From positions 64,001 through 128,000 of the forward strand of contig JALGVJ010000002.1 in assembly GCA_029838195.1 (NCBI GenBank): a stretch of 64,000 bases of DNA, read 5' to 3'. The position numbers were made by a program, and so were the translations under genes. This document shows positions 1 to 64,000 of the stretch, one piece after another. Position 1 is the first letter of the stretch; each line of letters begins with the position of its first letter. Source of the DNA: Promethearchaeota archaeon. GTDB taxonomy: Archaea; Asgardarchaeota; Lokiarchaeia; Sigyniarchaeales; SOKP01. The notes beneath the pieces are model-generated. The model worked only from the letters and a program-made list of their open reading frames with translations, was not told the origin of the DNA and ran no database searches.

Positions 1-181
1 TTATTTTCTACAAATTTAGAGAAATTTTTTTTAATTATTTTTTATTTTTTATTATAAAAAACAAATAGTATTTAGAAAACTATCACCTAATAACATAACT
101 CTTCGCTAAATTAATGATCACGCAAGTGATTTTAATATTTTATCATTAGAAATAATTAATAAAATTTGGGAGTTTAATAAA

Positions 182-601
182 ATGGACGTAATAGATCTCA
201 AAATTTTAGAAGAATTAAAAGATAATAGTCGAGTTTCATTCAATGAAATTTCTCAGCGTGTAGGGAAAACAGAGGCAACGGTGCGACGACGCGTGAAGCG
301 TTTAATAGATGAAGGAATAATAAAAAGATTTACAATTGAATATTCGGTTAATAGTAAACCAAAAACAAGAGCTACCGTAAAAATAGAACCTGATTTTAAA
401 GAAATAAAAAGAATATTGAGTGAATTGAAGCAAATTGAAGAAATCACGGATATTTGGAGGCTTTCAGGGGATTGTGGTCTATTCTTGCGAGTGGAAATAC
501 CGAGTATCGAGGATTTTAATCCATTGATTGAAGAAAAAATTTCGCCCATTAGGGGCATTAAAATCGTAGAGACGTGTTTTATCACGGATGTAATCAAATA
601 A
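182..601 (+). CDS. Lrp/AsnC family transcriptional regulator
   Basis: N-terminal HTH 'DLKILEELKDNSRVSFNEISQRVGKTEATVRRRVKRLIDEGIIKRFT' plus C-terminal RAM-like domain. Confidence 0.92.
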   Translation: MDVIDLKILEELKDNSRVSFNEISQRVGKTEATVRRRVKRLIDEGIIKRFTIEYSVNSKPKTRATVKIEPDFKEIKRILSELKQIEEITDIWRLSGDCGLFLRVEIPSIEDFNPLIEEKISPIRGIKIVETCFITDVIK

Positions 602-791
602 TGCTGGAAACTTTCCTTTACTTTAGCATGTATGTGAATGCGCGAATTAATAGTATGATGTCCTTCAATTCACGCGTTTAATAAAAAATTTTTATTATTC
701 CTTCTTTTCTCATGGGGTTTAATAATGTACTTTATTTAAGTTGAAGTACTTTAATAATTATCTCTGAATGAATTCTATATAATCTTCTAAG

Positions 792-2132
792 ATGAGTTAT
801 AAATTCAGTAAGGAAGAGCTGGAAAAGCTATTAGTAGATTATAATAAGATTGCGTTAAAAGATCATGATCTTCCCTCCAGAGTTTATATATGGGATGAAA
901 CCTTGAGAGATGGGGAGCAAAGCCCTACGGTTTATCTTACTTTAGAAGAAAAGATAGATCTTGCTAAACGAATGGATGAAATTGGGGTAACATTAATAGC
1001 AGTAGGGTTTCCAGCTGTTTCTGAAATGGAAAAAAAGATCGTCAAGACCATCGTTAATGAAGATTGTAAAAGAGCCACTATTTTGGGAGTGGCTCGTCCG
1101 AAAAAAGAAGACATTGATGCTTGTATTGATGCCGACCTCAAAGAAATCGTCATTTTCATGCCGATTTCCCCTATTTTTATGAAAACGCTCAAATTAACTG
1201 AGGATGATGAGCTCCGCCAAATACGAGGAGCCATTTATTATGCTAAAGATAATGGATTTAAAGTTAATTGGGTTTCTGAAGATGGAACCCGAGCCGAATT
1301 TGAGCACCTAAAAAATGTATTTCAGACGGCAATTGATGCCGGAGCGGAGCGCATTGTATTAGGGGATACCGTAGGCGTGCTTACTCCTGTTTCGACCTCT
1401 TATTTAATACGGCGAATTAAGAAGGAAGTATTAGAACCCATAAATAAGAACATTCCTATGGGCATTCACACGCATAATGATTTCGGACTAGCCGTTGCTA
1501 ATACAATTACCGGAGTTTTTGAAGGCTGCCTTTATCCTCATACGTGTATAAACGGATACGGAGAACGAGCCGGTAATGCAGCATTAGAAGAAGTAGCTAC
1601 TATCTTAGAACGCATGGAAATAGATACCGGAATAAACTTAAAAAAATTACCTGAACTTAGCGAGACGTGTGAGCGCTATTTTTGTCAGCCCATTTCTCAA
1701 TATAAACCTATTGTAGGAGATAATGCTTTTTCACATGAAAGTGGTCTACACATCGCAGCAATATTAGCACATCCTCTCACATATGAACCGATTAATCCTC
1801 ACATGGTTGGGAGGCGAAGGAAATTTTATTTGGGTAAATTTTCAGGCTCTAAATCTATCTTACATGCTATCAAAAATAAAATAAAAGTATTAGATCTGGA
1901 TCTTCCTGAAGATGTCATTAAGAAAATAGTGAACGAGGTAAAAATGAAACATGAATCCACATCGAAAGAGGAGTTAAGAAAATCCTTTAAAATCATTAAA
2001 AATGAATTAAAAAAGATAACAAAAGGAGTTAGTGATAAAGATTTTTTTGAAATTACTTATAAACATGCTGAACCATATTTACCAGAAGAATTCAAGAAGA
2101 AAAAAGAAGAGATTAGTGAGGTTGAAGAATAA
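792..2132 (+). CDS. Homocitrate/isopropylmalate/citramalate synthase family protein (DRE-TIM, AksA/NifV-like)
   Basis: 'DETLRDGEQ', 'HTHNDFGLAVAN', 'GYGERAGNAALEE', 'HESGLH...TYEP'; no LeuA-type C-terminal regulatory domain apparent. Confidence 0.9.
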   Translation: MSYKFSKEELEKLLVDYNKIALKDHDLPSRVYIWDETLRDGEQSPTVYLTLEEKIDLAKRMDEIGVTLIAVGFPAVSEMEKKIVKTIVNEDCKRATILGVARPKKEDIDACIDADLKEIVIFMPISPIFMKTLKLTEDDELRQIRGAIYYAKDNGFKVNWVSEDGTRAEFEHLKNVFQTAIDAGAERIVLGDTVGVLTPVSTSYLIRRIKKEVLEPINKNIPMGIHTHNDFGLAVANTITGVFEGCLYPHTCINGYGERAGNAALEEVATILERMEIDTGINLKKLPELSETCERYFCQPISQYKPIVGDNAFSHESGLHIAAILAHPLTYEPINPHMVGRRRKFYLGKFSGSKSILHAIKNKIKVLDLDLPEDVIKKIVNEVKMKHESTSKEELRKSFKIIKNELKKITKGVSDKDFFEITYKHAEPYLPEEFKKKKEEISEVEE

Positions 2133-2140
2133 TTTTCATG

Positions 2141-3586
2141 CTATTTCCTTTCAAGTCGTTTTTCAATCTCTTTTATCTTCTTATGTAATTTTTTTAAATC
2201 TTCCTTGAGATCTTCCGATTGATCATTATAAGAATTCTCATCTAATTTTCCAGATTCAAATTTCTTTTTAATGAATTCTAAGAGATAGTGAATGGAGTTG
2301 ATTTTATTTTCTAAATTCTCTTTTTCCTTGCTCAATTCAGATTCACTCATCATTTCTAGTGTCGTTACTTCTGTGGGCTTAGAAGATTCCATACCCGCTC
2401 TTCCTTTTTCAATTTTTCCCTTCTCTCTTGATTTATTAATATCCCTTAAAATTTCTTCTTCTGAGGGAGGAGATTTTTCAGATAAATCTGATACAATGGA
2501 TTGAATTATATTTTCTTGAGTTAATGTAGTATCTTTATATGTGGGGCCCAATTCTATTTCTTCGGGAGGAATTTCTTGAGCTTTTATTTCTTTCGGAGGA
2601 ATGTATGTTTTAGCTTCTTTTAATTCCGCAATTTCTTTTTCACTTGCAGAAGCTATTTTTATCAATTGATTGATCGTTTTTTGAATGGTGTTAATTTGGC
2701 TCGAAAAAGTTTTTAATAAATTCATTAGGTCACTTTTATTCGAAATTTTAATATCAATAGCCACGCGTGGTTCTGAAATCTTTTCTGCAGCTTCTTGACC
2801 TTGGATGGAACTTGAAGACTCTGAAATGAATTCTTGTACAGCAACTTCGGGAGTAGGTATCAATCCTTTAGATTTTAATTCTAATCGAAAATCTGAAAGT
2901 AGCCACTTGAAAATGTTTAAAGCTAAGGTAGAATGTTGATCGTGATTAAATCCTCCCCCAATTTCATTTCGAAACATTTCATAACTTCCTATTGCGCATA
3001 CTTTCCCATTTTCCGGTTCCGCCACGCATATTAAAGGAGAACTGAAGGGCTCAGAAGATTCATTAGAATATGCGATGGAAAGAGCATTCCCAATAATGGT
3101 TAAGGAGCATCCTGCTCTATAACAAAGCGATGTAATACCTTCTGTTATAGGATGGGGAGGCCGAAAATCATGTATGATTGGTAAATTCTCAAATCCTAAA
3201 TTACTAATTTCATCTAAAACTTGATCATTTTCAAATGCAATGCCGAAACGTTCACTTAATTCCGATAAATTACTGTTGCGTCCTTTATCTCCTCCTGCGT
3301 GCGATAAAAGTAATAATCCACCCCCATCTTCTAAGACCCATCGTTCAATATAACTTATTTCTTGGCGGGATAATTTTGAAAAATCAGGACATCCTATTAC
3401 TAGAATATCAAATGAGCGCAAATTTTCATGTGTCATGGGGTCAGTAAAATTATAACAGACAAATCCATTTTCATTTAAAAAATCTCTTACATGAGAGTAA
3501 TTCTCGTTTATTTTTACCCTATTTTTATGAGTAGCATCAAAAGCCACGTGGATCTTGTCAATTTCTTCTTTTTCTAACATGATCAA
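2141..3586 (-). CDS. GIFT-domain (IFT52/GldG/DUF4350-like) protein with C-terminal coiled coils
   Basis: 'VAFDATHK', 'DILVIGCP', 'GGGLLLL..GG', 'LSERFGIAFEND', 'GKVCAIGSYEMF', 'NIFKWL'; low-complexity linker and helical tail; no signal peptide. Confidence 0.72.
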   Translation of the reverse strand: MIMLEKEEIDKIHVAFDATHKNRVKINENYSHVRDFLNENGFVCYNFTDPMTHENLRSFDILVIGCPDFSKLSRQEISYIERWVLEDGGGLLLLSHAGGDKGRNSNLSELSERFGIAFENDQVLDEISNLGFENLPIIHDFRPPHPITEGITSLCYRAGCSLTIIGNALSIAYSNESSEPFSSPLICVAEPENGKVCAIGSYEMFRNEIGGGFNHDQHSTLALNIFKWLLSDFRLELKSKGLIPTPEVAVQEFISESSSSIQGQEAAEKISEPRVAIDIKISNKSDLMNLLKTFSSQINTIQKTINQLIKIASASEKEIAELKEAKTYIPPKEIKAQEIPPEEIELGPTYKDTTLTQENIIQSIVSDLSEKSPPSEEEILRDINKSREKGKIEKGRAGMESSKPTEVTTLEMMSESELSKEKENLENKINSIHYLLEFIKKKFESGKLDENSYNDQSEDLKEDLKKLHKKIKEIEKRLERK

Positions 3587-3725
3587 GCTGTAAAAATGAT
3601 TAATTAGATGAATTGGAATAATAATATTTTTTCCGTTAAATCTATAATACGATTAATATTTATTATTTCTTTCAATTTATTTTTCATCACTTAAAAAAAG
3701 AAAATAAAAGAGTGCAATGAAATCA

Positions 3726-4823
3726 TTAATATTGACTTTTATCTCCAATTATTAGGTAATTTTTTGAAATATTTTCGATTTTTACATTGCTTCCTATTAT
3801 GGAGTTTTCGGAAATCATGTTTTTTATGAGTGAATTCCTCTCAATTAAGCAATCACTTAATATAGAATTCATGATAATCGTGTTTTCCCCGACTGATACG
3901 TAAGGACCGATCACCGAATTGATAATTTTTGCATTTTTCCCTATATAAACGGGATTTTTTAAAAAGGATCTCTCGACGGTAATGTTCAATCGTTCAAAAT
4001 CTTCTTTTTTACTAGCCACATGTTCCAATAAATATCGATTTCCTTTTAATAACTCGGAAGGTCTTCCAAAATCTAATATGCCTTGCTTTAAAACTACTGC
4101 AGCTATCTTGAATCCTTGCTTCACAAGATCTTGTAAGCTTTCTGTCATGTAGATCTCTCCAGATTCCTCATTTCGTTGATCTAAATATTTTTTTAAGCTA
4201 TTAAAAAGTGCTTTCATGGCTGTATGAGAAAAAGCATAAATTCCCGCTATTGCTAAATCGGAAATAAATTCCTTTGGTTTCTCTACTAGCCTTGTTATTA
4301 ATCCTTCCTCATCGGTTTCCACTATCCCATATGAACTCGCACTTTCTCTCGGAACTTTCATTACCGTTATAATACCATCTACTTCAGAACTATAATATTT
4401 ATACATGATATAAGAATATTCATCTAATGGAATCATATCGCCTAAAAATATGAGAGCTCCTTGTCTTTTATCTTCTTCTCCATTTACCGGAGTTTTCTCA
4501 TTAAATCTCTCATGGGCTAAATAGATAGCTTCTCCTAAGCCCCAATAATAGGGAATATCCTCTTTATAGCCTCTTGGAACTTGTTCAATAAATGTGAGTT
4601 TAAATTTATCTTTGTAATATTCTTTCACGTAATCCATTATCTGCCTTTTCTTATATCCCACGATTAAGATTAATTCTGTTCCGAAATCGAAGGTATTAAT
4701 AAATTTATCAAGTATGTGGTCTAAAACAGTTTTACCGGCCACTGTTATGAAAGCTTTCGGCTTGCTTAACGTAAAGGGGCGCAAGCGGGAGCCAATTCCG
4801 GCAATAGGCCCGATAATTTTCAT
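3726..4823 (-). CDS. Sugar-phosphate nucleotidyltransferase (long-form glucose-1-phosphate thymidylyltransferase-like)
   Basis: 'AGIGSRLRPFTLSKPK', 'LVEKP', C-terminal hexapeptide-like repeats. Confidence 0.9.
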   Translation of the reverse strand: MKIIGPIAGIGSRLRPFTLSKPKAFITVAGKTVLDHILDKFINTFDFGTELILIVGYKKRQIMDYVKEYYKDKFKLTFIEQVPRGYKEDIPYYWGLGEAIYLAHERFNEKTPVNGEEDKRQGALIFLGDMIPLDEYSYIMYKYYSSEVDGIITVMKVPRESASSYGIVETDEEGLITRLVEKPKEFISDLAIAGIYAFSHTAMKALFNSLKKYLDQRNEESGEIYMTESLQDLVKQGFKIAAVVLKQGILDFGRPSELLKGNRYLLEHVASKKEDFERLNITVERSFLKNPVYIGKNAKIINSVIGPYVSVGENTIIMNSILSDCLIERNSLIKNMISENSIIGSNVKIENISKNYLIIGDKSQY

Positions 4824-4880
4824 GATGAGATAATTTTTGTTAATTTGTATTTAATTTTGTTATAAATAATAATCTTGATT

Positions 4881-5657
4881 TTAATAAAATCTTGACTTGT
4901 CTGAATCAAATACTCTCTGTAAATAACCGAATATTAAATCTAAACCATGCTCTTCTTTTATGGAGCAAGGAGTCAATTCAGCAGTGGATCCTAATTGAAT
5001 GAATACCTCAGATAATAGCATGGAAAGCTCTCGAATCAAGCCTTTTTCTCTTTCACTAGTATGTTCTTCTAAAGCTTTAAAATCCGTGCTCCAATTCACG
5101 ATCATGTCAATCTGATCCTCATCTAATAAATCCATCTTCGAAAGTGCGTTTATTTGGGGGATTTTCTGAAATCTAAATTGAACAGAAGCCGCTAATAAAA
5201 GTGTTGATATGAATCCATTAGGTCTTAAAACTAAATTAGAATCAAAAAGAAAGGTAATGGACCTCTGAATTCCATTTATCCCTAAAGAGCTGGCGATTAA
5301 GGGCCCCGTATCCCTAAAAGCAAATAATTCTAATTGCCCTGCTGTATCGACTAAAATCCAATCCGCATTAAATTCATCCAATTCATCTTTAAGATCATCT
5401 AAATAATTCACCATTAAATCTGATGCAAGAATCATGGCTCCATTCGGACCCAATCCATATGTCTCCATCACTTCTCTTAATAAAATATATTCTCTAATAT
5501 CTATATCGGGCACGTAAGGAAGAACTTCAGCTCCAGGATCTAAATTTACGGTTATTGCTGAAATCTCGGGATCTCTATTCATCAAGTAATCCTTTAATGC
5601 GCCTGTTAAGGTACTTTTACCAGAACCCGCCGTCCCAATAAAATAATTGAGTAACAT
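4881..5657 (-). CDS. GPN-loop GTPase
   Basis: 'GTAGSGKS', 'NLDPG', 'YGLGPNGA' (GPN loop), 'DTAGQLE', 'SKMD'. Confidence 0.95.
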   Translation of the reverse strand: MLLNYFIGTAGSGKSTLTGALKDYLMNRDPEISAITVNLDPGAEVLPYVPDIDIREYILLREVMETYGLGPNGAMILASDLMVNYLDDLKDELDEFNADWILVDTAGQLELFAFRDTGPLIASSLGINGIQRSITFLFDSNLVLRPNGFISTLLLAASVQFRFQKIPQINALSKMDLLDEDQIDMIVNWSTDFKALEEHTSEREKGLIRELSMLLSEVFIQLGSTAELTPCSIKEEHGLDLIFGYLQRVFDSDKSRFY

Positions 5658-5920
5658 AATGAATACCTCACTCCTTTATTCTTACAATCTAAGATGGATT
5701 TATATTAAATCTAATATAGAACATAACGTCTCATGCCATTTAATTGTTCTTATACCCTCCATGATTTAAATAAAGGTGATTATTAATTTAAAATTCTAAA
5801 ATTGCCTCATCTTTTTTCATCTTTTAAAAAGCATTACAAGAAACATCTTTATTTCATGTTTATTATTAAACCATTTCTTTTCAGAAAAAGGGAGGAATAT
5901 CTTCTAAATAAAATTCTTGT

Positions 5921-6316
5921 TTAGTTCTTTCGTATTGTGCGCAATTCGGATAAATAATATATCGGTTTTTTTATAACATTTTTAAAATATTCTATTTCTT
6001 CTCTGGATTCCTTACCGATATACCCATCCACATCCAGCACTAAAATTGCTTCTTGTAAATGTAATTTTTTTAGAGCAATTTTTTGCAATGCATCCCATTC
6101 CTCTTTCGAAAATTTTGTTTTGTTCAAGAGACCATCAATTGAGCAGAGAGATATCAATTTATCATGGAAAATTTGCAAGATTGACTCAATTTCGATAAAA
6201 TAATCTCTTGCTTTCGAAACCGAACCAACTAAATATATTTTTTCTTCCTTTATTTTAGAAAAGTCGTAGTTTTCGTATTTTTTTAGAAAACTTTTATTTA
6301 ATCTTCTCTCATTCAT
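5921..6316 (-). CDS. Hypothetical protein, possible nucleoside 2-deoxyribosyltransferase-like/DUF4406-like fold
   Basis: 'IYLVGS' and 'ILVLDVDGYIGKESREEIEY...KPIYY' resemble the NDT-like pattern. Confidence 0.5.
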   Translation of the reverse strand: MNERRLNKSFLKKYENYDFSKIKEEKIYLVGSVSKARDYFIEIESILQIFHDKLISLCSIDGLLNKTKFSKEEWDALQKIALKKLHLQEAILVLDVDGYIGKESREEIEYFKNVIKKPIYYLSELRTIRKN

Positions 6317-6352
6317 AATATTTAATAATATTCACTCGTATTTATTTCTGAA

Positions 6353-7153
6353 ATGAATATAAATCAAGTATATCAAAAAGACAATTTAGAACTTTTATCC
6401 GAAATTAAATCAGAGATAATTGATTTAATTTACATAGATCCTCCGTTTTATACTGGTGTTGATTACTCAGAATTCAATGATAAATGGGATTCAATGAATG
6501 CTTATCTCCAATTCATGGAAATTCGCATTCGTGAAATGCATCGTGTACTTAAGAAAACCGGAAGTTTCTATCTGCATTGTGATCGAAATGCCGTTTTCGA
6601 ATTGAAATTAACGTGTGATAGGATATTTGGAAAAGAAAATTTCAAAAATGACATCATCTGGAATGTAGGAAGCGTTTCGGGTTTTAAAAGTCAAGTAAAG
6701 GGCTGGGTGCGGCAACATGACATCATTCTTTATTACACGAAATCCGACCACTATACCTTTAATAAACAATATTTGCCCTATAATGAAAAATATGTAAAAA
6801 AAATGTTTAGATATAGAGATGAAAATGGGCGATTATATAGAAAAAGACGAGGAGGAAAGCAATATTTAGATGAAAATCCTGGAACTCCTCTTGGTGATGT
6901 GTGGAATGATATCTTTTCTTTCCAAACTGCCACTCGCGCTAAAGAATATGTAGGGTATCCCACGCAGAAGCCTCAAAAATTATTAGAACGGATCATCTTA
7001 GCCTCGTCTAATGAGAAGGATTTAATAGCTGATTTTTTCTGTGGATCAGGAACCACTCTAGTCGTAGCAAAGAAATTTAATAGAAATTTCATTGGATGTG
7101 ACGTGAATCCTAATGCTGTAGAACTTAGTAGAGTCAGATTAAAAGAGATATAA
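6353..7153 (+). CDS. N6-adenine/N4-cytosine DNA methyltransferase (beta class), apparently orphan
   Basis: Motif IV 'DPPF' before motif I 'DFFCGSGTT'; 'YPTQKP'. Confidence 0.93.
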   Translation: MNINQVYQKDNLELLSEIKSEIIDLIYIDPPFYTGVDYSEFNDKWDSMNAYLQFMEIRIREMHRVLKKTGSFYLHCDRNAVFELKLTCDRIFGKENFKNDIIWNVGSVSGFKSQVKGWVRQHDIILYYTKSDHYTFNKQYLPYNEKYVKKMFRYRDENGRLYRKRRGGKQYLDENPGTPLGDVWNDIFSFQTATRAKEYVGYPTQKPQKLLERIILASSNEKDLIADFFCGSGTTLVVAKKFNRNFIGCDVNPNAVELSRVRLKEI

Positions 7154-7178
7154 TACTCGTTCTTAAATTAATTACATT

Positions 7179-10100
7179 TCATTCTTTTTTGGGAACTATT
7201 ATTCCCAAATTAATTAAGTTTTCCATGGCTTCAATAATTAAATCTTCATTTTTGTCTGCCATTAAATCAAAAATAATATCTAATTTGAAATCATCATGTT
7301 CTCTTAAATAGGATTCTATAACATGTAATACCCGATTTTCTAAGGACGATAATTCTCGTAATTCTTTAATCTTTTGAAATCGAGTTTTCTCATCAATAAG
7401 AACAAAATAATCCTTATAATAAAGTTCGAGTACTTCATTTAAAATATCTGGAATTCCCTCTTTAAAAGGAGTCATGTTACCATAGAATTCCTCTAATTCT
7501 TTACTAAAATGTATCGAAATTTTTTCTGCTAATTCGTATAATTTTTCTTTTAATCTTTCAGAACTCCTTTTGTTAAGAATTAAAATGGTTCGCAATCGTT
7601 GATAATCAAAAATTAACGTATAAAAATATTTAAAATCAATTTCCATGGTTTTACCTTTTTCCTCAGTTAATTTTTCCATTGTTTCTTGTTCTGTTATTGT
7701 TGTTCCTATTGTGATTATGGCTTGGATGAATCCTGATAATAATTGGGGATCAATATCTTTGAAAAAGGAATAAGCTTGGGAATAGAGAGGAATACCAGAC
7801 TCCTCATGCATGAAAAATATGGCTTGAATATTTCGAATATCCTTGAATTTCTGGGTTTTAGCTTTTAAAGCCAATACCTTTCTTTCTCTTCGTGGTTTGA
7901 TTACACGTGCTCTCAAGCCAATAATACCAAGGGAAGTTGTAGCTCCAATTGATACAGCTACCAAAATCCATAGCCAATAAGCTGGAACAGGTCTTTCTGA
8001 AATGAAGATCAAAATGGAATATTCCTTCGTTTGATAAATTTTGCTCTCTTTAAATATTATCAGCGTTAATTTATAATTACCAATAACATTTTCAGGAAGA
8101 TCCAAGTTTAAAATGTAAGTGCCATTTTTAAGGTTTTGAAATTGTCCCGTCCCATATTCCCATGAATAAGATATGTTTGCATCTTTAATTAAATTCTTTT
8201 TACTATCTGTTAGCAGGATGATAATGGTAATTGAATCGCCTTCGTATGCTTGAATCGAGTCTTGAAAATTAATCGCATTCACATTAAATTCTATTTGTTC
8301 CACCTCTAATTGAAACATGAAAGTAGTGGTTGAATAATCAGTTTTTTGAAATTCCACATGCAAGGCATTTATCCCAAGAGAAAAATTTTCTGATGTTATA
8401 GTCAACGAAATTTCGTACCAATTATCATCATCCGATTTTTCTAATTTTATTTCATGTTCTCCTAAGTGTAGAGTAAAAATAGCCCCTGATAAATATACTT
8501 TATCAATTTCTCCATAGGCACGGGCTCTTAATGTTAATTTATCATTATACCTTACTCCAATGACTTCATTTTCATTAATTTTCTCATCATCAACATGAAC
8601 AGTTAAACTCACATATTGGGGGTTAATGATTACAAAAATGTTAATAAATCCCGTTGCGAAACCAGGCTTATTTAATTCAATGAGACAAGAATGTTTCCCC
8701 ATCGCAAGTCCCGAAGTATTTAATTGAATTATGAAACCCTCTGAACGATTCTCAATACTAAATGTACTACTCCACGTGACAGAACAATTAGCTCCTTCTA
8801 TCAATTCGCTAGTAGCGGAAATCGAATAATTTGCCTTAACATTAACAATTTCATTTTTGTAAGAATTAAACAACGTATTATTCGAGTCAACATTAGTTTC
8901 AATGGGGTGAATAATTAATAAGATCGAATTAGCTGTAGTTCCAAAATCCGTCTTATTCGCATTAATGATAATGGTATAGGTTTTTATTACGCCTTCTTCG
9001 GGTAAATCATTAGTTGAAAAATTGAGAGTATACGTGCCATTATAATGATCTGTAATATTATAAAATTTTTGCCAATTTGTTGAAATATTCGCCGGATAAA
9101 GGGGAGCTCCATCCTTTACTCCCTTGAGATTTATTCTACAAATAGCAAATGAATTACTCGTGGCATTAATTGCTTCACTGGGTATTTCAATTATCATGCT
9201 TGGTTTAATTATTTTCAAATGAATGAGATGATTTCTTGTAATATTTTCAAAAAATGTTTTAGAAGCATTAAAAGAGAAATAATAATCGCCTAAATCTAAG
9301 GAACTCGTGTCTATATCTCCAAAATAAATACCATTTCCTAAATATGTCATAGTCCCAAAGGAACCGTAAGTAGAATTATAAGAAACTTCAGCATAAGTAA
9401 TACTTTCATTGAAATCAGTATCGGTTAGATTAACCTTTAGCAAAAGGGGCTCTCCAGCAGCTTGTTCAAAATAATCTTTTACCGCCGTCAAATTTACATG
9501 ATGCCATGCAATAAAACTCAACTCTTTATATCCTATTTTATTTCTATATAAATAAGACTGATTATTAGACCAGAATATTTTAACAATATATTTACCCACG
9601 GACATGTTATCGCCTACTATGAAATTTCCAATTTTCACGTTATAGTCCTCAGGTTCTTTCCAGTTGTCCATGAGTATCGTTCCGTTAGGATAATAAATTG
9701 TATAATTAACAATAGTATTAGCTAAAGGAAGCGAATCATCTAGCGTAATATTTATACGGAATTTATCTCCATGAGTCAATTTTGAAAGATCGAGAAATTG
9801 GGTCCCATTCCAAGTAGCTATATTTCCTTCTATTAAATAATTCCCGCTAATTGCCTCGAATTTCCATAAACCTTCTGATAATATTTCATTTGATATTTTT
9901 AATTTTGTTGATCCAAGATCAACACCCTCGCAATTCTGCCTTTGTTGTTCATAAAAACCATCCAGTATGGATGTAAAATTCCAGTCTGAAGGTTTTTCAA
10001 TTTCCGCCCAACTTTGATATCCCGTAGGAATAGTTATTGAAGCTTCTAAGTACCAATTAACTTGGGCTCCTACGGAATAATAACTTCCCTCTTTACCTGA

Positions 10101-11180
10101 AACCGTAGAATTAAAGCTTTTTGTTAAAAAGGATCTAATAGTAATAGAATCTATTATGAAATCAGAAGCATCAGACATGTTATTATAAATGGTAAAATCT
10201 ACTTGGCCCGCTTGCGACCTATCTCTTTCAATATAAGTATATCCATTACCTGAAGTAACATTAGAATAAGTATGATTTTGATTGAACTCATTATCGTAGA
10301 TTCTTATTAATCCTGATGCGTTTGGTTCCGTCCAGAGATTAAACTTGGCATTATCCAATAAAAGAGTGGGATCTGAGGAGGATTTAACTTCGGATTCCGC
10401 TTCAACATGAATACCCATTTTTAAAGTTATATTTCCTAGAGCTTTTTGACCAAAAGTTAGTGGATTAAAAAATAAAGTAAATGTTGTCCACGAATTATAA
10501 ATGGAATTATTAAAATGCAACGTATTATTTTTTTCCATTCCATTGCAAATAATTGCAATATACAAGCTTGCGTTGAGAATAGCACTTGAATCATAATAAT
10601 AATCAATAGAAAAGCTTGCTATTTTAGAAGAAAATTCCTCAGGGATTGTTAAGTTTTGATAATAATATGCGTAATGCCCTATTTCAAAACCAATATTTCT
10701 AACAATAGTAATTGATACACTTCCACTTGGATTTCCCTTGGTATCTTCATATTGATGGTCAAATCCTTCTTTAGAAGTATCATTTTCAATATAATACCAT
10801 CCCTCCATACCAGTATTAAAGCCACCATTAATTGCCCAATCTTTCTTTTTAGATACACCCTCAAAAGTAATATTCACGTTTTTAGAAGTCCAATCTTGAG
10901 CGATTGCAAAACTAATGTTTTCCCCCGAGTTTATATTTGTAAAAATATTTGAAACATTAGCGTATTGATTCACGCGCAAGGGATTTCCATTGGTTTCCGT
11001 GGAAGCGAGAGGCGTATTTTTAATGCCTTCATTTTCATCCTTCTTAGTTTTATTATAAAAATCATTCTTTTCATTCCTTATTAGATTAGGTGTAAATTCA
11101 GGGTTTAAAACTAAAAATAAGTTTAAATATAAACCCATTAAGACCAATAAAATTAATTTAAAGCATTTTTTCTTTCTCAT
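7179..11180 (-). CDS. Large cell-surface protein: signal peptide, beta-rich/Ig-like ectodomain, one TM helix, cytoplasmic longin-like domain
   Basis: Basic/hydrophobic N-terminus; many N-x-S/T sequons; repeated 'NGTYxLN'-type motifs; TM 'YWLWILVAVSIGATTSLGIIGL'; then 'IFFMHEESGIPLYS...DPQLLSGFIQAI'. Confidence 0.75.
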   Translation of the reverse strand: MRKKKCFKLILLVLMGLYLNLFLVLNPEFTPNLIRNEKNDFYNKTKKDENEGIKNTPLASTETNGNPLRVNQYANVSNIFTNINSGENISFAIAQDWTSKNVNITFEGVSKKKDWAINGGFNTGMEGWYYIENDTSKEGFDHQYEDTKGNPSGSVSITIVRNIGFEIGHYAYYYQNLTIPEEFSSKIASFSIDYYYDSSAILNASLYIAIICNGMEKNNTLHFNNSIYNSWTTFTLFFNPLTFGQKALGNITLKMGIHVEAESEVKSSSDPTLLLDNAKFNLWTEPNASGLIRIYDNEFNQNHTYSNVTSGNGYTYIERDRSQAGQVDFTIYNNMSDASDFIIDSITIRSFLTKSFNSTVSGKEGSYYSVGAQVNWYLEASITIPTGYQSWAEIEKPSDWNFTSILDGFYEQQRQNCEGVDLGSTKLKISNEILSEGLWKFEAISGNYLIEGNIATWNGTQFLDLSKLTHGDKFRINITLDDSLPLANTIVNYTIYYPNGTILMDNWKEPEDYNVKIGNFIVGDNMSVGKYIVKIFWSNNQSYLYRNKIGYKELSFIAWHHVNLTAVKDYFEQAAGEPLLLKVNLTDTDFNESITYAEVSYNSTYGSFGTMTYLGNGIYFGDIDTSSLDLGDYYFSFNASKTFFENITRNHLIHLKIIKPSMIIEIPSEAINATSNSFAICRINLKGVKDGAPLYPANISTNWQKFYNITDHYNGTYTLNFSTNDLPEEGVIKTYTIIINANKTDFGTTANSILLIIHPIETNVDSNNTLFNSYKNEIVNVKANYSISATSELIEGANCSVTWSSTFSIENRSEGFIIQLNTSGLAMGKHSCLIELNKPGFATGFINIFVIINPQYVSLTVHVDDEKINENEVIGVRYNDKLTLRARAYGEIDKVYLSGAIFTLHLGEHEIKLEKSDDDNWYEISLTITSENFSLGINALHVEFQKTDYSTTTFMFQLEVEQIEFNVNAINFQDSIQAYEGDSITIIILLTDSKKNLIKDANISYSWEYGTGQFQNLKNGTYILNLDLPENVIGNYKLTLIIFKESKIYQTKEYSILIFISERPVPAYWLWILVAVSIGATTSLGIIGLRARVIKPRRERKVLALKAKTQKFKDIRNIQAIFFMHEESGIPLYSQAYSFFKDIDPQLLSGFIQAIITIGTTITEQETMEKLTEEKGKTMEIDFKYFYTLIFDYQRLRTILILNKRSSERLKEKLYELAEKISIHFSKELEEFYGNMTPFKEGIPDILNEVLELYYKDYFVLIDEKTRFQKIKELRELSSLENRVLHVIESYLREHDDFKLDIIFDLMADKNEDLIIEAMENLINLGIIVPKKE

Positions 11181-11270
11181 TTAATTTATAAAGTTCAACA
11201 AATTTCATAATAATTATATTTTCGAACAATTTCATAAAATTCGAAAAATTGAATAAATAAGTTTTCCAGA

Positions 11271-11648
11271 TCATTCTTTTTTAATTCTAATCTCATTTAT
11301 CCCTATCCAATCTTTTGCTTCCTCAAAATCCTTAACAATTTTACGGTTGGGTGAACCCGCTTCTTGAATTAATACTTCAAATTCTTTTTTTAAAAGAGGA
11401 TTTTTCGAAATTATGAACACCGATTTTTCTAATTTTTCATTATTTTTTTTTAAAAAATCAAGAACTTTATCGAATGATTGTAAGTGCAATAAAACGGCAT
11501 CTAACAAATCTACGATTACAGAAAATTTTTCTACATTCATAGTAAGGTTTTCAAAGTCTTCGATAAAAACATCCGTTACCGAAGGAGGAAACGTCCCAAT
11601 TGCTTTAATATATAAGATATTATCTTCTATTTTTTCTATTTTATACAT
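11271..11648 (-). CDS. STAS/SEC14 (SpoIIAA-like) domain protein
   Basis: 'NILYIKAIG', 'VIVDL', 'FEEAKDWI' pattern; start moved to the ATG at 11648, which has GAGGT upstream. Confidence 0.65.
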   Translation of the reverse strand: MYKIEKIEDNILYIKAIGTFPPSVTDVFIEDFENLTMNVEKFSVIVDLLDAVLLHLQSFDKVLDFLKKNNEKLEKSVFIISKNPLLKKEFEVLIQEAGSPNRKIVKDFEEAKDWIGINEIRIKKE

Positions 11649-11883
11649 CGCACGTACCTCAATTGGTCTATTATATAGACTTTTAATAATAATATAAATT
11701 TTTGTCTTCATGTTGGTATTTTAACATGAAATCCCGCTAATATGATTAAAAATGAAAAATGTGGGAAGTAAAAAAAAGTATTATAAATTTTTAAAGGCGA
11801 GAATCGTGAAACGTATCTTTTACGAAAAAGCAAATATATCTCCGTGATATACTTTTTATTTTATTTAACTTTTTCCAAAATTA

Positions 11884-12840
11884 ATGGAAAATATACGAAA
11901 GGACTCCGCTTCTCCATCATCATGGATAAAATTCCTCTCCTTCCTTTTATTGGTGCTGACGACTCTTTTGTGGGGCACTACTTTTATTATTACCAAGAAT
12001 GTGGTCTCTCACGTCCCCGTTTTTTTTTATATATCGATTCGTTTCCTCTTTGCCCTCATCGTTCTTGTACCAATAATACTCTTTCGTTTAAAAGAAGTAA
12101 ATAAGGCATTAATTCGAGCGGGAATTCTAAACGGATTAATATATTTTCTCGCTCTTTCAACACAAACCATTGGTTTGCAAACAACCACGGCGGGAAAAGC
12201 AGGATTTATTACGGGGTTAAATAGTTTAATCGTCCCCTTTTTAATGTGGGTTGGTTTTAAAAAACCGGTAAAAAAAAGAATTTGGGCATCGGTAATAATT
12301 TCTGTGGTAGGAATGCTTCTATTAATGGTTGATGAAGTTTCCGGATTCGTTATCGGGGATATTTTTGAAATTTTTTGCGCTTTTTTTTGCGCAATTTATA
12401 TTATTTTAGTAGATTATCACGTCAATATTAAACAACTTGATGTGCATGCGTATTGTTTCACGCAAATCGTGATGGTTTTTTTAGCAAGTTCATTGACGAT
12501 GGTTATCAGCAATGAAACTTTTATCATTAAAAATTTATCCCTACCTTTTTGGCTGGTAATGATGTATTTAGGTGCTATTGTCACTTCTTTAACATTCATT
12601 TTTCAAAATCAAGCGCAAGTACACGTGGAACCTTCAAAAACAGCCATTATTTTTGCGCTTGAACCCGTTTTTGCCCTTCTTTTTGCCTCGTTTTTAATTG
12701 GAGATGAAAAAATTACGCTTCAAGGATTAATAGGCTGTAGTTTAATTTTCGTGGCAATTCTCTTAGCCGTGATCAAAAATAATGGATGGGAATTTAAGCA
12801 CGAATTAAAAGATAATATCCTTCTTCAAAATGATAAATAA
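11884..12840 (+). CDS. DMT/EamA family transporter
   Basis: About 10 TM helices; 'LWGTTF', 'GLQTTTAGKAGFITG', 'IFALEPVFA'. Confidence 0.92.
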   Translation: MENIRKDSASPSSWIKFLSFLLLVLTTLLWGTTFIITKNVVSHVPVFFYISIRFLFALIVLVPIILFRLKEVNKALIRAGILNGLIYFLALSTQTIGLQTTTAGKAGFITGLNSLIVPFLMWVGFKKPVKKRIWASVIISVVGMLLLMVDEVSGFVIGDIFEIFCAFFCAIYIILVDYHVNIKQLDVHAYCFTQIVMVFLASSLTMVISNETFIIKNLSLPFWLVMMYLGAIVTSLTFIFQNQAQVHVEPSKTAIIFALEPVFALLFASFLIGDEKITLQGLIGCSLIFVAILLAVIKNNGWEFKHELKDNILLQNDK

Positions 12841-13113
12841 ATTTTTCCAAAATATCGTTTATTTCTTTATTATCTATTCAAATTAATGTTATTAGCAGAT
12901 TAAGATGAGCTTATGTAATGATAAAAAAGGATCATGAACATGAGATAAAACCTAAGTGAGATTATTGCTTTTCATTCATGTTTTTTAAATATAATAATTT
13001 CTTTTGATTTAATTATCATGACTCGTGAAGGAGTGTTATTGAATTATTTTCCATAAACCGAAATTTTTTTATATTCGAATTGTTAGGATAATTGAAAATA
13101 AATATTATGGTGA

Positions 13114-15270
13114 ATGTATATTAATTGTTCAGCAGAGGTTTGTAATTTAGATATCTTATCTGAGGAAGAAGAGCATGAGTCTTTTTTTGAAGAACATTAT
13201 TGGTACTTTATAATACCTGCTTCAATATTACTGGCCATTTCCATAATTCTTGACTTCTTCACGAAAGAACCTTTTTTAAGTCAATTAATAGCAGCAATTT
13301 CCATTTTACTTTCCAGTTATGGCGTAGTATCGGAAGCTATTAAAAACGTAAAGGAGCGAAAAATTACAGCAAATTTATTGATGTTAATTGCCGCAGTAGC
13401 TTCTTTTTTCATTCTTCATGGACAAGAAGGAGCTACCGCAATTTTATTATATTCTATTGCAGAACACATTGAAGAGCTTACCACTGAAAAATCAAAATCT
13501 GCGATAAAACAATTGTTGGAGCTTGCTCCCGATGAAGCCTTATTAAAAAAGGATAAAGAATATATCCGGGTTCCAACAAGTAGCGTCGAACTTGGGAACA
13601 TAATAGGGGTAAAACCGGGAATGAAAATTCCTTTAGATGGGATTATTGTTAAGGGAAATTGTTATGTAAATGAAAGTGCGATAACAGGAGAATCTATACC
13701 AGTTTTTAAAAAAGTAAACGATGAAGTTTATGCCGGAACTCTTGTAACAGATAATTTTATCGATATAAAAATAACTAAAGATAGTTCGAATACCTTGGTG
13801 GCTCAAATTGCCCGTTCTATTCAAGACGCTCTTAAAAATAAAAGTAAAAAAGAAAAATTTATCGAGCGGTTTGCAAGATATTACACACCCATAATATTGG
13901 CTTCCGCTATTTTTGTAATGATCGTGCCCCCATTAGTTTTTAATTTAGATTTTAATTCTTGGTTTTATAAGGGATTGGTTTTATTAGTAGTCTCTTGTCC
14001 TTGTGCCTTAACGTTATCCACGCCCCTAACTAATATTGCGGCTTTAACGAAATTAGCACGTGAAGGTATCTTGGTGAAAGGAAACCGGTATATTGAACTT
14101 GTTAATGAATTAGAACTGTTCGCTTTTGATAAAACGGGGACTTTAACCGAGGGAAATTTGAGAGTGTATGAGATCAAGTCGTATAATTCTAGTGCTCAAG
14201 ATGTGTTGTCAATCGCAGCAAGCTTGGAAAATCTTTCGGAACATCCCATTGCTAAAGCCATTTTAAGATATGCCAAAGAACAAGCAGTCCCTTTAATTTC
14301 CGTAGAGCAATTTGAAATTTTTCCGGGAAAAGGAATCAAAGGAAAAATTAATGGAGAGATTTATTTCGTGGGGAATAATGCGCTAATAAAAAATTTGGAT
14401 TATGAAATCCCACGACAAGACATGGAAGAAATTGAGAGAACAGGCACCATTCCTATTTTGGTAGGAAATGAAAAGAATCTCTTAGGAATCATTACTATTC
14501 GAGATGTATTAAGGCTTGATGCTCCTATTCTCATAAACGGTTTAAAAGAGAGGAAATATAAAACAGTCCTAATATCTGGTGATAAACAAACCGTATGTAA
14601 TTCCATAGGGTCCTCCTTGGATATTGATGAAATCCGTGGTGAATTAATCCCTGAACAAAAAAATCAAGAAATTTTAGAATTAAAAAAGAAATATAAAGGT
14701 GTTGCCATGGTGGGCGATGGTATTAATGATGCTCCTGCCTTAACCACCAGCGATTTGGGAATAGCAATTGGAGCTTCTGCCACGGATTTAACTCTTGAAA
14801 CGGCGGATGTTATTATAATGAATGATCGATTGGTAAATATTCTAAAATACATTGATATTTCCAAAAAAGCTAATCGAATCATCAAACAGAATATTTGGAC
14901 ATCTATTATCATAAAAGTATCTTTTGCGATTCTTACGGTATTAGGATTAATGACTCTCTGGCTTGCCGTTGGCATTGGAGATGTGGGTGTTTCCCTTTTA
15001 GTCTTTGCCAATGGATTAAGAGTTTTTCGATATAAAAACGTGTTTGAATCTATCGATGCTGAAATGATGAAAAATGAAGCAAAAATATTAGTCTGCAATA
15101 ATTGTCAAACAAGAAAAATTATTCCTCAACATCATGGGAGAGATATGATATTAGAAGATGATAAATTGGTATGTTGGAGAAAAATGCTTATAGATGAAAA
15201 TTTAGAACCATGTGAAGAAGAACTTCCTTTAGATTGTCCTATTTGTAATCAAAAATATGACCTTCAATAA
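13114..15270 (+). CDS. zntA: P1B-2-type Zn/Cd/Pb-exporting ATPase with a C-terminal Cys/His module
   Basis: 'TGES', 'SCPCAL', 'DKTGTLT', 'SEHP', 'GDGINDAP', TM7 Lys ('IIIK') and TM8 'GDVG'. Confidence 0.88.
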   Translation: MYINCSAEVCNLDILSEEEEHESFFEEHYWYFIIPASILLAISIILDFFTKEPFLSQLIAAISILLSSYGVVSEAIKNVKERKITANLLMLIAAVASFFILHGQEGATAILLYSIAEHIEELTTEKSKSAIKQLLELAPDEALLKKDKEYIRVPTSSVELGNIIGVKPGMKIPLDGIIVKGNCYVNESAITGESIPVFKKVNDEVYAGTLVTDNFIDIKITKDSSNTLVAQIARSIQDALKNKSKKEKFIERFARYYTPIILASAIFVMIVPPLVFNLDFNSWFYKGLVLLVVSCPCALTLSTPLTNIAALTKLAREGILVKGNRYIELVNELELFAFDKTGTLTEGNLRVYEIKSYNSSAQDVLSIAASLENLSEHPIAKAILRYAKEQAVPLISVEQFEIFPGKGIKGKINGEIYFVGNNALIKNLDYEIPRQDMEEIERTGTIPILVGNEKNLLGIITIRDVLRLDAPILINGLKERKYKTVLISGDKQTVCNSIGSSLDIDEIRGELIPEQKNQEILELKKKYKGVAMVGDGINDAPALTTSDLGIAIGASATDLTLETADVIIMNDRLVNILKYIDISKKANRIIKQNIWTSIIIKVSFAILTVLGLMTLWLAVGIGDVGVSLLVFANGLRVFRYKNVFESIDAEMMKNEAKILVCNNCQTRKIIPQHHGRDMILEDDKLVCWRKMLIDENLEPCEEELPLDCPICNQKYDLQ

Positions 15271-15679
15271 TTTTTATCTTTATTTATTTTTTCACTCATT
15301 CGAACAGAATTAGAGGAAAAGCATTGTTTTAATTTAATTTCAAGCCAACAAATCAATTTTTTCAATAAAGTGGTTTAAGAGACTTCTACAATCTTTAAGA
15401 AATTCTTTTACTTTATACTAATAGTGCTTTGCATTAGATATAAAAGCTTCCTTAAAAACTCCTTCCACATGACCGTCAATCTATTCCATTACTCATTTAA
15501 TAACCATTTTTCCCAGTACCATTTTTTCCCTAAAATTTCTTATCTACAAATTCTTTAAAAATTTTTTTCTTGAATGACTAATATTAGGAAAAAATTAACA
15601 TGGAAATGACGTTCATGGATTTAAATTTTAAATGGTATTTTTAAGAATTTTATTCACCCTCTTACCAAAGAAAGAACTT

Positions 15680-17590
15680 TTAATCCATTTTCTCATTTGA
15701 TACCATCCAAATAGGACTAGACCACGCCATGTTATTGTGCTCTAAAAAAATTCTCAAGTAATAGAAAACAAACTTTTCTTTATTATTATCGCATGTTAAT
15801 ACCATACAGTTGAAATTTTCCATATCTATTATCTTTTCTTTCACTTTTTTCGAATTTACATTAATTTTTTTAAAAATTTTATTATTTCTAATTATCTCAA
15901 TTTTTTCCATGAGAATTGGACTAATTAAATTGAAAATTAAGGCCCTTTTATTATAAAAACTAGGGTGATCTTTCAAATCTATAATATCGCCCATGAAAAA
16001 TTGTTCTAAATAAAATTCAATGATAACTCTTGGACCTGTCGTGCCATAACAACGACGCTGGTGTAGCGCTTCCCATAGAGACTCTCTTGAAAGTTCTTTA
16101 GCCCACAAACCCATTATTCCTGGTTTATATAACCCATTTTCAATTTCAATCGGGCCCGAAGGGAAAATCCCCAAATGATCATCTCCTCCCGCTGTAAAGC
16201 CTAATTTGTAGCCTTTTTCAAGAGCATCTCGTACGAAACTTCCTTTTTTCTCTAACACAACACCTTTTTCGCGAGCATGAGGGCCATGTCCATAGAATTT
16301 ATAGCGGGGAGGAATGGGATTCCCTTCATTAAATGGATATTCTTGATTGCCCCATGTAGAATAAATTTCCACTAATTTTTCTAATTCATTATCAAAAAAA
16401 TCCCAATTTCGATACCCGGGCCTTAATGCAGAGTGATGGCAAATCATTAATATCTTATCTTTCCATGGTCGAAGATTCTTTATTAATTTAGGAAGCGAAT
16501 TGTATTTATTCATTTCTGACCGGAATATTGGAATAGTATCCTCCTTGTAATAAATGCAAATATCGCCATATCCCGTAAACCATGTTCCATACTCATAGCC
16601 AAAAAATGTAATAAATTTCTGATCTTTGTTGAATCGTTGAATTAATTGCTTTATATCTTCAAAATCCCGGTCCGTTGTTTCCCATGAATGATCGTGTTCC
16701 GTACAAGTACCAAAATCCAATCCTGCCTTAATTAAGTTTTCAAAATATTCTTCTGGATCAATAATTCCATCACTTTTATTGGTATGCCCGTGAATGAACC
16801 CCCAAAAGAGTTTTCTCTCATTAGATGGATTTTTACAAGTTAAGGGATTTGAAGTGAACATTTTTTCATTAATTTCCCCTTCAAAATAATAGATCCCTTC
16901 TTCACTGATTTTTACTTCGATAGTATTGGAGAATCCCTTACTAAAATCATCTTTATGTAAAGTGGCGATAAATTTTTTGTTAGTATCGTTCTTTATTAAA
17001 AAAATTTTCAACGGCAAGGATAGCGAATTGTCTTCCACTAAATTATTATACTTATCTTCTAACCGAACAATAATCTTAAATGATTTATTGCAATCTATAG
17101 TGGAGGGATTAATAATCCTTATATGGTCAAATTTACCGTTTATTACTTGTAACGTAGGAATTGGATTAACTAGATGGGTAGTTCCATTCGGAAACTGAAT
17201 CAGTACTTCAATCTTTTTTTTCTTTTCCACAAATGATTGTACTAAAGTATTTGATACATGAAGTGTAAAGTTCGTGTTTTTTTTAATTCCTTTCTTCTCT
17301 AAAATTAAATATTTTATCAATAATTCTTTTCCGGTAATTACTAATGGAATGACTTTTGGATTGTTTGGAATTTTTAAAGTAAAAAATCCGTTTTCCAACG
17401 GATCATGATTTTGAAGAAAATACCAATCGTTTTTGTTATTTCTTCCTCCACGGAAGCGAAAAATGAGAAATGAGTTATAAAGCAAATCAAAATCAAGAGA
17501 AAATGAGAGCATTAAGTTAGTAAACTCTCTTACTTTTACCTTTTTAGGTTTTATAGTTATCTTTCTTAAATGAAATAAATTCTTCTTCAA
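15680..17590 (-). CDS. DUF3604/PHP-like metallohydrolase
   Basis: 'WGFIHGHT', 'TEHD', 'GYEY', 'VEIYSTWG', 'GFTAGGDDH', 'CYGTTG', 'AWSSPIW'. Confidence 0.75.
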   Translation of the reverse strand: MKKNLFHLRKITIKPKKVKVREFTNLMLSFSLDFDLLYNSFLIFRFRGGRNNKNDWYFLQNHDPLENGFFTLKIPNNPKVIPLVITGKELLIKYLILEKKGIKKNTNFTLHVSNTLVQSFVEKKKKIEVLIQFPNGTTHLVNPIPTLQVINGKFDHIRIINPSTIDCNKSFKIIVRLEDKYNNLVEDNSLSLPLKIFLIKNDTNKKFIATLHKDDFSKGFSNTIEVKISEEGIYYFEGEINEKMFTSNPLTCKNPSNERKLFWGFIHGHTNKSDGIIDPEEYFENLIKAGLDFGTCTEHDHSWETTDRDFEDIKQLIQRFNKDQKFITFFGYEYGTWFTGYGDICIYYKEDTIPIFRSEMNKYNSLPKLIKNLRPWKDKILMICHHSALRPGYRNWDFFDNELEKLVEIYSTWGNQEYPFNEGNPIPPRYKFYGHGPHAREKGVVLEKKGSFVRDALEKGYKLGFTAGGDDHLGIFPSGPIEIENGLYKPGIMGLWAKELSRESLWEALHQRRCYGTTGPRVIIEFYLEQFFMGDIIDLKDHPSFYNKRALIFNLISPILMEKIEIIRNNKIFKKINVNSKKVKEKIIDMENFNCMVLTCDNNKEKFVFYYLRIFLEHNNMAWSSPIWMVSNEKMD

Positions 17591-17825
17591 TTTAAATTAT
17601 TTAATTTGAAATAGAGAAAAAATGTTTCTAAATTACAATTAAAGTGTCGGTAAAATGGTCTCCACTTAAAATTTCAAGTTAAAGCTTTGATTCCATCTGC
17701 TTGCTTTTTTCCTTTAGGATTGATGAAGATTCATCCATATAATTTAATGAAGCTATATTAGAGAATAAGAATGGTTTGAATTATCAATTATCCTGTATAA
17801 TTGCTCCTAAAAATCTTTTCTTTGT

Positions 17826-18398
17826 TCATTCAAGGTTAAAGGCTAATTTTAAGAGATCAGCATCGGTAATTATACCCACATAATGATTACCTTTCTTAAC
17901 AAGCACGGCAGGATAAGAACTGAGTAAATTGGAAATATTAGATGCTTTCCAATTCATATCTACTTCCGGAAAAGGCAATTCTTTAATCAGAAGAACATTA
18001 GCATTGATCAGTGTGGGATTATCGGTTATGAGTTTTTGAATTTTTTTTGACGTAATACTGCCGATGTTTTGATCATTTTCTATAATGGGTAATTGAGAAA
18101 TCTGATGCTTGTTCATTAATTCAATTGCTTGTTTTATTGTTGATTTCGAGCTAATGGAAATGATATTCGTGGTCATTATATTTTCAGCAAGTATTTCTGA
18201 ATTCTTTTTCTTCAAGGAATATTCTTCCAAATAGTCAAAAATTTTCTTGACTACGTGATAAGATGGATTTCCCTTTCCAGATTCAATGCGAGATAAAGTA
18301 GATTGGGGAATGTGTAAAACTTCTTCCAAATCTTTTTGCGTGAGATTAAGCTTTCTTCTTAATTCCTTAATCTTAGTTAATTCGGGTATTGAAGGCAT
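17826..18398 (-). CDS. XRE-HTH + CBS-pair transcriptional regulator
   Basis: 'LRRKLNLTQKDL...QSTLSRIESGKGNPS' then CBS motifs 'ISQLPII', 'GIITDADLL'; start set at MPSIP. Confidence 0.9.
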   Translation of the reverse strand: MPSIPELTKIKELRRKLNLTQKDLEEVLHIPQSTLSRIESGKGNPSYHVVKKIFDYLEEYSLKKKNSEILAENIMTTNIISISSKSTIKQAIELMNKHQISQLPIIENDQNIGSITSKKIQKLITDNPTLINANVLLIKELPFPEVDMNWKASNISNLLSSYPAVLVKKGNHYVGIITDADLLKLAFNLE

Positions 18399-18554
18399 TT
18401 TTTTCCAATATTGGCAAAGAATCATGATATTAATGAATATAACATGTCATAAATGAATAATTTCTTTCCATTTATTTATAAATGATATATTTTTTTCTAT
18501 TATAAATTTAATGTAATTTAAAAACTATTCTAATATAATATTCAAGGTGATTAT

Positions 18555-20030
18555 TTGACTAAAACATATGAAGCGATAAATGAAAAAATAAAAAAAAGAG
18601 AAGCAGTAGTAGTTACTGCGGAAGAAATGATAAAAATCGTGGAAGAACGAGGGACTAAAGTTACAGCTGAAGAAGTTGACGTTGTCACCACCGGTACATT
18701 TGGCGCCATGTGTAGCTCAGGCGCATTTTTGAATTTTGGGCATTCTGACCCTCCAATAAAATTTGAACATCTGTGGTTAAATGAGGTGCACGCATACCAC
18801 GGAAATGCGGCCGTAGATTGCTACATAGGCGTCACGAGAATGGCAGATAAAAGACCTTTCGAATATGGTGGTGGGAATGTCATTGAAGAATTAGTTGCTG
18901 GAAAGCCTATAAGGTTGCGTGGAATCTCCTATACTACGGATTGTTATCCTTTAGGAGAAATTGATACCTACTTTACCATCGATGATATAAATCAAGCAAT
19001 TTTATGTAATCCTCGTAATGGATATCAACGATACGTGTGTGCTACGAATTCTACCGACAAGACAATTTATACTTATATGGGAAAACTTTTACCTCATTTC
19101 GGCAATGCTCATTATTCTGGAGCAGGGGCCTTAAGCCCCCTCTGTAATGATCCTGATTATGAAACTATTGGTTTAGGAACAAGAATTTTTCTTGGTGGGG
19201 GAATCGGTTATGTAATTGGTGAAGGAACCCAACACAATCCACGTAAGAATTTTGGCACACTCTTCGTTAAAGGCGACTTGAAACAAATGTCTTCTGAATT
19301 CTTAAGAGGCGTAAATTTCGAAAAGTATGGGACTTCTTTATATGTAGGAATTGGTATTCCCATTCCTATTTTAAACGAAGGATTAGCAAAAAAAACCGCA
19401 GTTAAAGATGAGGATATCGTTACTGAAGTGGTTGATTATGGTATTCCTAGGAGAGATCGTCCCGTCCTCAGAACCATAAATTATAAGGAACTAAAAAGTG
19501 GAATTATCGATATAAATGGAAAGAAAGTAAAATGCTCCCCATTATCATCCTTATTTCACGCACGGAAAATTGCCAACATTTTAAAAGAATGGATCGAAGA
19601 TGGTGATTTTTTATTAAGTGCCCCTATTGAACGATTACCCACCAATACCATCTTCAAACCAATGAAGCAAATTTCTGAACAGAAATTTGTTAAAGATCTA
19701 AAAAAGAAAGCTATAATATGTCATGAGGACTGTGATATAAAAATAGTGGCATCTAAAATAGTTAAGGAAAACATGAACCACATTATCATTACAGACAAGG
19801 ACAATACGTTAAAAGGAATAGTTACCAGTTTCGACATCACGAAAGCTATAGCTGAAGAAAAAACGAAACTCTTGGATATCATAACTAAAAAAGTAATCAC
19901 GACAACCGATAATGAGCCAATTGATATCGCTGCGAGAAAAATGAGAATGAATGACATTTCTGCCTTGCCCGTAATTGATACTAATAATAAAGTAGTGGGA
20001 ATAATTACTGCGGAGGAGTTGATGCTATAA
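18555..20030 (+). CDS. L-aspartate semialdehyde sulfurtransferase, homocysteine biosynthesis (DUF39 + CBS; MA1821/MJ0100 family)
   Basis: 'VDVVTTGTFGAMCSSGA', 'YGGGNVIEELV', 'NPRNGYQ', 'TIYTYMG', C-terminal CBS pair; TTG start. Confidence 0.93.
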   Translation: MTKTYEAINEKIKKREAVVVTAEEMIKIVEERGTKVTAEEVDVVTTGTFGAMCSSGAFLNFGHSDPPIKFEHLWLNEVHAYHGNAAVDCYIGVTRMADKRPFEYGGGNVIEELVAGKPIRLRGISYTTDCYPLGEIDTYFTIDDINQAILCNPRNGYQRYVCATNSTDKTIYTYMGKLLPHFGNAHYSGAGALSPLCNDPDYETIGLGTRIFLGGGIGYVIGEGTQHNPRKNFGTLFVKGDLKQMSSEFLRGVNFEKYGTSLYVGIGIPIPILNEGLAKKTAVKDEDIVTEVVDYGIPRRDRPVLRTINYKELKSGIIDINGKKVKCSPLSSLFHARKIANILKEWIEDGDFLLSAPIERLPTNTIFKPMKQISEQKFVKDLKKKAIICHEDCDIKIVASKIVKENMNHIIITDKDNTLKGIVTSFDITKAIAEEKTKLLDIITKKVITTTDNEPIDIAARKMRMNDISALPVIDTNNKVVGIITAEELML

Positions 20031-20429
20031 ATGACCATCATAAGTTTATTAGTTCCGCTAGGTTTGTTTAAGAGCATTGAGGATTATTCAAAACTGATCA
20101 ATAATATCCTCAGGCATGAAATTACTTTGAACATTCTAAAATTTTCTATGGGCTCGACTGGTGTCAATTTATTAATCGATGTACCAGAAGATAAAATAAA
20201 AGAAATTACGGAAGATTTAAAGCAAAATAATATCGTTATAACCAGTAAAGGAAGGGTTTCTATTGATGAAGACAAATGCATTTTCTGCGGAGCATGCGTG
20301 AGCTTATGTCCAACGGATGCATTACATTTTGAAGCAGATGATTCAATAGCTTTTTCAAACCAGCAATGTATTGGATGCCTGCTCTGCATTGATTCATGCC
20401 CAAGACAAGCAATAAGCGAAAATCTTTAA
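20031..20429 (+). CDS. NIL-domain 2x[4Fe-4S] ferredoxin (MA1822-like partner)
   Basis: Two CxxCxxCxxxCP motifs after an N-terminal NIL-like domain; abuts the DUF39 gene. Confidence 0.88.
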   Translation: MTIISLLVPLGLFKSIEDYSKLINNILRHEITLNILKFSMGSTGVNLLIDVPEDKIKEITEDLKQNNIVITSKGRVSIDEDKCIFCGACVSLCPTDALHFEADDSIAFSNQQCIGCLLCIDSCPRQAISENL

Positions 20430-20718
20430 TCTTTTTCATGTAAATTTTTAAATAATTTTTTATTTTTTTTTTTGGATTTTTTCTACATTCATTTTCCACG
20501 TGTTTAAAAAGATCATTAATAAATCAGAGACAATCTCTTTATCCCTTTTTTATCTACTTAAAAAAAATTTAAAGTATTTGAGAACCTTCTCGATTATTTA
20601 CAGAAAATGAGAAAGAAAGTAATAACATGCCAAATACTCTAATTAAAAGAAAAATTTAAGTAAACATGTTGCCATACCTTGTTTTTTTTTAAATAGGAGG
20701 ATTATATGATGGTTAATT

Positions 20719-21744
20719 TTATTGATTCGTAATGATATTAAAAATCTCTTCAATCCTGGGTGTTTTTCTACGCAAGGTAATGCATCGCTTCTCTTCACAC
20801 CCTCTTAAAATTGCAATTAATTCATTAAGATGAATGGTTGGAATATCCAAATCATTATCATTAAATAAATTTTTCATGTCTTCCCTAAATTCCGGTTTAC
20901 TCAAGGTATATAAGCATGTCGGGCACGGCATTAATAGGAAATCAGCACCAACATTCTCCGCACTTTTTAATTTTCTATAAGTGATTTTTAAAGCATCGTT
21001 TTTATGAAGAACGATCTGACTTGCACCCCAACCACAGCAACTCTCACGTTCTTGATAATCTACTGGAATTCCACCAAACAATTCAACCAATTCCTCTAAT
21101 TTGGTTTTATCTTTAAAATATTCCTCACGTAATCCATTTTTTGTACGTTTATCCCTCTCCAGATTTAAGTAATGACATCCATAATGAACTGCGACTTTAA
21201 GACCTCTTAAATCAAATTTTAATGTATTTAAAACATCATTCCTAATTAGATAAATAAAATCCAAATCATGAATTATTTTTAAAGGAGGATTCTCTAAAAT
21301 CTGATATTGTCCTGAATAAAGCTCTCCGCCCATTTCTTTTTTAACTTCTTCTAGTATTTTCTCGGTTTTTTTTCTCACTTCAGGCGTATCCAAAAAATCC
21401 CGCCCTCTTAATAAAGAATTATAGCAACCATTGCAACTAACTAATAAAATATCTGCCTCATGAGCTATTTCAATTAAATTACGTTCATTAATCGCTGCGA
21501 ACTGAGCACGAGTAATTAAATTTCTTTGGAAAAATGTTCCCGCACAGCAAGAATTTTCGCAAGATACTACTGATAAATTCAACTCTTCTAAGAGGTCTTC
21601 CATTCCAAAACGTACGCCGGGGAAATATTTTTCCAAACAAGCTTTAAATAAGCAAATTTTTTTTCCTTTGAAAAATTCCAAGGGATGACCCCCATATTCT
21701 TTTTCTATCGCTTTTACATCCAAAACTAATTCATTACCCGGCAT
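20719..21744 (-). CDS. hdrB: Heterodisulfide reductase subunit B-like (CCG domains)
   Basis: 'SCCAG', 'SCNGC', 'VAVHYGCH', 'SCCGWG', 'PCPTC'. Confidence 0.85.
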   Translation of the reverse strand: MPGNELVLDVKAIEKEYGGHPLEFFKGKKICLFKACLEKYFPGVRFGMEDLLEELNLSVVSCENSCCAGTFFQRNLITRAQFAAINERNLIEIAHEADILLVSCNGCYNSLLRGRDFLDTPEVRKKTEKILEEVKKEMGGELYSGQYQILENPPLKIIHDLDFIYLIRNDVLNTLKFDLRGLKVAVHYGCHYLNLERDKRTKNGLREEYFKDKTKLEELVELFGGIPVDYQERESCCGWGASQIVLHKNDALKITYRKLKSAENVGADFLLMPCPTCLYTLSKPEFREDMKNLFNDNDLDIPTIHLNELIAILRGCEEKRCITLRRKTPRIEEIFNIITNQ

Positions 21745-21779
21745 GATTTTAATAAAAAATTCTATTTAATCCGTATTTT

Positions 21780-22319
21780 TTATTTTTTTTTATTTTCCTT
21801 ACCTGTGTTTTTCTTTTTAGCCTTGAAAACATATTTTATTCGGGCAAAATCACATATTTTATCTATTTCTTTAATTCTTCGCTCAGATAATGTCGCTTCT
21901 AAAGGTTCTACCAAAACCGTCCCATTAGTAAGAAAATTATTCGCCATTTCTACATATTTCGTGAGATCATTGTATTTTGGGCCGTACCCCCTTTTAAAAG
22001 ATTCATTCCTCAAGTTCAAGATTAAAAGAGGAATGTCTATTCCCTCTCTTGGACATACTCTTTTACATTGTTCACATAAAAAACAGTACCATATCTCCGG
22101 ATCTTTTAAAACGCTTTTATCGCCTTTTAAAATTTTTGTAATGATTTTTCGTATATTATAATTTGAAATCTTAGTAGCAGGGCAATTTCCGACACAGCGT
22201 CCACAAGAGATGCATGCTCGTATGTTCCTATTATCCTCTACATCTTTTACCAGTTCATTATAAAAATCGTAGTTCCATTCTTCTTCTGAATAATTTTCCA
22301 TGATTATACTCGTTTTCAT
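21780..22319 (-). CDS. hdrC: Heterodisulfide reductase subunit C-like Fe-S protein
   Basis: 'CISCGRCVGNCP' and 'IWYCFLCEQCKRVCPR'; directly upstream of the hdrB-like gene (start may be at 22301). Confidence 0.85.
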   Translation of the reverse strand: MKTSIIMENYSEEEWNYDFYNELVKDVEDNRNIRACISCGRCVGNCPATKISNYNIRKIITKILKGDKSVLKDPEIWYCFLCEQCKRVCPREGIDIPLLILNLRNESFKRGYGPKYNDLTKYVEMANNFLTNGTVLVEPLEATLSERRIKEIDKICDFARIKYVFKAKKKNTGKENKKK

Positions 22320-22579
22320 GTCATGAGAAAAAATTTCTTTTTCAATGTAGAAACATAGTTCATGGTAAAAAAAATCTTATATTTTACTTTAAAAAAGAAA
22401 AATAAATCGTGATTAATCCTGATAAATTAATTGAGTTTTGAATTTTTATTTTTTAAAAATTCCTCCAAAAAAGGATAAAATTAAACTTGGTAAATGCAAC
22501 CTTTTATCATACATGTTATTTTTGGATAATAGAAAAAATTTCAATTATTTCGCCTAAGAAATTAAAATTATAAACAAGC

Positions 22580-22837
22580 TCATTTTAATAGCGATCTCAA
22601 GCAAACTTTTATTAATTGTCGTTGAGCATTACAATAATTTAGTCTTTGTTGCGGATTAAGGTCATGTCCTCTTACTATGAACTCTTGCGTTTTTTTTAGA
22701 AGATATAACCGTTCGTTTCTATCTAATTTTTCAGCATTTTGGAGTTTTAAAAATAAATTTTTAAACTCTTCTGAATTTATGGCAGAGTTCTTTAGTGCAG
22801 ATTGGCTTTCTAATTCCTTAGTTCTTGGAACTATCAT
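22580..22837 (-). CDS. Small hypothetical helical protein
   Basis: 85-aa ORF with plausible composition, flanked by AT-rich intergenic DNA. Confidence 0.45.
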   Translation of the reverse strand: MIVPRTKELESQSALKNSAINSEEFKNLFLKLQNAEKLDRNERLYLLKKTQEFIVRGHDLNPQQRLNYCNAQRQLIKVCLRSLLK

Positions 22838-23019
22838 GAGAGTAAGCTATAAACGAGAGTTAGTTATCATTTCAAACAAATATATTCTCGTATTTTACAA
22901 ATAATATTTCTTTTTTTAATGAAAATAATATCCCGATATTATCATTAGATAGCTTCTTAGTTTTTCATTAATCGAGTTCATGAAAAAATCTTATAATTTA
23001 AAATGATGATTTCTTATTT

Positions 23020-23757
23020 TCATGGATCAAAAAGATATCCTCCACTTATCACGTTCGAAGGTTCTACAATTTCTCCTTTTAATGTAACCCGCGTGGCGTT
23101 AATTTTAAAATTTATAGCCGTTTTTATCTCTTCCACGATTATTACTCTACCATAAACAAATTCAAAAGCTTTTAAATAGAGGGGGTCAAATTCAATCAAA
23201 TCCATGGCTTTACCTAAAATTTTTCCATTTGCCTTGATGACCATGTCCAAAGGATAAGTTTTAAGGTCTTTAAGAGGTAAAAAATAGCACCGATTTAACC
23301 TATTCTTTTTTAGAAAATTCAAACATTCTTGAGCAACACGTAAATCATCGACGATAATATGGTTTAATTTATCCCCTGCAGCAGCTTTTAATGCTTGTTT
23401 ATATTTAATATCATGAGAAAATAAACCGGCAACAGTTCCATGAATTTTTCCGTGAATATGGTATTTTACTTTAAGCTCCGGAACCTTTTCTAATTCAAGC
23501 AAGGCATCAATCGGATTCAATAACTTATCATTGATTATATTCGCATGGTTTAAATCCTGATGGAATTCATGATTTTCAAGGAAGAGCGGAATTTTTCTTA
23601 AATTTAATGTTTTTTCTAACCTTTGTTGTTCACTTTTTAATAGATTCAAATTCTCTTTCTTTAAATCTAAGAATGGAATGATATGGGTCATTCCTTTCCA
23701 CTCATGACATGAATCTCTTCTTGAATTATATTCTTGAGCATTTTCTTGAAAGGTCAT
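23020..23757 (-). CDS. Stand-alone SMC hinge-domain protein
   Basis: 'IHGTVAGL', 'AAGDKLNHIIVDD', 'FLPL', 'AFEFVYGRVIIVE', 'RVTLKGEIVEPSNVISGG'; no Walker A/B head. Confidence 0.8.
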   Translation of the reverse strand: MTFQENAQEYNSRRDSCHEWKGMTHIIPFLDLKKENLNLLKSEQQRLEKTLNLRKIPLFLENHEFHQDLNHANIINDKLLNPIDALLELEKVPELKVKYHIHGKIHGTVAGLFSHDIKYKQALKAAAGDKLNHIIVDDLRVAQECLNFLKKNRLNRCYFLPLKDLKTYPLDMVIKANGKILGKAMDLIEFDPLYLKAFEFVYGRVIIVEEIKTAINFKINATRVTLKGEIVEPSNVISGGYLFDP

Positions 23758-24018
23758 TTTTAGTCACTAATTAATTCTTAAATAAACCGATTTAATTTAA
23801 ACTGAAATAAAAAATCGTTTTTATGATTGCAAGATCTTTTTTTCTAATTAAAGAAAATAATATTCACGTGATATGGAACTCGTACCGCAAAAAAATTTTT
23901 TATTTTTATACTTAGAAGAATAAAAGAAAATTATCAAAAAAGGAGAGAAATTTAAATGATAGCATCATTCTTAAACTTTTAAAATCTAAATATTTAATAC
24001 AAGCATGATTTTAATGAG

Positions 24019-24930
24019 TTAAAGATTTAATGCCTCCCTTGATAAGATTTCAATTACCGCCTTCCACGTTTCTTCAACACTCCACGGATTATTATTTTTT
24101 ATTTTTTCTGAAATGTCCATAAATAATTTTTTTACCTTCATGCTTTCAAAATAATTAATCTTGGGTGCCAATAAAGTTAACATGTACTGTTGCTGTTTTC
24201 CTCTTTTTTTTGGATCGACGCATGAATCAAAAAGCATGTAACACATCTTTCCAATTTTTTCAATGTTTATTAAAATTCCCTCGGGTTTCGTGATTTTTTC
24301 CTGGCCAAAAAGGAAAACGGACGTCTGAAATAGTTGAATTCCCATATTTTCAATAAATTCTTTATTTTCTTCTCTTATAGGATACCACCAATTTAATTGA
24401 GGGCCGTATACATCGTCCCAATGCATCATGAATAGGAGGATATCCTCTTTCTTATCTTCCTTTTGCAAGGAAGGTTTCACGACCTCTTTTAATTTTTCGA
24501 TCGATTCATTCACGTTTTTTTTGATAATTTCTGATCTTTTGACCTTGTTAAGTTTTCCATTAATAACTGCCAAAAGGTCCTTTCCTTTAAAAGGTTTCAC
24601 GATATAATCGTCAACTCCAAGTAATTTACCGAATCGAATCTCCTCTTTCGAGGATTTTGCCGTTAAAAAAAGAAACGGGATGTGAAACCATTGAGGATTG
24701 TTCGAAACTTCCTTGAAAAATTCATATCCATTCATTTCAGGCATGATGATATCACTAATGATTAGATCAGGTAAAGTAGGAGAATTTTCTAAAATTTTTA
24801 TTGCCCTTTTTCCATTAATTGCCCTGATAACTCTAAATCTATTAGTTTCTAACATTAATTGCAGATTATCGAGGAGCTCTTGATTATCATCCACTATTAA
24901 AATTAAAGATTTACTTCTTCTTCTTCCCAT
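24019..24930 (-). CDS. Response regulator receiver fused to a longin/uDENN-like C-terminal domain
   Basis: 'LIVDD', 'PDLIISDIIMPEMNG', 'FLTA', 'YIVKPF'; C-terminal 'FMMHWDDVYGPQLNWWYP'. Confidence 0.8.
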   Translation of the reverse strand: MGRRRSKSLILIVDDNQELLDNLQLMLETNRFRVIRAINGKRAIKILENSPTLPDLIISDIIMPEMNGYEFFKEVSNNPQWFHIPFLFLTAKSSKEEIRFGKLLGVDDYIVKPFKGKDLLAVINGKLNKVKRSEIIKKNVNESIEKLKEVVKPSLQKEDKKEDILLFMMHWDDVYGPQLNWWYPIREENKEFIENMGIQLFQTSVFLFGQEKITKPEGILINIEKIGKMCYMLFDSCVDPKKRGKQQQYMLTLLAPKINYFESMKVKKLFMDISEKIKNNNPWSVEETWKAVIEILSREALNL

Positions 24931-25231
24931 ACAACCTTCCCATTAGTTAAAAAAGCCTCTCATGAATTTAAATTTATATGAGTAAATGATCAAAAAAAAT
25001 TTTAACTATCATGGTGGGTCATTATTTACTAAATTTTAAGTAAGCATTCCGAGTTTTCAATTACCTTTAAATAGTTGGAGAATGAATAAAAAATTCCGAA
25101 TAGTTAATTAAGAGCTCATGGTTGAATTTTATACTTGAAAGAGAGAATTGATTTTACTATTCCTGAAAATATCTTGGCAACCAATTTAAAAACAATTGAT
25201 TCAAGGAAAAAAATCAAATTAAACAAATTTG

Positions 25232-25759
25232 TTAATAAATGGTGGTGTTTTGAAACACGGTAAATATTGTCGATTTTTGAATGGTATAGTTAATATTTGA
25301 TGGTATGAGCTCTTGAATGCTTCCAATGAGTTTTATTATCTTTTCTCCCAGATCATTTTTCTTTTCTTCCAATTGGGGGTCATATTTGTGCAATAAAATG
25401 GAAAATTTCAGCGATACGTTTTCCCTTTTAATTATTTGAATGATGTTTCGTAAGAACTCCAAGGCAAGCTCATATCTATCGATATCTTGGACGTCTATCA
25501 GATACATTATCTTATTAGCGCCTTGAAGATGGTGTTTTAAGTTCTCTAAATGATTTTTTCTATAGGTTTCTTGCCCTCCAAAATCAAGAATAATATAGAT
25601 GTCCTCCTTGATCTTAACCTTTCGCATTTCCGTGCCTTTAGTAGGTGTGAGTTCGTCCAAAAGCGATAATAAATTTTTTCCCATTAAACTAAAAATCAAA
25701 GACGTTTTACCGCAATTATCTAAACCCAAAATCAAGATCTTTTTCGGTTCTTTTTCCAT
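25232..25759 (-). CDS. Small Ras-superfamily GTPase (Arf/Rag-like, Asgard type)
   Basis: G1 'GLDNCGKTS', G2 'PTKG', G3 'DFGGQ', G4 'HKYD', G5 'STI'. Confidence 0.9.
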   Translation of the reverse strand: MEKEPKKILILGLDNCGKTSLIFSLMGKNLLSLLDELTPTKGTEMRKVKIKEDIYIILDFGGQETYRKNHLENLKHHLQGANKIMYLIDVQDIDRYELALEFLRNIIQIIKRENVSLKFSILLHKYDPQLEEKKNDLGEKIIKLIGSIQELIPSNINYTIQKSTIFTVFQNTTIY

Positions 25760-25797
25760 GGAATTTCCTTATCTTTTCAATTGTTCATGAACTCATT

Positions 25798-26133
25798 TTA
25801 TAACAAGAGATCTTCAAGATCGCGCTTGCTTCTTTCCCATAATTCATTTTTTTCGATATCATCAATGAATGCTTGCAAAATCGCTAATAACTTGAAAATG
25901 TCGTCATTTTTAATGAAATAGTAATTGATATTATTTACTTTTTTGTAATCTATTAACTGATTTTCTCGAAGCATTTTTAATTGCTGGGAAATCGTTGACT
26001 GAGACTTATTCAAAATTTCTTGAATCTCTGCAGATGTCCTTTCTTTTTCTTTTAACAAGTTTAAAATATCCAACCGAGTATTATCCGCTAAAAGGTTTAA
26101 TAAATTTATCAATTTGTTGTATTGTGAGTTCAT
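25798..26133 (-). CDS. ArsR/SmtB family transcriptional regulator
   Basis: 'LADNTRLDILNLL', 'SQSTISQQLKML'; no Cys. Confidence 0.88.
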   Translation of the reverse strand: MNSQYNKLINLLNLLADNTRLDILNLLKEKERTSAEIQEILNKSQSTISQQLKMLRENQLIDYKKVNNINYYFIKNDDIFKLLAILQAFIDDIEKNELWERSKRDLEDLLL

Positions 26134-26286
26134 TTAAAATCTTAAATGTATTAGCTATTTTTATTAATTTAATGTTTTCCCTTATAATTCATTTATATTA
26201 ACATCCATTTTTGAAGATACAAAAGTTTAAATAGAAATGTATCTTAATTATTATTTGAGTACCGTTATATGCCGATATGTCCATAT

Positions 26287-26347
26287 GCAAAATGATCGAT
26301 ATCTTATAAAATTTTTGAAGCCGCAAAATGATCGATATCTTATAAAA
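26287..26347. repeat. Perfect 25-bp direct repeat GCAAAATGATCGATATCTTATAAAA x2, possible operator pair
   Basis: Copies at 26287-26311 and 26323-26347 (36-bp period), between divergent ArsR and Lrp genes. Confidence 0.85.
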
Positions 26348-26379
26348 AATAAAAAAATTAGAAAATTAGGCCATAAAGA

Positions 26380-26883
26380 ATGGTAACAGAAGTTTTAAAA
26401 ATTGATGAGGTAGATAAAAAAATCATTCAAATTGTTCAAGAACAACCTCATCTCACTCATACAGAAATTGCTTCACGGGTAAATCGTTCTCAGCCCACTG
26501 TTGGAATGCGTATTAAAAGATTAGAGGAGACGGGTGTTTTAAAATATCAAGCCGGAATAAATATTAAATCGACGGAATTATATTATGCGAGAGTAGAAAT
26601 TGAAACAAATCATCCTGATATATTTTTAAAGAAAATTAGCACGTGTCCTTTCATGTTAAATGCTTTTAAACTAAATGGTGTTAAAAATTTAAGTATCATA
26701 ATCGCAAGTTTCAATCTTGAAAATTTAGATAAGATCGTAAATTACCATTTTCGAAATAATCCCGATGTCATATCCTTAAGATACGACATTATCGTGGATG
26801 TCTTACGTGATTTTGTTTTACCTTTTAATTTTACCCTAGATCATTGTGAATGCCCATTAAAAAGCAATTGTCTTAATCCTTGA
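26380..26883 (+). CDS. Lrp/AsnC family transcriptional regulator
   Basis: 'DEVDKKII...EIASRVNRSQPTVGMRIKRLEETG'; C-terminal 'CECP...C'. Confidence 0.9.
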   Translation: MVTEVLKIDEVDKKIIQIVQEQPHLTHTEIASRVNRSQPTVGMRIKRLEETGVLKYQAGINIKSTELYYARVEIETNHPDIFLKKISTCPFMLNAFKLNGVKNLSIIIASFNLENLDKIVNYHFRNNPDVISLRYDIIVDVLRDFVLPFNFTLDHCECPLKSNCLNP

Positions 26884-27137
26884 ACGGGCAAATTTTAGTT
26901 AGACACTAAAAAATATCAAATCATCAATTTTTTTCCATTAAAATTAATATTATTGTGGTAACGGGGAAAAGACCCCTTATATCAAAATCGATTTTATGAA
27001 TTGAAATCGTTAATTTATTTTATCTAAAAATGCATGAATTAATACTTTATATAGGAAAAAAAAGCGAGTATTATTAAAAGAGAAAATGTTAAAAAAATAA
27101 TAAATTATTGAATAATACTCTATTTTCGAAGGCAATT

Positions 27138-27788
27138 TTAGAAGTTTTGGGCAACCCATTCTTCAAATTTTATTTTTCTCAACTGTTCTGCCCATAGAGA
27201 TTTAATGTTTGGAACATTTGGAAGTAAATTTTCTTCCTTGAGGAAGTCGTGAAGTTTTTCCATGGTTTTTTCTAACAATATTTCTTGTAAGGGAACATTA
27301 AATTTCGAAAATAATTTTAATTTTGCATCAATTTCCTTTTTGGACTCTTTAATTATTTTTATCCAATTTTTTGCTAATATTGTAGTAATCTCCTCAATGT
27401 CTCGAATTTGTTCCATGAAAAAAATGGGAAACGTGAGGTGATATTTCGACCCTTCCTTTTTTATTAATTTATACCATTCCAAAATTAATAAATGATTTTC
27501 GATCGTTTCTCTTGTCCATTGAAATTTCACGTTAGGAATGAATTCTTCGGCAGATACCAATAAGGGGGCAGGAGAAAAATTTAGATGCTCATGGATCTCT
27601 TCCATGGAACTTACTCCATTTTTAGCCAAATAAATTAATATTTCTCTCCTAACCTTATTTTCTAAGATCCAGGGTATTTCTCCCTCATCCCACGGCTTTC
27701 CCTTATCAAAATCAAACCATGGCTGGATTTCATCGACCCGAATATTTCCAACAAAACGAAATTGATTATATTTGCTGGTTTCTTTCAT
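27138..27788 (-). CDS. Winged-helix (ArsR-like) domain protein
   Basis: 'LENKVRREILIYLA', 'TIENHLLILEWYKLI..EGSKYHL'. Confidence 0.6.
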   Translation of the reverse strand: MKETSKYNQFRFVGNIRVDEIQPWFDFDKGKPWDEGEIPWILENKVRREILIYLAKNGVSSMEEIHEHLNFSPAPLLVSAEEFIPNVKFQWTRETIENHLLILEWYKLIKKEGSKYHLTFPIFFMEQIRDIEEITTILAKNWIKIIKESKKEIDAKLKLFSKFNVPLQEILLEKTMEKLHDFLKEENLLPNVPNIKSLWAEQLRKIKFEEWVAQNF

Positions 27789-27832
27789 AGCATGTTTATT
27801 TTAAGCTAAAAAAAATATAATTATCTGATTTT

Positions 27833-28345
27833 TTACAGCACTTCAAGAATTGCATCAATATCTAACCAGCCCTTTTTGGCATGAATGATCTTACCCTTTT
27901 CATCAATGACAAATTGGCCTGGTTCTTGTTTTTCATAACCCTCATATTCTCCATGCTCAATTCCAAGCTTTTTAGCCTCTTTTAACCGCTTGGGAACTTT
28001 CGCAATGGTCTTAATCCCCATCATGCCTAAGCCATACTGTGTATAAAGCTCTTCTTTTGGAGAAAAAATAACGGGAAAATCCACATTTCTCTCTTCAATA
28101 AATTTACGTGCCACCTTTTCTCCAGATTGCGTAACGTATAATATCGTTGCTCCTTTATTTTTTATCTCATCTTGGCGTTCTAATAAAATATTCCAGTCCA
28201 TTTGGCAGATTGGACATCCAAAATATCTCGAAAAGATCAAAACTATCTTTTTATTTCCAATTAATTTTTCCAAGTCCACTAGTCCCTTGTTATAGGAAGT
28301 CAATTTAAACCGGGGAGCATCGGCTCCCTCTTTTATATCTCCCAT
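27833..28345 (-). CDS. Peroxiredoxin-like AhpC/TSA (redoxin) protein
   Basis: 'APRFKL', 'FSRYFGCPIC', 'QFVIDEKGKI'. Confidence 0.88.
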   Translation of the reverse strand: MGDIKEGADAPRFKLTSYNKGLVDLEKLIGNKKIVLIFSRYFGCPICQMDWNILLERQDEIKNKGATILYVTQSGEKVARKFIEERNVDFPVIFSPKEELYTQYGLGMMGIKTIAKVPKRLKEAKKLGIEHGEYEGYEKQEPGQFVIDEKGKIIHAKKGWLDIDAILEVL

Positions 28346-28406
28346 CGATTCATCACGTGTCTCTTCTTATATTTTATTTTAAATTATATTAATTAAAAAT
28401 TCATGA

Positions 28407-29387
28407 TTATTTAAATGGATTTTGAGTTTCTTCCTCTAACATGGCTTCCACTAACACATCCGTAGCTTCCGCTTCAGTTAGCCCCCTAGCCATGAGTTCA
28501 TTTAACCATTTCTCGGGAAATCTCCCTAAAGAAGCTTCGTGAGATACGCTCGAAGTCGGGTCTATCGCTCGAATGAAAGGACGAGCCCTACATTTTGAGC
28601 CTTTTCCTAACACGATCTCACTGCATTCCACGTGCCCATTACAATAGGGTGCATTAGCTTCCGTGATTCCCTGCATGAGCACCTCTCCTCCATCCTTAGC
28701 GGCAGCTTTCATTTTTATTACACTTCGTGCTTTTATTCCTTCAAGGAAAATTGCATCCCGAATTCGTATGGAATCATTTTTGGTTTTTCCAAAAGCTTTT
28801 ATGTTAGATCGAATGATTGAATTTTCCATTGCATAGATATCAATGTTTATTTTTACTTTACCCGTAGTACCCCGTGTCAATGTGAAATTATTTTCAAAAA
28901 CACTATTTTCTCCCACGTACATGTAGGCCACTGGCGCTACTAATGCACCACTTTTCTCGCCATGATAATGCGTTTCACTATATGTGAAATCACAGTTGTT
29001 TCCAATGTAAAAATGACCAAACATCTTGTGAATTAACCCATCTGCATTAGGAAAACTACAATGTGCTTGAATAATGACCTTTGTATTATCCTCTGCAATA
29101 ATTCGGGGGAAAATCTCTTGAATCCCCGATTCTTTTTGAACACCGAAGCATAAATGAACGGGATCCTCAAGCTTAGTTCCTTCCTTTATGATCACGTCAG
29201 CAACAATTCCATTTTCTATTTCTCTTCCTTTTAATATGATCCCATCTACTTGTTCCATGGCCCGAATCCTGTTAAAATCTAATAATAATTTAGCTCCCCT
29301 CCCATGTCCGGGCATAAAATCCCTAATATCAATGTTATAATCTTCTAAACTTTCTAATATCTTTTCTGGATATTCCGAATTTGACAT
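28407..29387 (-). CDS. sufB: SufB/SufD family Fe-S assembly protein (SmsB-like)
   Basis: 'PVHLCFG', 'AHCSFP', 'GHVECSEI', 'HEASLG', 'LMARGLTE'. Confidence 0.9.
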   Translation of the reverse strand: MSNSEYPEKILESLEDYNIDIRDFMPGHGRGAKLLLDFNRIRAMEQVDGIILKGREIENGIVADVIIKEGTKLEDPVHLCFGVQKESGIQEIFPRIIAEDNTKVIIQAHCSFPNADGLIHKMFGHFYIGNNCDFTYSETHYHGEKSGALVAPVAYMYVGENSVFENNFTLTRGTTGKVKINIDIYAMENSIIRSNIKAFGKTKNDSIRIRDAIFLEGIKARSVIKMKAAAKDGGEVLMQGITEANAPYCNGHVECSEIVLGKGSKCRARPFIRAIDPTSSVSHEASLGRFPEKWLNELMARGLTEAEATDVLVEAMLEEETQNPFK

Positions 29388-30184
29388 TAGTCTCCTTCCT
29401 CACTAAAGATTTTCTCAATATAATCATCTGAAAAACATTTCTCTCCATTTTTGGATAAGGTGCGTTTGCAAAACTCTTTAAGACCCGCTTTCTTGCAATA
29501 ATGGAGCATTACTTTTGGAAACTCATCCGTGATAAGCGCATCTCCGTACCACAATAACGTGCCATAATCTGCTACTATGCCAATATCCTCTCGATGCGTG
29601 ATTAATAATATTGTCATGTTAAGTTCTTTTATCTTATTGAAAATCCTCAAAAAATCTTCCACGATAATAAAATCAAGCCCGGAATCAGGCTCATCTAAAA
29701 TTATCAAATGGGGACGCATGGCTATGGTAGCTGCTAATTCAATGCGCTTTCTCTCTCCTCCACTTAGAGTTTCGTCGATTTTCCTTGATAAATATTTCTC
29801 TGGCTCTAAAGAAACGATTTCTAATGCTTCTCTTACCCGTTCTTCGCAATTTGTTTTCTCGCGAATCCCTAATGAAATGTACTTTTCCACGGATAGCCCA
29901 TCTATCCTTGCAGGTTCTTGCCAAGCCAGAGTAATCCCTAATTGAGCCCGCTCCGTGACATTTAAATGTGTAATGTCCTTGCCATTAAATAGTATTTTAC
30001 CCCGTAATATCTTATGCGAATCTAATCCCATGATAGCATAGGCTAACGTGCTTTTTCCTGAACCATTGGGGCCAATTATGGCATGAATCGTGCCCTCTTT
30101 CACGCCAAAGGATACATCATTTACGATGACGCATTTTCCATCTAAGGTGGGGATTGTCACGTTTTGCAGTTCTAATAGATACAT
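29387..30184 (-). CDS. sufC: SufC-like ABC ATPase (SmsC-like)
   Basis: 'GPNGSGKST', 'LSGGERKRIELA', 'LDEPDSG', C-terminal Cys residues; stop overlaps the sufB start. Confidence 0.9.
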   Translation of the reverse strand: MYLLELQNVTIPTLDGKCVIVNDVSFGVKEGTIHAIIGPNGSGKSTLAYAIMGLDSHKILRGKILFNGKDITHLNVTERAQLGITLAWQEPARIDGLSVEKYISLGIREKTNCEERVREALEIVSLEPEKYLSRKIDETLSGGERKRIELAATIAMRPHLIILDEPDSGLDFIIVEDFLRIFNKIKELNMTILLITHREDIGIVADYGTLLWYGDALITDEFPKVMLHYCKKAGLKEFCKRTLSKNGEKCFSDDYIEKIFSEEGD

Positions 30185-30522
30185 GGATGGTCTATTTTCT
30201 TTTTTTCTAAATTCATCTCTATCTCATTTATTCAAGCTATATAATATTTTTTTTAAAGAAAACTTATTGTTCTCCATTTATCTATATAGATAAAAAAAGC
30301 CTTCCAAAAGTCTTAAAAATGATACAATCAGCTCAAATTCGCACATCTTTTCTCCATTTTCCTCTTCGCTGTTAATTTCATGACCATTTAAATCAGCTCT
30401 TTCTTATTATTCTAAGTTTTCTCTCTCATTACAAGATATAATTAAAATCTTTAAATTAAGAGAACTCTATATACTTACATGAAAAATCATGTTAAAAAGA
30501 AAAATTAATTGAGAGTTAAAAA

Positions 30523-31314
30523 ATGGTCAAAAAAGAATATGTTAGTAAAAAAGGAGAAAAGTCTGCGGTAATTATCGAGGATCTGACCTTACAGATTAAA
30601 GAAGGACCAACTATCATACTGGGATTCGCAGGAATCGGATTAATCGGCCCCATAATCTGTAATACCCTTGTAGAGCAAATCCCGGATATTAAAGAAATAG
30701 GATTTGTAACAAGTGAATTACTTCCCCCCATCGCCATCTTCTATGATGGAGTATTAAAACATCCTTTTAGGATTTATTATTCTCCCATGTATAACCTCAT
30801 CGTGGGAATTTGTGAAGTTCCTTTTCAAACACCGAGCGCTTATACGGACTTAGCTAAAACCATTTGTAATTGGGCTTTGTCTGAAGATGTACAAGCGAAA
30901 GAAGTGGTAATTTTTCAAGGAATTCCTCAGAAAGCAATTATTGATGACTTTCCTGTATTCTATGCGGCTGAAGATGATTTAGAAGATCGATTTAAAGATC
31001 TTAACGTTGAAAAAATTTCACGAGGCATCATTAATGGCCCGGAAGCGACTATTATCAACGAAATCCTCACAAATCGCTTACAAGCAATTACCTTATTTAC
31101 ATACGTGTATCAAATTCCCACGCCCGAAGCCGCCGCAGCAATCATTGACGTGTTAAATAAATTATACGATTTAAACATTACCACATCAAAACTCATTGAA
31201 GAAGGAAAAGAGATCAAGGCAAAAATGCTTGAATTAGCCCAGAAAGCACAAGAATATCAGAGACAACAGTTAGGGTCTCCAGAATCTAAAGGATACACGC
31301 AATATTATCAATGA
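30523..31314 (+). CDS. PAC2 family proteasome assembly chaperone, paralog 1
   Basis: 'GFAGIGLIG', 'HPFRIY', 'PTPEAAA', 'LIEEGKEI'; C-terminal HbYX-type 'YYQ'. Confidence 0.88.
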   Translation: MVKKEYVSKKGEKSAVIIEDLTLQIKEGPTIILGFAGIGLIGPIICNTLVEQIPDIKEIGFVTSELLPPIAIFYDGVLKHPFRIYYSPMYNLIVGICEVPFQTPSAYTDLAKTICNWALSEDVQAKEVVIFQGIPQKAIIDDFPVFYAAEDDLEDRFKDLNVEKISRGIINGPEATIINEILTNRLQAITLFTYVYQIPTPEAAAAIIDVLNKLYDLNITTSKLIEEGKEIKAKMLELAQKAQEYQRQQLGSPESKGYTQYYQ

Positions 31315-31505
31315 AAAGAAAAGAAAATGATTTATATAAACTCAACATGAATCATCAAAAATCTACTAACTAAATAAGAAAATCTTGTAAGCCTTAAAGA
31401 TATTATATGAATTAAATTAATTTTAATACGAGAATTAATATTTATACCTTATATTATAAAGTGTTAATAGAAAAAAAATTCAAAATGAAAGCGTGAAAAA
31501 TTCAA

Positions 31506-32300
31506 ATGGTTAAAAAAGAATACATTTGCGATGCTGGAAAAAATAGCAAGGTGGTAATTGAAGATTTTTCAGTACAGATAAAGGAGGGTGCTACATTAAT
31601 TGTAGGCTTTGCAGGTATTGGTCTAATAGGACCTATTGTGTGTAACTCCTTAATTGATCAAATTCCCGATATTAAAGAAATAGGATTTATTACGAGCGAA
31701 TACCTTCCTCCGATTGCAATTTTTTATGAAGGTATTCTCAAGCATCCTTTTAGGATCTATTATTCTCCGATGTATAACCTCATCGTTGGAGTTTGTGAGG
31801 TTCCGTTTCAAATTTTTTCTGCTTATAATGATTTATCGCGAACGATTTGTAATTGGGCTCTCTCTGAAGATGTACGGGCAAAAGAAATAATTGTTTTCCA
31901 AGGTATTCCTCAGCGAGGAATTATTGATGATTATCCCGTTTATTATGCGGCTGAAGAAGAGATGGTTGAGGTGTTAGAGAAACACGGTCTTGAAAAAGTC
32001 GATAAAGGTGTAATTATAGGCCCAGAAGCTACCTTAATTAATGAAGCTCTCACTAATCGACTTAAATCTTACGCTCTTTTTACTCCCGTCTTAGAGATTC
32101 CCACGCCTGAAGGAGCTGCGGCAATCATTGAAGTGTTAAATTCTATTTATGGATTAAATATTGATACTTCCAAGTTAATAGAAGAAGGAAAAGAAATTAA
32201 AGCAAAAATGTTGGAACTTGCGGAGAAAGCTAAGGAATATCAAGCACAGCAATTGGGGTCAGCTAGAGAGAGTCAAGGTTACACGCAATATTATCAATGA
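31506..32300 (+). CDS. PAC2 family proteasome assembly chaperone, paralog 2
   Basis: Tandem paralog with the same motifs and the same 'GYTQYYQ' terminus. Confidence 0.88.
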   Translation: MVKKEYICDAGKNSKVVIEDFSVQIKEGATLIVGFAGIGLIGPIVCNSLIDQIPDIKEIGFITSEYLPPIAIFYEGILKHPFRIYYSPMYNLIVGVCEVPFQIFSAYNDLSRTICNWALSEDVRAKEIIVFQGIPQRGIIDDYPVYYAAEEEMVEVLEKHGLEKVDKGVIIGPEATLINEALTNRLKSYALFTPVLEIPTPEGAAAIIEVLNSIYGLNIDTSKLIEEGKEIKAKMLELAEKAKEYQAQQLGSARESQGYTQYYQ

Positions 32301-32343
32301 ATCTTACATGATTTTTTTTTGATTCCTAATTTCTAGTTTTTCA

Positions 32344-32486
32344 ATTTTAATAAATCATTTATCATGTAAAAGGATAAACACATCCTTTAGGAACAAATAT
32401 TTGATTTTATTTTTTTAAAATCAATGATTAAAAGATTCAAATAGAAGAAGCAGTCAAAAACGAGACCAACCAAGTATTAACTGGAT
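32344..32486. repeat. Copy 1 of an imperfect direct repeat (copy 2 at 34741-34912)
   Basis: Shared blocks ATTTTAATAAATCATTTATCATGTAAAAGGATAAAC, TTTAGGAACAAATATTTGATT, GATTAAAAGATTCAAATAGAAG, ACCAACCAAGTATTAACTGGAT. Confidence 0.9.
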
Positions 32487-32650
32487 GAATTATCATGTTC
32501 ATTTAAATAAAAATTTATTTTTTTAGTGTTTATTTCGTTCTCAACAGTGTTTTTTAAATAAGAGATGGGTTTTTTCTATATCAAATTAAAATAAATTCAT
32601 AATGAATAATTTAGTTAAAGAAAGGAAAAAAAAGATTTTGAGTGAAAATT

Positions 32651-33988
32651 TCATTTCTTTTCCCAATCAAAATCAAGAGTTATTAATTTTTTAGTATAAA
32701 TATATGCAATGATTAAAATTAAGGAACAAATCGGACCCCAAATATAATATCCAATAGGATTTTCATAACTTCCAATGGACGGTAAGGATAAAATGAAACC
32801 TAAAACCATTATTCCAAATGCTTGAAATATATTTAAAAGTATGCTTGGAAATCCTTTATAAATCCCCGCTAATAATTCTCCCGTTCTTTTTTGCTCATCT
32901 TCTGCAAGGTCAGGATTGTAAATTGTCGGAAAGAGATACCAACCCCCCATTATTGCTGTAATTCCGAGCACAAAAATTAATCCAAAAATTATATTTAATG
33001 GCGGACTTAATGGAATTAATCCAATTAAAGATAAGGGAAGCCATATCATTGCGTAAAGGAAAAGGAGCAAGAGAGTGGGTTTCTTTCCATTTTTTTCAAT
33101 TAATCGTCTCCATAACGAAAAGAAAAAAAGTGTTCCTAAAAGTAGAACAAGTGCGGCAATGAGATATTCTATCATACCAAATTTTAAAATAGTTTCGATA
33201 TAAATCAATAAAATTGAGCCTAGCATTATCCAAGCGAAGGAGGCTATGCCTTGCATCAAAGTCACTAGTATATAATTCTTGTGCTTTAAAATCCTTTTTA
33301 AATGTGTGATGTAATTTGATTTTATTTCATGATAAGGTTCCGTTGGTATGAGTACTACGGCAAGATAATAAAATGCTACTAAAAGAATAGCAAGAAAAAG
33401 TACAGTCCAAAGAAAATCAGATGGAATTACATCCGGATTTGCTACGATTTTCTTTCTAGCTTCTGTCAAAACAACAAATGTGAAAATAAGCATGATACCT
33501 TGTCCTATCATTTTAAAAACATTTAATATATGAGAGAGTTTCGGTCGTTCTTCTACAGAGAAAAGTTCAGGGATCCATGCACCGTGGACTGTAGAAAACC
33601 CTACAGAAAATTGAAGTGCCACGTCCCATATTAAAAGCCAAATGAAAAGAGTAGTTTCGCTTGGGTTTTTTAACACCAAATTGGGTAAAAGGACAAAGAT
33701 AAAAGCTATTGCTGTTAAAGGCGCAAAAATAAGCAAATAGGGTTTCCTTCGACCAATCCGAGTATATTTACCATCACTTATCCAACCCAAAAAAAATTGC
33801 GAGGAGGCAATCGAAAGATATCCTACACCTGTTGCTATTCCAACCAATGCGGGATTAACATTATATGCTAATGTATAAAGAAATAATATGGAAAATCCAA
33901 TAGTACCCATAACAAGGGTAGACATTATACTTGGGAAGGAGAATATTACCATTAATTTAGTTGAACCAGGTTTTTTCTCATTATTCAT
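32651..33988 (-). CDS. MFS transporter (GPH/MelB-like)
   Basis: 12 TM; 'GWISDGKYTRIGRRKPY', 'PDLAED...G....GIY'. Confidence 0.9.
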   Translation of the reverse strand: MNNEKKPGSTKLMVIFSFPSIMSTLVMGTIGFSILFLYTLAYNVNPALVGIATGVGYLSIASSQFFLGWISDGKYTRIGRRKPYLLIFAPLTAIAFIFVLLPNLVLKNPSETTLFIWLLIWDVALQFSVGFSTVHGAWIPELFSVEERPKLSHILNVFKMIGQGIMLIFTFVVLTEARKKIVANPDVIPSDFLWTVLFLAILLVAFYYLAVVLIPTEPYHEIKSNYITHLKRILKHKNYILVTLMQGIASFAWIMLGSILLIYIETILKFGMIEYLIAALVLLLGTLFFFSLWRRLIEKNGKKPTLLLLFLYAMIWLPLSLIGLIPLSPPLNIIFGLIFVLGITAIMGGWYLFPTIYNPDLAEDEQKRTGELLAGIYKGFPSILLNIFQAFGIMVLGFILSLPSIGSYENPIGYYIWGPICSLILIIAYIYTKKLITLDFDWEKK

Positions 33989-34279
33989 TTCTATCGTAAT
34001 ATTTTTTTAATTGCTTTTAAATAAGAAGAATTATTTTGCTCCAAATTTAAAGATGTGGTTTTAAAATTAAAAGAAAAAAATTACGGATCAAATTATACTT
34101 CCATGTAGGATTTAATGCTTTTTAATCATATTAATCTATTTTATCTAAACATTTATTATTGAAAATAAAACCTTCCAATTTTATGAAAGAAAAATTCCCT
34201 AAAAAATTCTCAAAAAATAAATTAAGATTTTTCATCTTTTTAATATTTTTATCATTCTATACCCTTCTCTCCTTTAATT

Positions 34280-34734
34280 CCTTCGGTCATGGATTAAAGA
34301 AAAATCTCCGTCCAGGTCTTCTTTCGTTAGAACAGCACGAGCTGCTCTGCCGGCTGAATAGTTTTCATGGAGATCATGCGTTTTTCACAGCTGCGAATTT
34401 GAAATGGTTAGCCTTTCATGAAATACAGCGTGAATTCCATTCCAAGGAGGAATCCGGAAAGCATCCCAAAAAGAAGCGGGGGGCAAAAAGAAAAGCACGC
34501 ATTCGTTCTAAAATAGAAGCCGTCTTTGGAATCATGAAGGAAAATTATCATTTCGGTCCTACTCAGGTCCGGGGAGGGTAGATGATCAAGGACGAAATGG
34601 GTTTGAAGGTGAATGCATGGAATCTTTTCCATTTACTATCCCATGTGGAGGGGCTTTTTTAAGATCGTATCAGTTTAAGGAGATTATTTCATGAAAATTA
34701 ATAAAGAAGGATATTCATTAATTTATCAACAACC
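34280..34734 (+). pseudogene. Degraded DDE transposase remnant (IS4/IS5/IS1182-like) with a possible right terminal IR
   Basis: 'FHGDHAF..AANL' and 'RSKIEAVFGIMKENYHF..TQVRG' motifs; in-frame TAG at 34579-34581 followed by 'EMGLKVNAWNL'; TTATCAACAACC at 34723-34734 resembles an IS end; left boundary approximate. Confidence 0.7.
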
Positions 34735-34740
34735 TTTTGT

Positions 34741-34912
34741 ATTTTAATAAATCATTTATCATGTAAAAGGATAAACGCATTATTTAGGAACAAATATTTG
34801 ATTCTTCTTATTTTTTTTTATAAATCATGAACTCGAACTTCTTTTAAAATAAAGGATTAAAAGATTCAAATAGAAGCAGTCAAAAATAAAACCAACCAAG
34901 TATTAACTGGAT
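34741..34912. repeat. Copy 2 of the imperfect direct repeat; forms the upstream region of the ferredoxin gene
   Basis: Same blocks as 32344-32486 with an internal indel of about 30 bp; ends 8 bp before the ATG at 34921. Confidence 0.9.
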
Positions 34913-34920
34913 AAAAGATT

Positions 34921-35358
34921 ATGTCATTCAAAGAAAAATTTATCCCGGTTCAAATAGATCAAGAAGCTTGCATGCATTGCGAACGTTGTTTAAGAGCTTG
35001 CACTCAAAAAGCCATTTATTTTAAAAATAGTGTTCGTATGGTGGATTATAATAAATGTAAGGGCTGCTTAACTTGCGTGCAAGTGTGTCCGAGAAACGCC
35101 ATCCAAGTTACTTCGGCTTTTCCAAATCAAGTGATAAGCATTAAAATTGACCATGATAAATGTACTGTTTGTGGTAAATGCACGGAAAATGGGTTTTGTC
35201 CTAATCATCTTTTTTATAAAGATATTATCATCAAGGATCATGAAAAAATTGAAGGGATTCGATTCAAATTTAAGGAGATTTCACGATGTCAAAAATGCTT
35301 GCGATGTGAGGTGTCATGCCCCCAAAAAGCCATCATTCCGGTGGTCGTGAAAATATAA
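34921..35358 (+). CDS. Polyferredoxin (4x [4Fe-4S] motifs)
   Basis: 'CMHCERCLRAC', 'CKGCLTCVQVCP', 'CTVCGKC....FCP', 'CQKCLRCEVSCP'. Confidence 0.92.
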   Translation: MSFKEKFIPVQIDQEACMHCERCLRACTQKAIYFKNSVRMVDYNKCKGCLTCVQVCPRNAIQVTSAFPNQVISIKIDHDKCTVCGKCTENGFCPNHLFYKDIIIKDHEKIEGIRFKFKEISRCQKCLRCEVSCPQKAIIPVVVKI

Positions 35359-35397
35359 TTATTTTTTTTCGTGCTCAGCTCAGTTCATTTCAATCTT

Positions 35398-36000
35398 TTA
35401 AACGTTTTTAAATTTCTCTTGAATTTTTTTTATAATGAGGGGTTCGATTTCTGAGAAATTTTGAAAAACATGGATCCCTTCCATTTGTTTTAATTTATTC
35501 ACGTTTTCTAATTCAATATCCCTGATTTTTAAGATGAGGGGGGAGCCATCGGGTCTTGAAGTGACAATCGGTTCGACATGCTGATCGGAAGGTAGAAGAT
35601 ATACGGTTATATTTCCCTTGATGGTTTGGGCAACGCAATTAGTAATTAAAGAATCCGCAATTCCATGTACGATTTTAGCTATGGAATTAGCAGATAAAGG
35701 GCATACTAAAAATAAATCGTATTTTCCTAATTGAAGCGGGCCGGCAAAGAAGGGATTATTTGGCGTCTTTTCCACTTTTATCTTAGTAATGACCTCCGTG
35801 AGGTATAACCATTGTTTATACCACTTTATGACTACTTCACCTTCTTTTGAGAGCATTACCGTGATGTCTATTTTTTCTTGGTAAGTTTCTTGTAATTTTT
35901 TCATGAGATCGATGGATTCTTTAATCAAATACCCTGTTCCTGTCATTCCCCACATGATTTTATAAGGAGATTTTTTATCTGTCATGATAACATTTGGCAT
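35398..36000 (-). CDS. afpA: Archaeoflavoprotein AfpA-like (HFCD flavoprotein, related to dihydromethanopterin reductase)
   Basis: 'WGMTGTG', 'PFFAGPLQLGKYD', 'PLSANSIAKIVHGIADSLITN', 'LPSD'. Confidence 0.8.
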   Translation of the reverse strand: MPNVIMTDKKSPYKIMWGMTGTGYLIKESIDLMKKLQETYQEKIDITVMLSKEGEVVIKWYKQWLYLTEVITKIKVEKTPNNPFFAGPLQLGKYDLFLVCPLSANSIAKIVHGIADSLITNCVAQTIKGNITVYLLPSDQHVEPIVTSRPDGSPLILKIRDIELENVNKLKQMEGIHVFQNFSEIEPLIIKKIQEKFKNV

Positions 36001-36205
36001 GTGGAAATAGTTTTAAAATCTTGAAGCTCTAGATGAAAAGGCATTTTATTTGTCATAATTTTTTTATTCCATATAATTTTTTCTAACTAGAGATTAAGAA
36101 ATTTTGTTAATGGTGAACTCTTTTTTATAATTAAAAAGAATACTGTTGAATGAACAATCTTAACTTGAATAAAATTAAATTACTTCTTACTCATTTGAAT
36201 AAATA

Positions 36206-38704
36206 ATGAATTCAAATAATCTTTCAGAGGTTTCCATTGAAGATAAAAAAATTCCCATTGAAGAATTAGAAAAAATCGATTCTACCTTCAAGATTCGGTC
36301 ATACAAGCAACAAATTAAAAGAATTGAGAAAAAAGGAATAAAACCACAATCCATAGAAGAAGTTTTAGATGACTTTTTTAATAAAACAAGACTTATTAAA
36401 AAATCCACGAAACTAGCAATAACAAAAGTGTATTACTCTCCGAAAGATCGTATCATCATCTTAATAACTAATAAAGGCGGCGAAATCATTAGAAATAGAG
36501 ATCGATTCACGGAAAAATACGGCTGGTTTTTTTTCGTCACTAAAAAAGAATTAAAAAAGAAAAGATCAGAATTGTCAGGTGAAGAAGAAGGGAGCGAAAA
36601 AAAGAAAAAAGAACATAAAGAAATTACAGTTGGCGAATTTGAGTTTCATTTTGAAGATAAAATCATTATGATCAAGCAAAAAAAAAATATGCGCCCTTTA
36701 TATCGAACTAAAGAATACAGAAAATATATCAATTTGATTAAGAAAAAAAATATTCCCCAAGTGCCTATTTTAGAAGTTTTAAAAGATTTTTTCTATGAAT
36801 TTACAAGTATTCCAATTAAAGAAAAAAAAGCAATAGAAAAAATTAATTATTACGAGGAGGATAAAGTAATCGTTATAAAATCTTTCATTGGAGACCAAAT
36901 GTACAACCATCTAACTGAACTTGTAGAGAAGTATGGCTGGTATTTCTACATCACAGGTGTTTCGGTGGGAGAAAGCAAGATTTCCCTGGCAATTGATAAA
37001 ATCGAACGAAAATTTGAAGAAAATCATTGGCAAAACGTGTCGTTTTTGAAGGGAACATCTCTTGAGGATATTAAAATCACGCTTTATCCCATCTCTCAAG
37101 AACCCAATCATAATTGCATGATTTTACAATTTGGAACTTTTACGTTAATGTTGGATTGCGGCATTTCAGAAGAACATTTCGAATATATTAAAGATTATTT
37201 AAATAGATACCCAGAAATCTTGTCAGAAAGTGAAAATAAATTAGGAATCAATAATAATAAGATTCAATGGCAAAAAAATCAAAAATTAGACATTCAGCAA
37301 GAAAATAATTTGGAAACCCCTACTCAAATATCTCAAGGATTAGGAAATACTCTTCCTCCCGATCAAAATGAATATATTACTAATGGCGAGTTTAAAAGAC
37401 AATTAATGAAAGAAAGCTCGCACGATGCGGAGATCCCGAATTCAATGGAACAATCTTCTTTCATTCAAGCTAATTCAAGCCAGCAGGATTCTCACGAACC
37501 ACAACAATTAAACGCAGTCTATATTTCTCATAGTCATTTTGATCATGTTTCTGGCTTAAAAGATCTAATAAAAATATATCCGGATGTTCCTATTTTATGC
37601 TCAAGAATTACTCTGGATCTTTATTTATTAAGAGATTCCAATTTCTTAAAACAAGAAGATTTTTCCACGATTGAAGAAGAAGAGTATGTTAATGTGGTAA
37701 GAAATGTAATTTACGTGGAAAATGGCACGAAAATCAAATTTAAAGATGAGGATTCCTATCTTGCGTTTTTCCACGCGGGGCACATGCCCGGTGCCTTAAT
37801 GTTATTAGTTAAGATTAAAGATTTTAGGCTCTTATACACGGGAGATTATACATATTGGGATATTACTCCATTTGCAGGCACGAGACGATTTTTGGACCAG
37901 ATTTCTAAGCCTATTGACTTCTTGTTGATTGATGGAACAAGTGCATATGAAGAGTTTGGGGATCCCTACAGCCATTTTGATAGTCTCATCTTGTTTTTGG
38001 AACAAAAGGCAGAGTATGGTGACAACACGTTAATTGGGGCAGATCCTTCTTCTTTGGCCATTTCTTTCATGTTGGTTTTCTGGAGGTATTTTCGAAAACT
38101 TCAATTAAGAAGCGATTTCAAAAAAAGACCGAATATTTACGTGGATATGATGGTGAGAAAAAACATCCAAGTTATTAATCACCGTTATGAATATATCTAT
38201 GGTCCCATTTCTCGCTTGATAAAAGATAGAGCAAACCCTTTCAACAGCATCAAATTTCGATGGTTTGACAAAGATGATCTGGACTTTTTGAAGAAGAAAA
38301 ATAACATAATCATCTCTCACCCCCCGGATTTAAGCTATGGAATCATCAGGAACATAATCAATGTGATAGCAAGAAATCCTCATAACTTAATCTTTTTAGC
38401 GGGGTCCATTCAAGAAGAACCCGGATTGTCTCTCGTAGAAGGCTCAAAAAAAATCGTTTTTTCCGACACGTGGACAGTCCCTCTTCGGGCATTATTGTTG
38501 AACACGTTTGCACCTCAGATAAAAATTAAATTACACGGCGATCAAACCCAATTATTTAAAATGATTGAAATATTAGAACCGAAAAATGTGTGCTTTTTCC
38601 ACCAAAATCCTTATAAATTAAATGAAGTCGCTGAAAAAGTTAAGGATATGGGAGTAAATAAAGTGTCCATCCCACGAAAAAGAAAACTCATGATCTTAAA
38701 TTAA
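36206..38704 (+). CDS. Divergent beta-CASP/MBL ribonuclease (aCPSF1-like) with two N-terminal KH-like repeats
   Basis: 'LDCG', 'SHSHFDH', 'AGHMPGA', 'YTGDY', 'IDGT', 'LHGD'; duplicated N-terminal unit ending 'EKYGW(F/Y)F'. Confidence 0.78.
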   Translation: MNSNNLSEVSIEDKKIPIEELEKIDSTFKIRSYKQQIKRIEKKGIKPQSIEEVLDDFFNKTRLIKKSTKLAITKVYYSPKDRIIILITNKGGEIIRNRDRFTEKYGWFFFVTKKELKKKRSELSGEEEGSEKKKKEHKEITVGEFEFHFEDKIIMIKQKKNMRPLYRTKEYRKYINLIKKKNIPQVPILEVLKDFFYEFTSIPIKEKKAIEKINYYEEDKVIVIKSFIGDQMYNHLTELVEKYGWYFYITGVSVGESKISLAIDKIERKFEENHWQNVSFLKGTSLEDIKITLYPISQEPNHNCMILQFGTFTLMLDCGISEEHFEYIKDYLNRYPEILSESENKLGINNNKIQWQKNQKLDIQQENNLETPTQISQGLGNTLPPDQNEYITNGEFKRQLMKESSHDAEIPNSMEQSSFIQANSSQQDSHEPQQLNAVYISHSHFDHVSGLKDLIKIYPDVPILCSRITLDLYLLRDSNFLKQEDFSTIEEEEYVNVVRNVIYVENGTKIKFKDEDSYLAFFHAGHMPGALMLLVKIKDFRLLYTGDYTYWDITPFAGTRRFLDQISKPIDFLLIDGTSAYEEFGDPYSHFDSLILFLEQKAEYGDNTLIGADPSSLAISFMLVFWRYFRKLQLRSDFKKRPNIYVDMMVRKNIQVINHRYEYIYGPISRLIKDRANPFNSIKFRWFDKDDLDFLKKKNNIIISHPPDLSYGIIRNIINVIARNPHNLIFLAGSIQEEPGLSLVEGSKKIVFSDTWTVPLRALLLNTFAPQIKIKLHGDQTQLFKMIEILEPKNVCFFHQNPYKLNEVAEKVKDMGVNKVSIPRKRKLMILN

Positions 38705-39115
38705 ATGATGGTACGTACAATTATGAATACTAACAAAATCAAGGATTTCATTAAAAACGCAAAAAACGTGGGAGAAATCGAGAATCCTGATGGATTTGGA
38801 GAGGCAAGGCGATCCGAATTTGGTGATATTATTTACACTTACGTTAAGATAAAAAAAAATATGATTGCAGAAATTAAATTTGAAGCCTTTGGATGCCATA
38901 TTGCGTTTGCCGTAGCACAAATTATATCAGATATGGTAAAAAACATGACTTTAGAACAAGCATTAAGCTTGACGGAACAAGATTTAAACCGCGTGCTTGG
39001 TCAAGTTCCTCCAAATAAAGAAAAATGTATCTCTTTAGGGTTAGAAAGTTTAAAGAAAGCTATAAAATATTATCAAAATAATGGTAAATTCCAAATACCA
39101 AAATATAGGAATTGA
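38705..39115 (+). CDS. IscU/NifU-N-like protein, degenerate
   Basis: 'KNVGEIENPDGFG', 'GDII', 'KFEAFGC', 'KEKC'; the first conserved Cys is absent. Confidence 0.8.
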   Translation: MMVRTIMNTNKIKDFIKNAKNVGEIENPDGFGEARRSEFGDIIYTYVKIKKNMIAEIKFEAFGCHIAFAVAQIISDMVKNMTLEQALSLTEQDLNRVLGQVPPNKEKCISLGLESLKKAIKYYQNNGKFQIPKYRN

Positions 39116-39296
39116 ACTAAATATTCTCTCATTTTTTCATTATCCTTTATCTTAAATATTAATATTTCATGATTGATTTATTCATTTTTCTTTATATAAA
39201 TAATAATTCATAGCTCAAATTTACAATTTAAAATGAAAACATATTTTTATTTTAACTCTTATATCCTTTCAGAGATGTGAGGTGTTTAATATAAAA

Positions 39297-42200
39297 ATGA
39301 CCGAAGAATCTTCAGACCAGGTGAAAATGAAGCTTAGCGGAATGACTTGTGCCTCTTGTGCTTTAAAAATTGAAACCAAACTAAAAGGTTTAAAGGGAGT
39401 TAAAAGAACCGTCGTTAATTTTGCCAATGAAGAAGCTATTGTGGAATATGATTCTAAAAAAATCAATTATGAGGATTTCAATAAAGCCATTCGTGATTTG
39501 GGGTATAAATCCAGTTTAGCAAAAATGGATTTAAAAGTCCTTAATTCAATGGCCGAAAAAGAGTTTGAAAGCTTAGTAAATAAGATAAAAACTATTGAGG
39601 GTATTCATGATGTTAGGGCAAATTATAATGCAAGCAAAGTATTTGTAGAATTCAATGAATTAAAAACAAGCGAGACCGAAATAATTAAAAACATCAAGAA
39701 ATTAAATATCGAAATTGAAAAAACAGCCAGTGCCATTGATAAAGAGATAGAACAGCATAAGAAAGAAATGAAATATAGGTTGAGAATTTTAACCATTTCC
39801 TTAATCTTGACTTTAATAATTACTCCGATTAGTTGGTTTGTTCCTGAATCTTTTAATAGAAATTTGATTCTCTTTTTCCTTGCATTGATTAATTATGCGG
39901 TAGGAGGAACATTTTTTCTAATTGGAGCCATTCGTTCATTAAAAAACAAATCTACCAATATGGATGTTTTAGTGGCTTTAGGTACTACTACTGCATTGAT
40001 CTATTCAATTTTAACCACATTTTTCATTGAAGGCTCTACGTTTTTTGAAGCCATGAGTATGATCCTAACGTTTCTTTTAATTGGGAAATATCTTGAACAT
40101 AAAACTAAAGGACAAGCATCAGATGCCATAAAGAAATTAATTGGATTACAACCAAAAACAGCTACGCTATTAAAAGATAGTAAGGAAATAGAAATTCCAA
40201 TTGAAGAGATTGAAATTGGGGATGTTCTAATAGTTCGACCAGGTGAAAAAATACCTGTGGACGGAAAAATCATAAAAGGCAGCACGAAAATAGACGAATC
40301 CATGATAACAGGGGAAAGCCAATATGTGAAAAAGAAAGAGGGTGATGAAGTAATAGGAGCTACGGTAAATCAAACGGGCCTTATCCACGTCATGGCCGAG
40401 AAAGTAGGAAAAGATACGTTATTATTTCAAATAATCGATTTTGTTAAACAAGCACAAAGCAAAAAAGCTGCAAAACAACAATTAGCAGATAAAGTTAGTA
40501 ATTATTTTGTACCCGTCGTAGTTCTTATTGCCTCGATCGCCTTTCTTTACTGGTATTTCATAGCAGGCATGGGATTAGAATTATCTTTATTAATATTTAC
40601 CTCTGTAGTTGTAATTTCCTGCCCCTGTGCGCTAGGATTGGCAATTCCCACAGCCGTGATGGTGGGAACGGGTAAAGGTGCTGAAACAGGTATTTTAATA
40701 AAAGGAGGAGATTCTCTTGAAGCCATTAATTCAATAAACACGATAGTTTTCGATAAAACAGGAACTTTAACCGTAGGGAAACCCAGAGTATCCGCCATTT
40801 TTTCAGAAAAAAAGAAACAAGGAACAGGATTTGATGATAAAGAATTGTTATACTTTGCAGGAAGTGCTGAATTAGGATCGGAACATTCTCTTGCGCGTGC
40901 GATTATCGAAGAAGCAAATCAATTAGGTCTTAATTTAAATGCGCCTAAAGAATTTGAAGCCGTTCCGGGTAAAGGAATCATTGCTACTGTAGACAGAAAA
41001 GAAATTTTAGTAGGCAACGAAAAATTAATGGAGGACCATGACATTGATACTAGCGTCTTTAAGGAAGAATTTAAGAAAATTCAAGAAGAGGGAAGAACGG
41101 CAGTTTTCGTGTCCGTAGAGAAGGTAATAAAAGGCATCTTAGGAATTTCGGATAAAATTAAAGATCAAGCTCCCTATGCTCTCGATAAATTAAGAGAAAT
41201 GAAGCTTGACCTCTACATGCTCACGGGAGATAATAAACAAACAGCCATGTCAATAGGTAAGCAATTAGGTTTTGATGAACACCATATTTTAGCAGAAGTA
41301 CTTCCTAATGATAAGGCTTTAACCATTCAAAAACTTCAAGAATCGCAAAAAGGATTAAGAGTAGCCATGGTAGGAGATGGTATTAATGATTCGCCCGCCT
41401 TGGCTCAAGCTGACGTAGGAATTGCAGTAGGTTCGGGCACGGATATCGCTATTGAAACTGCAGATATCGTGTTAATGAGAGGGGATTTGAGGAATGTCGT
41501 TTCTGCCATAAAATTGTCCAAAAAAACATACAAAAAAATGATTACTAACTTATTTTGGGCATTTATTTACAATATCATAGGCATTCCGTTGGCAGCTGGC
41601 GTGTTATATTTCTTAACAGGATATTTTTTACCTCCTTACCTCGCAGCAGTATTCATGGCGACAAGTTCTGTTTCAGTGGTGACAAACGCCCTCTTTTTAA
41701 AGCGTTATGATCCAAGAACAGAACAACAAATTGAAGAAGAAAAATTATTAATGATGGAGGAAAAAGTTATTGATCCCGTGTGCGGAATGGAGGTTGTTCC
41801 TTCTAAGGCCATTGAATATCTATATAAAGGAACTAAATATTATTTCTGTAATCCAAATTGTGAGGCGCGTTTTAGAAGTGATCCTGAAACATTTAAAAAT
41901 TTTGATAACATGAATCCCGGTTTAATGCATAAACCCTTATCAGAAACGAATTTAGTGGAAGACCCCGTATGCGGAATGAAAGGGAAGCCCAATGATTGGA
42001 TTGAATATGAGCATGAAGGAAAAAAATATTATTTTTGCAATCAGTCTTGCCTGGTCGAATTTAAAAAGAATCCGTCGAAATATATAGATAAGAAAGATGA
42101 AAAGACCGAAGAATTTTTAAAAAAGCAACATGAAAAAGAAATAATAAAAAATGAAAAAATTAAAGTTGAGGAGGAAAAGCAAGATATGGGTAAATTAAAA

Positions 42201-42353
42201 TGTTCCGTGTGTGGAGCTGAACAAGAAATTCCACAGCATTGTGGAAAGCCCATGTATGTTGAAGGTGATCAATTAGTCTGCTGGATGGGAGCATCATGTG
42301 GAGCTCAACCCATACCAGAACATTGCGGAAAGAAAATGGAAATTGTCAACTAA
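39297..42353 (+). CDS. copA: P1B-1 Cu(I)-exporting ATPase with N-terminal HMA domains, two YHS/TRASH domains and a terminal Cys/His module
   Basis: 'GMTCASC', 'TGES', 'CPC', 'DKTGTLT', 'WAFIYN', 'MATSS', two 'DPVCGM...YYFC' units. Confidence 0.95.
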
Positions 42354-42479
42354 TTGTTTATAATTTTTTAAAATCTTTTTTTTAATATATATCTATAAAA
42401 CTAAATTAAACCATTATTAGTCTTTTAGAAGTTCCTAATTGTTTGAAAATTAAAATAAATTAAATTAAGAAGAAAATAA

Positions 42480-44798
42480 TCACGTATTATATTTTTCTCG
42501 TTTTTTAATATAATTTTCAAAATGTCTTGAAAAAAGAGCGTGATTTGGAATGCGTGTTACTTCCTTTTTAAACTTTGGAAATTCTTTATTTAATAATGAA
42601 AGAATATTTTTCCAAGCCTTTTGATGTTCGGTTTTTGATCCAATTGATTTAGCCAAACAAGCCATGACATCTCTTGATTTTTGCCTCTTAAGATTCACTT
42701 GCATCACGTTAATAATTTTCTTTTTTAAATTCTTATAATCATCAGGTCTAAAACTTTCTAAAGAGAGAGCAAGAGAATCATCGGAAATCGGTATTATTTT
42801 AATGAGTTTATCTTCTTTAACATCTGCATTTGGAACTAATTCTAATTCAAAATCCTCCTTACTAATCCTTTCTAAAATGGGATATAAATCGCCCGGCGTA
42901 ATTTTAGTCTGTAATTCAATTTGAAAAGCAATATCGGAAATCGGAATGTAATAATTAGGATATTTTTCAGGATTCTCAATTCGAAAAATATATTCTTTCT
43001 TGATAATATCAAGAATTTGTTGTTTTATGGGCTCCGGAATCTTTCCTTCCTTAAAAGTGATTTTTTGGAACTTTAATTCTTTTGCTTTTTCTATTCTCTC
43101 TTCTTCTTGGAGTTTTTTTTTATAATTGGTCGAAAGGGAAGCTATAAATTGATCAGTTGCCTTATCGGCCTTTAAATCTGCCTTTAAACTCAATTCAGCA
43201 CGTCTTGGACGTGAAATGGAACGAATTAATTTGTCCGAGAGAAATTTTTGAGCTTTTTTTCGAGCAATATCTTTCTTTTCGAATTGTTCTGTGATTGAAA
43301 GAAAATCAATCATTAAAATAGACTTACCTCTTCCTTCTGATACCCGTTTTAATTCAATGTTTAAATCTTTTTGTGCGAGCCTTTTGATTAAAGATCGAAT
43401 GACTGCTTTCGATTGACGTGTTGTTTTCATTAATTGAAGTTCAATAGACTCTAAAGGAAAAGGTTCGCCTCTTCTAATATATTCATTTCTAATAAATTTA
43501 TAAATAATATCCATTGTCCTTTCCTCTTCATCTATGAGTTCTTTTTCCATTCTCAGGAACATGGATGTTTCATGAGGTTTCATGTAATAAAGTAAAAGCG
43601 TCAAACCCACAAAAATAATCATTATAATTGAGATAATATATTTATCAGCTAATAGAATTAAACCAAATCCGGAAATCTCTTGATTAGGAATATGAGTTGA
43701 TAAGGAATAGCGGGTGGTAGTTTGAGCAAAAATAGTAGATAACATGAATAAAATTAGTCCATCTTGTTTAAAGAATAAAATTTGCCATCCTAATGTTTTA
43801 CCCGTTTTATAAATCACGCGATATAAGAAAAACATGGAAACTCCGAATTCTAAAAAAAAAAAGAAGCTCGCGACACTCCCACTTGTTCCCAATACATTTT
43901 TTAGAGAATTTACGGTTTCAGGGCGTAATAACAAGTAAATCGTCAACTGCATTAGTTGGAAAAAGAATATGAAAAATACAATGAGGGAAAATGTAAAATT
44001 ATCAAAAATTCCTGCTCTACGCGTTTCTGCCCTTCTCCGAGTAAATACAAATTCTAAAGAAACAAAAATCATGGTAACAATCAAACTAAAATAGATTAGG
44101 GGCATGATGATTCTCATTTCCACATAATATACTAAAATTGCACCATGAGGATCCAAGGGAGCAAGGAAATCTAACGATAAATAGACCAGAAGAGCTCTAT
44201 AAAGCCAAGAAATAAATACCAATCCCGCTAAAATAAGAAATGGAGTAATTGTCACGATTAAATTTCTAAATACAGAATATTTTTTAATAATGCGTGCTTC
44301 AATTTCGGTTGAAAATCTCCTTGAATATATATAAAACCTACTGCTATAAATGAATAGCCAGATCATGGAAAATGTGAGTAAGAAGTAAGTTAGATTGAGT
44401 GAGGTCCCAATAACCCGTGCAAATAATAAAAAGAGAGGAATGAATATTCCAAGATACAAGCAAATTTGTTTTATTACAGTATTTTTCAGGAAAATAAATT
44501 CCCTAATTTGGTTGTTGCTATAGAGCAAAGAAAGTACTAAGTAAAAAATAATGAGGGAATTAGCAATGGCAAAGGGATTTCCAATTGTAAAAAATGATAT
44601 AATAACATTGTCGGGATTATTAATAGCAAATAATAATATAAAGGAATAAAATAGAAAGATGATATAAAGCCCTAAAAATTTTTTTTCAAAAGAAAAAGAC
44701 TTTGGAGGTTCTTGATTTTTTAAAAGTAAGGTATCTGGGAACAGAATTTTTTTTATCCTTTCCTTTAATTGACGTGGAGTAGTGTTCGTTTTTGACAT
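42480..44798 (-). CDS. Polytopic membrane protein (about 10 TM) with a large cytoplasmic region containing two related winged-helix-like repeats
   Basis: Hydrophobic residues about 40-405; repeats 'IIYKFIRNEY...IELQ...KDLNIEL' and 'ILDIIKKEY...IELQ...EDFELEL'. Confidence 0.7.
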   Translation of the reverse strand: MSKTNTTPRQLKERIKKILFPDTLLLKNQEPPKSFSFEKKFLGLYIIFLFYSFILLFAINNPDNVIISFFTIGNPFAIANSLIIFYLVLSLLYSNNQIREFIFLKNTVIKQICLYLGIFIPLFLLFARVIGTSLNLTYFLLTFSMIWLFIYSSRFYIYSRRFSTEIEARIIKKYSVFRNLIVTITPFLILAGLVFISWLYRALLVYLSLDFLAPLDPHGAILVYYVEMRIIMPLIYFSLIVTMIFVSLEFVFTRRRAETRRAGIFDNFTFSLIVFFIFFFQLMQLTIYLLLRPETVNSLKNVLGTSGSVASFFFFLEFGVSMFFLYRVIYKTGKTLGWQILFFKQDGLILFMLSTIFAQTTTRYSLSTHIPNQEISGFGLILLADKYIISIIMIIFVGLTLLLYYMKPHETSMFLRMEKELIDEEERTMDIIYKFIRNEYIRRGEPFPLESIELQLMKTTRQSKAVIRSLIKRLAQKDLNIELKRVSEGRGKSILMIDFLSITEQFEKKDIARKKAQKFLSDKLIRSISRPRRAELSLKADLKADKATDQFIASLSTNYKKKLQEEERIEKAKELKFQKITFKEGKIPEPIKQQILDIIKKEYIFRIENPEKYPNYYIPISDIAFQIELQTKITPGDLYPILERISKEDFELELVPNADVKEDKLIKIIPISDDSLALSLESFRPDDYKNLKKKIINVMQVNLKRQKSRDVMACLAKSIGSKTEHQKAWKNILSLLNKEFPKFKKEVTRIPNHALFSRHFENYIKKREKYNT

Positions 44799-45254
44799 TA
44801 TGTTTTTAATTCTGTTTTAAAAATTAATGCATTAATTAGTTTAAAAAATTTATGGATTAAATTTATTATGGAGAATTAAAAATTCTTATAGTTCAAATAG
44901 TAAAAAATGGTAAATTACAAAACGACAGAAAAATATTGAACATTTTCTATTAATCTGGGTCATGAATTCATGATTGTACAAAACCTTTATAGATAAAAAA
45001 ATTCATGATAAACATGATTACAAGGGCAATAAATTTAAAAAATCTAACATGTTTCTCATTTTTCTAAGATTTAGATTCCACGCTTTCATTTTGTTATGAT
45101 TTTGGATTTTATTTAATTAATATTAATTAACCTAATTTTAAAGTAAAAAAATTAATCTTAAAAAATTAAGGACAATAGAGATCATGTAGAAGATAACTTT
45201 AAAAAGATTAACATGTAAGATTTAAATATAAAACCATCATTTTTCTATATAAGA

Positions 45255-45521
45255 ATGGATAAAGAGAAAGAAAACCTTCTTGAATTCATTAAAAAAGCCA
45301 TTGAATATTTGGCAGAAAATAACATCTCAGATGTTGTTATTCTCTCCTCTTATAAAATTGCCTCTGTATTAAAAGAAAATTATGGCGTAGATATCAAAAT
45401 TGATAGAATAGGACGAGTTCTAAGCAATGTTGCTAAAAATAATCAATTAAAGCGGTTACAAACCAACATTCCTAAATATCAGTTATATAAACAAAAAATC
45501 CATACGTTGCGGTATTTCTAA
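45255..45521 (+). CDS. Small winged-helix-like protein
   Basis: 88 aa; 'SSYKIASVL...IDRIGRVLSNVA...KYQL' helix-turn-helix plus wing pattern. Confidence 0.6.
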   Translation: MDKEKENLLEFIKKAIEYLAENNISDVVILSSYKIASVLKENYGVDIKIDRIGRVLSNVAKNNQLKRLQTNIPKYQLYKQKIHTLRYF

Positions 45522-45560
45522 CTACGACATGTAAATTAAAATAGAAAAAAGATATCGTTT

Positions 45561-46907
45561 TCATGGTTTTTCCATTTGTTTAACCAAATCAGTGAGGGTT
45601 TTCAGGAGAGATTGAAAGGTGCTAACTTGATTTCTTAACGCATTAAATTTCTCAATAAATAGCTTATTCGTATCATCTATTTCTTGTTGATATTGTCCCA
45701 TGCTGGTATTAACATCTTGTTGAATTTTTGAAAAAATATCTTCCATCTCTTCCTTTATTTGATTTAATTTGCCTCTAAACTCCTCATATTTTTTTATGAT
45801 TTCTTTTGAAACAAAACTCGATATGTCTGAAGTGTTGGATAATCTCGAATCTAACTCTCTTAACGTTTCTATCACCTTGGAATAGTTGGAATTTAAATCC
45901 TTTTCCACGGTGTCAATGATCTCTTGTTTTGTTTTCTTTATGGCTTTTTCCCATTGATGTATCATGGTTTCATGTTCATCCTTATTCTCCATCAATTTTA
46001 AGAGAAATTCATTTAATTCTTGCTTAAATTGCTCTATTATCCATCCTTCTATTTTTTTTATCCCTCTTGAAATTCGCTTTTTCATGGATTCGGTCGTTTC
46101 TTTTAAATCATCCGCACCTTTAGTTGTACCTTCTTCAATGCGTTTTAGCCACGGATTGAAATTTGATTCAAAAGAGGCCGTGATGGAATTTGAGAGGGCG
46201 TTAAATGCTAATCTCATCCCATTAGATAAAAAAGGCTTTTCTGATTCAACATCTCCTTTTTCCCCCTCAATTAAAGCTGTTTTTGGAATTTCCTGTAATT
46301 CTCTCCCTGGAATGGGCTCTATCTCTCTTAATTCTTTTATAAATCTGGTATCATTGAACTCTCGAAGTTCGATTAATTCTTTAATCCATGTAAAATATTC
46401 TAAACTATCGGGTAATTCTATTTCCACATCCATTTCATGATATTGGAATGAATCCTTAGAATTTAGCCGGTCCATGCGAAACGCTTTTAGTTCTATCTTT
46501 TTATCCTCATTAAATAAAAGCGGATTGAAAATAATACAAAATCCAGTAGGATTACTCTCATTTTGAATTAATTGATGATTAGGTAAATCACTTTCATTAA
46601 ATTTTATTTGCTCTTGTAAGGAAGTGCGATACCATCCAAGAATGGATTGGTCTTCAGGTTTATATCGCTCATTAATTCGGAGCAGCAATTTTTCCTCAAA
46701 AGCAGGAATTTCTTCTGCCATTAATTCTACATGATCAAAAGGCACGCACTCATTTATGATAATTTTTTTTCCATTTTTTTCTTGGATTCCCAAGCAAAAA
46801 CCCACTACATTATATCTCTTTTCTAAGGCAGGACTTCCAAATCTAAGGGCATGACGAATCATTTGATGAAAGGCACGCCTCGTTAGTTTTATTAAAATGT
46901 TTTCCAT
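45561..46907 (-). CDS. MPN- (JAMM-dead) protein with long coiled-coil tail
   Basis: MPN fold motifs 'MIRHALRFG', 'NVVGFCLG', 'ILGWYRTS', 'FCIIFNP', 'KAFRM'; catalytic Glu and HxH are replaced. Confidence 0.8.
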   Translation of the reverse strand: MENILIKLTRRAFHQMIRHALRFGSPALEKRYNVVGFCLGIQEKNGKKIIINECVPFDHVELMAEEIPAFEEKLLLRINERYKPEDQSILGWYRTSLQEQIKFNESDLPNHQLIQNESNPTGFCIIFNPLLFNEDKKIELKAFRMDRLNSKDSFQYHEMDVEIELPDSLEYFTWIKELIELREFNDTRFIKELREIEPIPGRELQEIPKTALIEGEKGDVESEKPFLSNGMRLAFNALSNSITASFESNFNPWLKRIEEGTTKGADDLKETTESMKKRISRGIKKIEGWIIEQFKQELNEFLLKLMENKDEHETMIHQWEKAIKKTKQEIIDTVEKDLNSNYSKVIETLRELDSRLSNTSDISSFVSKEIIKKYEEFRGKLNQIKEEMEDIFSKIQQDVNTSMGQYQQEIDDTNKLFIEKFNALRNQVSTFQSLLKTLTDLVKQMEKP

Positions 46908-48433
46908 TATTCTTTTTTACCTTCCGCTTCTTGTTTTTTGTTCAATTCTGAAGTTAATTGTTTAATTTTTTTTTCGGATTGCGTTAACTTGTCTACTAAT
47001 CTATTCTTTTCAGCTGTTAATGTATTAATCTCCCTTTTTAATTCGCCTAGCTCTTCTTCCTGCTTACGAATAATTCCTTCATTTTTTTCTTTAATTCCTT
47101 CTATTTGAGTTATCATGTCTTTTAATATCGAATTGTGATTTTCCATTTCTCCCAACAATTCACTAGCAAGTTGTTCCATTTCCTCCCGATTAGTTTCCAT
47201 CCATTCTTGAAAATGAGTTTCCTTCGCCTTAATGTTTTCCTCAAGATTCGATTTAAACATGAAAACCTTCTCTTTTAACGGTTGAGCGTAATTTTTATCC
47301 AAATCTTCCAATTTTATTTGTTCCTCCAATTCTCTTGAAATTTTCTCTATATTATTGTAGTTGTTTTTAAAATTTTCTACCAAACCTTCGAAAGGCTCGT
47401 GAAAAGCTGCTTTAAAAATAGTATCAATTTTCGATTTGATATCATTTTTTAACAAATTCAAGTCCTCTAACAAGATTGGCTCGTGTTCTTCCAGTAGTAT
47501 TTCTTGTTCCACCCAAATGCTATCTATTCCATCTAGCCCTTCCTTTATAGAATTTTTTATCATTTTCTGAATGGAATGCAAACCCTCTCTTATCGTCCTG
47601 GCGATTTCTTCTAAATTTTCTCTCATCATGAAATTGGTCTTGATAATCCTCCTGAGTAGCTCTTGACTCCATTCATTTAAATATTCCACGAAGGGTTTTA
47701 TAAAGCCCTTTATGAGTTCATTTAACCCATTCTTTAGATGCCCCAAAAACTCCTCGTAATTTATTGAAGGACGCCTTGATTTTAATTGCTCTCGTGAGGG
47801 TATAAAAATTTCTCCAATAAAATCAGGCACTTCTTTGAGTTCCAAAATAGGAGGTTGCTTTTCATGGATTGAATTCATTAGTTCGATGAGTTTAAGGTAA
47901 TATTTTTGCGAATCCGGGACCTCTATAATCGTCTTTACCTCGTGATATTTTGAATTTACTCCCTTCGAAGGATCATCTAACCGAAATGTTCGAAAGCCTA
48001 CATCGCCCGGTTTTTCCAAATATAAATGATCGAAAACAATTCCAATCGCACTTGGATTTCCACTCTGCCACCCCAATTGATTCCTTATATCCGTTCTGGA
48101 AAAAAATATGGTGAGCTCAGGATGAGAATGATACCAACCCACTCCAAATAAATTCTGTTTCGCATATTTCATGTCGATCGCTTCAAAAACAGAATAATCC
48201 TCGGGAGAAAAAGAAACCTCAATAGAGCTTCCGTGAGAAATGGGAACAGCATCCTCCACGATTACGTTTTTTGGTGTTCCTTCCCCCTCTAATCGCCCGA
48301 TTAAAACGCCCATGACTTCTCTCAAGCGATTTTTATCGCGTGACTTGTTTCCAAAACGGAGCACGTGCATGAGCATCTTATAATATGCTTTCGGTCTAAT
48401 TATCACGATTGAGTTATCTTTCACGCTCAACAC
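46907..48433 (-). CDS. MPN+/JAMM isopeptidase (Rpn11/CSN5-like) with long coiled-coil tail
   Basis: 'KMLMH', 'EVMGVLIG', 'GWYHSHP', 'FSRTD', 'AIGIVFD'; complete JAMM motif; GTG start. Confidence 0.9.
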   Translation of the reverse strand: MLSVKDNSIVIIRPKAYYKMLMHVLRFGNKSRDKNRLREVMGVLIGRLEGEGTPKNVIVEDAVPISHGSSIEVSFSPEDYSVFEAIDMKYAKQNLFGVGWYHSHPELTIFFSRTDIRNQLGWQSGNPSAIGIVFDHLYLEKPGDVGFRTFRLDDPSKGVNSKYHEVKTIIEVPDSQKYYLKLIELMNSIHEKQPPILELKEVPDFIGEIFIPSREQLKSRRPSINYEEFLGHLKNGLNELIKGFIKPFVEYLNEWSQELLRRIIKTNFMMRENLEEIARTIREGLHSIQKMIKNSIKEGLDGIDSIWVEQEILLEEHEPILLEDLNLLKNDIKSKIDTIFKAAFHEPFEGLVENFKNNYNNIEKISRELEEQIKLEDLDKNYAQPLKEKVFMFKSNLEENIKAKETHFQEWMETNREEMEQLASELLGEMENHNSILKDMITQIEGIKEKNEGIIRKQEEELGELKREINTLTAEKNRLVDKLTQSEKKIKQLTSELNKKQEAEGKKE

Positions 48434-48561
48434 TATATTCGTTGATACCTTAAATTTATTCTACAATTTTTAAATTGCTTAATAATGATATTAAAAATAT
48501 ATTTTCTAATTAAAATAAATAGAAACTAATGCTCCTTAATATTGGAATGTGTAAAACACTC

Positions 48562-49245
48562 CTAATGGGGTAATTTTTTACCACAATAAGGACAATAGAT
48601 CCAATTCAAATTTCCTCCGCAATAGGGACAAAATCTAGACCCTTTATCTTTTTCTCCTTTTTTTGCTCCAGCAGGCCCGCTACTTGGAATGAAAGGAACA
48701 GTTTCTTGATCAGAACCCGAAGGTATGGAAGGAAGCGTGCGTGAAGTCTTAGTAGCGGGAGGTGCAGGCTCCGTAAAAGGAGGTTCTTGCTCGCGAGAAA
48801 ACAATACTCTTTGCTGAAATGCTTGCCTCTTTTCTTCTTCGGTTTTAGGTTTATCTATTACCGTTCCTTGGGTCGCGGGTCTTTTTAATTCGGATTCAGG
48901 TACTTTGTCCAATTTTATATGCTTGGTCTCTGATACGGGAGCAGACATTCGCATTTTGTCTTTTTTATCTAGGGCTTGTTTCAATAAGGCTTGTACAGTC
49001 TTCATTATGCCGTATGGATTTATATTGGGGAGCGTGACAGTCCTTAGAACCCATCCAACAATGATATTCGAGTTTGGTCTGTCACCCTCCACATCTTCAT
49101 CTTTAAACACGTAAGAATCGATGATATTTTTTCCTTTTAGAATTCTACCTGCCCATTTGCCATTAATTAATCCCAATTGTAAGAGATAAGAAGTTCCGGA
49201 GATTCCTAATGCCGTAGTTAACGGCTCAAATCCTAATTCTACCAT
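48562..49245 (-). CDS. Hypothetical protein with Pro-rich linker and C-terminal zinc ribbon
   Basis: Globular N-terminal ~95 aa; P/S/T-rich linker; 'FCPYCG...YCPYCGKKL'. Confidence 0.75.
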   Translation of the reverse strand: MVELGFEPLTTALGISGTSYLLQLGLINGKWAGRILKGKNIIDSYVFKDEDVEGDRPNSNIIVGWVLRTVTLPNINPYGIMKTVQALLKQALDKKDKMRMSAPVSETKHIKLDKVPESELKRPATQGTVIDKPKTEEEKRQAFQQRVLFSREQEPPFTEPAPPATKTSRTLPSIPSGSDQETVPFIPSSGPAGAKKGEKDKGSRFCPYCGGNLNWIYCPYCGKKLPH

Positions 49246-49421
49246 TTAAATCACTATTCACATTTAAGATGACATGAAATATCATGGATGAATATTACTA
49301 ATTAGATAGAAATTTTTCTATAAATAATTTTTGTCTTTTCTATGACAGAGTAAAAAAAAATAAAAACATGTTCTTTTATAATTGTTTTAAAAGTAAATAA
49401 ATATCAAAAAATGGAAACAAC

Positions 49422-50381
49422 ATGACCGTTATTATTCCTAAGGAAGTATATTTTACGATTGTTGCCGCGTGTGTTCGATTTGCCAATAAGAAGATTCCGA
49501 GAGAGCGGTGGTTAGAGGAGTGTGGAATTTTCATCGGAAAAAACGTGGGGAAAAAGAAAGACCAAGATGTGGTAATTACGGCGGCTTATCCTATCATGCA
49601 TGAAACGTATGATCCAAACGCAGTGGTCGATCGATATGTATGGTCCGATGAGGATTATATCTCTACGACGATGATTGAAGATGAGGCTTTTGCGCGAAAT
49701 GAATTCGTGGTAGGATGGTGGCATTCGCATCCGGGTTTCAAGGTAATGTTATCGGGTTTTGGGGATAGAAAAACCACGCTCTCCTATCAGAGCTTGAATC
49801 CTTTAGCCATTGCCTTGGTATTCAATCATGAGCGGTTGCTTCGTCAAATAGAGCTTCCCGGTAGGCAAGGGGATCCGGTGAAGCAATTAAAAAATGATCC
49901 TGGCTTCAAGATTTTTAGGTTAGAGGATCCTAATAATGAGAAGAGCAATACTATTGAAGTGAAGTATCGAATAGAAGGGTTTGAAAGTCCGGAACAAATG
50001 GTCTTGGAGGCTCAGAAGCTCATTATAGATATCACTAACTTTTTTCCCCCGGATAATCTCGTGGAGTTTTATAGTAATTACATTAATGGACGGATCAGTA
50101 AATTAAATTCTCAATTATTGGGCACGGAGGAATATTTGAGGACATTACTTCGTAAGGGGGAGGGACATCGCGTTTCTGAGGTATTGGAGCAGCAAAAGAA
50201 GGACATTCAAAAATACGTGGCAGAAACGTTTCTTCAGATTGAAAAAATTAAGAGTTTCATGAACTATCTCGAATATAAAGAGAGGACGAGGGTAATTCCG
50301 GCGATTGAAGATATTTTGCACCTTTGGGATGAAACCATTGGCGGCTTGGATGAAAAATTAGCGGAGCTTTCCCGGATTTAA
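49422..50381 (+). CDS. MPN+/JAMM protein with helical C-terminal region (third paralog)
   Basis: 'EECGIFIG', 'VVGWWHSHPG', 'LSGFGD', 'AIALVFN', 'GFKIFRL'. Confidence 0.85.
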   Translation: MTVIIPKEVYFTIVAACVRFANKKIPRERWLEECGIFIGKNVGKKKDQDVVITAAYPIMHETYDPNAVVDRYVWSDEDYISTTMIEDEAFARNEFVVGWWHSHPGFKVMLSGFGDRKTTLSYQSLNPLAIALVFNHERLLRQIELPGRQGDPVKQLKNDPGFKIFRLEDPNNEKSNTIEVKYRIEGFESPEQMVLEAQKLIIDITNFFPPDNLVEFYSNYINGRISKLNSQLLGTEEYLRTLLRKGEGHRVSEVLEQQKKDIQKYVAETFLQIEKIKSFMNYLEYKERTRVIPAIEDILHLWDETIGGLDEKLAELSRI

Positions 50382-50627
50382 AAATTTTTTTTAAGAAAAA
50401 CATGGGATCCGTGTTTAAATTTAAATTTTTTCAGTGTAATGCATGTTTTCGCAAGTGATTAAGCGGATTTTCAAGGAAAAAGTTTACCTTTCCCTAATTT
50501 TAATAGTATTGAATCATACAAAATCTTTTTTTGCTTTCTAAGTTTTTATGGGAAAAAGGTTTAACATAAATTAATTTTCAAAAAATTGGATTAAAGAAGA
50601 TAAGCAATAACTCAATATAGCATTAAG

Positions 50628-52832
50628 ATGAAGAGGATAAATTTTCCGTTTACAGCGATAATTGGACAAGATAAAATGAAGATAGCTTTAATTTTGAACG
50701 TGCTGGATCCGTTAATTGGAGGTGTTCTTCTTACGGGGCATCAAGGAACTGGAAAATCTACTGCTGTCCGATCTTTAGTGGATATAATGCCAAAAATAGA
50801 AGTGGTGAAAGATTGTCCCTTTTCTTGTGATCCTAATTCGAATTTAGATGAGCTCTGTGATGAGTGTAGAGAGAAAAAGGAAAAGGGAATCTTGGAAACC
50901 GAATGGAGAGAAATGGAATTAGTGAATCTTCCTTTAGGATGTACTGAAGATATGGTTTGCGGCTCTCTCTCAATTGACAAGGTGCTCACGAAAGGGGTTT
51001 CGGAGCTTCATCCGGGATTATTGGCAAAAGCAAATCGAGGAATCCTTTATATAGATGAGATCAATTTGCTTCAAGATCACATAGTGGATACACTTTTAGA
51101 TTCCGCTGCTTCGGGGGTAAATATTATTGAACGAGAAGGAATTTCGGTTATTCATCCTGCCCGATTCGTTTTGGTTGGAAGTATGAACCCTGAGGAAGGT
51201 GAATTACGTCCGCAAATAGCAGATCGCTTGGGATTAGAAGTAAAAATCGTTTCTCCTCGAAATCCGAAAATTAGAGCAGAAATTACAAAGAGGGTCATTG
51301 AATTTAATGACAATCCAAAAGAATTTATCAAGCAATTCGAAAAAGAACAAAAAGATTTAAAAGAGAGAATAATCCGGGCTCGTAAAATAATCAAGGAGGT
51401 TGAAATTCCAACTGCTGTCTACGAATTAGTTTCGAAAATTGTAGATGAATTAGAGATTTATTCGCAACGTGCGGATATCACTTTCATTCGGTGTGCGCGA
51501 GCTCATGCAGCATTCAATGGAAGAAAAAAAATTAATCAAGAGGATATTAACGTTGCCATGGATTTAGTTTTTGAACACCGAATTAAATCCCTTCATTATG
51601 AAATGACCCCTCAAGAGATTGAAGCAAAAATCACCGAGGTATATGGCAAAATAAGAGAAGCCATAGAAGATTTAAACGTTTACCAACCAAATAAGGAAAC
51701 AGAAGGCCCTTTAAAGCATACAGACGAACCGCAAAAAGAATTTCAGAGACAACCCATCGATCCGGATAAAGTTGACATACCTGAAACGAGAGAACAAAAA
51801 TTACCTCCTCCAAAGTATCCCGATAAAAAAGAAAGAGAAGCTAAACCAGCAGGGGGATGGAAAGTTAAGAATATTCCGAAGTACAAGGAGGATCTAAATT
51901 TTTTCGAAAATAAGATGGACGCACTTCCTTTAATTTATAATATGGAAAAACGCATGACCTCTATATTAAATAATTTAAGGAAAGACAGGAAGATTTCTAA
52001 TTATGGAGGTAGGGGCATAGGTAGGAGAATAAAGATGGTCTCTTCCCGGAAAGGCAGATACGTTTCTTATAGAATTCCAATTAATCATCAACCGAAATCG
52101 TTAGCCTTGGACGCAACCATTCGAACATTCTTTAAAAATCAAGTCTATAATCATACGAAAATCGATTTTCCCATTAAATTCGAAGAAAACGACTTGAGAG
52201 ATAAAATCTTTGAATATCGAGCACCCTTAGCTCTATTTTTTGTATTAGATAGTTCTGCCTCCATGTATTATGTCATCAAACAGATGACGGATGTCATTCT
52301 CTCCCTCCAAAAAGAAGGGTACAGAAAGCGTGATAAAATCGCATTAATCATATTTCGAGGTAAAGATGCAATAGTTTTACAAAAACCCACCGTCTCGTTT
52401 CAAAATGCGCTGCGCAAATTAAAAAACATTAAAGGAAAATCCTACACGCCAATGGCTGCAGGTTTAAATGAATGCCTCAAGCTCATTAAAATTGAGAAAT
52501 TGAAGAACCGAAACATCATTCCGGTAATTTTTATTTGTTCTGATTGTGGAGCTAACATCTCCGTTAAATATCCGGATCTCGTAGCCCAGGTAGAATCTGA
52601 TTACACTTTAATCGTGGAAGAATTAAATGACATCGCAAAAAAAATCGCAAAACACCGCATTCATTTAATTGTATTGGAACCAAAAAAATCCCAAGCCACG
52701 AGAGCTCTTGGAGTTCATCCTTACTCTGCAGAAATGATAAAAAAGAATTTTAAAAAACACGGAGCCGATATCTATCAATTTGACAGATATAATCCCTCTT
52801 CGCTTATTTTGGAACTTAAGAAAATCTTATGA
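50628..52832 (+). CDS. ChlI/ChlD-type AAA+ ATPase fused to a vWA domain
   Basis: 'FPFTAIIGQ', Walker A 'GHQGTGKS', Walker B 'LYIDE', 'MNPEEGELRPQ', Pro-rich linker, MIDAS 'DSSASM', 'TPMA'. Confidence 0.92.
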   Translation: MKRINFPFTAIIGQDKMKIALILNVLDPLIGGVLLTGHQGTGKSTAVRSLVDIMPKIEVVKDCPFSCDPNSNLDELCDECREKKEKGILETEWREMELVNLPLGCTEDMVCGSLSIDKVLTKGVSELHPGLLAKANRGILYIDEINLLQDHIVDTLLDSAASGVNIIEREGISVIHPARFVLVGSMNPEEGELRPQIADRLGLEVKIVSPRNPKIRAEITKRVIEFNDNPKEFIKQFEKEQKDLKERIIRARKIIKEVEIPTAVYELVSKIVDELEIYSQRADITFIRCARAHAAFNGRKKINQEDINVAMDLVFEHRIKSLHYEMTPQEIEAKITEVYGKIREAIEDLNVYQPNKETEGPLKHTDEPQKEFQRQPIDPDKVDIPETREQKLPPPKYPDKKEREAKPAGGWKVKNIPKYKEDLNFFENKMDALPLIYNMEKRMTSILNNLRKDRKISNYGGRGIGRRIKMVSSRKGRYVSYRIPINHQPKSLALDATIRTFFKNQVYNHTKIDFPIKFEENDLRDKIFEYRAPLALFFVLDSSASMYYVIKQMTDVILSLQKEGYRKRDKIALIIFRGKDAIVLQKPTVSFQNALRKLKNIKGKSYTPMAAGLNECLKLIKIEKLKNRNIIPVIFICSDCGANISVKYPDLVAQVESDYTLIVEELNDIAKKIAKHRIHLIVLEPKKSQATRALGVHPYSAEMIKKNFKKHGADIYQFDRYNPSSLILELKKIL

Positions 52833-52894
52833 GGGATATTTTTTTATTATAAAACACTCATTTTTCCACGAATGGTATTTCGTAGTTCTATCTC

Positions 52895-54169
52895 ATGAAG
52901 CAAGTAAAAAAAAAATCCGTATTAGTAGTAGGATTTAATTCCCGTCCTTTAGTTTCTTCTTTAAAACAAGCAGGATATGAAATATATGTCGTAGATTTTT
53001 TTGGAGACTTAGATCTTTATCCGCTCGTAAAAGATAGTATCATTTTAACAAAAGAATTAGGTAAAAACTATTCACTTTTGAGAAAAGACTACGGTAAATT
53101 CTTAACTTCTTATACTATTGAAATGATGCTAAAATATCGGTTTATTGATTATTTAATCATAGGAAGTGGGTTAGATGATGGTTTTGAGGAAAGAGATTTA
53201 ATTCTCAATGCGATAAAAGAAAACGAATTAACTATCACGTATATTAATAATGATACCCGCGTGGTTAAAAATACCAGAAATATTATCAAACTCCATGAAA
53301 TATTAAAAAAAAATGGATTTCATGTTCCCAAAACAGTTTCCTTTATTGCATATAAAAAAAATCAAACCTCATTAGAGTATCCGCTGGTATTGAAGAAAAA
53401 AACGGGTAGTGGGGGCGTGAATGTATATAAATTTGAAAATGAACGTGAATTAAACTTCTTAATTAAAAGATTTTCAATTTCCAATGATTTTAAGCCGGAA
53501 GAATGGTTTGTTCAAGAATATTTAAAAGGAATCCCCGTGAGCTGTACAATAATCTCAAATGGAAAAGAGAGTAAAGTAGTGTCAATTAACCGCCAAATAA
53601 TTGGGTTAAATTATTTAAATCCACCTAGTGAGTTCATGTATTGTGGGAATATCGTGCCGGCGAACTTATTAAAGAGTGATGATGAAAAAATTGCTAAAAT
53701 ATCGCTCTTTTTATCAAAACATCTTGGTTTAAAGGGGATTAATGGATTTGATTTTGTTTTAAAAAATCATCAACCATATTTCATGGAGATAAATCCAAGA
53801 ATTCCCGGTTCAATCAACGCTTCCGAAGCGGCTTTAAATTTAAATTTATTAGATCTGCATCTTAAATCGTTTGATGACAATAAATGGGAAGAAATAAGTG
53901 AAATTTTTGATAAAGTCCAACCCAAGCAATTTGCAACTAAATTAATTTTCTTTTCCCCTCATGCAATATCCGAACAGAAAATAGAACAAATTAATTGCTT
54001 AAAACACCTACATGATAAGACCATTCCGGAAAAACGTGCAAATAAAGGAGAGCCTTTATGCACGATTCTTCATGTAAATAATTCATTTAATTCTTCATTT
54101 TTTGGAGCTTTAAAAATTGTTGATAAGATCTATGAGATCCTTGAAAATAGGCCCTCCTTAAAAAACTAA
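52895..54169 (+). CDS. ATP-grasp protein (COG2232-like, methanopterin/C1-associated family)
   Basis: 'DFFGDLD', 'GSGG', 'QEYLKG', 'YCGNI', 'GINGFDF', 'EINPRIPG'. Confidence 0.85.
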   Translation: MKQVKKKSVLVVGFNSRPLVSSLKQAGYEIYVVDFFGDLDLYPLVKDSIILTKELGKNYSLLRKDYGKFLTSYTIEMMLKYRFIDYLIIGSGLDDGFEERDLILNAIKENELTITYINNDTRVVKNTRNIIKLHEILKKNGFHVPKTVSFIAYKKNQTSLEYPLVLKKKTGSGGVNVYKFENERELNFLIKRFSISNDFKPEEWFVQEYLKGIPVSCTIISNGKESKVVSINRQIIGLNYLNPPSEFMYCGNIVPANLLKSDDEKIAKISLFLSKHLGLKGINGFDFVLKNHQPYFMEINPRIPGSINASEAALNLNLLDLHLKSFDDNKWEEISEIFDKVQPKQFATKLIFFSPHAISEQKIEQINCLKHLHDKTIPEKRANKGEPLCTILHVNNSFNSSFFGALKIVDKIYEILENRPSLKN

Positions 54170-54283
54170 AGATATCGCCTTAAAAAACTCGTACGGTTAT
54201 CAAATAAACAATATTGAATTTTATTCTTTTAATTTATTTTTTGAAACTTTAACAAGAGAAATCATTAAATTTAGGAAAAGAAA

Positions 54284-55027
54284 TTAGGCCTTAATTATAT
54301 TTTTGATTCGAACAATGTAACTTCCTAATTTTTCTTTTGCAGGAACAGCAATACATAAAAGCCTTCTCTCGTCAATACTATGGATGATAATTGACCCTTG
54401 TTCTCCGGAAATAATTGAATATTCCAGATCTTTAGTTTGTAATAAAATGTCAGACAAATTAAAAAGGGCTGAAACCATCGCCGAAATCATCGGTTCTGGC
54501 ATGGCACTCTGAATTCTTATGGGAAGTCCATCTCGAGTCATGATAGCAATAAAACTAAGATCAGGGATGGCTCGCTTTAAAGCTTTAAAAATTTCTTCTT
54601 TAATTAATTCGGAGGTTTCGATATAAGCAGAAATCTGTAAAGCAAAATTTTCTAAACGCTTCACGTACAGATCAAGCCCTTCTAACTCAGCCAATTCACG
54701 ATTCAAATACGCAACAAGGGTGATATTTTCCGTTAAATAGCTGAGAATTATGCGTTCTTTTCCGGTAATGATATCATGAGAAATTTTTTGATTTAAGGAA
54801 TCTCTGATTAATTTCGAAGAGAGAAAAAGCAAACTGCTTGTTGCGGCTGAAATTTCATCTTCTCTTAATTTCGGGGAATATTGTTCTTTAAAATGACTCG
54901 CAATTGGAGAACCACCTTGCGTGCCGATGTTAATACCTAATAAAGCAGAGTTTTCAGATAATTCTTTTTTAATTAAATTTTCAATCTCTAGATTAATCTG
55001 TTCAAAATTTTCCTTATCAATCTCCAT
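54284..55027 (-). CDS. Tandem (double) roadblock/LC7 domain protein
   Basis: Two units: 'GTQGGSPIAS...ISAATSSL' and 'MTRDGLPI...ISAMVSAL...IISGEQGSII'. Confidence 0.8.
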   Translation of the reverse strand: MEIDKENFEQINLEIENLIKKELSENSALLGINIGTQGGSPIASHFKEQYSPKLREDEISAATSSLLFLSSKLIRDSLNQKISHDIITGKERIILSYLTENITLVAYLNRELAELEGLDLYVKRLENFALQISAYIETSELIKEEIFKALKRAIPDLSFIAIMTRDGLPIRIQSAMPEPMISAMVSALFNLSDILLQTKDLEYSIISGEQGSIIIHSIDERRLLCIAVPAKEKLGSYIVRIKNIIKA

Positions 55028-55146
55028 ATAAAGAAAAAAATAAATTCGGATATTTATATATATTCAAATCCAAAAAAATTCTATTGAATCATGAGTTAAA
55101 AATACTTATAAAATTTATTTTAATTTCCTTTTCTTTTCGAACTAAA

Positions 55147-56250
55147 ATGATGGTAATTGTTTTAGCAGCAGGATTAGCTACAAGACTCCGTCCACTTTCG
55201 AATCGAATACCAAAACCTTTAATTGATATTTCCGGAAAACCTCTCATAACTCGAATTATTCATGCGTTTAAAAATGCCGGTTTGAAGGATTTTTTAATTT
55301 TAACGGGTTATAAAGCTAATTTAATAAAAAATGAAATAAAGAAAATTAAAGGAATTAATACTTTTTACGCGAATCAAGAAAAACAAGCAGGAATGGCGGA
55401 TGCTTTATTATTATGTCTTGAGTATTTAAAGGAAAAAAATGGCTATCTTTCAGATTTTTTTCTTACAGCTTCGGATATTCTATTTTCTCCAAACGTTATC
55501 CAATTGATGCAAGAATGCCATGTTTCGACGAATTCTGATGGAATCCTTACACTGATGGAATCAAAAAATGAATTCATAGCACGATCTCATGGAAATGTTA
55601 AATTATCAGGTATAAATGTTATTAAAATCGGAAATTATTCCCAAATTCTATGGAATGTAGCAGATATTATAGAAAAACCTGAACCTCACCAAATTTTAAG
55701 TGATCTGTACTCTTTACCTCTTTATATATTTACACCCGGTATTTATGAACCATTAAAAAAAGTAAAACCTTCGCTTCGAGGGGAAAAAGAGCTCCAAGAC
55801 GCCATTAAACTAATGATTAGAGATAATGCAAGAATTTTTGGTTTAAAAATAATAGAAGAACTCATCACGCCAGAGAATATTGGAAAATATCATCTCACCT
55901 ACTTGCGAGATATCCAACAAATGAATTTTCAATTCCTTTCAAATATTTTTGTTAAAACTAAAAGGAAAAATTTACCTAAGATTCAGAAACCCGCATTAAT
56001 CGAAGAAAAAGTAAAAATCGGGGAAAATGTATCTTTAGGCCCAAATGTCATTGTAAAAAAAGGAGCGGTAATACAAAATAATTGTAAGATTTCTAATTCT
56101 ATTTTATATGAAAGGAGCAAGATAAATCCATCATGTGAGATAAATGGTTGCATAATAGATGAGAAAATAAAGATTCCTCCTAATCTACACGTGAATAACA
56201 AGTTTTTATACATGGATGAAGAGGGAAATTTAAAAAGCAAGGATTTATGA
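55147..56250 (+). CDS. NDP-sugar pyrophosphorylase / nucleotidyltransferase
   Basis: 'VLAAGLATRLRPLSNRIPKPL', 'IIEKP', 'SLRGEKELQDA', C-terminal hexapeptide-like repeats; start set at 55147. Confidence 0.88.
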   Translation: MMVIVLAAGLATRLRPLSNRIPKPLIDISGKPLITRIIHAFKNAGLKDFLILTGYKANLIKNEIKKIKGINTFYANQEKQAGMADALLLCLEYLKEKNGYLSDFFLTASDILFSPNVIQLMQECHVSTNSDGILTLMESKNEFIARSHGNVKLSGINVIKIGNYSQILWNVADIIEKPEPHQILSDLYSLPLYIFTPGIYEPLKKVKPSLRGEKELQDAIKLMIRDNARIFGLKIIEELITPENIGKYHLTYLRDIQQMNFQFLSNIFVKTKRKNLPKIQKPALIEEKVKIGENVSLGPNVIVKKGAVIQNNCKISNSILYERSKINPSCEINGCIIDEKIKIPPNLHVNNKFLYMDEEGNLKSKDL

Positions 56251-56391
56251 AAATATTAAATGTTAATCAAAAGGTTTTAATCTAGTCTATATTTTTTAAT
56301 CATGAGCGATATAATCATTATAAGATTTTTTTCAAATTATCATCAAATTTATTATAAAAAATTTAAAAAAAGTGAAAGATCTAGAGAAATA

Positions 56392-57225
56392 ATGGAAGAT
56401 TTAAAAATTCAAATTGAACTCAAGGATAAAATGATTAAAACACTTCAAGACTCCATTAAATTAAAAGAAGATCAAATTGCAACGTTAATGGATTCCTTAT
56501 CGTTAAAAGATAAACAATTGGAATCGTTGCAAGCCTCCTTGGAAAAAAAAGATGAAAAAATAAAAGCTTTAGAAGAAACGTTAGAAATAAAAAAAGAAGA
56601 ATTAAAAAAGCTAAGTTCTGCTACTATTATTGACGATGCTGTACTTAATGAAAAAGATGAATTAATAGAAGAGTTAAATAATAAAATTGAAATCTTAAAT
56701 CAAGAATTAGAAAAATCTGATGAAGAAATAGAAAAGTTGAAACTAGCAAATCAACTGTTAAAAGAAAACAAAAAGGAGAGCGCTTCATCAACTTCTCAAA
56801 TCATTAATTATACTCATTATGAGTTGTCCCGCGATGATATTCTTTCTTACATGAAAAAGATTTTAGATCAAGCACTTCATAAGGTAATCATCACGACTCC
56901 AACCATAACTGATCTACAAGAACTCTATTTATATGAGATTAAATCTTCAGTTAGCATGAGCATTTCTTGTTTCATTGATCAAAGTAATCCCGACGATATG
57001 GAACTTTTAGAAGAATTTGAACACTTCGATAATATCAATATCAGACATTTCGAAGAAAAAGATCGCTACATGATGTTAAAAGACGGAGAAGAATTACTCT
57101 TGGGTATAATCGGAGAAAATAATTCTAATATTCTCATTTTTCACACGTTAGATCCAAAACACGTGAAAACCCTTAATTCCCTTGCTATTGATAGCTGGGT
57201 ACGCAGTAAAAAAATTGTATTTTAG
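56392..57225 (+). CDS. Coiled-coil protein with C-terminal PLD-like/TrmB-effector-like domain
   Basis: 14-residue periodic 'KDxxIxxLxxSL' coil, then 'ALHKVIITTP...INIR...MMLKDGEELLL'; start set at MEDLK. Confidence 0.6.
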   Translation: MEDLKIQIELKDKMIKTLQDSIKLKEDQIATLMDSLSLKDKQLESLQASLEKKDEKIKALEETLEIKKEELKKLSSATIIDDAVLNEKDELIEELNNKIEILNQELEKSDEEIEKLKLANQLLKENKKESASSTSQIINYTHYELSRDDILSYMKKILDQALHKVIITTPTITDLQELYLYEIKSSVSMSISCFIDQSNPDDMELLEEFEHFDNINIRHFEEKDRYMMLKDGEELLLGIIGENNSNILIFHTLDPKHVKTLNSLAIDSWVRSKKIVF

Positions 57226-57298
57226 CTTCTTATTGGAGGGAAATCTTTCAATTCCCTCGATGGCTTGTTATTTATTAATCTTTGCAATTATAAGAAGC
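57225..57298. terminator. Nested inverted repeats between convergent genes (possible terminator hairpin)
   Basis: GAGGGAA (57236-42)/TTCCCTC (57252-58) nested within GCTTCTTAT (57225-33)/ATAAGAAGC (57290-98). Confidence 0.3.
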
Positions 57299-57352
57299 AA
57301 AAAAAGAAAAACCATATAATTCCTATATTTTAAAAGATTAAGTGTCCAATTA

Positions 57353-58192
57353 TTATAATTCAATAAATGTCCTCTTCCTTTCGTGAAAATGAGCTAATTG
57401 TGTATATCCTATCTCCATAACGATTTTTCTTAACTCATTAAATCTATAACCGACCTCTGCAGGATCGTGAGAATCCGAGCCAAATATTATGGGAATGTCA
57501 AGCTCATGCATGATTTCAATATATTCTCGAGAGGGATACGGCTCTTTTACCTCTTTTCTAAATCCTCCTGAATTTATTTCTATGACTTTATCCTTTTTCT
57601 TAATTATCTCTAAAAGTTCTATTGCTTTTTCTTTTATTTTTTCCTTGTCGTAAGGGTGTTTATTAAACTTTTTAGGTAAATCAAAATGGGCAATAATATC
57701 AAAATCAAAGTTTTTTGAGAGGAGCATTTTTTTCATTTTGTTGAAATATTCCATGTAAACGGTATCATTCCCATAAAATTCATATTTATGCATGTATCTG
57801 GTATCATCTAAACACCAGATTCCTTCTTTTGGTTCTAAAAAATGGATGGAGCCTAAGATATAATCTAGTTCTTTTTTCCATTTTGAAAGATAACGATTCA
57901 ATAAAGATTCTTGCCCCTCAAAATAATCAATTTCAAACCCGATTCTAATTTGAATTTCCTCGTGAAATTCTTGTTTTAACTTTTTAGCATCTGAAATGTA
58001 ATCTGAAATTTCTTCCAATGTCATACTATATTCTTTGTAAGGAATATCTTTTAACTGATAAATTTCATAAGGAAAGTGGTCACTAAACCCAATGGTGTCA
58101 ATCTTTTTAGAAACAGCAGCTTTTACGTATTTTCTTAAAGGACCTACCGCATGTCGGCATAAATAATTATGAGTGTGCCAATCTTCAATCAA
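57353..58192 (-). CDS. hisJ: Histidinol-phosphatase, PHP family (HisJ/HisK)
   Basis: 'DWHTH...HA', 'GFSDH', 'GFEID', 'GSIH', 'AHFD', 'EINS', 'GSDSH'. Confidence 0.88.
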   Translation of the reverse strand: MIEDWHTHNYLCRHAVGPLRKYVKAAVSKKIDTIGFSDHFPYEIYQLKDIPYKEYSMTLEEISDYISDAKKLKQEFHEEIQIRIGFEIDYFEGQESLLNRYLSKWKKELDYILGSIHFLEPKEGIWCLDDTRYMHKYEFYGNDTVYMEYFNKMKKMLLSKNFDFDIIAHFDLPKKFNKHPYDKEKIKEKAIELLEIIKKKDKVIEINSGGFRKEVKEPYPSREYIEIMHELDIPIIFGSDSHDPAEVGYRFNELRKIVMEIGYTQLAHFHERKRTFIEL

Positions 58193-58322
58193 GATTTTTA
58201 AAACCCGTGTATTTATTATAAAAAAGTTAAGAAAAAATGCTTTTAATGACTATCAGTTAATGCATACCATTAATAGAAAGCAAAAAAGTTTATGATCAGT
58301 ATTGAAAAATAGGGGAATTTAA

Positions 58323-59120
58323 ATGGAATTTAGTGAAAAGCAATTTGATGGACCTTATGAGGTCATTGGGATTGAAATAAATATTGAAGGAGAAATGCTT
58401 CGAGGAGTCTTATACTTGCCTCCCTCACCTTATGAAAAACCTCATCCTATCATCATTTATTTTCATGGTTTTCCTCAATTAACACCTTTTCAAGATATTG
58501 CTAAAGAATATAGTTTTCTCCTTAATATGGGATATGTACTTTTAATTTTTAATTTTAGAGGCTACCAAATTAGTGATGGAAAAGTTTCCCTTAAATCCCA
58601 GCTGCAAGATGCTTTTCATGTTTTAATTTTCACCAACAAATTGGCAGAGGAATCTTTAATTCAAAAAGAAAACATAAATATTATTGCCCATGATTTAGGA
58701 GGTTTTATAGCTTGCATCTGTTGTAAGGAGCGTCCTATAAATAAATTGTTATTGTTAAATCCAATTTTAAATTTAAGTCGACACGTACATGATGAAAGAT
58801 TTAAAGATTCCTTGAAATACATTAATCATTTTTTACCAGGACATGTAAGAGGGATAGAGGATGTTGAATATTTCGTTAAAATGACGAAAGAAGAACTTTC
58901 TGATCTGCAATTTAAATTTGACACGTTGCGAGTAAATGAATTTTTAATAATTCTTGGAGATAATGACAAGATTACTCCGCTTTCAGAAGTAAATGCAGTT
59001 TTTCACGAAATCAATCAAAAATTTAAATTAATTACCATTCCAAATATGGATCATGAGTGTCTAAATGATGAAGAATTAGAACAAATGAAAAAAGAAATTA
59101 AAAAATTTTTTACAAGTTAA
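58323..59120 (+). CDS. Alpha/beta hydrolase with atypical nucleophile elbow (AHDLGG)
   Basis: 'HGF', 'FNFRG..SDG', 'IIAHDLGG', 'GDNDKI', 'MDH'. Confidence 0.8.
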   Translation: MEFSEKQFDGPYEVIGIEINIEGEMLRGVLYLPPSPYEKPHPIIIYFHGFPQLTPFQDIAKEYSFLLNMGYVLLIFNFRGYQISDGKVSLKSQLQDAFHVLIFTNKLAEESLIQKENINIIAHDLGGFIACICCKERPINKLLLLNPILNLSRHVHDERFKDSLKYINHFLPGHVRGIEDVEYFVKMTKEELSDLQFKFDTLRVNEFLIILGDNDKITPLSEVNAVFHEINQKFKLITIPNMDHECLNDEELEQMKKEIKKFFTS

Positions 59121-59176
59121 ACACGTTCATGAATAAATGTGGAAATTAGACTTTTAAATGATTTTAGCTTAAGCAC

Positions 59177-60328
59177 ATGAATGAAAACAAAAAAAACTTA
59201 GAGGATTTTATTCACTTTTCCACTATATTGGAAGAAAGTAATGATGAAGCTACAAGATTGAAATGTCTTGTTAAACTAATTAACTTTAATATTGAATCCG
59301 AAAAACTCATGAAAATTTTAGAGGATTTAATCATCTCTGAAGAAAGTGAATTGATCCGGGGAAAAGCCTTGGAATTTTTTTATGAAAAATTTGTCGATAT
59401 TAAAATAGATCCTTTAGAGTGGTCAATCCAAAATGATGATTCCCCTTCAATTCTATGTTTACATGAGAAATTATTAAATAGGTTCTTAGGGGATAAAGCT
59501 AACAAATTAAGATCTCTTATCCATGAGAGATATAAAAAAATTGCTGCTCTCTTTCGTATTTCCCCAGAAGAAATAAAATTTTTCCACGATTTAGGCATCA
59601 ATTTCAATTTAAATAAAAATTATCTCACGGATTCCTACATGGAATTTTATCTCCAAAAAAACATCGCATTTGGAGTTGAAAACAACCATGTTAAAGTTTT
59701 AACTATATCATTTTTTAATCAAATTCCAAAAACTATAAAAAATTTACCGTATCTTGAGCATCTGGATTTAAGTTGTAATTATTTGACAGATTTACCTAAA
59801 GAATTGACCTCTCTAAGGCGGCTGCAATTTTTAGGATTGAATTGGAATAAATTTGATCACGTGCCTATGGTACTTAAAGATTCACGTGTAAACGAAAATT
59901 TAGTGCTAGAAATGAATCATAATAACATTAAAGAAATTCCAGAATGGTTAGTTAATGTAAAAAATTTAAAATCGCTTTTACTTCGAAATAATAAAATTAA
60001 CACTTTCCACGTTCCAAGATCGAATTCAACTAAATTAGAATATCTTGATCTCAGTAATAATAAAATTTCCGAAATTCCCTTAATTTCGAAAACCTTGCAA
60101 AATTTAAAAGTATTAATCCTAAATCATAATTTAATTGCAGGCATCCCTGAAGATTTTTCCAATTTTCACTCGCTTGAAAAATTAGAATTACAGAATAATC
60201 AAATTAAAACCGTTCCAAAATTTATTCTTGATTTAAATAATTTAAAAATTCTGAATTTACGACATAATCCAATCAAGAAAAAAAGCGAGCTTTTAAAAAG
60301 AAGCAATGGACTTAAAATCATGATTTAA
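59177..60328 (+). CDS. Leucine-rich repeat protein with N-terminal helical (HEAT-like) region
   Basis: About 8 'LxxLxLxxNxIxxIP' repeats in the C-terminal half. Confidence 0.9.
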   Translation: MNENKKNLEDFIHFSTILEESNDEATRLKCLVKLINFNIESEKLMKILEDLIISEESELIRGKALEFFYEKFVDIKIDPLEWSIQNDDSPSILCLHEKLLNRFLGDKANKLRSLIHERYKKIAALFRISPEEIKFFHDLGINFNLNKNYLTDSYMEFYLQKNIAFGVENNHVKVLTISFFNQIPKTIKNLPYLEHLDLSCNYLTDLPKELTSLRRLQFLGLNWNKFDHVPMVLKDSRVNENLVLEMNHNNIKEIPEWLVNVKNLKSLLLRNNKINTFHVPRSNSTKLEYLDLSNNKISEIPLISKTLQNLKVLILNHNLIAGIPEDFSNFHSLEKLELQNNQIKTVPKFILDLNNLKILNLRHNPIKKKSELLKRSNGLKIMI

Positions 60329-60672
60329 TAAAATTTCAAGGAGTATAACTTTTCTTTCTCTTTTTTTAAGAAAAATATTATTTTTAATGAAGTATTTCAT
60401 GTTAGGAATGATTGAAAGCCCCTTAAATCTCTCATAATGGTTCTAATAATGCTCAGGAGACAAAAAAAATAAAAAAACGATTTGGTAAAAATAAAGAATT
60501 GGTAAGAAGGAGTTGAAAAAGGAGAAAATAAGCAAAAAAAAAGTGAACATGTTTAAATTATTTTTAATATCCCAAAAAAAAAGGCTATATCTCTTTTTAT
60601 TTCATTTTCAAATCTCTCCATAAATTTGAAAATTTTTTTTGGGTTGGACCGTGTCCTTCGAATGTTTCACCA

Positions 60673-61419
60673 TTACATTTTTAATTGGCTGGAAAGAATA
60701 AAGATTGATCCCATAATCCAAATAAGTCTTCCTAAAGTAAACCAAATTATCGTATTTGTCACGATTCCCAATCCTAAAATGGTCGCAAAATAAATAATTC
60801 CAATGGGAAGTAAGGAAATTCCAATTATAAGTCTATTCATGCGGACTTTTAATGCTTGATTATCCGTTCCTTTTTTAACTCGATTTAATGACATGATCGA
60901 AAGAATGTAAAGGATGGTTGGAAATAACATGAGAGCACCAAAGAAAAGATTTATATTCGTTGCTACAATGACCATGGAAGCAGATTCCCACTCTGAAGGC
61001 GGGAGCACGTTTCCTTCCACATTTCGAACGTAGATGGATTCGTTCGTGATCATTAGGATTCCAAGCACGTAGAATATAGTCCCAACTATTATAATTTTCT
61101 TTCTATTAATCGCTTTTACTGAATGTTCTATTATTTGGGTGGCAATGTAAATTAAATAAGCGAATGTAATAGCTGCAAAAATTTGAATATCTCGTACAAC
61201 ATTTACGACTTGTAACATTAAAACGCTATCTGCACCATGCGTCCAGATGATTAAATCAGAAATTGTATAAATATTCCAAGACCACATTGCACTTCCAAAT
61301 AATTTATTAACGATATAGGCTCTTTTTTTATAAATTATTATCCCCGTGATGAAAAAGCAAAAAATTTCGATAAATTTAGGGATGTATAACCAATATTCAA
61401 CGGGATCATAGACTGGCAT
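60673..61419 (-). CDS. Stand-alone 7-TM membrane protein
   Basis: Seven hydrophobic segments; long loop between TM4 and TM5; basic loop between TM5 and TM6. Confidence 0.65.
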   Translation of the reverse strand: MPVYDPVEYWLYIPKFIEIFCFFITGIIIYKKRAYIVNKLFGSAMWSWNIYTISDLIIWTHGADSVLMLQVVNVVRDIQIFAAITFAYLIYIATQIIEHSVKAINRKKIIIVGTIFYVLGILMITNESIYVRNVEGNVLPPSEWESASMVIVATNINLFFGALMLFPTILYILSIMSLNRVKKGTDNQALKVRMNRLIIGISLLPIGIIYFATILGLGIVTNTIIWFTLGRLIWIMGSIFILSSQLKM

Positions 61420-61613
61420 TAATTCATCTAAATGAAAATCAGAATTTATTTTTTGTTTTTATAAATCATAATGATAAATAGCGCCCCTTAGTTCTTTTAA
61501 ATCACTCTTCATTTCTAATGATAACATGATCCTTAAAAATTCTCATGGAAAAAATTCTTAAATTATAATATGAATTATAAGAAATATTCAATAGTTAAAT
61601 CACGGAAAACAAG

Positions 61614-62168
61614 ATGAAAAAACTTCCAACTATTTTTCCCGATGTCTTCATTATAGAACCAGATGTATTTAAAGACGAGAGAGGTTTTTTTTTAGAATCT
61701 TATTCGTATAAAAAGTATAAAGCGTTAGGAATCGATTATATATTTGTTCAAGATAATCATGCTAAATCTAAAATTAATACTATCCGAGGACTTCATTTTT
61801 CACTCTACCCTGGACAAGTTAAGTTGATAAGATGCACGCAAGGAAGAATTTGGGATGTATTTATAGATATACGGCCCACGTCCCCTAATTTTAAAAAATG
61901 GCAAGGTGTTGAATTAACCAGCGACAATTTTTTGCAAGTATTAATTCCCGTAGGTTATGCTCATGGATATGCGGTTCTCTCAGAAACTGCTGAGGTCCAA
62001 TATAAAGTGTCAGAATATTATGATCCCCAATTAGAAAAAGAAATTTATTGGAACGATCCTACTTTAAACATTGACTGGAAAGTAAAGACCCCATTAATTT
62101 CAAATCGAGATAAAAATGCCCCGCTTCTTGATGATTATTTAAAAATCCATCCTGATCCTTTTATCTAA
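61614..62168 (+). CDS. rmlC: dTDP-4-dehydrorhamnose 3,5-epimerase
   Basis: 'DERGFFLESY', 'QDNH', 'RGLHF', 'DIRPTSP', 'GYAHGY', 'IDW'. Confidence 0.95.
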   Translation: MKKLPTIFPDVFIIEPDVFKDERGFFLESYSYKKYKALGIDYIFVQDNHAKSKINTIRGLHFSLYPGQVKLIRCTQGRIWDVFIDIRPTSPNFKKWQGVELTSDNFLQVLIPVGYAHGYAVLSETAEVQYKVSEYYDPQLEKEIYWNDPTLNIDWKVKTPLISNRDKNAPLLDDYLKIHPDPFI

Positions 62169-62205
62169 GATTTTTTTCCCCTCCTTGATTTCTCCTGTCA
62201 AGAAC

Positions 62206-63711
62206 TTATTCTAAAGATAAATTTGTAATTAATCCAATGAGAAATTTCCATGATTTTTCCACGCTTCTAATTTCCAATCGCTCTTCTGGAGAGTGCGCAT
62301 TTAAGCCCGTAGGCCCATAAGTAATCATTTGAAGTTGAGGATAATGCTGTTTAAATATTCCATTTTCTAAGGTTGCGTGTAAAGCCGTGACATTAAGTTC
62401 TTCTTGAAATAGGTGTTTATAGGTCTTTTTTGCTACGTTCACGATGTGCGAATTAAATTCTGGAGCCCACGCACCATATCCTTCGTAAAAATTTAGTTTA
62501 AATTTACAGTTGAGGCGCTCCAGTAGTTCTTTAATTTGTAAAGCAATTTTTTCATTTTCTTTCAAATTAAAACTTCGTTGCATGAACATTATTTTAATGG
62601 AACGATTTTTCGTAATAATGGAAGAAAGATTAGTAGACGTATGAATTAAATTTTTTACGACGGGATGATACTTCACGGGCCCATTAATTACTGTATTAAG
62701 AAACTGGATAAGTTTTTCTTTTTCTTCCTCAAATATAGCTTTCAATGAAGTTTCAAGATTTAATTCTTCTACATGGATCTTAATATTTCTCTCAATTTTA
62801 GGATTTTCTTTTTTTATTGATTGATAAAAATCATTTATTTTTTTATGTAAATCTTTAACTTCCTTTTTTATAACATGAATGATACACGTGCATTCACGCG
62901 GGATGGAATTCATTTTATCTCCGCCCTTAATTAATTCTAAATGATAGTGGAAATGAGTATTTAACATTTTTAATAGTTTTCCCATTAGAATTATTGCATT
63001 TAATCGTCCCTTATCTATATCTAAAGCACTATGTCCTCCTATGAGTCCAGAAATATGAAGTTTTAGAGAAGTATAATGTTCTATCTCATCATTTAGCTCA
63101 TCAAAATTAATCTTAATCTCAACTTGTGTAGGAGACCCTCCCGCATTTCCAACAATTATAGTATAATCCTCGAATCCATCTAAATTAATTAAATAATCTC
63201 CTTCGATCATGGATTTTTCTAATTGAAATGCTCCAAACATGCTATTTTCTTCATCTACGGTGAATAATAAATCAATTGGGCAATTATTAAATTCGAGTTT
63301 ACCTTCTTTCACTAATTTCATTAATGCTAATTGAAATGCAACTCCTACGCCATTATCAGCACCAAGCGTTGTATTTTCAGCTTTTACCCATTCTCTTCCA
63401 TCAATTTTCACTATTTTCAATTTTAAAGGATCTTTTGAGAAATCATGAGTACTCCCCTTAATCTTCTCACAAACCATATCTAAGTGTGATTGGAGTATAA
63501 TTGGTTTTTTCATAGAATGCCCTTTAATTCTAACTAATAAGTTTCCAATTTTATCTACCTTACTTGCATATCCGAATTTATCTGCTTCTTTTTGAATGTA
63601 GGCTCTAATCTTCTCTTCATGACCAGAGCATCGTGGAATTTTTGATATTTCTTGAAAGTAATACCAAAAATCTTGAGGTTGTCCTAACGATTCAATTTTA
63701 AACTCTTTCAT
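62206..63711 (-). CDS. pepD: Aminoacyl-histidine dipeptidase (M20C)
   Basis: 'IPRCSGHE', 'LQSHLDMVCEK', 'TLGADNGVG', 'FTVDEE', 'GGHS', 'HATLE', 'HSPEE'. Confidence 0.92.
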   Translation of the reverse strand: MKEFKIESLGQPQDFWYYFQEISKIPRCSGHEEKIRAYIQKEADKFGYASKVDKIGNLLVRIKGHSMKKPIILQSHLDMVCEKIKGSTHDFSKDPLKLKIVKIDGREWVKAENTTLGADNGVGVAFQLALMKLVKEGKLEFNNCPIDLLFTVDEENSMFGAFQLEKSMIEGDYLINLDGFEDYTIIVGNAGGSPTQVEIKINFDELNDEIEHYTSLKLHISGLIGGHSALDIDKGRLNAIILMGKLLKMLNTHFHYHLELIKGGDKMNSIPRECTCIIHVIKKEVKDLHKKINDFYQSIKKENPKIERNIKIHVEELNLETSLKAIFEEEKEKLIQFLNTVINGPVKYHPVVKNLIHTSTNLSSIITKNRSIKIMFMQRSFNLKENEKIALQIKELLERLNCKFKLNFYEGYGAWAPEFNSHIVNVAKKTYKHLFQEELNVTALHATLENGIFKQHYPQLQMITYGPTGLNAHSPEERLEIRSVEKSWKFLIGLITNLSLE

Positions 63712-63717
63712 ATTGTT

Positions 63718-64000
63718 TCATTCTAAATTTTTTAATAATTGAATAAAAAAATCCCATGTTCTTTTAACACTTTGAATATTTAGCCTTTCACCCGGCGAAT
63801 GTAGCTCTTTTATATCTGCACCGATTGAAATTAATTCCATATCGGGAAAATGTTTTTTAAAAATTCCGCATTCTAAACCCGCATGAATGGCTTGAATTTG
63901 AGGTTTTTCCTTATATAATTGTTCGTGAGTTTGAATTGCAATTTTGAGCAATTTTGATTCGAATGAAGGCTCCCAACCGGGGTATTCTCCTTCATGAGAA
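63718..64000 (-). CDS. pepD: C-terminal part of a second PepD paralog (runs off the window edge)
   Basis: 'AIHAGLECG', 'SIGADI..LHSPGERL'; frame open to the window end ('GEYPGWEPSF'). Confidence 0.88.
   Translation of the reverse strand, partial: SHEGEYPGWEPSFESKLLKIAIQTHEQLYKEKPQIQAIHAGLECGIFKKHFPDMELISIGADIKELHSPGERLNIQSVKRTWDFFIQLLKNLE

Follow-up and report, generated by a model that had tools for sequence, protein, structure and literature searches.

Gene content of the locus

Seven open reading frames, here called A to G, were all recovered from the ORF list between positions 42480 and 52832 of the window, by which the whole stretch of 64,000 nucleotides analysed is meant. A first-pass annotation had assigned domains to these genes, and its inventory was upheld, apart from the fold of B, by ORF positions, Pfam matches and motif reading, including D and C as an MPN+/MPN- pair with F as a third MPN+ protein (JAB scores and motifs), and E as a zinc-ribbon protein. 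Coordinates are window positions, and Pfam JAB/MPN scores are to be read against a cut-off of 22.5 bits.

A, 42480..44798, minus strand: polytopic membrane protein, 772 aa (hydropathy, repeat homology, AF2 model, winged-helix matches)
B, 45255..45521, plus strand: conserved protein of 88 aa, transcribed convergently with C and divergently from A
C, 45561..46907, minus strand: MPN- pseudo-enzyme, 448 aa, sister paralog of D (Pfam JAB, 27.9 bits)
Degenerate JAMM region of C (R-T-S ... N-x-x-D), 46587..46628, minus strand (translation and ortholog alignment)
D, 46907..48433, minus strand: MPN+ (JAMM) protein, 508 aa (Pfam JAB, 50.8 bits)
JAMM motif of D (H102-S-H-x7-S-xx-D115), 48089..48130, minus strand (translation and ortholog alignment)
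Catalytic Glu39 of D, 48317-48319, minus strand (translation and ortholog alignment)
E, 48562..49245, minus strand: zinc-ribbon protein, 227 aa (ortholog alignment, AF2)
Zinc ribbon of E (CxxC-x8-CxxC), 48583-48630, minus strand, C-terminal
F, 49422..50381, plus strand: third MPN+ protein, 319 aa, divergent from E (Pfam JAB, 34 bits)
JAMM motif of F (S-x3-D form), 49722-49766, plus strand (translation)
G, 50628..52832, plus strand: ChlI/ChlD-type AAA+-vWA fusion, 734 aa (Pfam AAA_lid_2, Mg_chelatase, VWA_2)
Rest of the G block, H to K, 52895..57225, mixed strands (Pfam)
H, 52895-54169, plus strand: ATP-grasp protein (Pfam)
I, 54284-55027, minus strand: Roadblock protein (Pfam)
J, 55084-56250, plus strand: NTP-transferase (Pfam)
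K, 56302-57225, plus strand: coiled-coil protein (Pfam)

No ubiquitin, E1 or E2 gene was found in the region of A to G, in agreement with a caveat of the annotation, and no PCI domain was matched by Pfam in any of the seven proteins. An Rfam scan of positions 42000-53500 returned zero families at the gathering score. The A-B gap (44799-45254), the one intergenic gap checked, held no small ORF longer than 41 aa.

Neighbours of the MPN pair and their gene order

For A, hydropathy gave about 10 hydrophobic segments, with a transmembrane region at approximately residues 41-406 (DNA 43581-44678), then two cytoplasmic winged helices (DNA 43302-43568 and 42795-43034) and a helical C-terminus. The repeated cytoplasmic domains described in the annotation were recovered by hydropathy and hhalign, the two repeats being homologous to each other (96%, E = 2.6e-9), and both were modelled by AF2 as winged helices (mean pLDDT 72.6; two alpha1-beta1-alpha2-alpha3-beta2-beta3 units). 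Their top VIA/Foldseek matches were all winged-helix domains, the best being that of Cdt1 (Z = 10.1, rmsd = 2.5, 88 residues), with ORC2, ESCRT-II and cullin WHB also matched; no lid, CSN or eIF3 subunit was among the best 50 structural matches. A was assigned to no Pfam or NCBIfam family. The small protein B was strongly conserved (mean column identity of 65% in the alignment) and present in 38/41 relatives. It matched DUF5797 weakly (13/17 members), and no similarity was detected to PDB sequences or, by hhalign, to the repeats of A; the winged-helix fold that the annotation had read in B is therefore putative.

E consisted of a conserved N-domain (residues 1-100), a conserved linear motif at approximately 106-127, a disordered linker and the C-terminal zinc ribbon, whose four cysteines were nearly invariant in the ortholog alignment; matches to zinc-ribbon Pfam models were sub-threshold (22.5-24.7 bits vs. 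cut-offs of 25-27.3). Residues 11-100 were modelled with a pLDDT of ~90, the structural search with this domain gave no convincing match, and its family was found in 133/301 of the genomes sampled from the phylum. The probable role of E is that of an adaptor to an MPN enzyme. In F, the JAMM residues were E33 and H101-S-H103-x7-S111-x3-D115, followed by a helical tail of ~130 aa. The S-x3-D spacing was unique to the genus of the window, the canonical S-xx-D being seen in orthologs of other genera, and orthologs in sister families were full-length at 38-43% identity.

G resembled the ChlI/ChlD (BchI/BchD) and CobS/CobT motors in its ChlI AAA+ module with intact Walker A (G37-T45), its AAA lid and its C-terminal vWA domain (approximately residues 536-639) with the MIDAS motif D-S-S-A-S. 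It differed in that its match to TIGR02442, 'putative cobaltochelatase' (E = 3e-177, 591 bits), fell below the curated cut-off of 779, and in that no CobN/ChlH (PF02514) was matched in this genome (G000, 96.6% complete), control genomes being matched by the same model; G would therefore not be an ordinary chelatase motor. Its vWA domain was of the ChlD type, as the annotation had cautioned, and any likeness to Rpn10 or MERIT40 would lie in the vWA fold alone. G was present in 207/301 sampled genomes of the phylum vs. 70/301 for the D/C pair, and in the sister family it was grouped with K and I at a distance from all MPN genes, a linkage retained at loci L072, L073, L080 and L082. On these grounds G was rejected as a MERIT40/BRISC-like vWA subunit, and the earlier proposal that it forms part of an MPN system was not supported. 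G was judged to be a neighbour outside the MPN block, with nothing tying it to the MPN genes.

The annotation had proposed a single multi-gene MPN system, to be checked by conservation of the neighbourhood. The order A-B-C-D-E-F-G was kept at most same-family loci examined, but flanking housekeeping genes were just as syntenic within the family, so that synteny at this level says little about function. Sister families had the locus split into E/F, D-C, B/A and a group in which G accompanies the Roadblock and coiled-coil genes. Adjacency of E/F was retained in sister-family genera (L074, L075) and that of B/A in eight sister-family genomes, and both persisted as independent pairs in genomes without D/C. 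In genus g9, F-G-H-I-K was found at 13-19 kb from E-D-C-B-A. The contiguity of E-D-C-B-A across many genera of the family would be compatible with a functional link, rated here as unproven. The proposed system therefore stood as a real, family-ordered block of D/C, F, E and A; as a single unit it did not, since G lay apart and the modules were separable.

Against this background, one integrated membrane-associated machine for deconjugation or remodelling, in which the winged helices of A would be the docking site for D-C, F, E and B, with G as motor and vWA receptor, is unlikely. Such a machine would be consistent with the order kept in the family, with an MPN cluster 2.3 kb from an A homolog in another family (L056), with B at 8 kb from the D/C pair in a third (L055), with an F-G adjacency that survived the rearrangement in g9, and with a G whose Walker A and MIDAS are intact and for which no CobN partner was found. 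The distribution and sister-family linkage of G argue against it, as do the insertions of 1.3-4.6 kb found between F and G in several genomes of the family, the presence of A, B, E and F in genomes lacking D/C, the failure to detect A in five same-family genomes with D/C, and the equal synteny of the flanking genes.

The D-C pair

D carried a full canonical JAMM site (E39 and H102-S-H104-x7-S112-xx-D115), and the catalytic motif was unbroken in 20/20 orthologs examined, as in this genome. Because every catalytic residue was kept, D appears to be selected for enzymatic activity. In C, N33, R94-T-S96 and N104 stood in place of the Glu, HxH and Ser, and C was classed as MPN- because its zinc ligands were replaced (N33, R94, S96, N104) and D107 alone was retained. 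Trees were built for Lokiarchaeial sequences, without eukaryotic ones, by 'quick' IQ-TREE runs that included the motif columns. D and C were each other's closest relatives (SH-aLRT of 97-99 on the separating branch), and the metal ligands of C were lost at least 3 independent times, with at least 5 changes when loss of the catalytic Glu was counted. Several genomes had a full JAMM site in both copies, so two active enzymes or homodimers may occur there.

The MPN domain of D (approximately residues 1-190) was followed by a helical tail of ~315 aa with heptad stretches at 254-297, 348-375 and 395-506, and the heptad signal covered 0.59 of tail residues vs. 0.08 in shuffles. The helical tail of C had one such stretch (329-448), similar in length to the terminal stretch of D (395-506), and periodicity was strong in both tails. 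The nearest solved relatives of D were the Caldiarchaeum Rpn11-like protein, Rpn11, BRCC36 and CSN5, with Rpn11 and the Caldiarchaeum homolog as the best PDB sequence matches (E = 1e-9 to 1e-8); C had no match among PDB sequences. The NCBIfam desampylase model matched D weakly (E = 7.7e-6, 25.8 bits vs. a cut-off of 130).

In this genome the start of C and the stop codon of D share 1 nt. The two genes were adjacent at 19/20 loci examined in relatives, and in genome G017 four unrelated genes lay between them. Across the pairs examined, the distance from D stop to C start was -19 to +17 nt with in-frame Met codons read as starts, and gaps ran up to 132 nt without this re-reading. The 70 genomes with a full-length pair were almost all from one family, and the pair was found only within one archaeal order. 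As D and C are mutually closest and the pair is confined to this order, the pairing would be of independent origin; descent from eukaryotic MPN+/MPN- pairs was not supported, D and C forming sister clades within the Lokiarchaeial sequences.

A predicted active, ubiquitin-protease-like JAMM enzyme co-encoded with a dead sister, both on long coiled coils, is on sequence evidence the firmest module of the locus, and this design is otherwise known from eukaryotes. BRCC36 requires an MPN- partner, KIAA0157 or Abraxas, with which it pairs through the MPN domains and a coiled-coil helical bundle (PMC4579573). In the BRCC36-Abraxas/KIAA0157 core of BRCA1-A and BRISC, as predicted for D and C, an MPN+ enzyme is joined by an MPN- pseudo-enzyme, both with coiled-coil C-termini; pairing is established for BRCC36 and predicted for D and C. 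The dead partner is needed there as scaffold and activator, and the same role is proposed for C. Differences were seen in the tails, which are two to three times longer in D and C, and in the vWA protein, which is MERIT40 in the BRCC36-Abraxas complexes and locally a ChlD-type AAA+ fusion that did not co-vary with D/C. Rpn11-Rpn8 and CSN5-CSN6 likewise combine an active and an inactive MPN protein with C-terminal helices, and F is of Rpn11 size (319 aa), but no PCI subunits, lid partners or link to a proteasomal AAA+ ATPase were found here. D-C is best read, by analogy, as an isopeptidase heterodimer of enzyme and pseudo-enzyme, BRCC36-Abraxas-like or Rpn11-Rpn8-like and of independent origin.

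Eukaryote-like archaeal JAMM proteins have been described in CsRpn11 of Caldiarchaeum subterraneum and the MPN protein of Asgard ubiquitin operons (PMC6043591). In addition to ubiquitin-like genes, this genome holds a comparable Ub-E1-E2-MPN operon on contig C26 (MPN protein of 265 aa), and since that operon carries its own MPN protein, D may have a target different from ubiquitin. D, C and F differ from these proteins in lying outside any Ub/E1/E2 operon, in their long helical tails and in including one pseudo-enzyme.

The MPN proteins could alternatively be structural coiled-coil scaffolds, comparable to eIF3f/h or the Prp8 MPN domain, or enzymes whose substrates are SAMP-type sulfur carriers, and not proteases of ubiquitin-like tags. 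The repeated loss of catalytic residues in C shows that this fold has a use even where catalysis is gone, evolution of the tails is very rapid (a tail-only search matched just 3 proteins in 5.8 billion), and the desampylase match, weak as it is, points the same way. The intact catalytic residues in all orthologs of D examined and nearest solved relatives that are ubiquitin isopeptidases make this explanation quite unlikely.

A modular interpretation

The 10-kb stretch probably brings together, in this family specifically, three small Lokiarchaeial modules and an unrelated block, with D-C as a heterodimeric isopeptidase. The first module would comprise the sister MPN genes D and C, with abutting or overlapping reading frames, where D is a predicted zinc isopeptidase of the Rpn11/BRCC36/AMSH kind and C, in this genome, its catalytically dead sister copy. 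The two proteins are inferred to be obligate partners in a heterodimer, joined by the MPN domains and by pairing of their C-terminal coiled coils over ~110-120 residues. C would serve as a scaffold or as an activator, and the likely substrate would be a conjugate of one of the ubiquitin-like proteins of the genome. The second module would be the zinc-ribbon gene E, divergently paired with the shorter, Rpn11-sized MPN+ gene F, and the third the small conserved B beside the polytopic A with its two predicted cytoplasmic winged helices. B/A may be a membrane docking site, but one not obligatory for D/C. In the neighbouring block of ATP-grasp, Roadblock and coiled-coil genes, G would be an orphan chelatase-type motor.

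A separate tagging and de-tagging unit of F, G and H, in which targets tagged with an amino acid or peptide by the ATP-grasp ligase would be de-tagged by F and remodelled by G, with D-C, E, A and B unrelated, is very unlikely: the three genes run in one direction with little space between them, both here and in many genomes of the family, g9 included, and H is an ATP-grasp protein of the RimK/Ddl/CPS-like kind, but the sister-family loci examined had no H homolog beside G and had F with E or alone, genus g4 (L050) has a Cu-ATPase gene abutting G in place of H, and no tag substrate is known.

A further and rather improbable step would be to join E-D-C-B-A, perhaps with F, as a membrane-docked ubiquitin-deconjugating complex of Lokiarchaeia. 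The D-C dimer would be recruited by E to the winged helices of A, and its coiled-coil stalk would span ~17 nm (115 residues, 0.15 nm per residue). If true, this complex would correspond in function, on the archaeal side, to the eukaryotic MPN deubiquitinases AMSH (with ESCRT) and BRISC, which are membrane-associated.

Gene content of the locus

The source assembly (4.5 Mb, Promethearchaeota, Loki-type), in which the window occupies C72:64001-128000, had a completeness of 96.6%. The seven ORFs and the domains assigned to them in the first-pass annotation were borne out by ORF positions, Pfam and motifs, B's winged helix aside:

A: 42480-44798, minus strand, 772 aa, polytopic membrane protein with two winged helices
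B: 45255-45521, plus strand, 88 aa, small protein
C: 45561-46907, minus strand, 448 aa, MPN- sister paralog of D, JAB/MPN (Pfam)
D: 46907-48433, minus strand, 508 aa, MPN+ (JAMM) protein, JAB/MPN (Pfam)
E: 48562-49245, minus strand, 227 aa, zinc-ribbon protein, weak sub-threshold zinc-ribbon matches (Pfam)
F: 49422-50381, plus strand, 319 aa, third MPN+ protein, JAB/MPN (Pfam)
G: 50628-52832, plus strand, 734 aa, ChlI-type AAA+ plus vWA (Pfam)

Public records label the MPN proteins 'Mov34/MPN/PAD-1 family' or hypothetical. In the public annotation D (P0008) has 487 aa, its start lying 21 residues downstream of the GTG used here (window 48371-48433, minus strand). This version is probably truncated, as the skipped N-terminal strand aligns with the N-termini of the C and F translations.

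AF2 modelled the N-domain of E confidently, at a pLDDT of about 90, as a fold of four strands with two helices. The domain is followed by a disordered linker, in which short motifs are conserved, and a CxxC-x8-CxxC ribbon, the four Cys of which were nearly invariant among orthologs. No PDB structure matched the N-domain in Foldseek at E ≤ 0.001. The top Z in a VIA-wide comparison was 6.8, no higher than noise, and isolated PH-like entries appeared near Z 4; the sole match in the PDB profile search, uL22, was rejected as spurious. The same N-domain occurred in 133 of the 301 sampled genomes of the phylum, and the proteins that carry it are about 290-390 aa long. A homolog with this domain adjoins a 326-aa AN1 zinc finger-M50 protein in two distant Asgard lineages (L091:1435-3063, genome G258; L085:4331-6788, genome G075); this fusion is a membrane protease of the site-2 type, located in the window's genome on contig C23, away from E.

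About ten hydrophobic segments were found in A, together with two homologous cytoplasmic repeats with winged-helix folds in the AF2 model. The closest matches to these repeats were the protein-binding winged-helix domains of Cdt1, ORC2, ESCRT-II and cullin; full-length A gave no match below E 0.4 in a profile search of the PDB. In the protein atlas, A and E fell only into unnamed Promethearchaeota clusters. For B, neither a PDB match nor similarity to the repeats of A was found.

Gene order and phyletic distribution

Neighbourhoods of 20 kb each were compared in 20 relatives, with homologs of 15 window genes placed by tblastn. The order A-B-C-D-E-F-G was largely retained inside the window's family but dissolved in sister families, and the flanking Cu-ATPase, ATP-grasp, Roadblock, coiled-coil and PHP genes were retained equally within the family. 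F and G were split by insertions of 1.3-4.6 kb in L042-L046, and in genus g9 of the window's family 13-19 kb separated F-G-H-I-K (H, ATP-grasp; I, Roadblock protein; K, coiled-coil protein) from E-D-C-B-A. In the sister families, E and F were still paired, divergently or in tandem, in three genera (L074, L075), B and A were still adjacent in eight genomes, and in one sister-family genome, the closed 4.4-Mb G032, the genes E, B, A, G and F were scattered across 45 kb. The D-C pair, where present, stood amid unrelated genes in L054; in L056 it belonged to a series of four consecutive MPN genes, with an A homolog 2.3 kb further on. This series (L056:5446-9670, genome G039, sister family) encodes proteins of 203, 246, 471 and 452 aa, one of them degenerate, and represents an expansion of the MPN family at that site. 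The F ortholog was broken into two adjacent pieces in two assemblies (L041 11748-12738; L053 11784-12721), either by sequencing error or as a pseudogene.

A full-length D/C pair was present in 66 of the 68 genomes of the window's family, vs. 3 of the 232 other genomes sampled from the phylum. A, B, E and F were spread throughout the order, also in genomes without D/C, and A was not found in five window-family genomes retaining D/C. G was present in 207/301 sampled genomes, including families without the D/C pair; this distribution did not tie it to the MPN genes.

Given this breakup in sister families and these phyletic patterns, the locus is best read, from comparative sequence data, as three modules (E|F, D-C, B|A) next to a separate G-H-I-K block. 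The possibly membrane-associated machine for Ubl deconjugation or remodelling proposed from the seven genes, with the AAA+-vWA protein as motor, was upheld only in part: the apparent system is mostly gene order conserved among close relatives, a sobering outcome. A proteasome-lid/PCI reading was set aside, with no PCI domain found by Pfam in the seven proteins.

G itself resembles TIGR02442 'putative cobaltochelatase' with a score under the cut-off, and its Walker A and MIDAS motifs are intact. A chelatase reading was dropped because the search of the window's genome (96.6% complete) did not find CobN. In the window (50628-57225), orphan G has as neighbours I, a Roadblock/LC7 protein of 247 aa, and K, a coiled-coil protein of 307 aa; both also accompany it in the sister-family loci L072, L073, L080 and L082, and the three may constitute a separate, undescribed ATPase module.

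Descent and proposed pairing of the MPN proteins

In translation, the catalytic site of D was complete (E...HxHx7SxxD), and all catalytic residues were retained in 20/20 D orthologs. The corresponding positions of C were occupied by N, R-T-S and N. The orthologs of C ranged from fully intact (e.g., L041, L056, L057) to fully dead (window), with the first His replaced by R, S, I, L or C depending on the genus, and the decay state varied even inside one genus (L038 vs. L041). By parsimony, at least 3 metal-ligand losses were required, and at least 5 changes when loss of the Glu was included. The motif of F was S-x3-D, restricted within the alignment to the window's genus.

A phylogeny of 66 MPN domains, drawn from the window's genome and relatives, placed the F orthologs in one group and recovered a D+C clade with 97% SH-aLRT; when only the D/C set was included, the branch dividing D from C had 99% support; on these two topologies, C is judged to be a paralog of D that originated inside this archaeal order. 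The solved structures nearest to D and F were the Caldiarchaeum Rpn11-like protein, Rpn11, BRCC36, CSN5 and AMSH. No solved relative of C was found in the PDB search, and a related-locus search of the genome-contig collection with D found no relative.

In the window, the stop of D and the start of C overlap by one base. Distances computed by script for other relatives' pairs reached 132 nt, and rereading of the junctions, with an in-frame Met just past the stop taken as the start, gave -19 to +17 nt; in genome G017, four unrelated genes intervene. Many relatives carry D and C in the same frame across a single stop (TAA or TGA), reported by the search as open frames of ~950-975 aa with one internal stop. 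Programmed read-through of this stop was rejected, as the frame relation differs among genomes (1-nt overlap in the window) and is not conserved; the shared frame is accordingly read as probable chance.

Both proteins end in tails high in charged residues and low in Pro and Gly. Heptad periodicity covered 0.59 (D) and 0.61 (C) of the tail residues, vs. 0.06-0.08 in shuffles, and the terminal heptad stretches were comparable in length (D 395-506, C 329-448). Tail sequence was very fast-evolving, and a tail-only search returned three proteins among 5.8 billion.

D-C would be a heterodimeric isopeptidase whose subunits touch through their MPN domains and pair along a coiled coil, and in which dead or decaying C may act as a scaffold or activator of D, much as KIAA0157 raises the activity of BRCC36. 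The scheme follows BRCC36-KIAA0157, in which the MPN- partner is essential and the subunits associate both through their MPN domains and through a coiled-coil helical bundle (PMC4579573); for D-C we infer all contacts. Formation of the D-C dimer is considered fairly probable. E is possibly an adaptor for F, perhaps also for D-C, and A and B possibly provide a membrane site, though a full membrane complex appears unlikely.

Ubiquitin context and significance

Three ubiquitin-like genes were found in the window's genome (contigs C8, C87 and C26), and contig C26 also carries a canonical operon, Ub-E1-E2-MPN. Given these genes, a candidate substrate for D and F would be available, but the operon supplies its own MPN. 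A further MPN protein of 525 aa on contig C7 is the fourth long MPN+, with weak sub-threshold helical-repeat matches (Rgg_C, SNAP) in its tail. The next gene encodes a protein of 187 aa that bears two zinc knuckles of the form CPYCG...H...C and is unrelated to E except for the CPYCG motif; the two genes (L058:6006-8414, minus strand) make a second MPN/zinc-finger adjacency in this genome.

An active MPN enzyme with a dead partner is a hallmark of eukaryotic ubiquitin machinery, namely the proteasome lid, the signalosome and BRISC. An organisation of the Rpn11-Rpn8 type was not known in archaea (Fuchs et al., 2018; PMC6043591), and no account of the D/C pair or of the locus was found in the literature searched. 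The phylogeny and motifs suggest that the active/dead pair design arose independently in this Asgard lineage. With C visible at several stages of decay, at times within one genus, its orthologs offer a natural series for the question of why MPN enzymes recruit pseudo-enzyme partners.

Follow-up and report, generated by a model that had tools for sequence, protein, structure and literature searches.

An intact and a degenerate JAMM motif in a tandem pair of long-tailed MPN proteins from an Asgard archaeon

The combination of an MPN+ enzyme with an inactive paralogue is a hallmark of the eukaryotic ubiquitin machinery, found in the proteasome lid, the COP9 signalosome, eIF3 and BRISC/BRCA1-A. 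In Rpn11–Rpn8 and in CSN5–CSN6, an active JAMM subunit is paired with a paralogue that lacks the catalytic site, and an N-terminal MPN domain is followed by short helices that join a lid helical bundle. BRCC36 and Abraxas/KIAA0157 (BRCA1-A, BRISC), again an MPN+ enzyme with an MPN- partner, each carry a C-terminal coiled coil that pairs with that of the partner. The archaeal point of reference is CsRpn11 from Caldiarchaeum subterraneum, an Rpn11-like JAMM that is a compact single protein, has no dead paralogue and is located in a Ub/E1/E2/E3 operon. Its crystals contain a parallel homodimer formed via H1 and H4; the same study, the only structural one of an archaeal Rpn11, describes Rpn8–Rpn11 as antiparallel and states that an active/inactive MPN organisation is not known in archaea (PMC6043591).

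Here we describe two MPN genes, A and B, which lie in tandem on the minus strand of a 64,000-nucleotide stretch of Promethearchaeota archaeon DNA (the window; Table 1). As in Rpn11–Rpn8 and CSN5–CSN6, the products are paralogues, one with and one without a complete JAMM active site, and both place the MPN domain ahead of the helices; both match Rpn11 best, in sequence as well as in fold. The two genes form a tightly coupled operon. The stop codon of A and the start codon of B share one base (the plus strand reads CCATTA at 46904–46909), and an identical overlap is present at loci L005, L006 and L038. The proteins are 26% identical overall and have two signatures in common (MLMHVLRFG in A and MIRHALRFG in B; IEVPDSQKYY..LIEL in A and IELPDSLEYF..LIEL in B). 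Their tails account for more than half of each protein and have a hydrophobic 3.5-residue periodicity (z 3.9 to 10.4 against shuffles) that is absent from the MPN domains. A preliminary description of this DNA had called A and B a translationally coupled paralogue pair with long coiled-coil tails; the open reading frames, the one-base overlap, the shared signatures and the adjacency of the genes across relatives (below) bear out the pairing, and long helices with heptad periodicity are predicted in both proteins.

Table 1. Position, strand and basis of assignment of the A/B pair, its domains and its neighbours in the window
Feature	Position	Strand	Basis
Gene A, MPN+ (JAMM) protein, 508 aa	46907..48433	-	ORF; Pfam JAB; PDB sequence matches to CsRpn11 and Rpn11; >360 homologues
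A MPN domain, aa 1-188	47870..48433	-	AF2 model; Foldseek; motif invariance
A linker, aa 189-244, predicted disordered	47702..47869	-	pLDDT below 50 at 191-224
A helical tail, aa 245-505	46919..47701	-	Two predicted helices of ~125 residues each, heptad periodicity
Gene B, MPN- paralogue, 448 aa	45561..46907	-	ORF; Pfam JAB; motif; B-family searches
B MPN domain, aa 1-183	46359..46907	-	AF2 model; Foldseek top match Rpn11; dN/dS 0.19
B linker, aa 184-227, predicted disordered	46227..46358	-	AF2; conservation
B helical tail, aa 228-446	45570..46226	-	Mostly one predicted helix of ~180 residues, heptad periodicity
A stop/B start overlap, TAATG	46905..46909	-	Base 46907 common to TAA of A and ATG of B
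Z227, zinc-ribbon protein just upstream of A	48562..49245	-	Pfam zinc-ribbon 24.7 bits, below cut-off 27
s88, small conserved ORF just downstream of B, opposite strand	45255..45521	+	57-84% identical
D772, conserved protein downstream of B, candidate partner only	42480..44798	-	Synteny
C319, third MPN+ paralogue, shorter helical tail, divergently transcribed	49422..50381	+	Pfam JAB 34 bits

Gene A begins with GTG and encodes a complete JAMM motif, REVMG (E39), GWYHSHP (H102 and H104) and SRTD (S112 and D115), within 48089–48319. It passes the Pfam JAB model (50.8 bits, cut-off 22.5), and its nearest solved sequence relative is CsRpn11 (6fjv_A, E 1.1e-9, PDB sequence search). The model of its MPN domain finds Rpn11 as the top Foldseek match (4o8x_B, E 9e-13, TM by target 0.74), and BRCC36 is among the top Foldseek matches with long alignments (6gvw_B and 5cw3_A, identity 16–19%). 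The predicted disordered linker contains nearly invariant positions (about residues 192–213 plus P222; columns K192 to P222), and the two helices of the tail are predicted at 245–375 and 383–505 (AF2). The public gene call (P0004) has 487 residues, 21 fewer than our open reading frame; judged by length, it would start at Met22 if the absent residues are N-terminal. Homologues conserve residues 8–21 of A, so the GTG start fits better than the shorter call.

Gene B also passes Pfam JAB (27.9 bits, cut-off 22.5), and its MPN domain is predicted to retain the fold (AF2 pLDDT mostly 80–92). The corresponding motif segments read YNVVG, ILGWYRTSL and FNESD, such that the five JAMM positions E/H/H/S/D become N/R/S/N/D (N33, R94, S96, N104 and D107, encoded within 46587–46811) and the Asp alone is kept; the preliminary reading of a full motif in A, and in B of E replaced by N and HSH by RTS, is thus confirmed at these minus-strand positions. 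An LQEIP motif in the B linker (residues 204–208) is conserved family-wide, and the tail helices are predicted at 228–259 and 265–446 (AF2).

The family was sampled in more than 100 genomes. Both genes were readable at 50 loci, which come from families f1 and f2 and from a part of f3 in the order to which the window belongs, and at every one of them A is followed directly by B with gaps of -26 to +17 nucleotides; the sole separation seen is a 6-kb insertion in one genome (G173). Both genes are missing from two f1 genomes that are 97–99% complete and from three single-contig f3 genomes, and no genome was seen to carry A or B alone, except for copies truncated by the end of a contig. The tails of A and of B keep their length across relatives and evolve at dN/dS 0.25–0.44.

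In a quick tree of A, B and A-like genes, A and B together form one clade (SH-aLRT 96), with B as a starred clade, parallel internal branching of the two subtrees and the single-copy genes of family f4 as sister group; the remaining families of the class have single A-like genes only. A and B are sister clades, derived from a single duplication inside one order of Promethearchaeota-type Asgards. Two long-branched sequences of families f6 and f7 (L069 and L073) are placed within the B clade of this tree. Both retain EHHSD and match the A profile with the higher score, and we regard the placement as probable long-branch attraction rather than as a sign of an older duplication.

The catalytic motif has fared differently in the two copies. 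EHHSD is retained in every readable copy of A (47/47), as it is in all 21 other MPN paralogues that were checked, and in 17 of 54 copies of B. B as a whole shows 26 distinct degenerate states, with at least six independent losses on the B tree, whose basal branches are intact. Judged by its motif, B was catalytically intact ancestrally, and roughly one in three of the lineages sampled still carries an intact copy. The preliminary proposal of an obligate active/dead heterodimer describes the lineage of the window and not the family as a whole.

Loss of the motif has not meant loss of the gene. All 54 B copies analysed are full-length open frames; against the nearest relative (80% identical) dN/dS is 0.33 overall and 0.19 in the MPN domain, and it lies between 0.15 and 0.41 across 15 close pairs, whether the motif is intact or not. 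B is kept by purifying selection, and a dead copy that is absent from relatives or under relaxed selection there, which the preliminary description had named as evidence against its proposal, is not what we observe. B evolves faster than A, with longer branches and 22–34% identity across the family, compared with 36–55% for A.

Prediction of the A–B complex gave an ipSAE of 0.68 (0.72, 0.68 and 0.67 in three runs, with at least 50% of contacts in common and partner pLDDT of at least 62), compared with 0.00 for the best of three controls; 58 of 80 solved complexes attain the mark for this score, as do 2 of 110 mismatched pairs, a rough guide only, with own alignments used. The predicted interface is formed by residues 14–32 and 170–192 of A with 13–28 and 163–189 of B, so that, as in Rpn11–Rpn8 and CSN5–CSN6, contact would run through the first and last MPN helices. 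These helices are exactly the two signatures that the preliminary description had singled out as private to the pair. Beyond them, residues 252–359 of A and 253–355 of B are predicted to meet in register with a/d spacing. Within the MPN domain of B, conservation is higher at the predicted interface than elsewhere (0.665 versus 0.585, permutation p 0.018), and the catalytic positions show no such elevation (p 0.29). The catalytic positions of A are nearly invariant (0.993), and its predicted interface is conserved to no greater degree than the remainder of the domain. The complex model and the conserved contact surface of B lend in silico support to a putative heterodimer, as first proposed from the sequence.

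We consider it reasonably probable that A and B are co-translated tandem duplicates whose products form a heterodimer of a catalytic A and a structural or regulatory B. Before its duplication, the gene would have specified an Rpn11-like MPN+ isopeptidase that already bore a long coiled-coil tail. In the most likely arrangement the two chains would lie parallel, with H1 and H4 of both MPN domains forming a four-helix interface; beyond it the chains would coil around each other in register for about 100 residues, and the second tail helix of A would fold back onto this stretch. A would provide the single catalytic Zn site and, we infer, probably cleaves ubiquitin-like isopeptide or C-terminal peptide bonds. 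The catalysis of B itself may have become dispensable, which would explain why its JAMM residues were lost repeatedly across lineages, and completely in that of the window. Where B retains the full motif, in a third of lineages, it may still be an enzyme, and the ancestral complex may accordingly have had two active sites.

That A and B do not bind one another is the strongest alternative, and one we regard as unlikely: each would homodimerise via H1/H4 and the coiled coil, and B would be a non-catalytic protein (for example, a ubiquitin or substrate receptor) that is merely co-expressed. CsRpn11 homodimerises in crystals through an interface like the one predicted for A–B, the single-copy relatives in f4–f7 presumably act alone or as homodimers, and the A interface shows no special conservation. 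The complex prediction cannot separate hetero- from homodimers: close paralogues tend to pass, and an A–A or B–B homodimer would probably score well too. Its outcome may also partly reflect memory, as complexes of Rpn8–Rpn11, CSN5–CSN6 and BRCC36–Abraxas are already solved. Against independent homodimers stand the near-universal adjacency of the genes, with stop and start codons overlapping or nearly touching, their joint absence where either is missing, and tails of conserved length in A and B, which the model aligns in register along some 100 residues.

A second alternative, which we think quite improbable, makes the tails the main functional part. The pair would assemble into a filament, a tether or a coat bound to membranes, D772 downstream of B perhaps taking part, and proteolysis would be secondary or regulatory. 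The size, conserved length and purifying selection of the tails fit such a role, as do weak apolipoprotein-like profile matches and the synteny of D772, whose conservation exceeds that of both A and B (it is 49% identical to the syntenic 812-residue protein of locus L007). By a reading of its translation, the N-terminal half of D772 is hydrophobic and apparently spans the membrane several times, and the C-terminal half is soluble; it has no match in Pfam, NCBIfam or PDB sequences. The tail matches, however, are of a low-complexity helical kind, we found no sign of higher-order assembly or membrane binding, and catalysis in A is clearly selected, because its catalytic residues are invariant in all 47 readable copies.

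Z227 is syntenic across the family of the window and s88 in 18 of 21 loci, and neither these nor D772 have an informative match in Pfam, NCBIfam, PDB sequences or the ESM Atlas. C319 has the EHHSD motif with S-x3-D spacing and is likewise syntenic in the family. A neighbouring AAA+-vWA protein was considered as a MERIT40- or Rpn10-like partner and rejected, its best match being to a ChlI/ChlD-type chelatase (TIGR02442, E 3e-177, 590.9 bits, below the curated cut-off of 779 bits); no UEV (BRE-like) or MERIT40-like partner was identified among the neighbours with Pfam and NCBIfam. A large part of the wider synteny lies within one family and could reflect inherited gene order alone. Three ubiquitin-family matches occur in the genome, as does an E1/E2/JAMM operon on another contig (C26), whose JAMM has 265 residues; no ubiquitin, E1 or E2 gene lies next to the pair. 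A and B differ from the Rpn11-like JAMM of Asgard ubiquitin operons in forming a separate, long-tailed family outside any such operon, which points to a second JAMM system, independent of the ubiquitin operon.

Of the two origins offered in the preliminary description, a relation to the beginnings of the eukaryotic MPN pairs and a convergent version, our results fit the second. That A/B is homologous and ancestral to Rpn11/Rpn8, CSN5/CSN6 and BRCC36/Abraxas would agree with the common domain order (N-terminal MPN, C-terminal helices), with an Asgard host and with Rpn11, CSN5 and BRCC36 being the nearest solved relatives of both proteins. B, however, was found in one order only, in f1, f2 and a part of f3; the remaining families of the class, like the other classes of the phylum, yield nothing beyond weak or single A-like matches. 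The B-family profile matches Rpn11 at 1.4e-13 and Rpn8 at only 5.9e-5, profile and B model alike being nearer to Rpn11, CSN5 and BRCC36 than to Rpn8, and the basal copies of B are still motif-active. No PCI subunit lies in the conserved neighbourhood; the genome gives only partial winged-helix matches on other contigs, in a search that also yields matches in control prokaryotes. On distribution and profile similarity (with a tree of A, B and A-like genes) we reject this ancestral reading as very improbable: a duplication inside one order, and a B nearer to Rpn11 than to Rpn8, make A/B a convergent parallel. The pair accordingly differs from Rpn11–Rpn8 and CSN5–CSN6 in its independent, lineage-specific duplication, in a second copy that is motif-intact in a third of lineages, in tails that are coiled coils of 220–260 residues and, in contrast to Rpn8–Rpn11, in a dimer predicted to be parallel; to BRCC36–Abraxas it has no orthology, and its tails are several times longer. 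That B is a redundant duplicate decaying to a pseudogene, in a pair without joint function, might be read from its faster evolution and degenerate active site, and is rejected as scarcely credible given its open frames, its low dN/dS even in the dead MPN domain, its conserved interface and LQEIP motif and its retention since the base of the order.

We found no description of the pair in the literature searched, and its apparent absence from three single-contig genomes of the order may explain why it has escaped study. At its most ambitious, and with considerable doubt, the heterodimer can be pictured as obligate and as the core of a deubiquitinase-type machine of Asgards, with a coiled-coil stalk of about 15–20 nm and linker motifs docking the zinc-ribbon protein and the large membrane protein, which would make it a membrane-tethered ubiquitin-editing complex, and with relatives among which each step on the way to an MPN- pseudoenzyme would still be represented. 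The second copy has lost its catalytic motif at least six times under selection and related lineages hold intermediate states, so the family offers a natural replicate series for the passage from a catalytic homodimer to an enzyme–pseudoenzyme heterodimer, in proteins that can be expressed and directly compared across lineages. If single gene, two active copies, partly degenerate copy and fully dead copy are indeed its stages, the family would be an experimental model for the rise of Rpn8, CSN6 and Abraxas.

The window belongs to contig C72 of an Asgard MAG (4.5 Mb, 96.6% complete, 7.9% contamination) whose public relatives are labelled Promethearchaeota. Base 46907 is common to the TAA stop of A, the MPN+ (JAMM) gene, and the ATG of its paralog B (TAATG on the coding strand). 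Both products exceed the curated Pfam JAB/MPN cut-off of 22.5 bits (A 50.8, B 27.9) and they are 26% identical. A has a full JAMM motif (E39, H102, H104, S112 and D115); the aligned positions of B are N33, R94, S96, N104 and D107. AlphaFold2 models built from family alignments place an MPN domain at 1–188 of A, followed by a low-confidence linker and helices 245–375 and 383–505, and at 1–183 of B, followed by a linker and helices 228–259 and 265–446. A 3.5-residue hydrophobic periodicity is strong in both tails (z 3.9 to 10.4 versus shuffles) and, by the same test, absent from both MPN domains. The overlapping ORFs, intact and degenerate motifs and coiled-coil-type tails of the preliminary description are thus confirmed in every detail; the two private signatures it ascribed to A and B are common to both and coincide precisely with H1 and H4, the first and last MPN helices.

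Features of the A–B region; dN/dS of the window pair is measured against an 80%-identical relative, at which dS is unsaturated
Feature	Coordinates	Strand	Description	dN/dS whole	dN/dS MPN domain	dN/dS tail
A	46907–48433	−	508 aa, GTG start	0.17	0.08	0.25
B	45561–46907	−	448 aa, ATG start	0.33	0.19	0.44
A linker, aa 192–213	47795–47860	−	predicted disordered, nearly invariant
B linker, aa 204–208	46283–46297	−	predicted disordered, strongly conserved
s88		opposite to A/B	small ORF between B and D772 in f1 gene order
D772	42480–44798	−	conserved membrane-like protein
C	49422–50381	+	319 aa; third MPN+ paralog, divergent from A and B

The public gene call for A (P0004, 487 aa) falls 21 residues short of our ORF and would start at Met22 if the missing residues are N-terminal, as its length suggests. 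Because residues 8–21, spanning the first strand and half of H1, are nearly invariant among homologues, the GTG at 48433 appears the better call (region 48371–48433). The A linker (consensus KEPPILEINExPDLFGDIxFPS) and the LQEIP stretch of the B linker look like docking motifs for one or more partners.

A word-indexed search returned more than 360 relatives of A versus two close relatives of B, as though B were a young dead copy. Exhaustive HMMER searching overturns that reading, defining B as a family of its own (about 40 clusters at 50% identity, proteins of 440–470 aa). Across 400 genomes of the phylum, strong full-length matches to its profile (E 1e-115 to 1e-168) occur throughout the window's own family (f1), in f2 and in part of f3, three families of one order; matches in other classes of the phylum are weak (E about 1e-25). 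In families f4–f7 of the same class, A-like proteins occur singly and match the A and B profiles with equal scores. We read 54 B loci, 50 of them with A also readable and the rest at contig edges or lacking a readable A. In all 50, A immediately precedes B on one strand, the two being −26 to +17 nt apart, a result that bears on the Asgard synteny check proposed in the preliminary description. The sole separation seen is a 6-kb insertion of unrelated genes in one genome (G173, locus L108, contig C10, 8800–14880), comprising a hexapeptide-repeat transferase, an Arf-like GTPase domain protein and two ORFs without known identity; the B of this locus is still an intact ORF, with motif ESHSA. Both genes are absent from three single-contig f3 genomes (G135, G138 and G143) and from two f1 genomes (G190 and G227, 97–99% complete), all of which keep other MPN paralogs, and no genome examined has just one of the two. 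A–B is dispensable, and its two genes are lost together. Apparent absences in G167 and G250 are A copies cut at contig ends. An A-like match in another f3 genome (L109, G132:C2:53058–54425), with one TGA and one TAA and without a separately resolved B, could reflect either a broken gene or faulty assembly.

A tree of the MPN region (IQ-TREE, LG+C20, quick search) unites A and B (SH-aLRT 96; B is recovered as a starred clade), with the single-copy f4 proteins as sister group. Branching within A and B runs in parallel: f2 is basal, followed by one f1 genus, f3 and the remainder. This topology indicates that one tandem duplication at the base of f1, f2 and f3 gave rise to both genes. The B clade also takes in two rows on long branches, from f6 and f7; both retain the motif and match the A profile better than the B profile, and we regard their placement as an artefact. 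EHHSD is present in 47/47 readable copies of A, in 21/21 other MPN paralogs checked in relatives and in 17 of 54 copies of B, whose degenerate copies show 26 different states. A B tree built without the JAMM columns has motif-intact basal lineages and at least six changes of intact/degenerate character, and the residues lost differ by clade: E gives way to Q, N, A, D or K, the first His to I, S, L, V, C, Y or R, the second to R, N, S or I, and D to E, A, G, S, T, H or N. The window's lineage has the most degenerate B as well as the longest branch.

Whether the catalytically degenerate copy is absent or under relaxed selection in relatives had been posed as a check on the earlier reading; besides occurring in f1, f2 and part of f3, B has dN/dS of 0.15–0.41 across 15 pairs of close genomes, as a rule some 1.3-fold higher than A. 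Values for intact motifs (0.16–0.24, with 0.41 in one EHHTD pair) and degenerate motifs (0.15–0.33) occupy the same range, so B is being maintained rather than decaying. Within its MPN domain, positions predicted to contact A are more conserved than those elsewhere (0.665 versus 0.585, permutation p 0.018); no such excess is seen at the former catalytic positions (p 0.29). The catalytic positions of A are nearly invariant (0.993).

One complex prediction, of full-length A and B with their own family alignments, gives ipSAE values of 0.72, 0.68 and 0.67 (median 0.68) versus 0.00 for the best of three controls, a score to be read knowing that the solved Rpn8–Rpn11, CSN5–CSN6 and BRCC36–Abraxas complexes may have informed the model and that close paralogs usually pass too. 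In calibration, 58 of the 80 complexes with solved structures and 2 of the 110 mismatched pairs reach this mark, figures that are rough here given the use of our own alignments. The runs have at least 50% of contacts in common, with partner pLDDT of at least 62. Confident contacts join H1 and H4 of both MPN domains (A 14–32 and 170–192 with B 13–28 and 163–189), run in register with a/d spacing between A 252–359 and B 253–355, and place A 430–437 near B 431. The predicted shape is a parallel dimer leading into a parallel coiled coil, with the second A helix folded back. The heterodimer proposed in the preliminary description is supported by modelling but unproven. The CsRpn11 crystal structure is a parallel homodimer through H1/H4 (PMC6043591), which is compatible with duplication of a homodimer-forming ancestor that then gave a heterodimer.

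Around the pair, f1 gene order (window 42480–55027), with some rearrangements and one insertion, runs: 247-aa protein, ATP-grasp ligase, AAA+-vWA protein, C, the divergent zinc-ribbon gene Z227, A, B, s88 and D772, the last often followed by a copper ATPase. Conservation of D772 exceeds that of A or B (49% identity across distant genera, 46–65% in f1); no informative family was found for D772, Z227 or s88. The AAA+-vWA protein is chelatase-like (ChlI/ChlD-like) and may be unrelated to A–B. The f3 loci share A–B alone, plus D772 in one locus. We treat the wider cluster as a lead, not evidence. C combines an intact E/HxH with an S-x3-D spacing (LSGFGD), and its helical tail is shorter; across the family it is syntenic (55–78% identical), always adjoining the chelatase-like gene, and 325–359-aa proteins of genomes lacking A–B may be its orthologues. 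Elsewhere in the genome, contig C7 (L001) encodes a 525-aa MPN+ protein with a helical tail of different type, and contig C26 (L003) a classical E1/E2/JAMM operon with its own 265-aa Rpn11-like JAMM; A and B are therefore not the genome's ubiquitin-operon protease. The C26 order is E1-like gene, E2, JAMM and a hydrophobic protein of 389 aa, apparently a membrane protein, whose tail is Cys-rich. Three ubiquitin-family matches lie on contigs C8, C87 and C26.

The best fold match of both models is Rpn11, followed by CSN5, BRCC36, eIF3h and CsRpn11, and the B-family profile matches Rpn11 (1.4e-13) far better than Rpn8 (5.9e-5). An evolutionary link to the eukaryotic pairs, one of two origins offered in the preliminary description, is not supported: B is nearer Rpn11 than Rpn8, the duplication is limited to a single order and no PCI-domain partner lies near A–B. 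On the same grounds of profiles, folds and distribution, we infer that the pair is a convergent analogue, and not the ancestor, of Rpn11/Rpn8, CSN5/CSN6 and BRCC36/Abraxas, the other origin offered. We take BRCC36–Abraxas, an MPN domain followed by a pairing coiled coil, to be the architecture most like it. A prior description, which the earlier reading had asked after, was not found for pair or family in the literature searched, subscription-only papers being outside its scope; the structural study of an archaeal Rpn11 (PMC6043591) states that such an organisation is not known from archaea. The most interesting result, beyond that first reading, is an order-wide operon in which a copy that always keeps the active-site motif is accompanied by a partner that appears to have lost catalysis repeatedly under continued selection.
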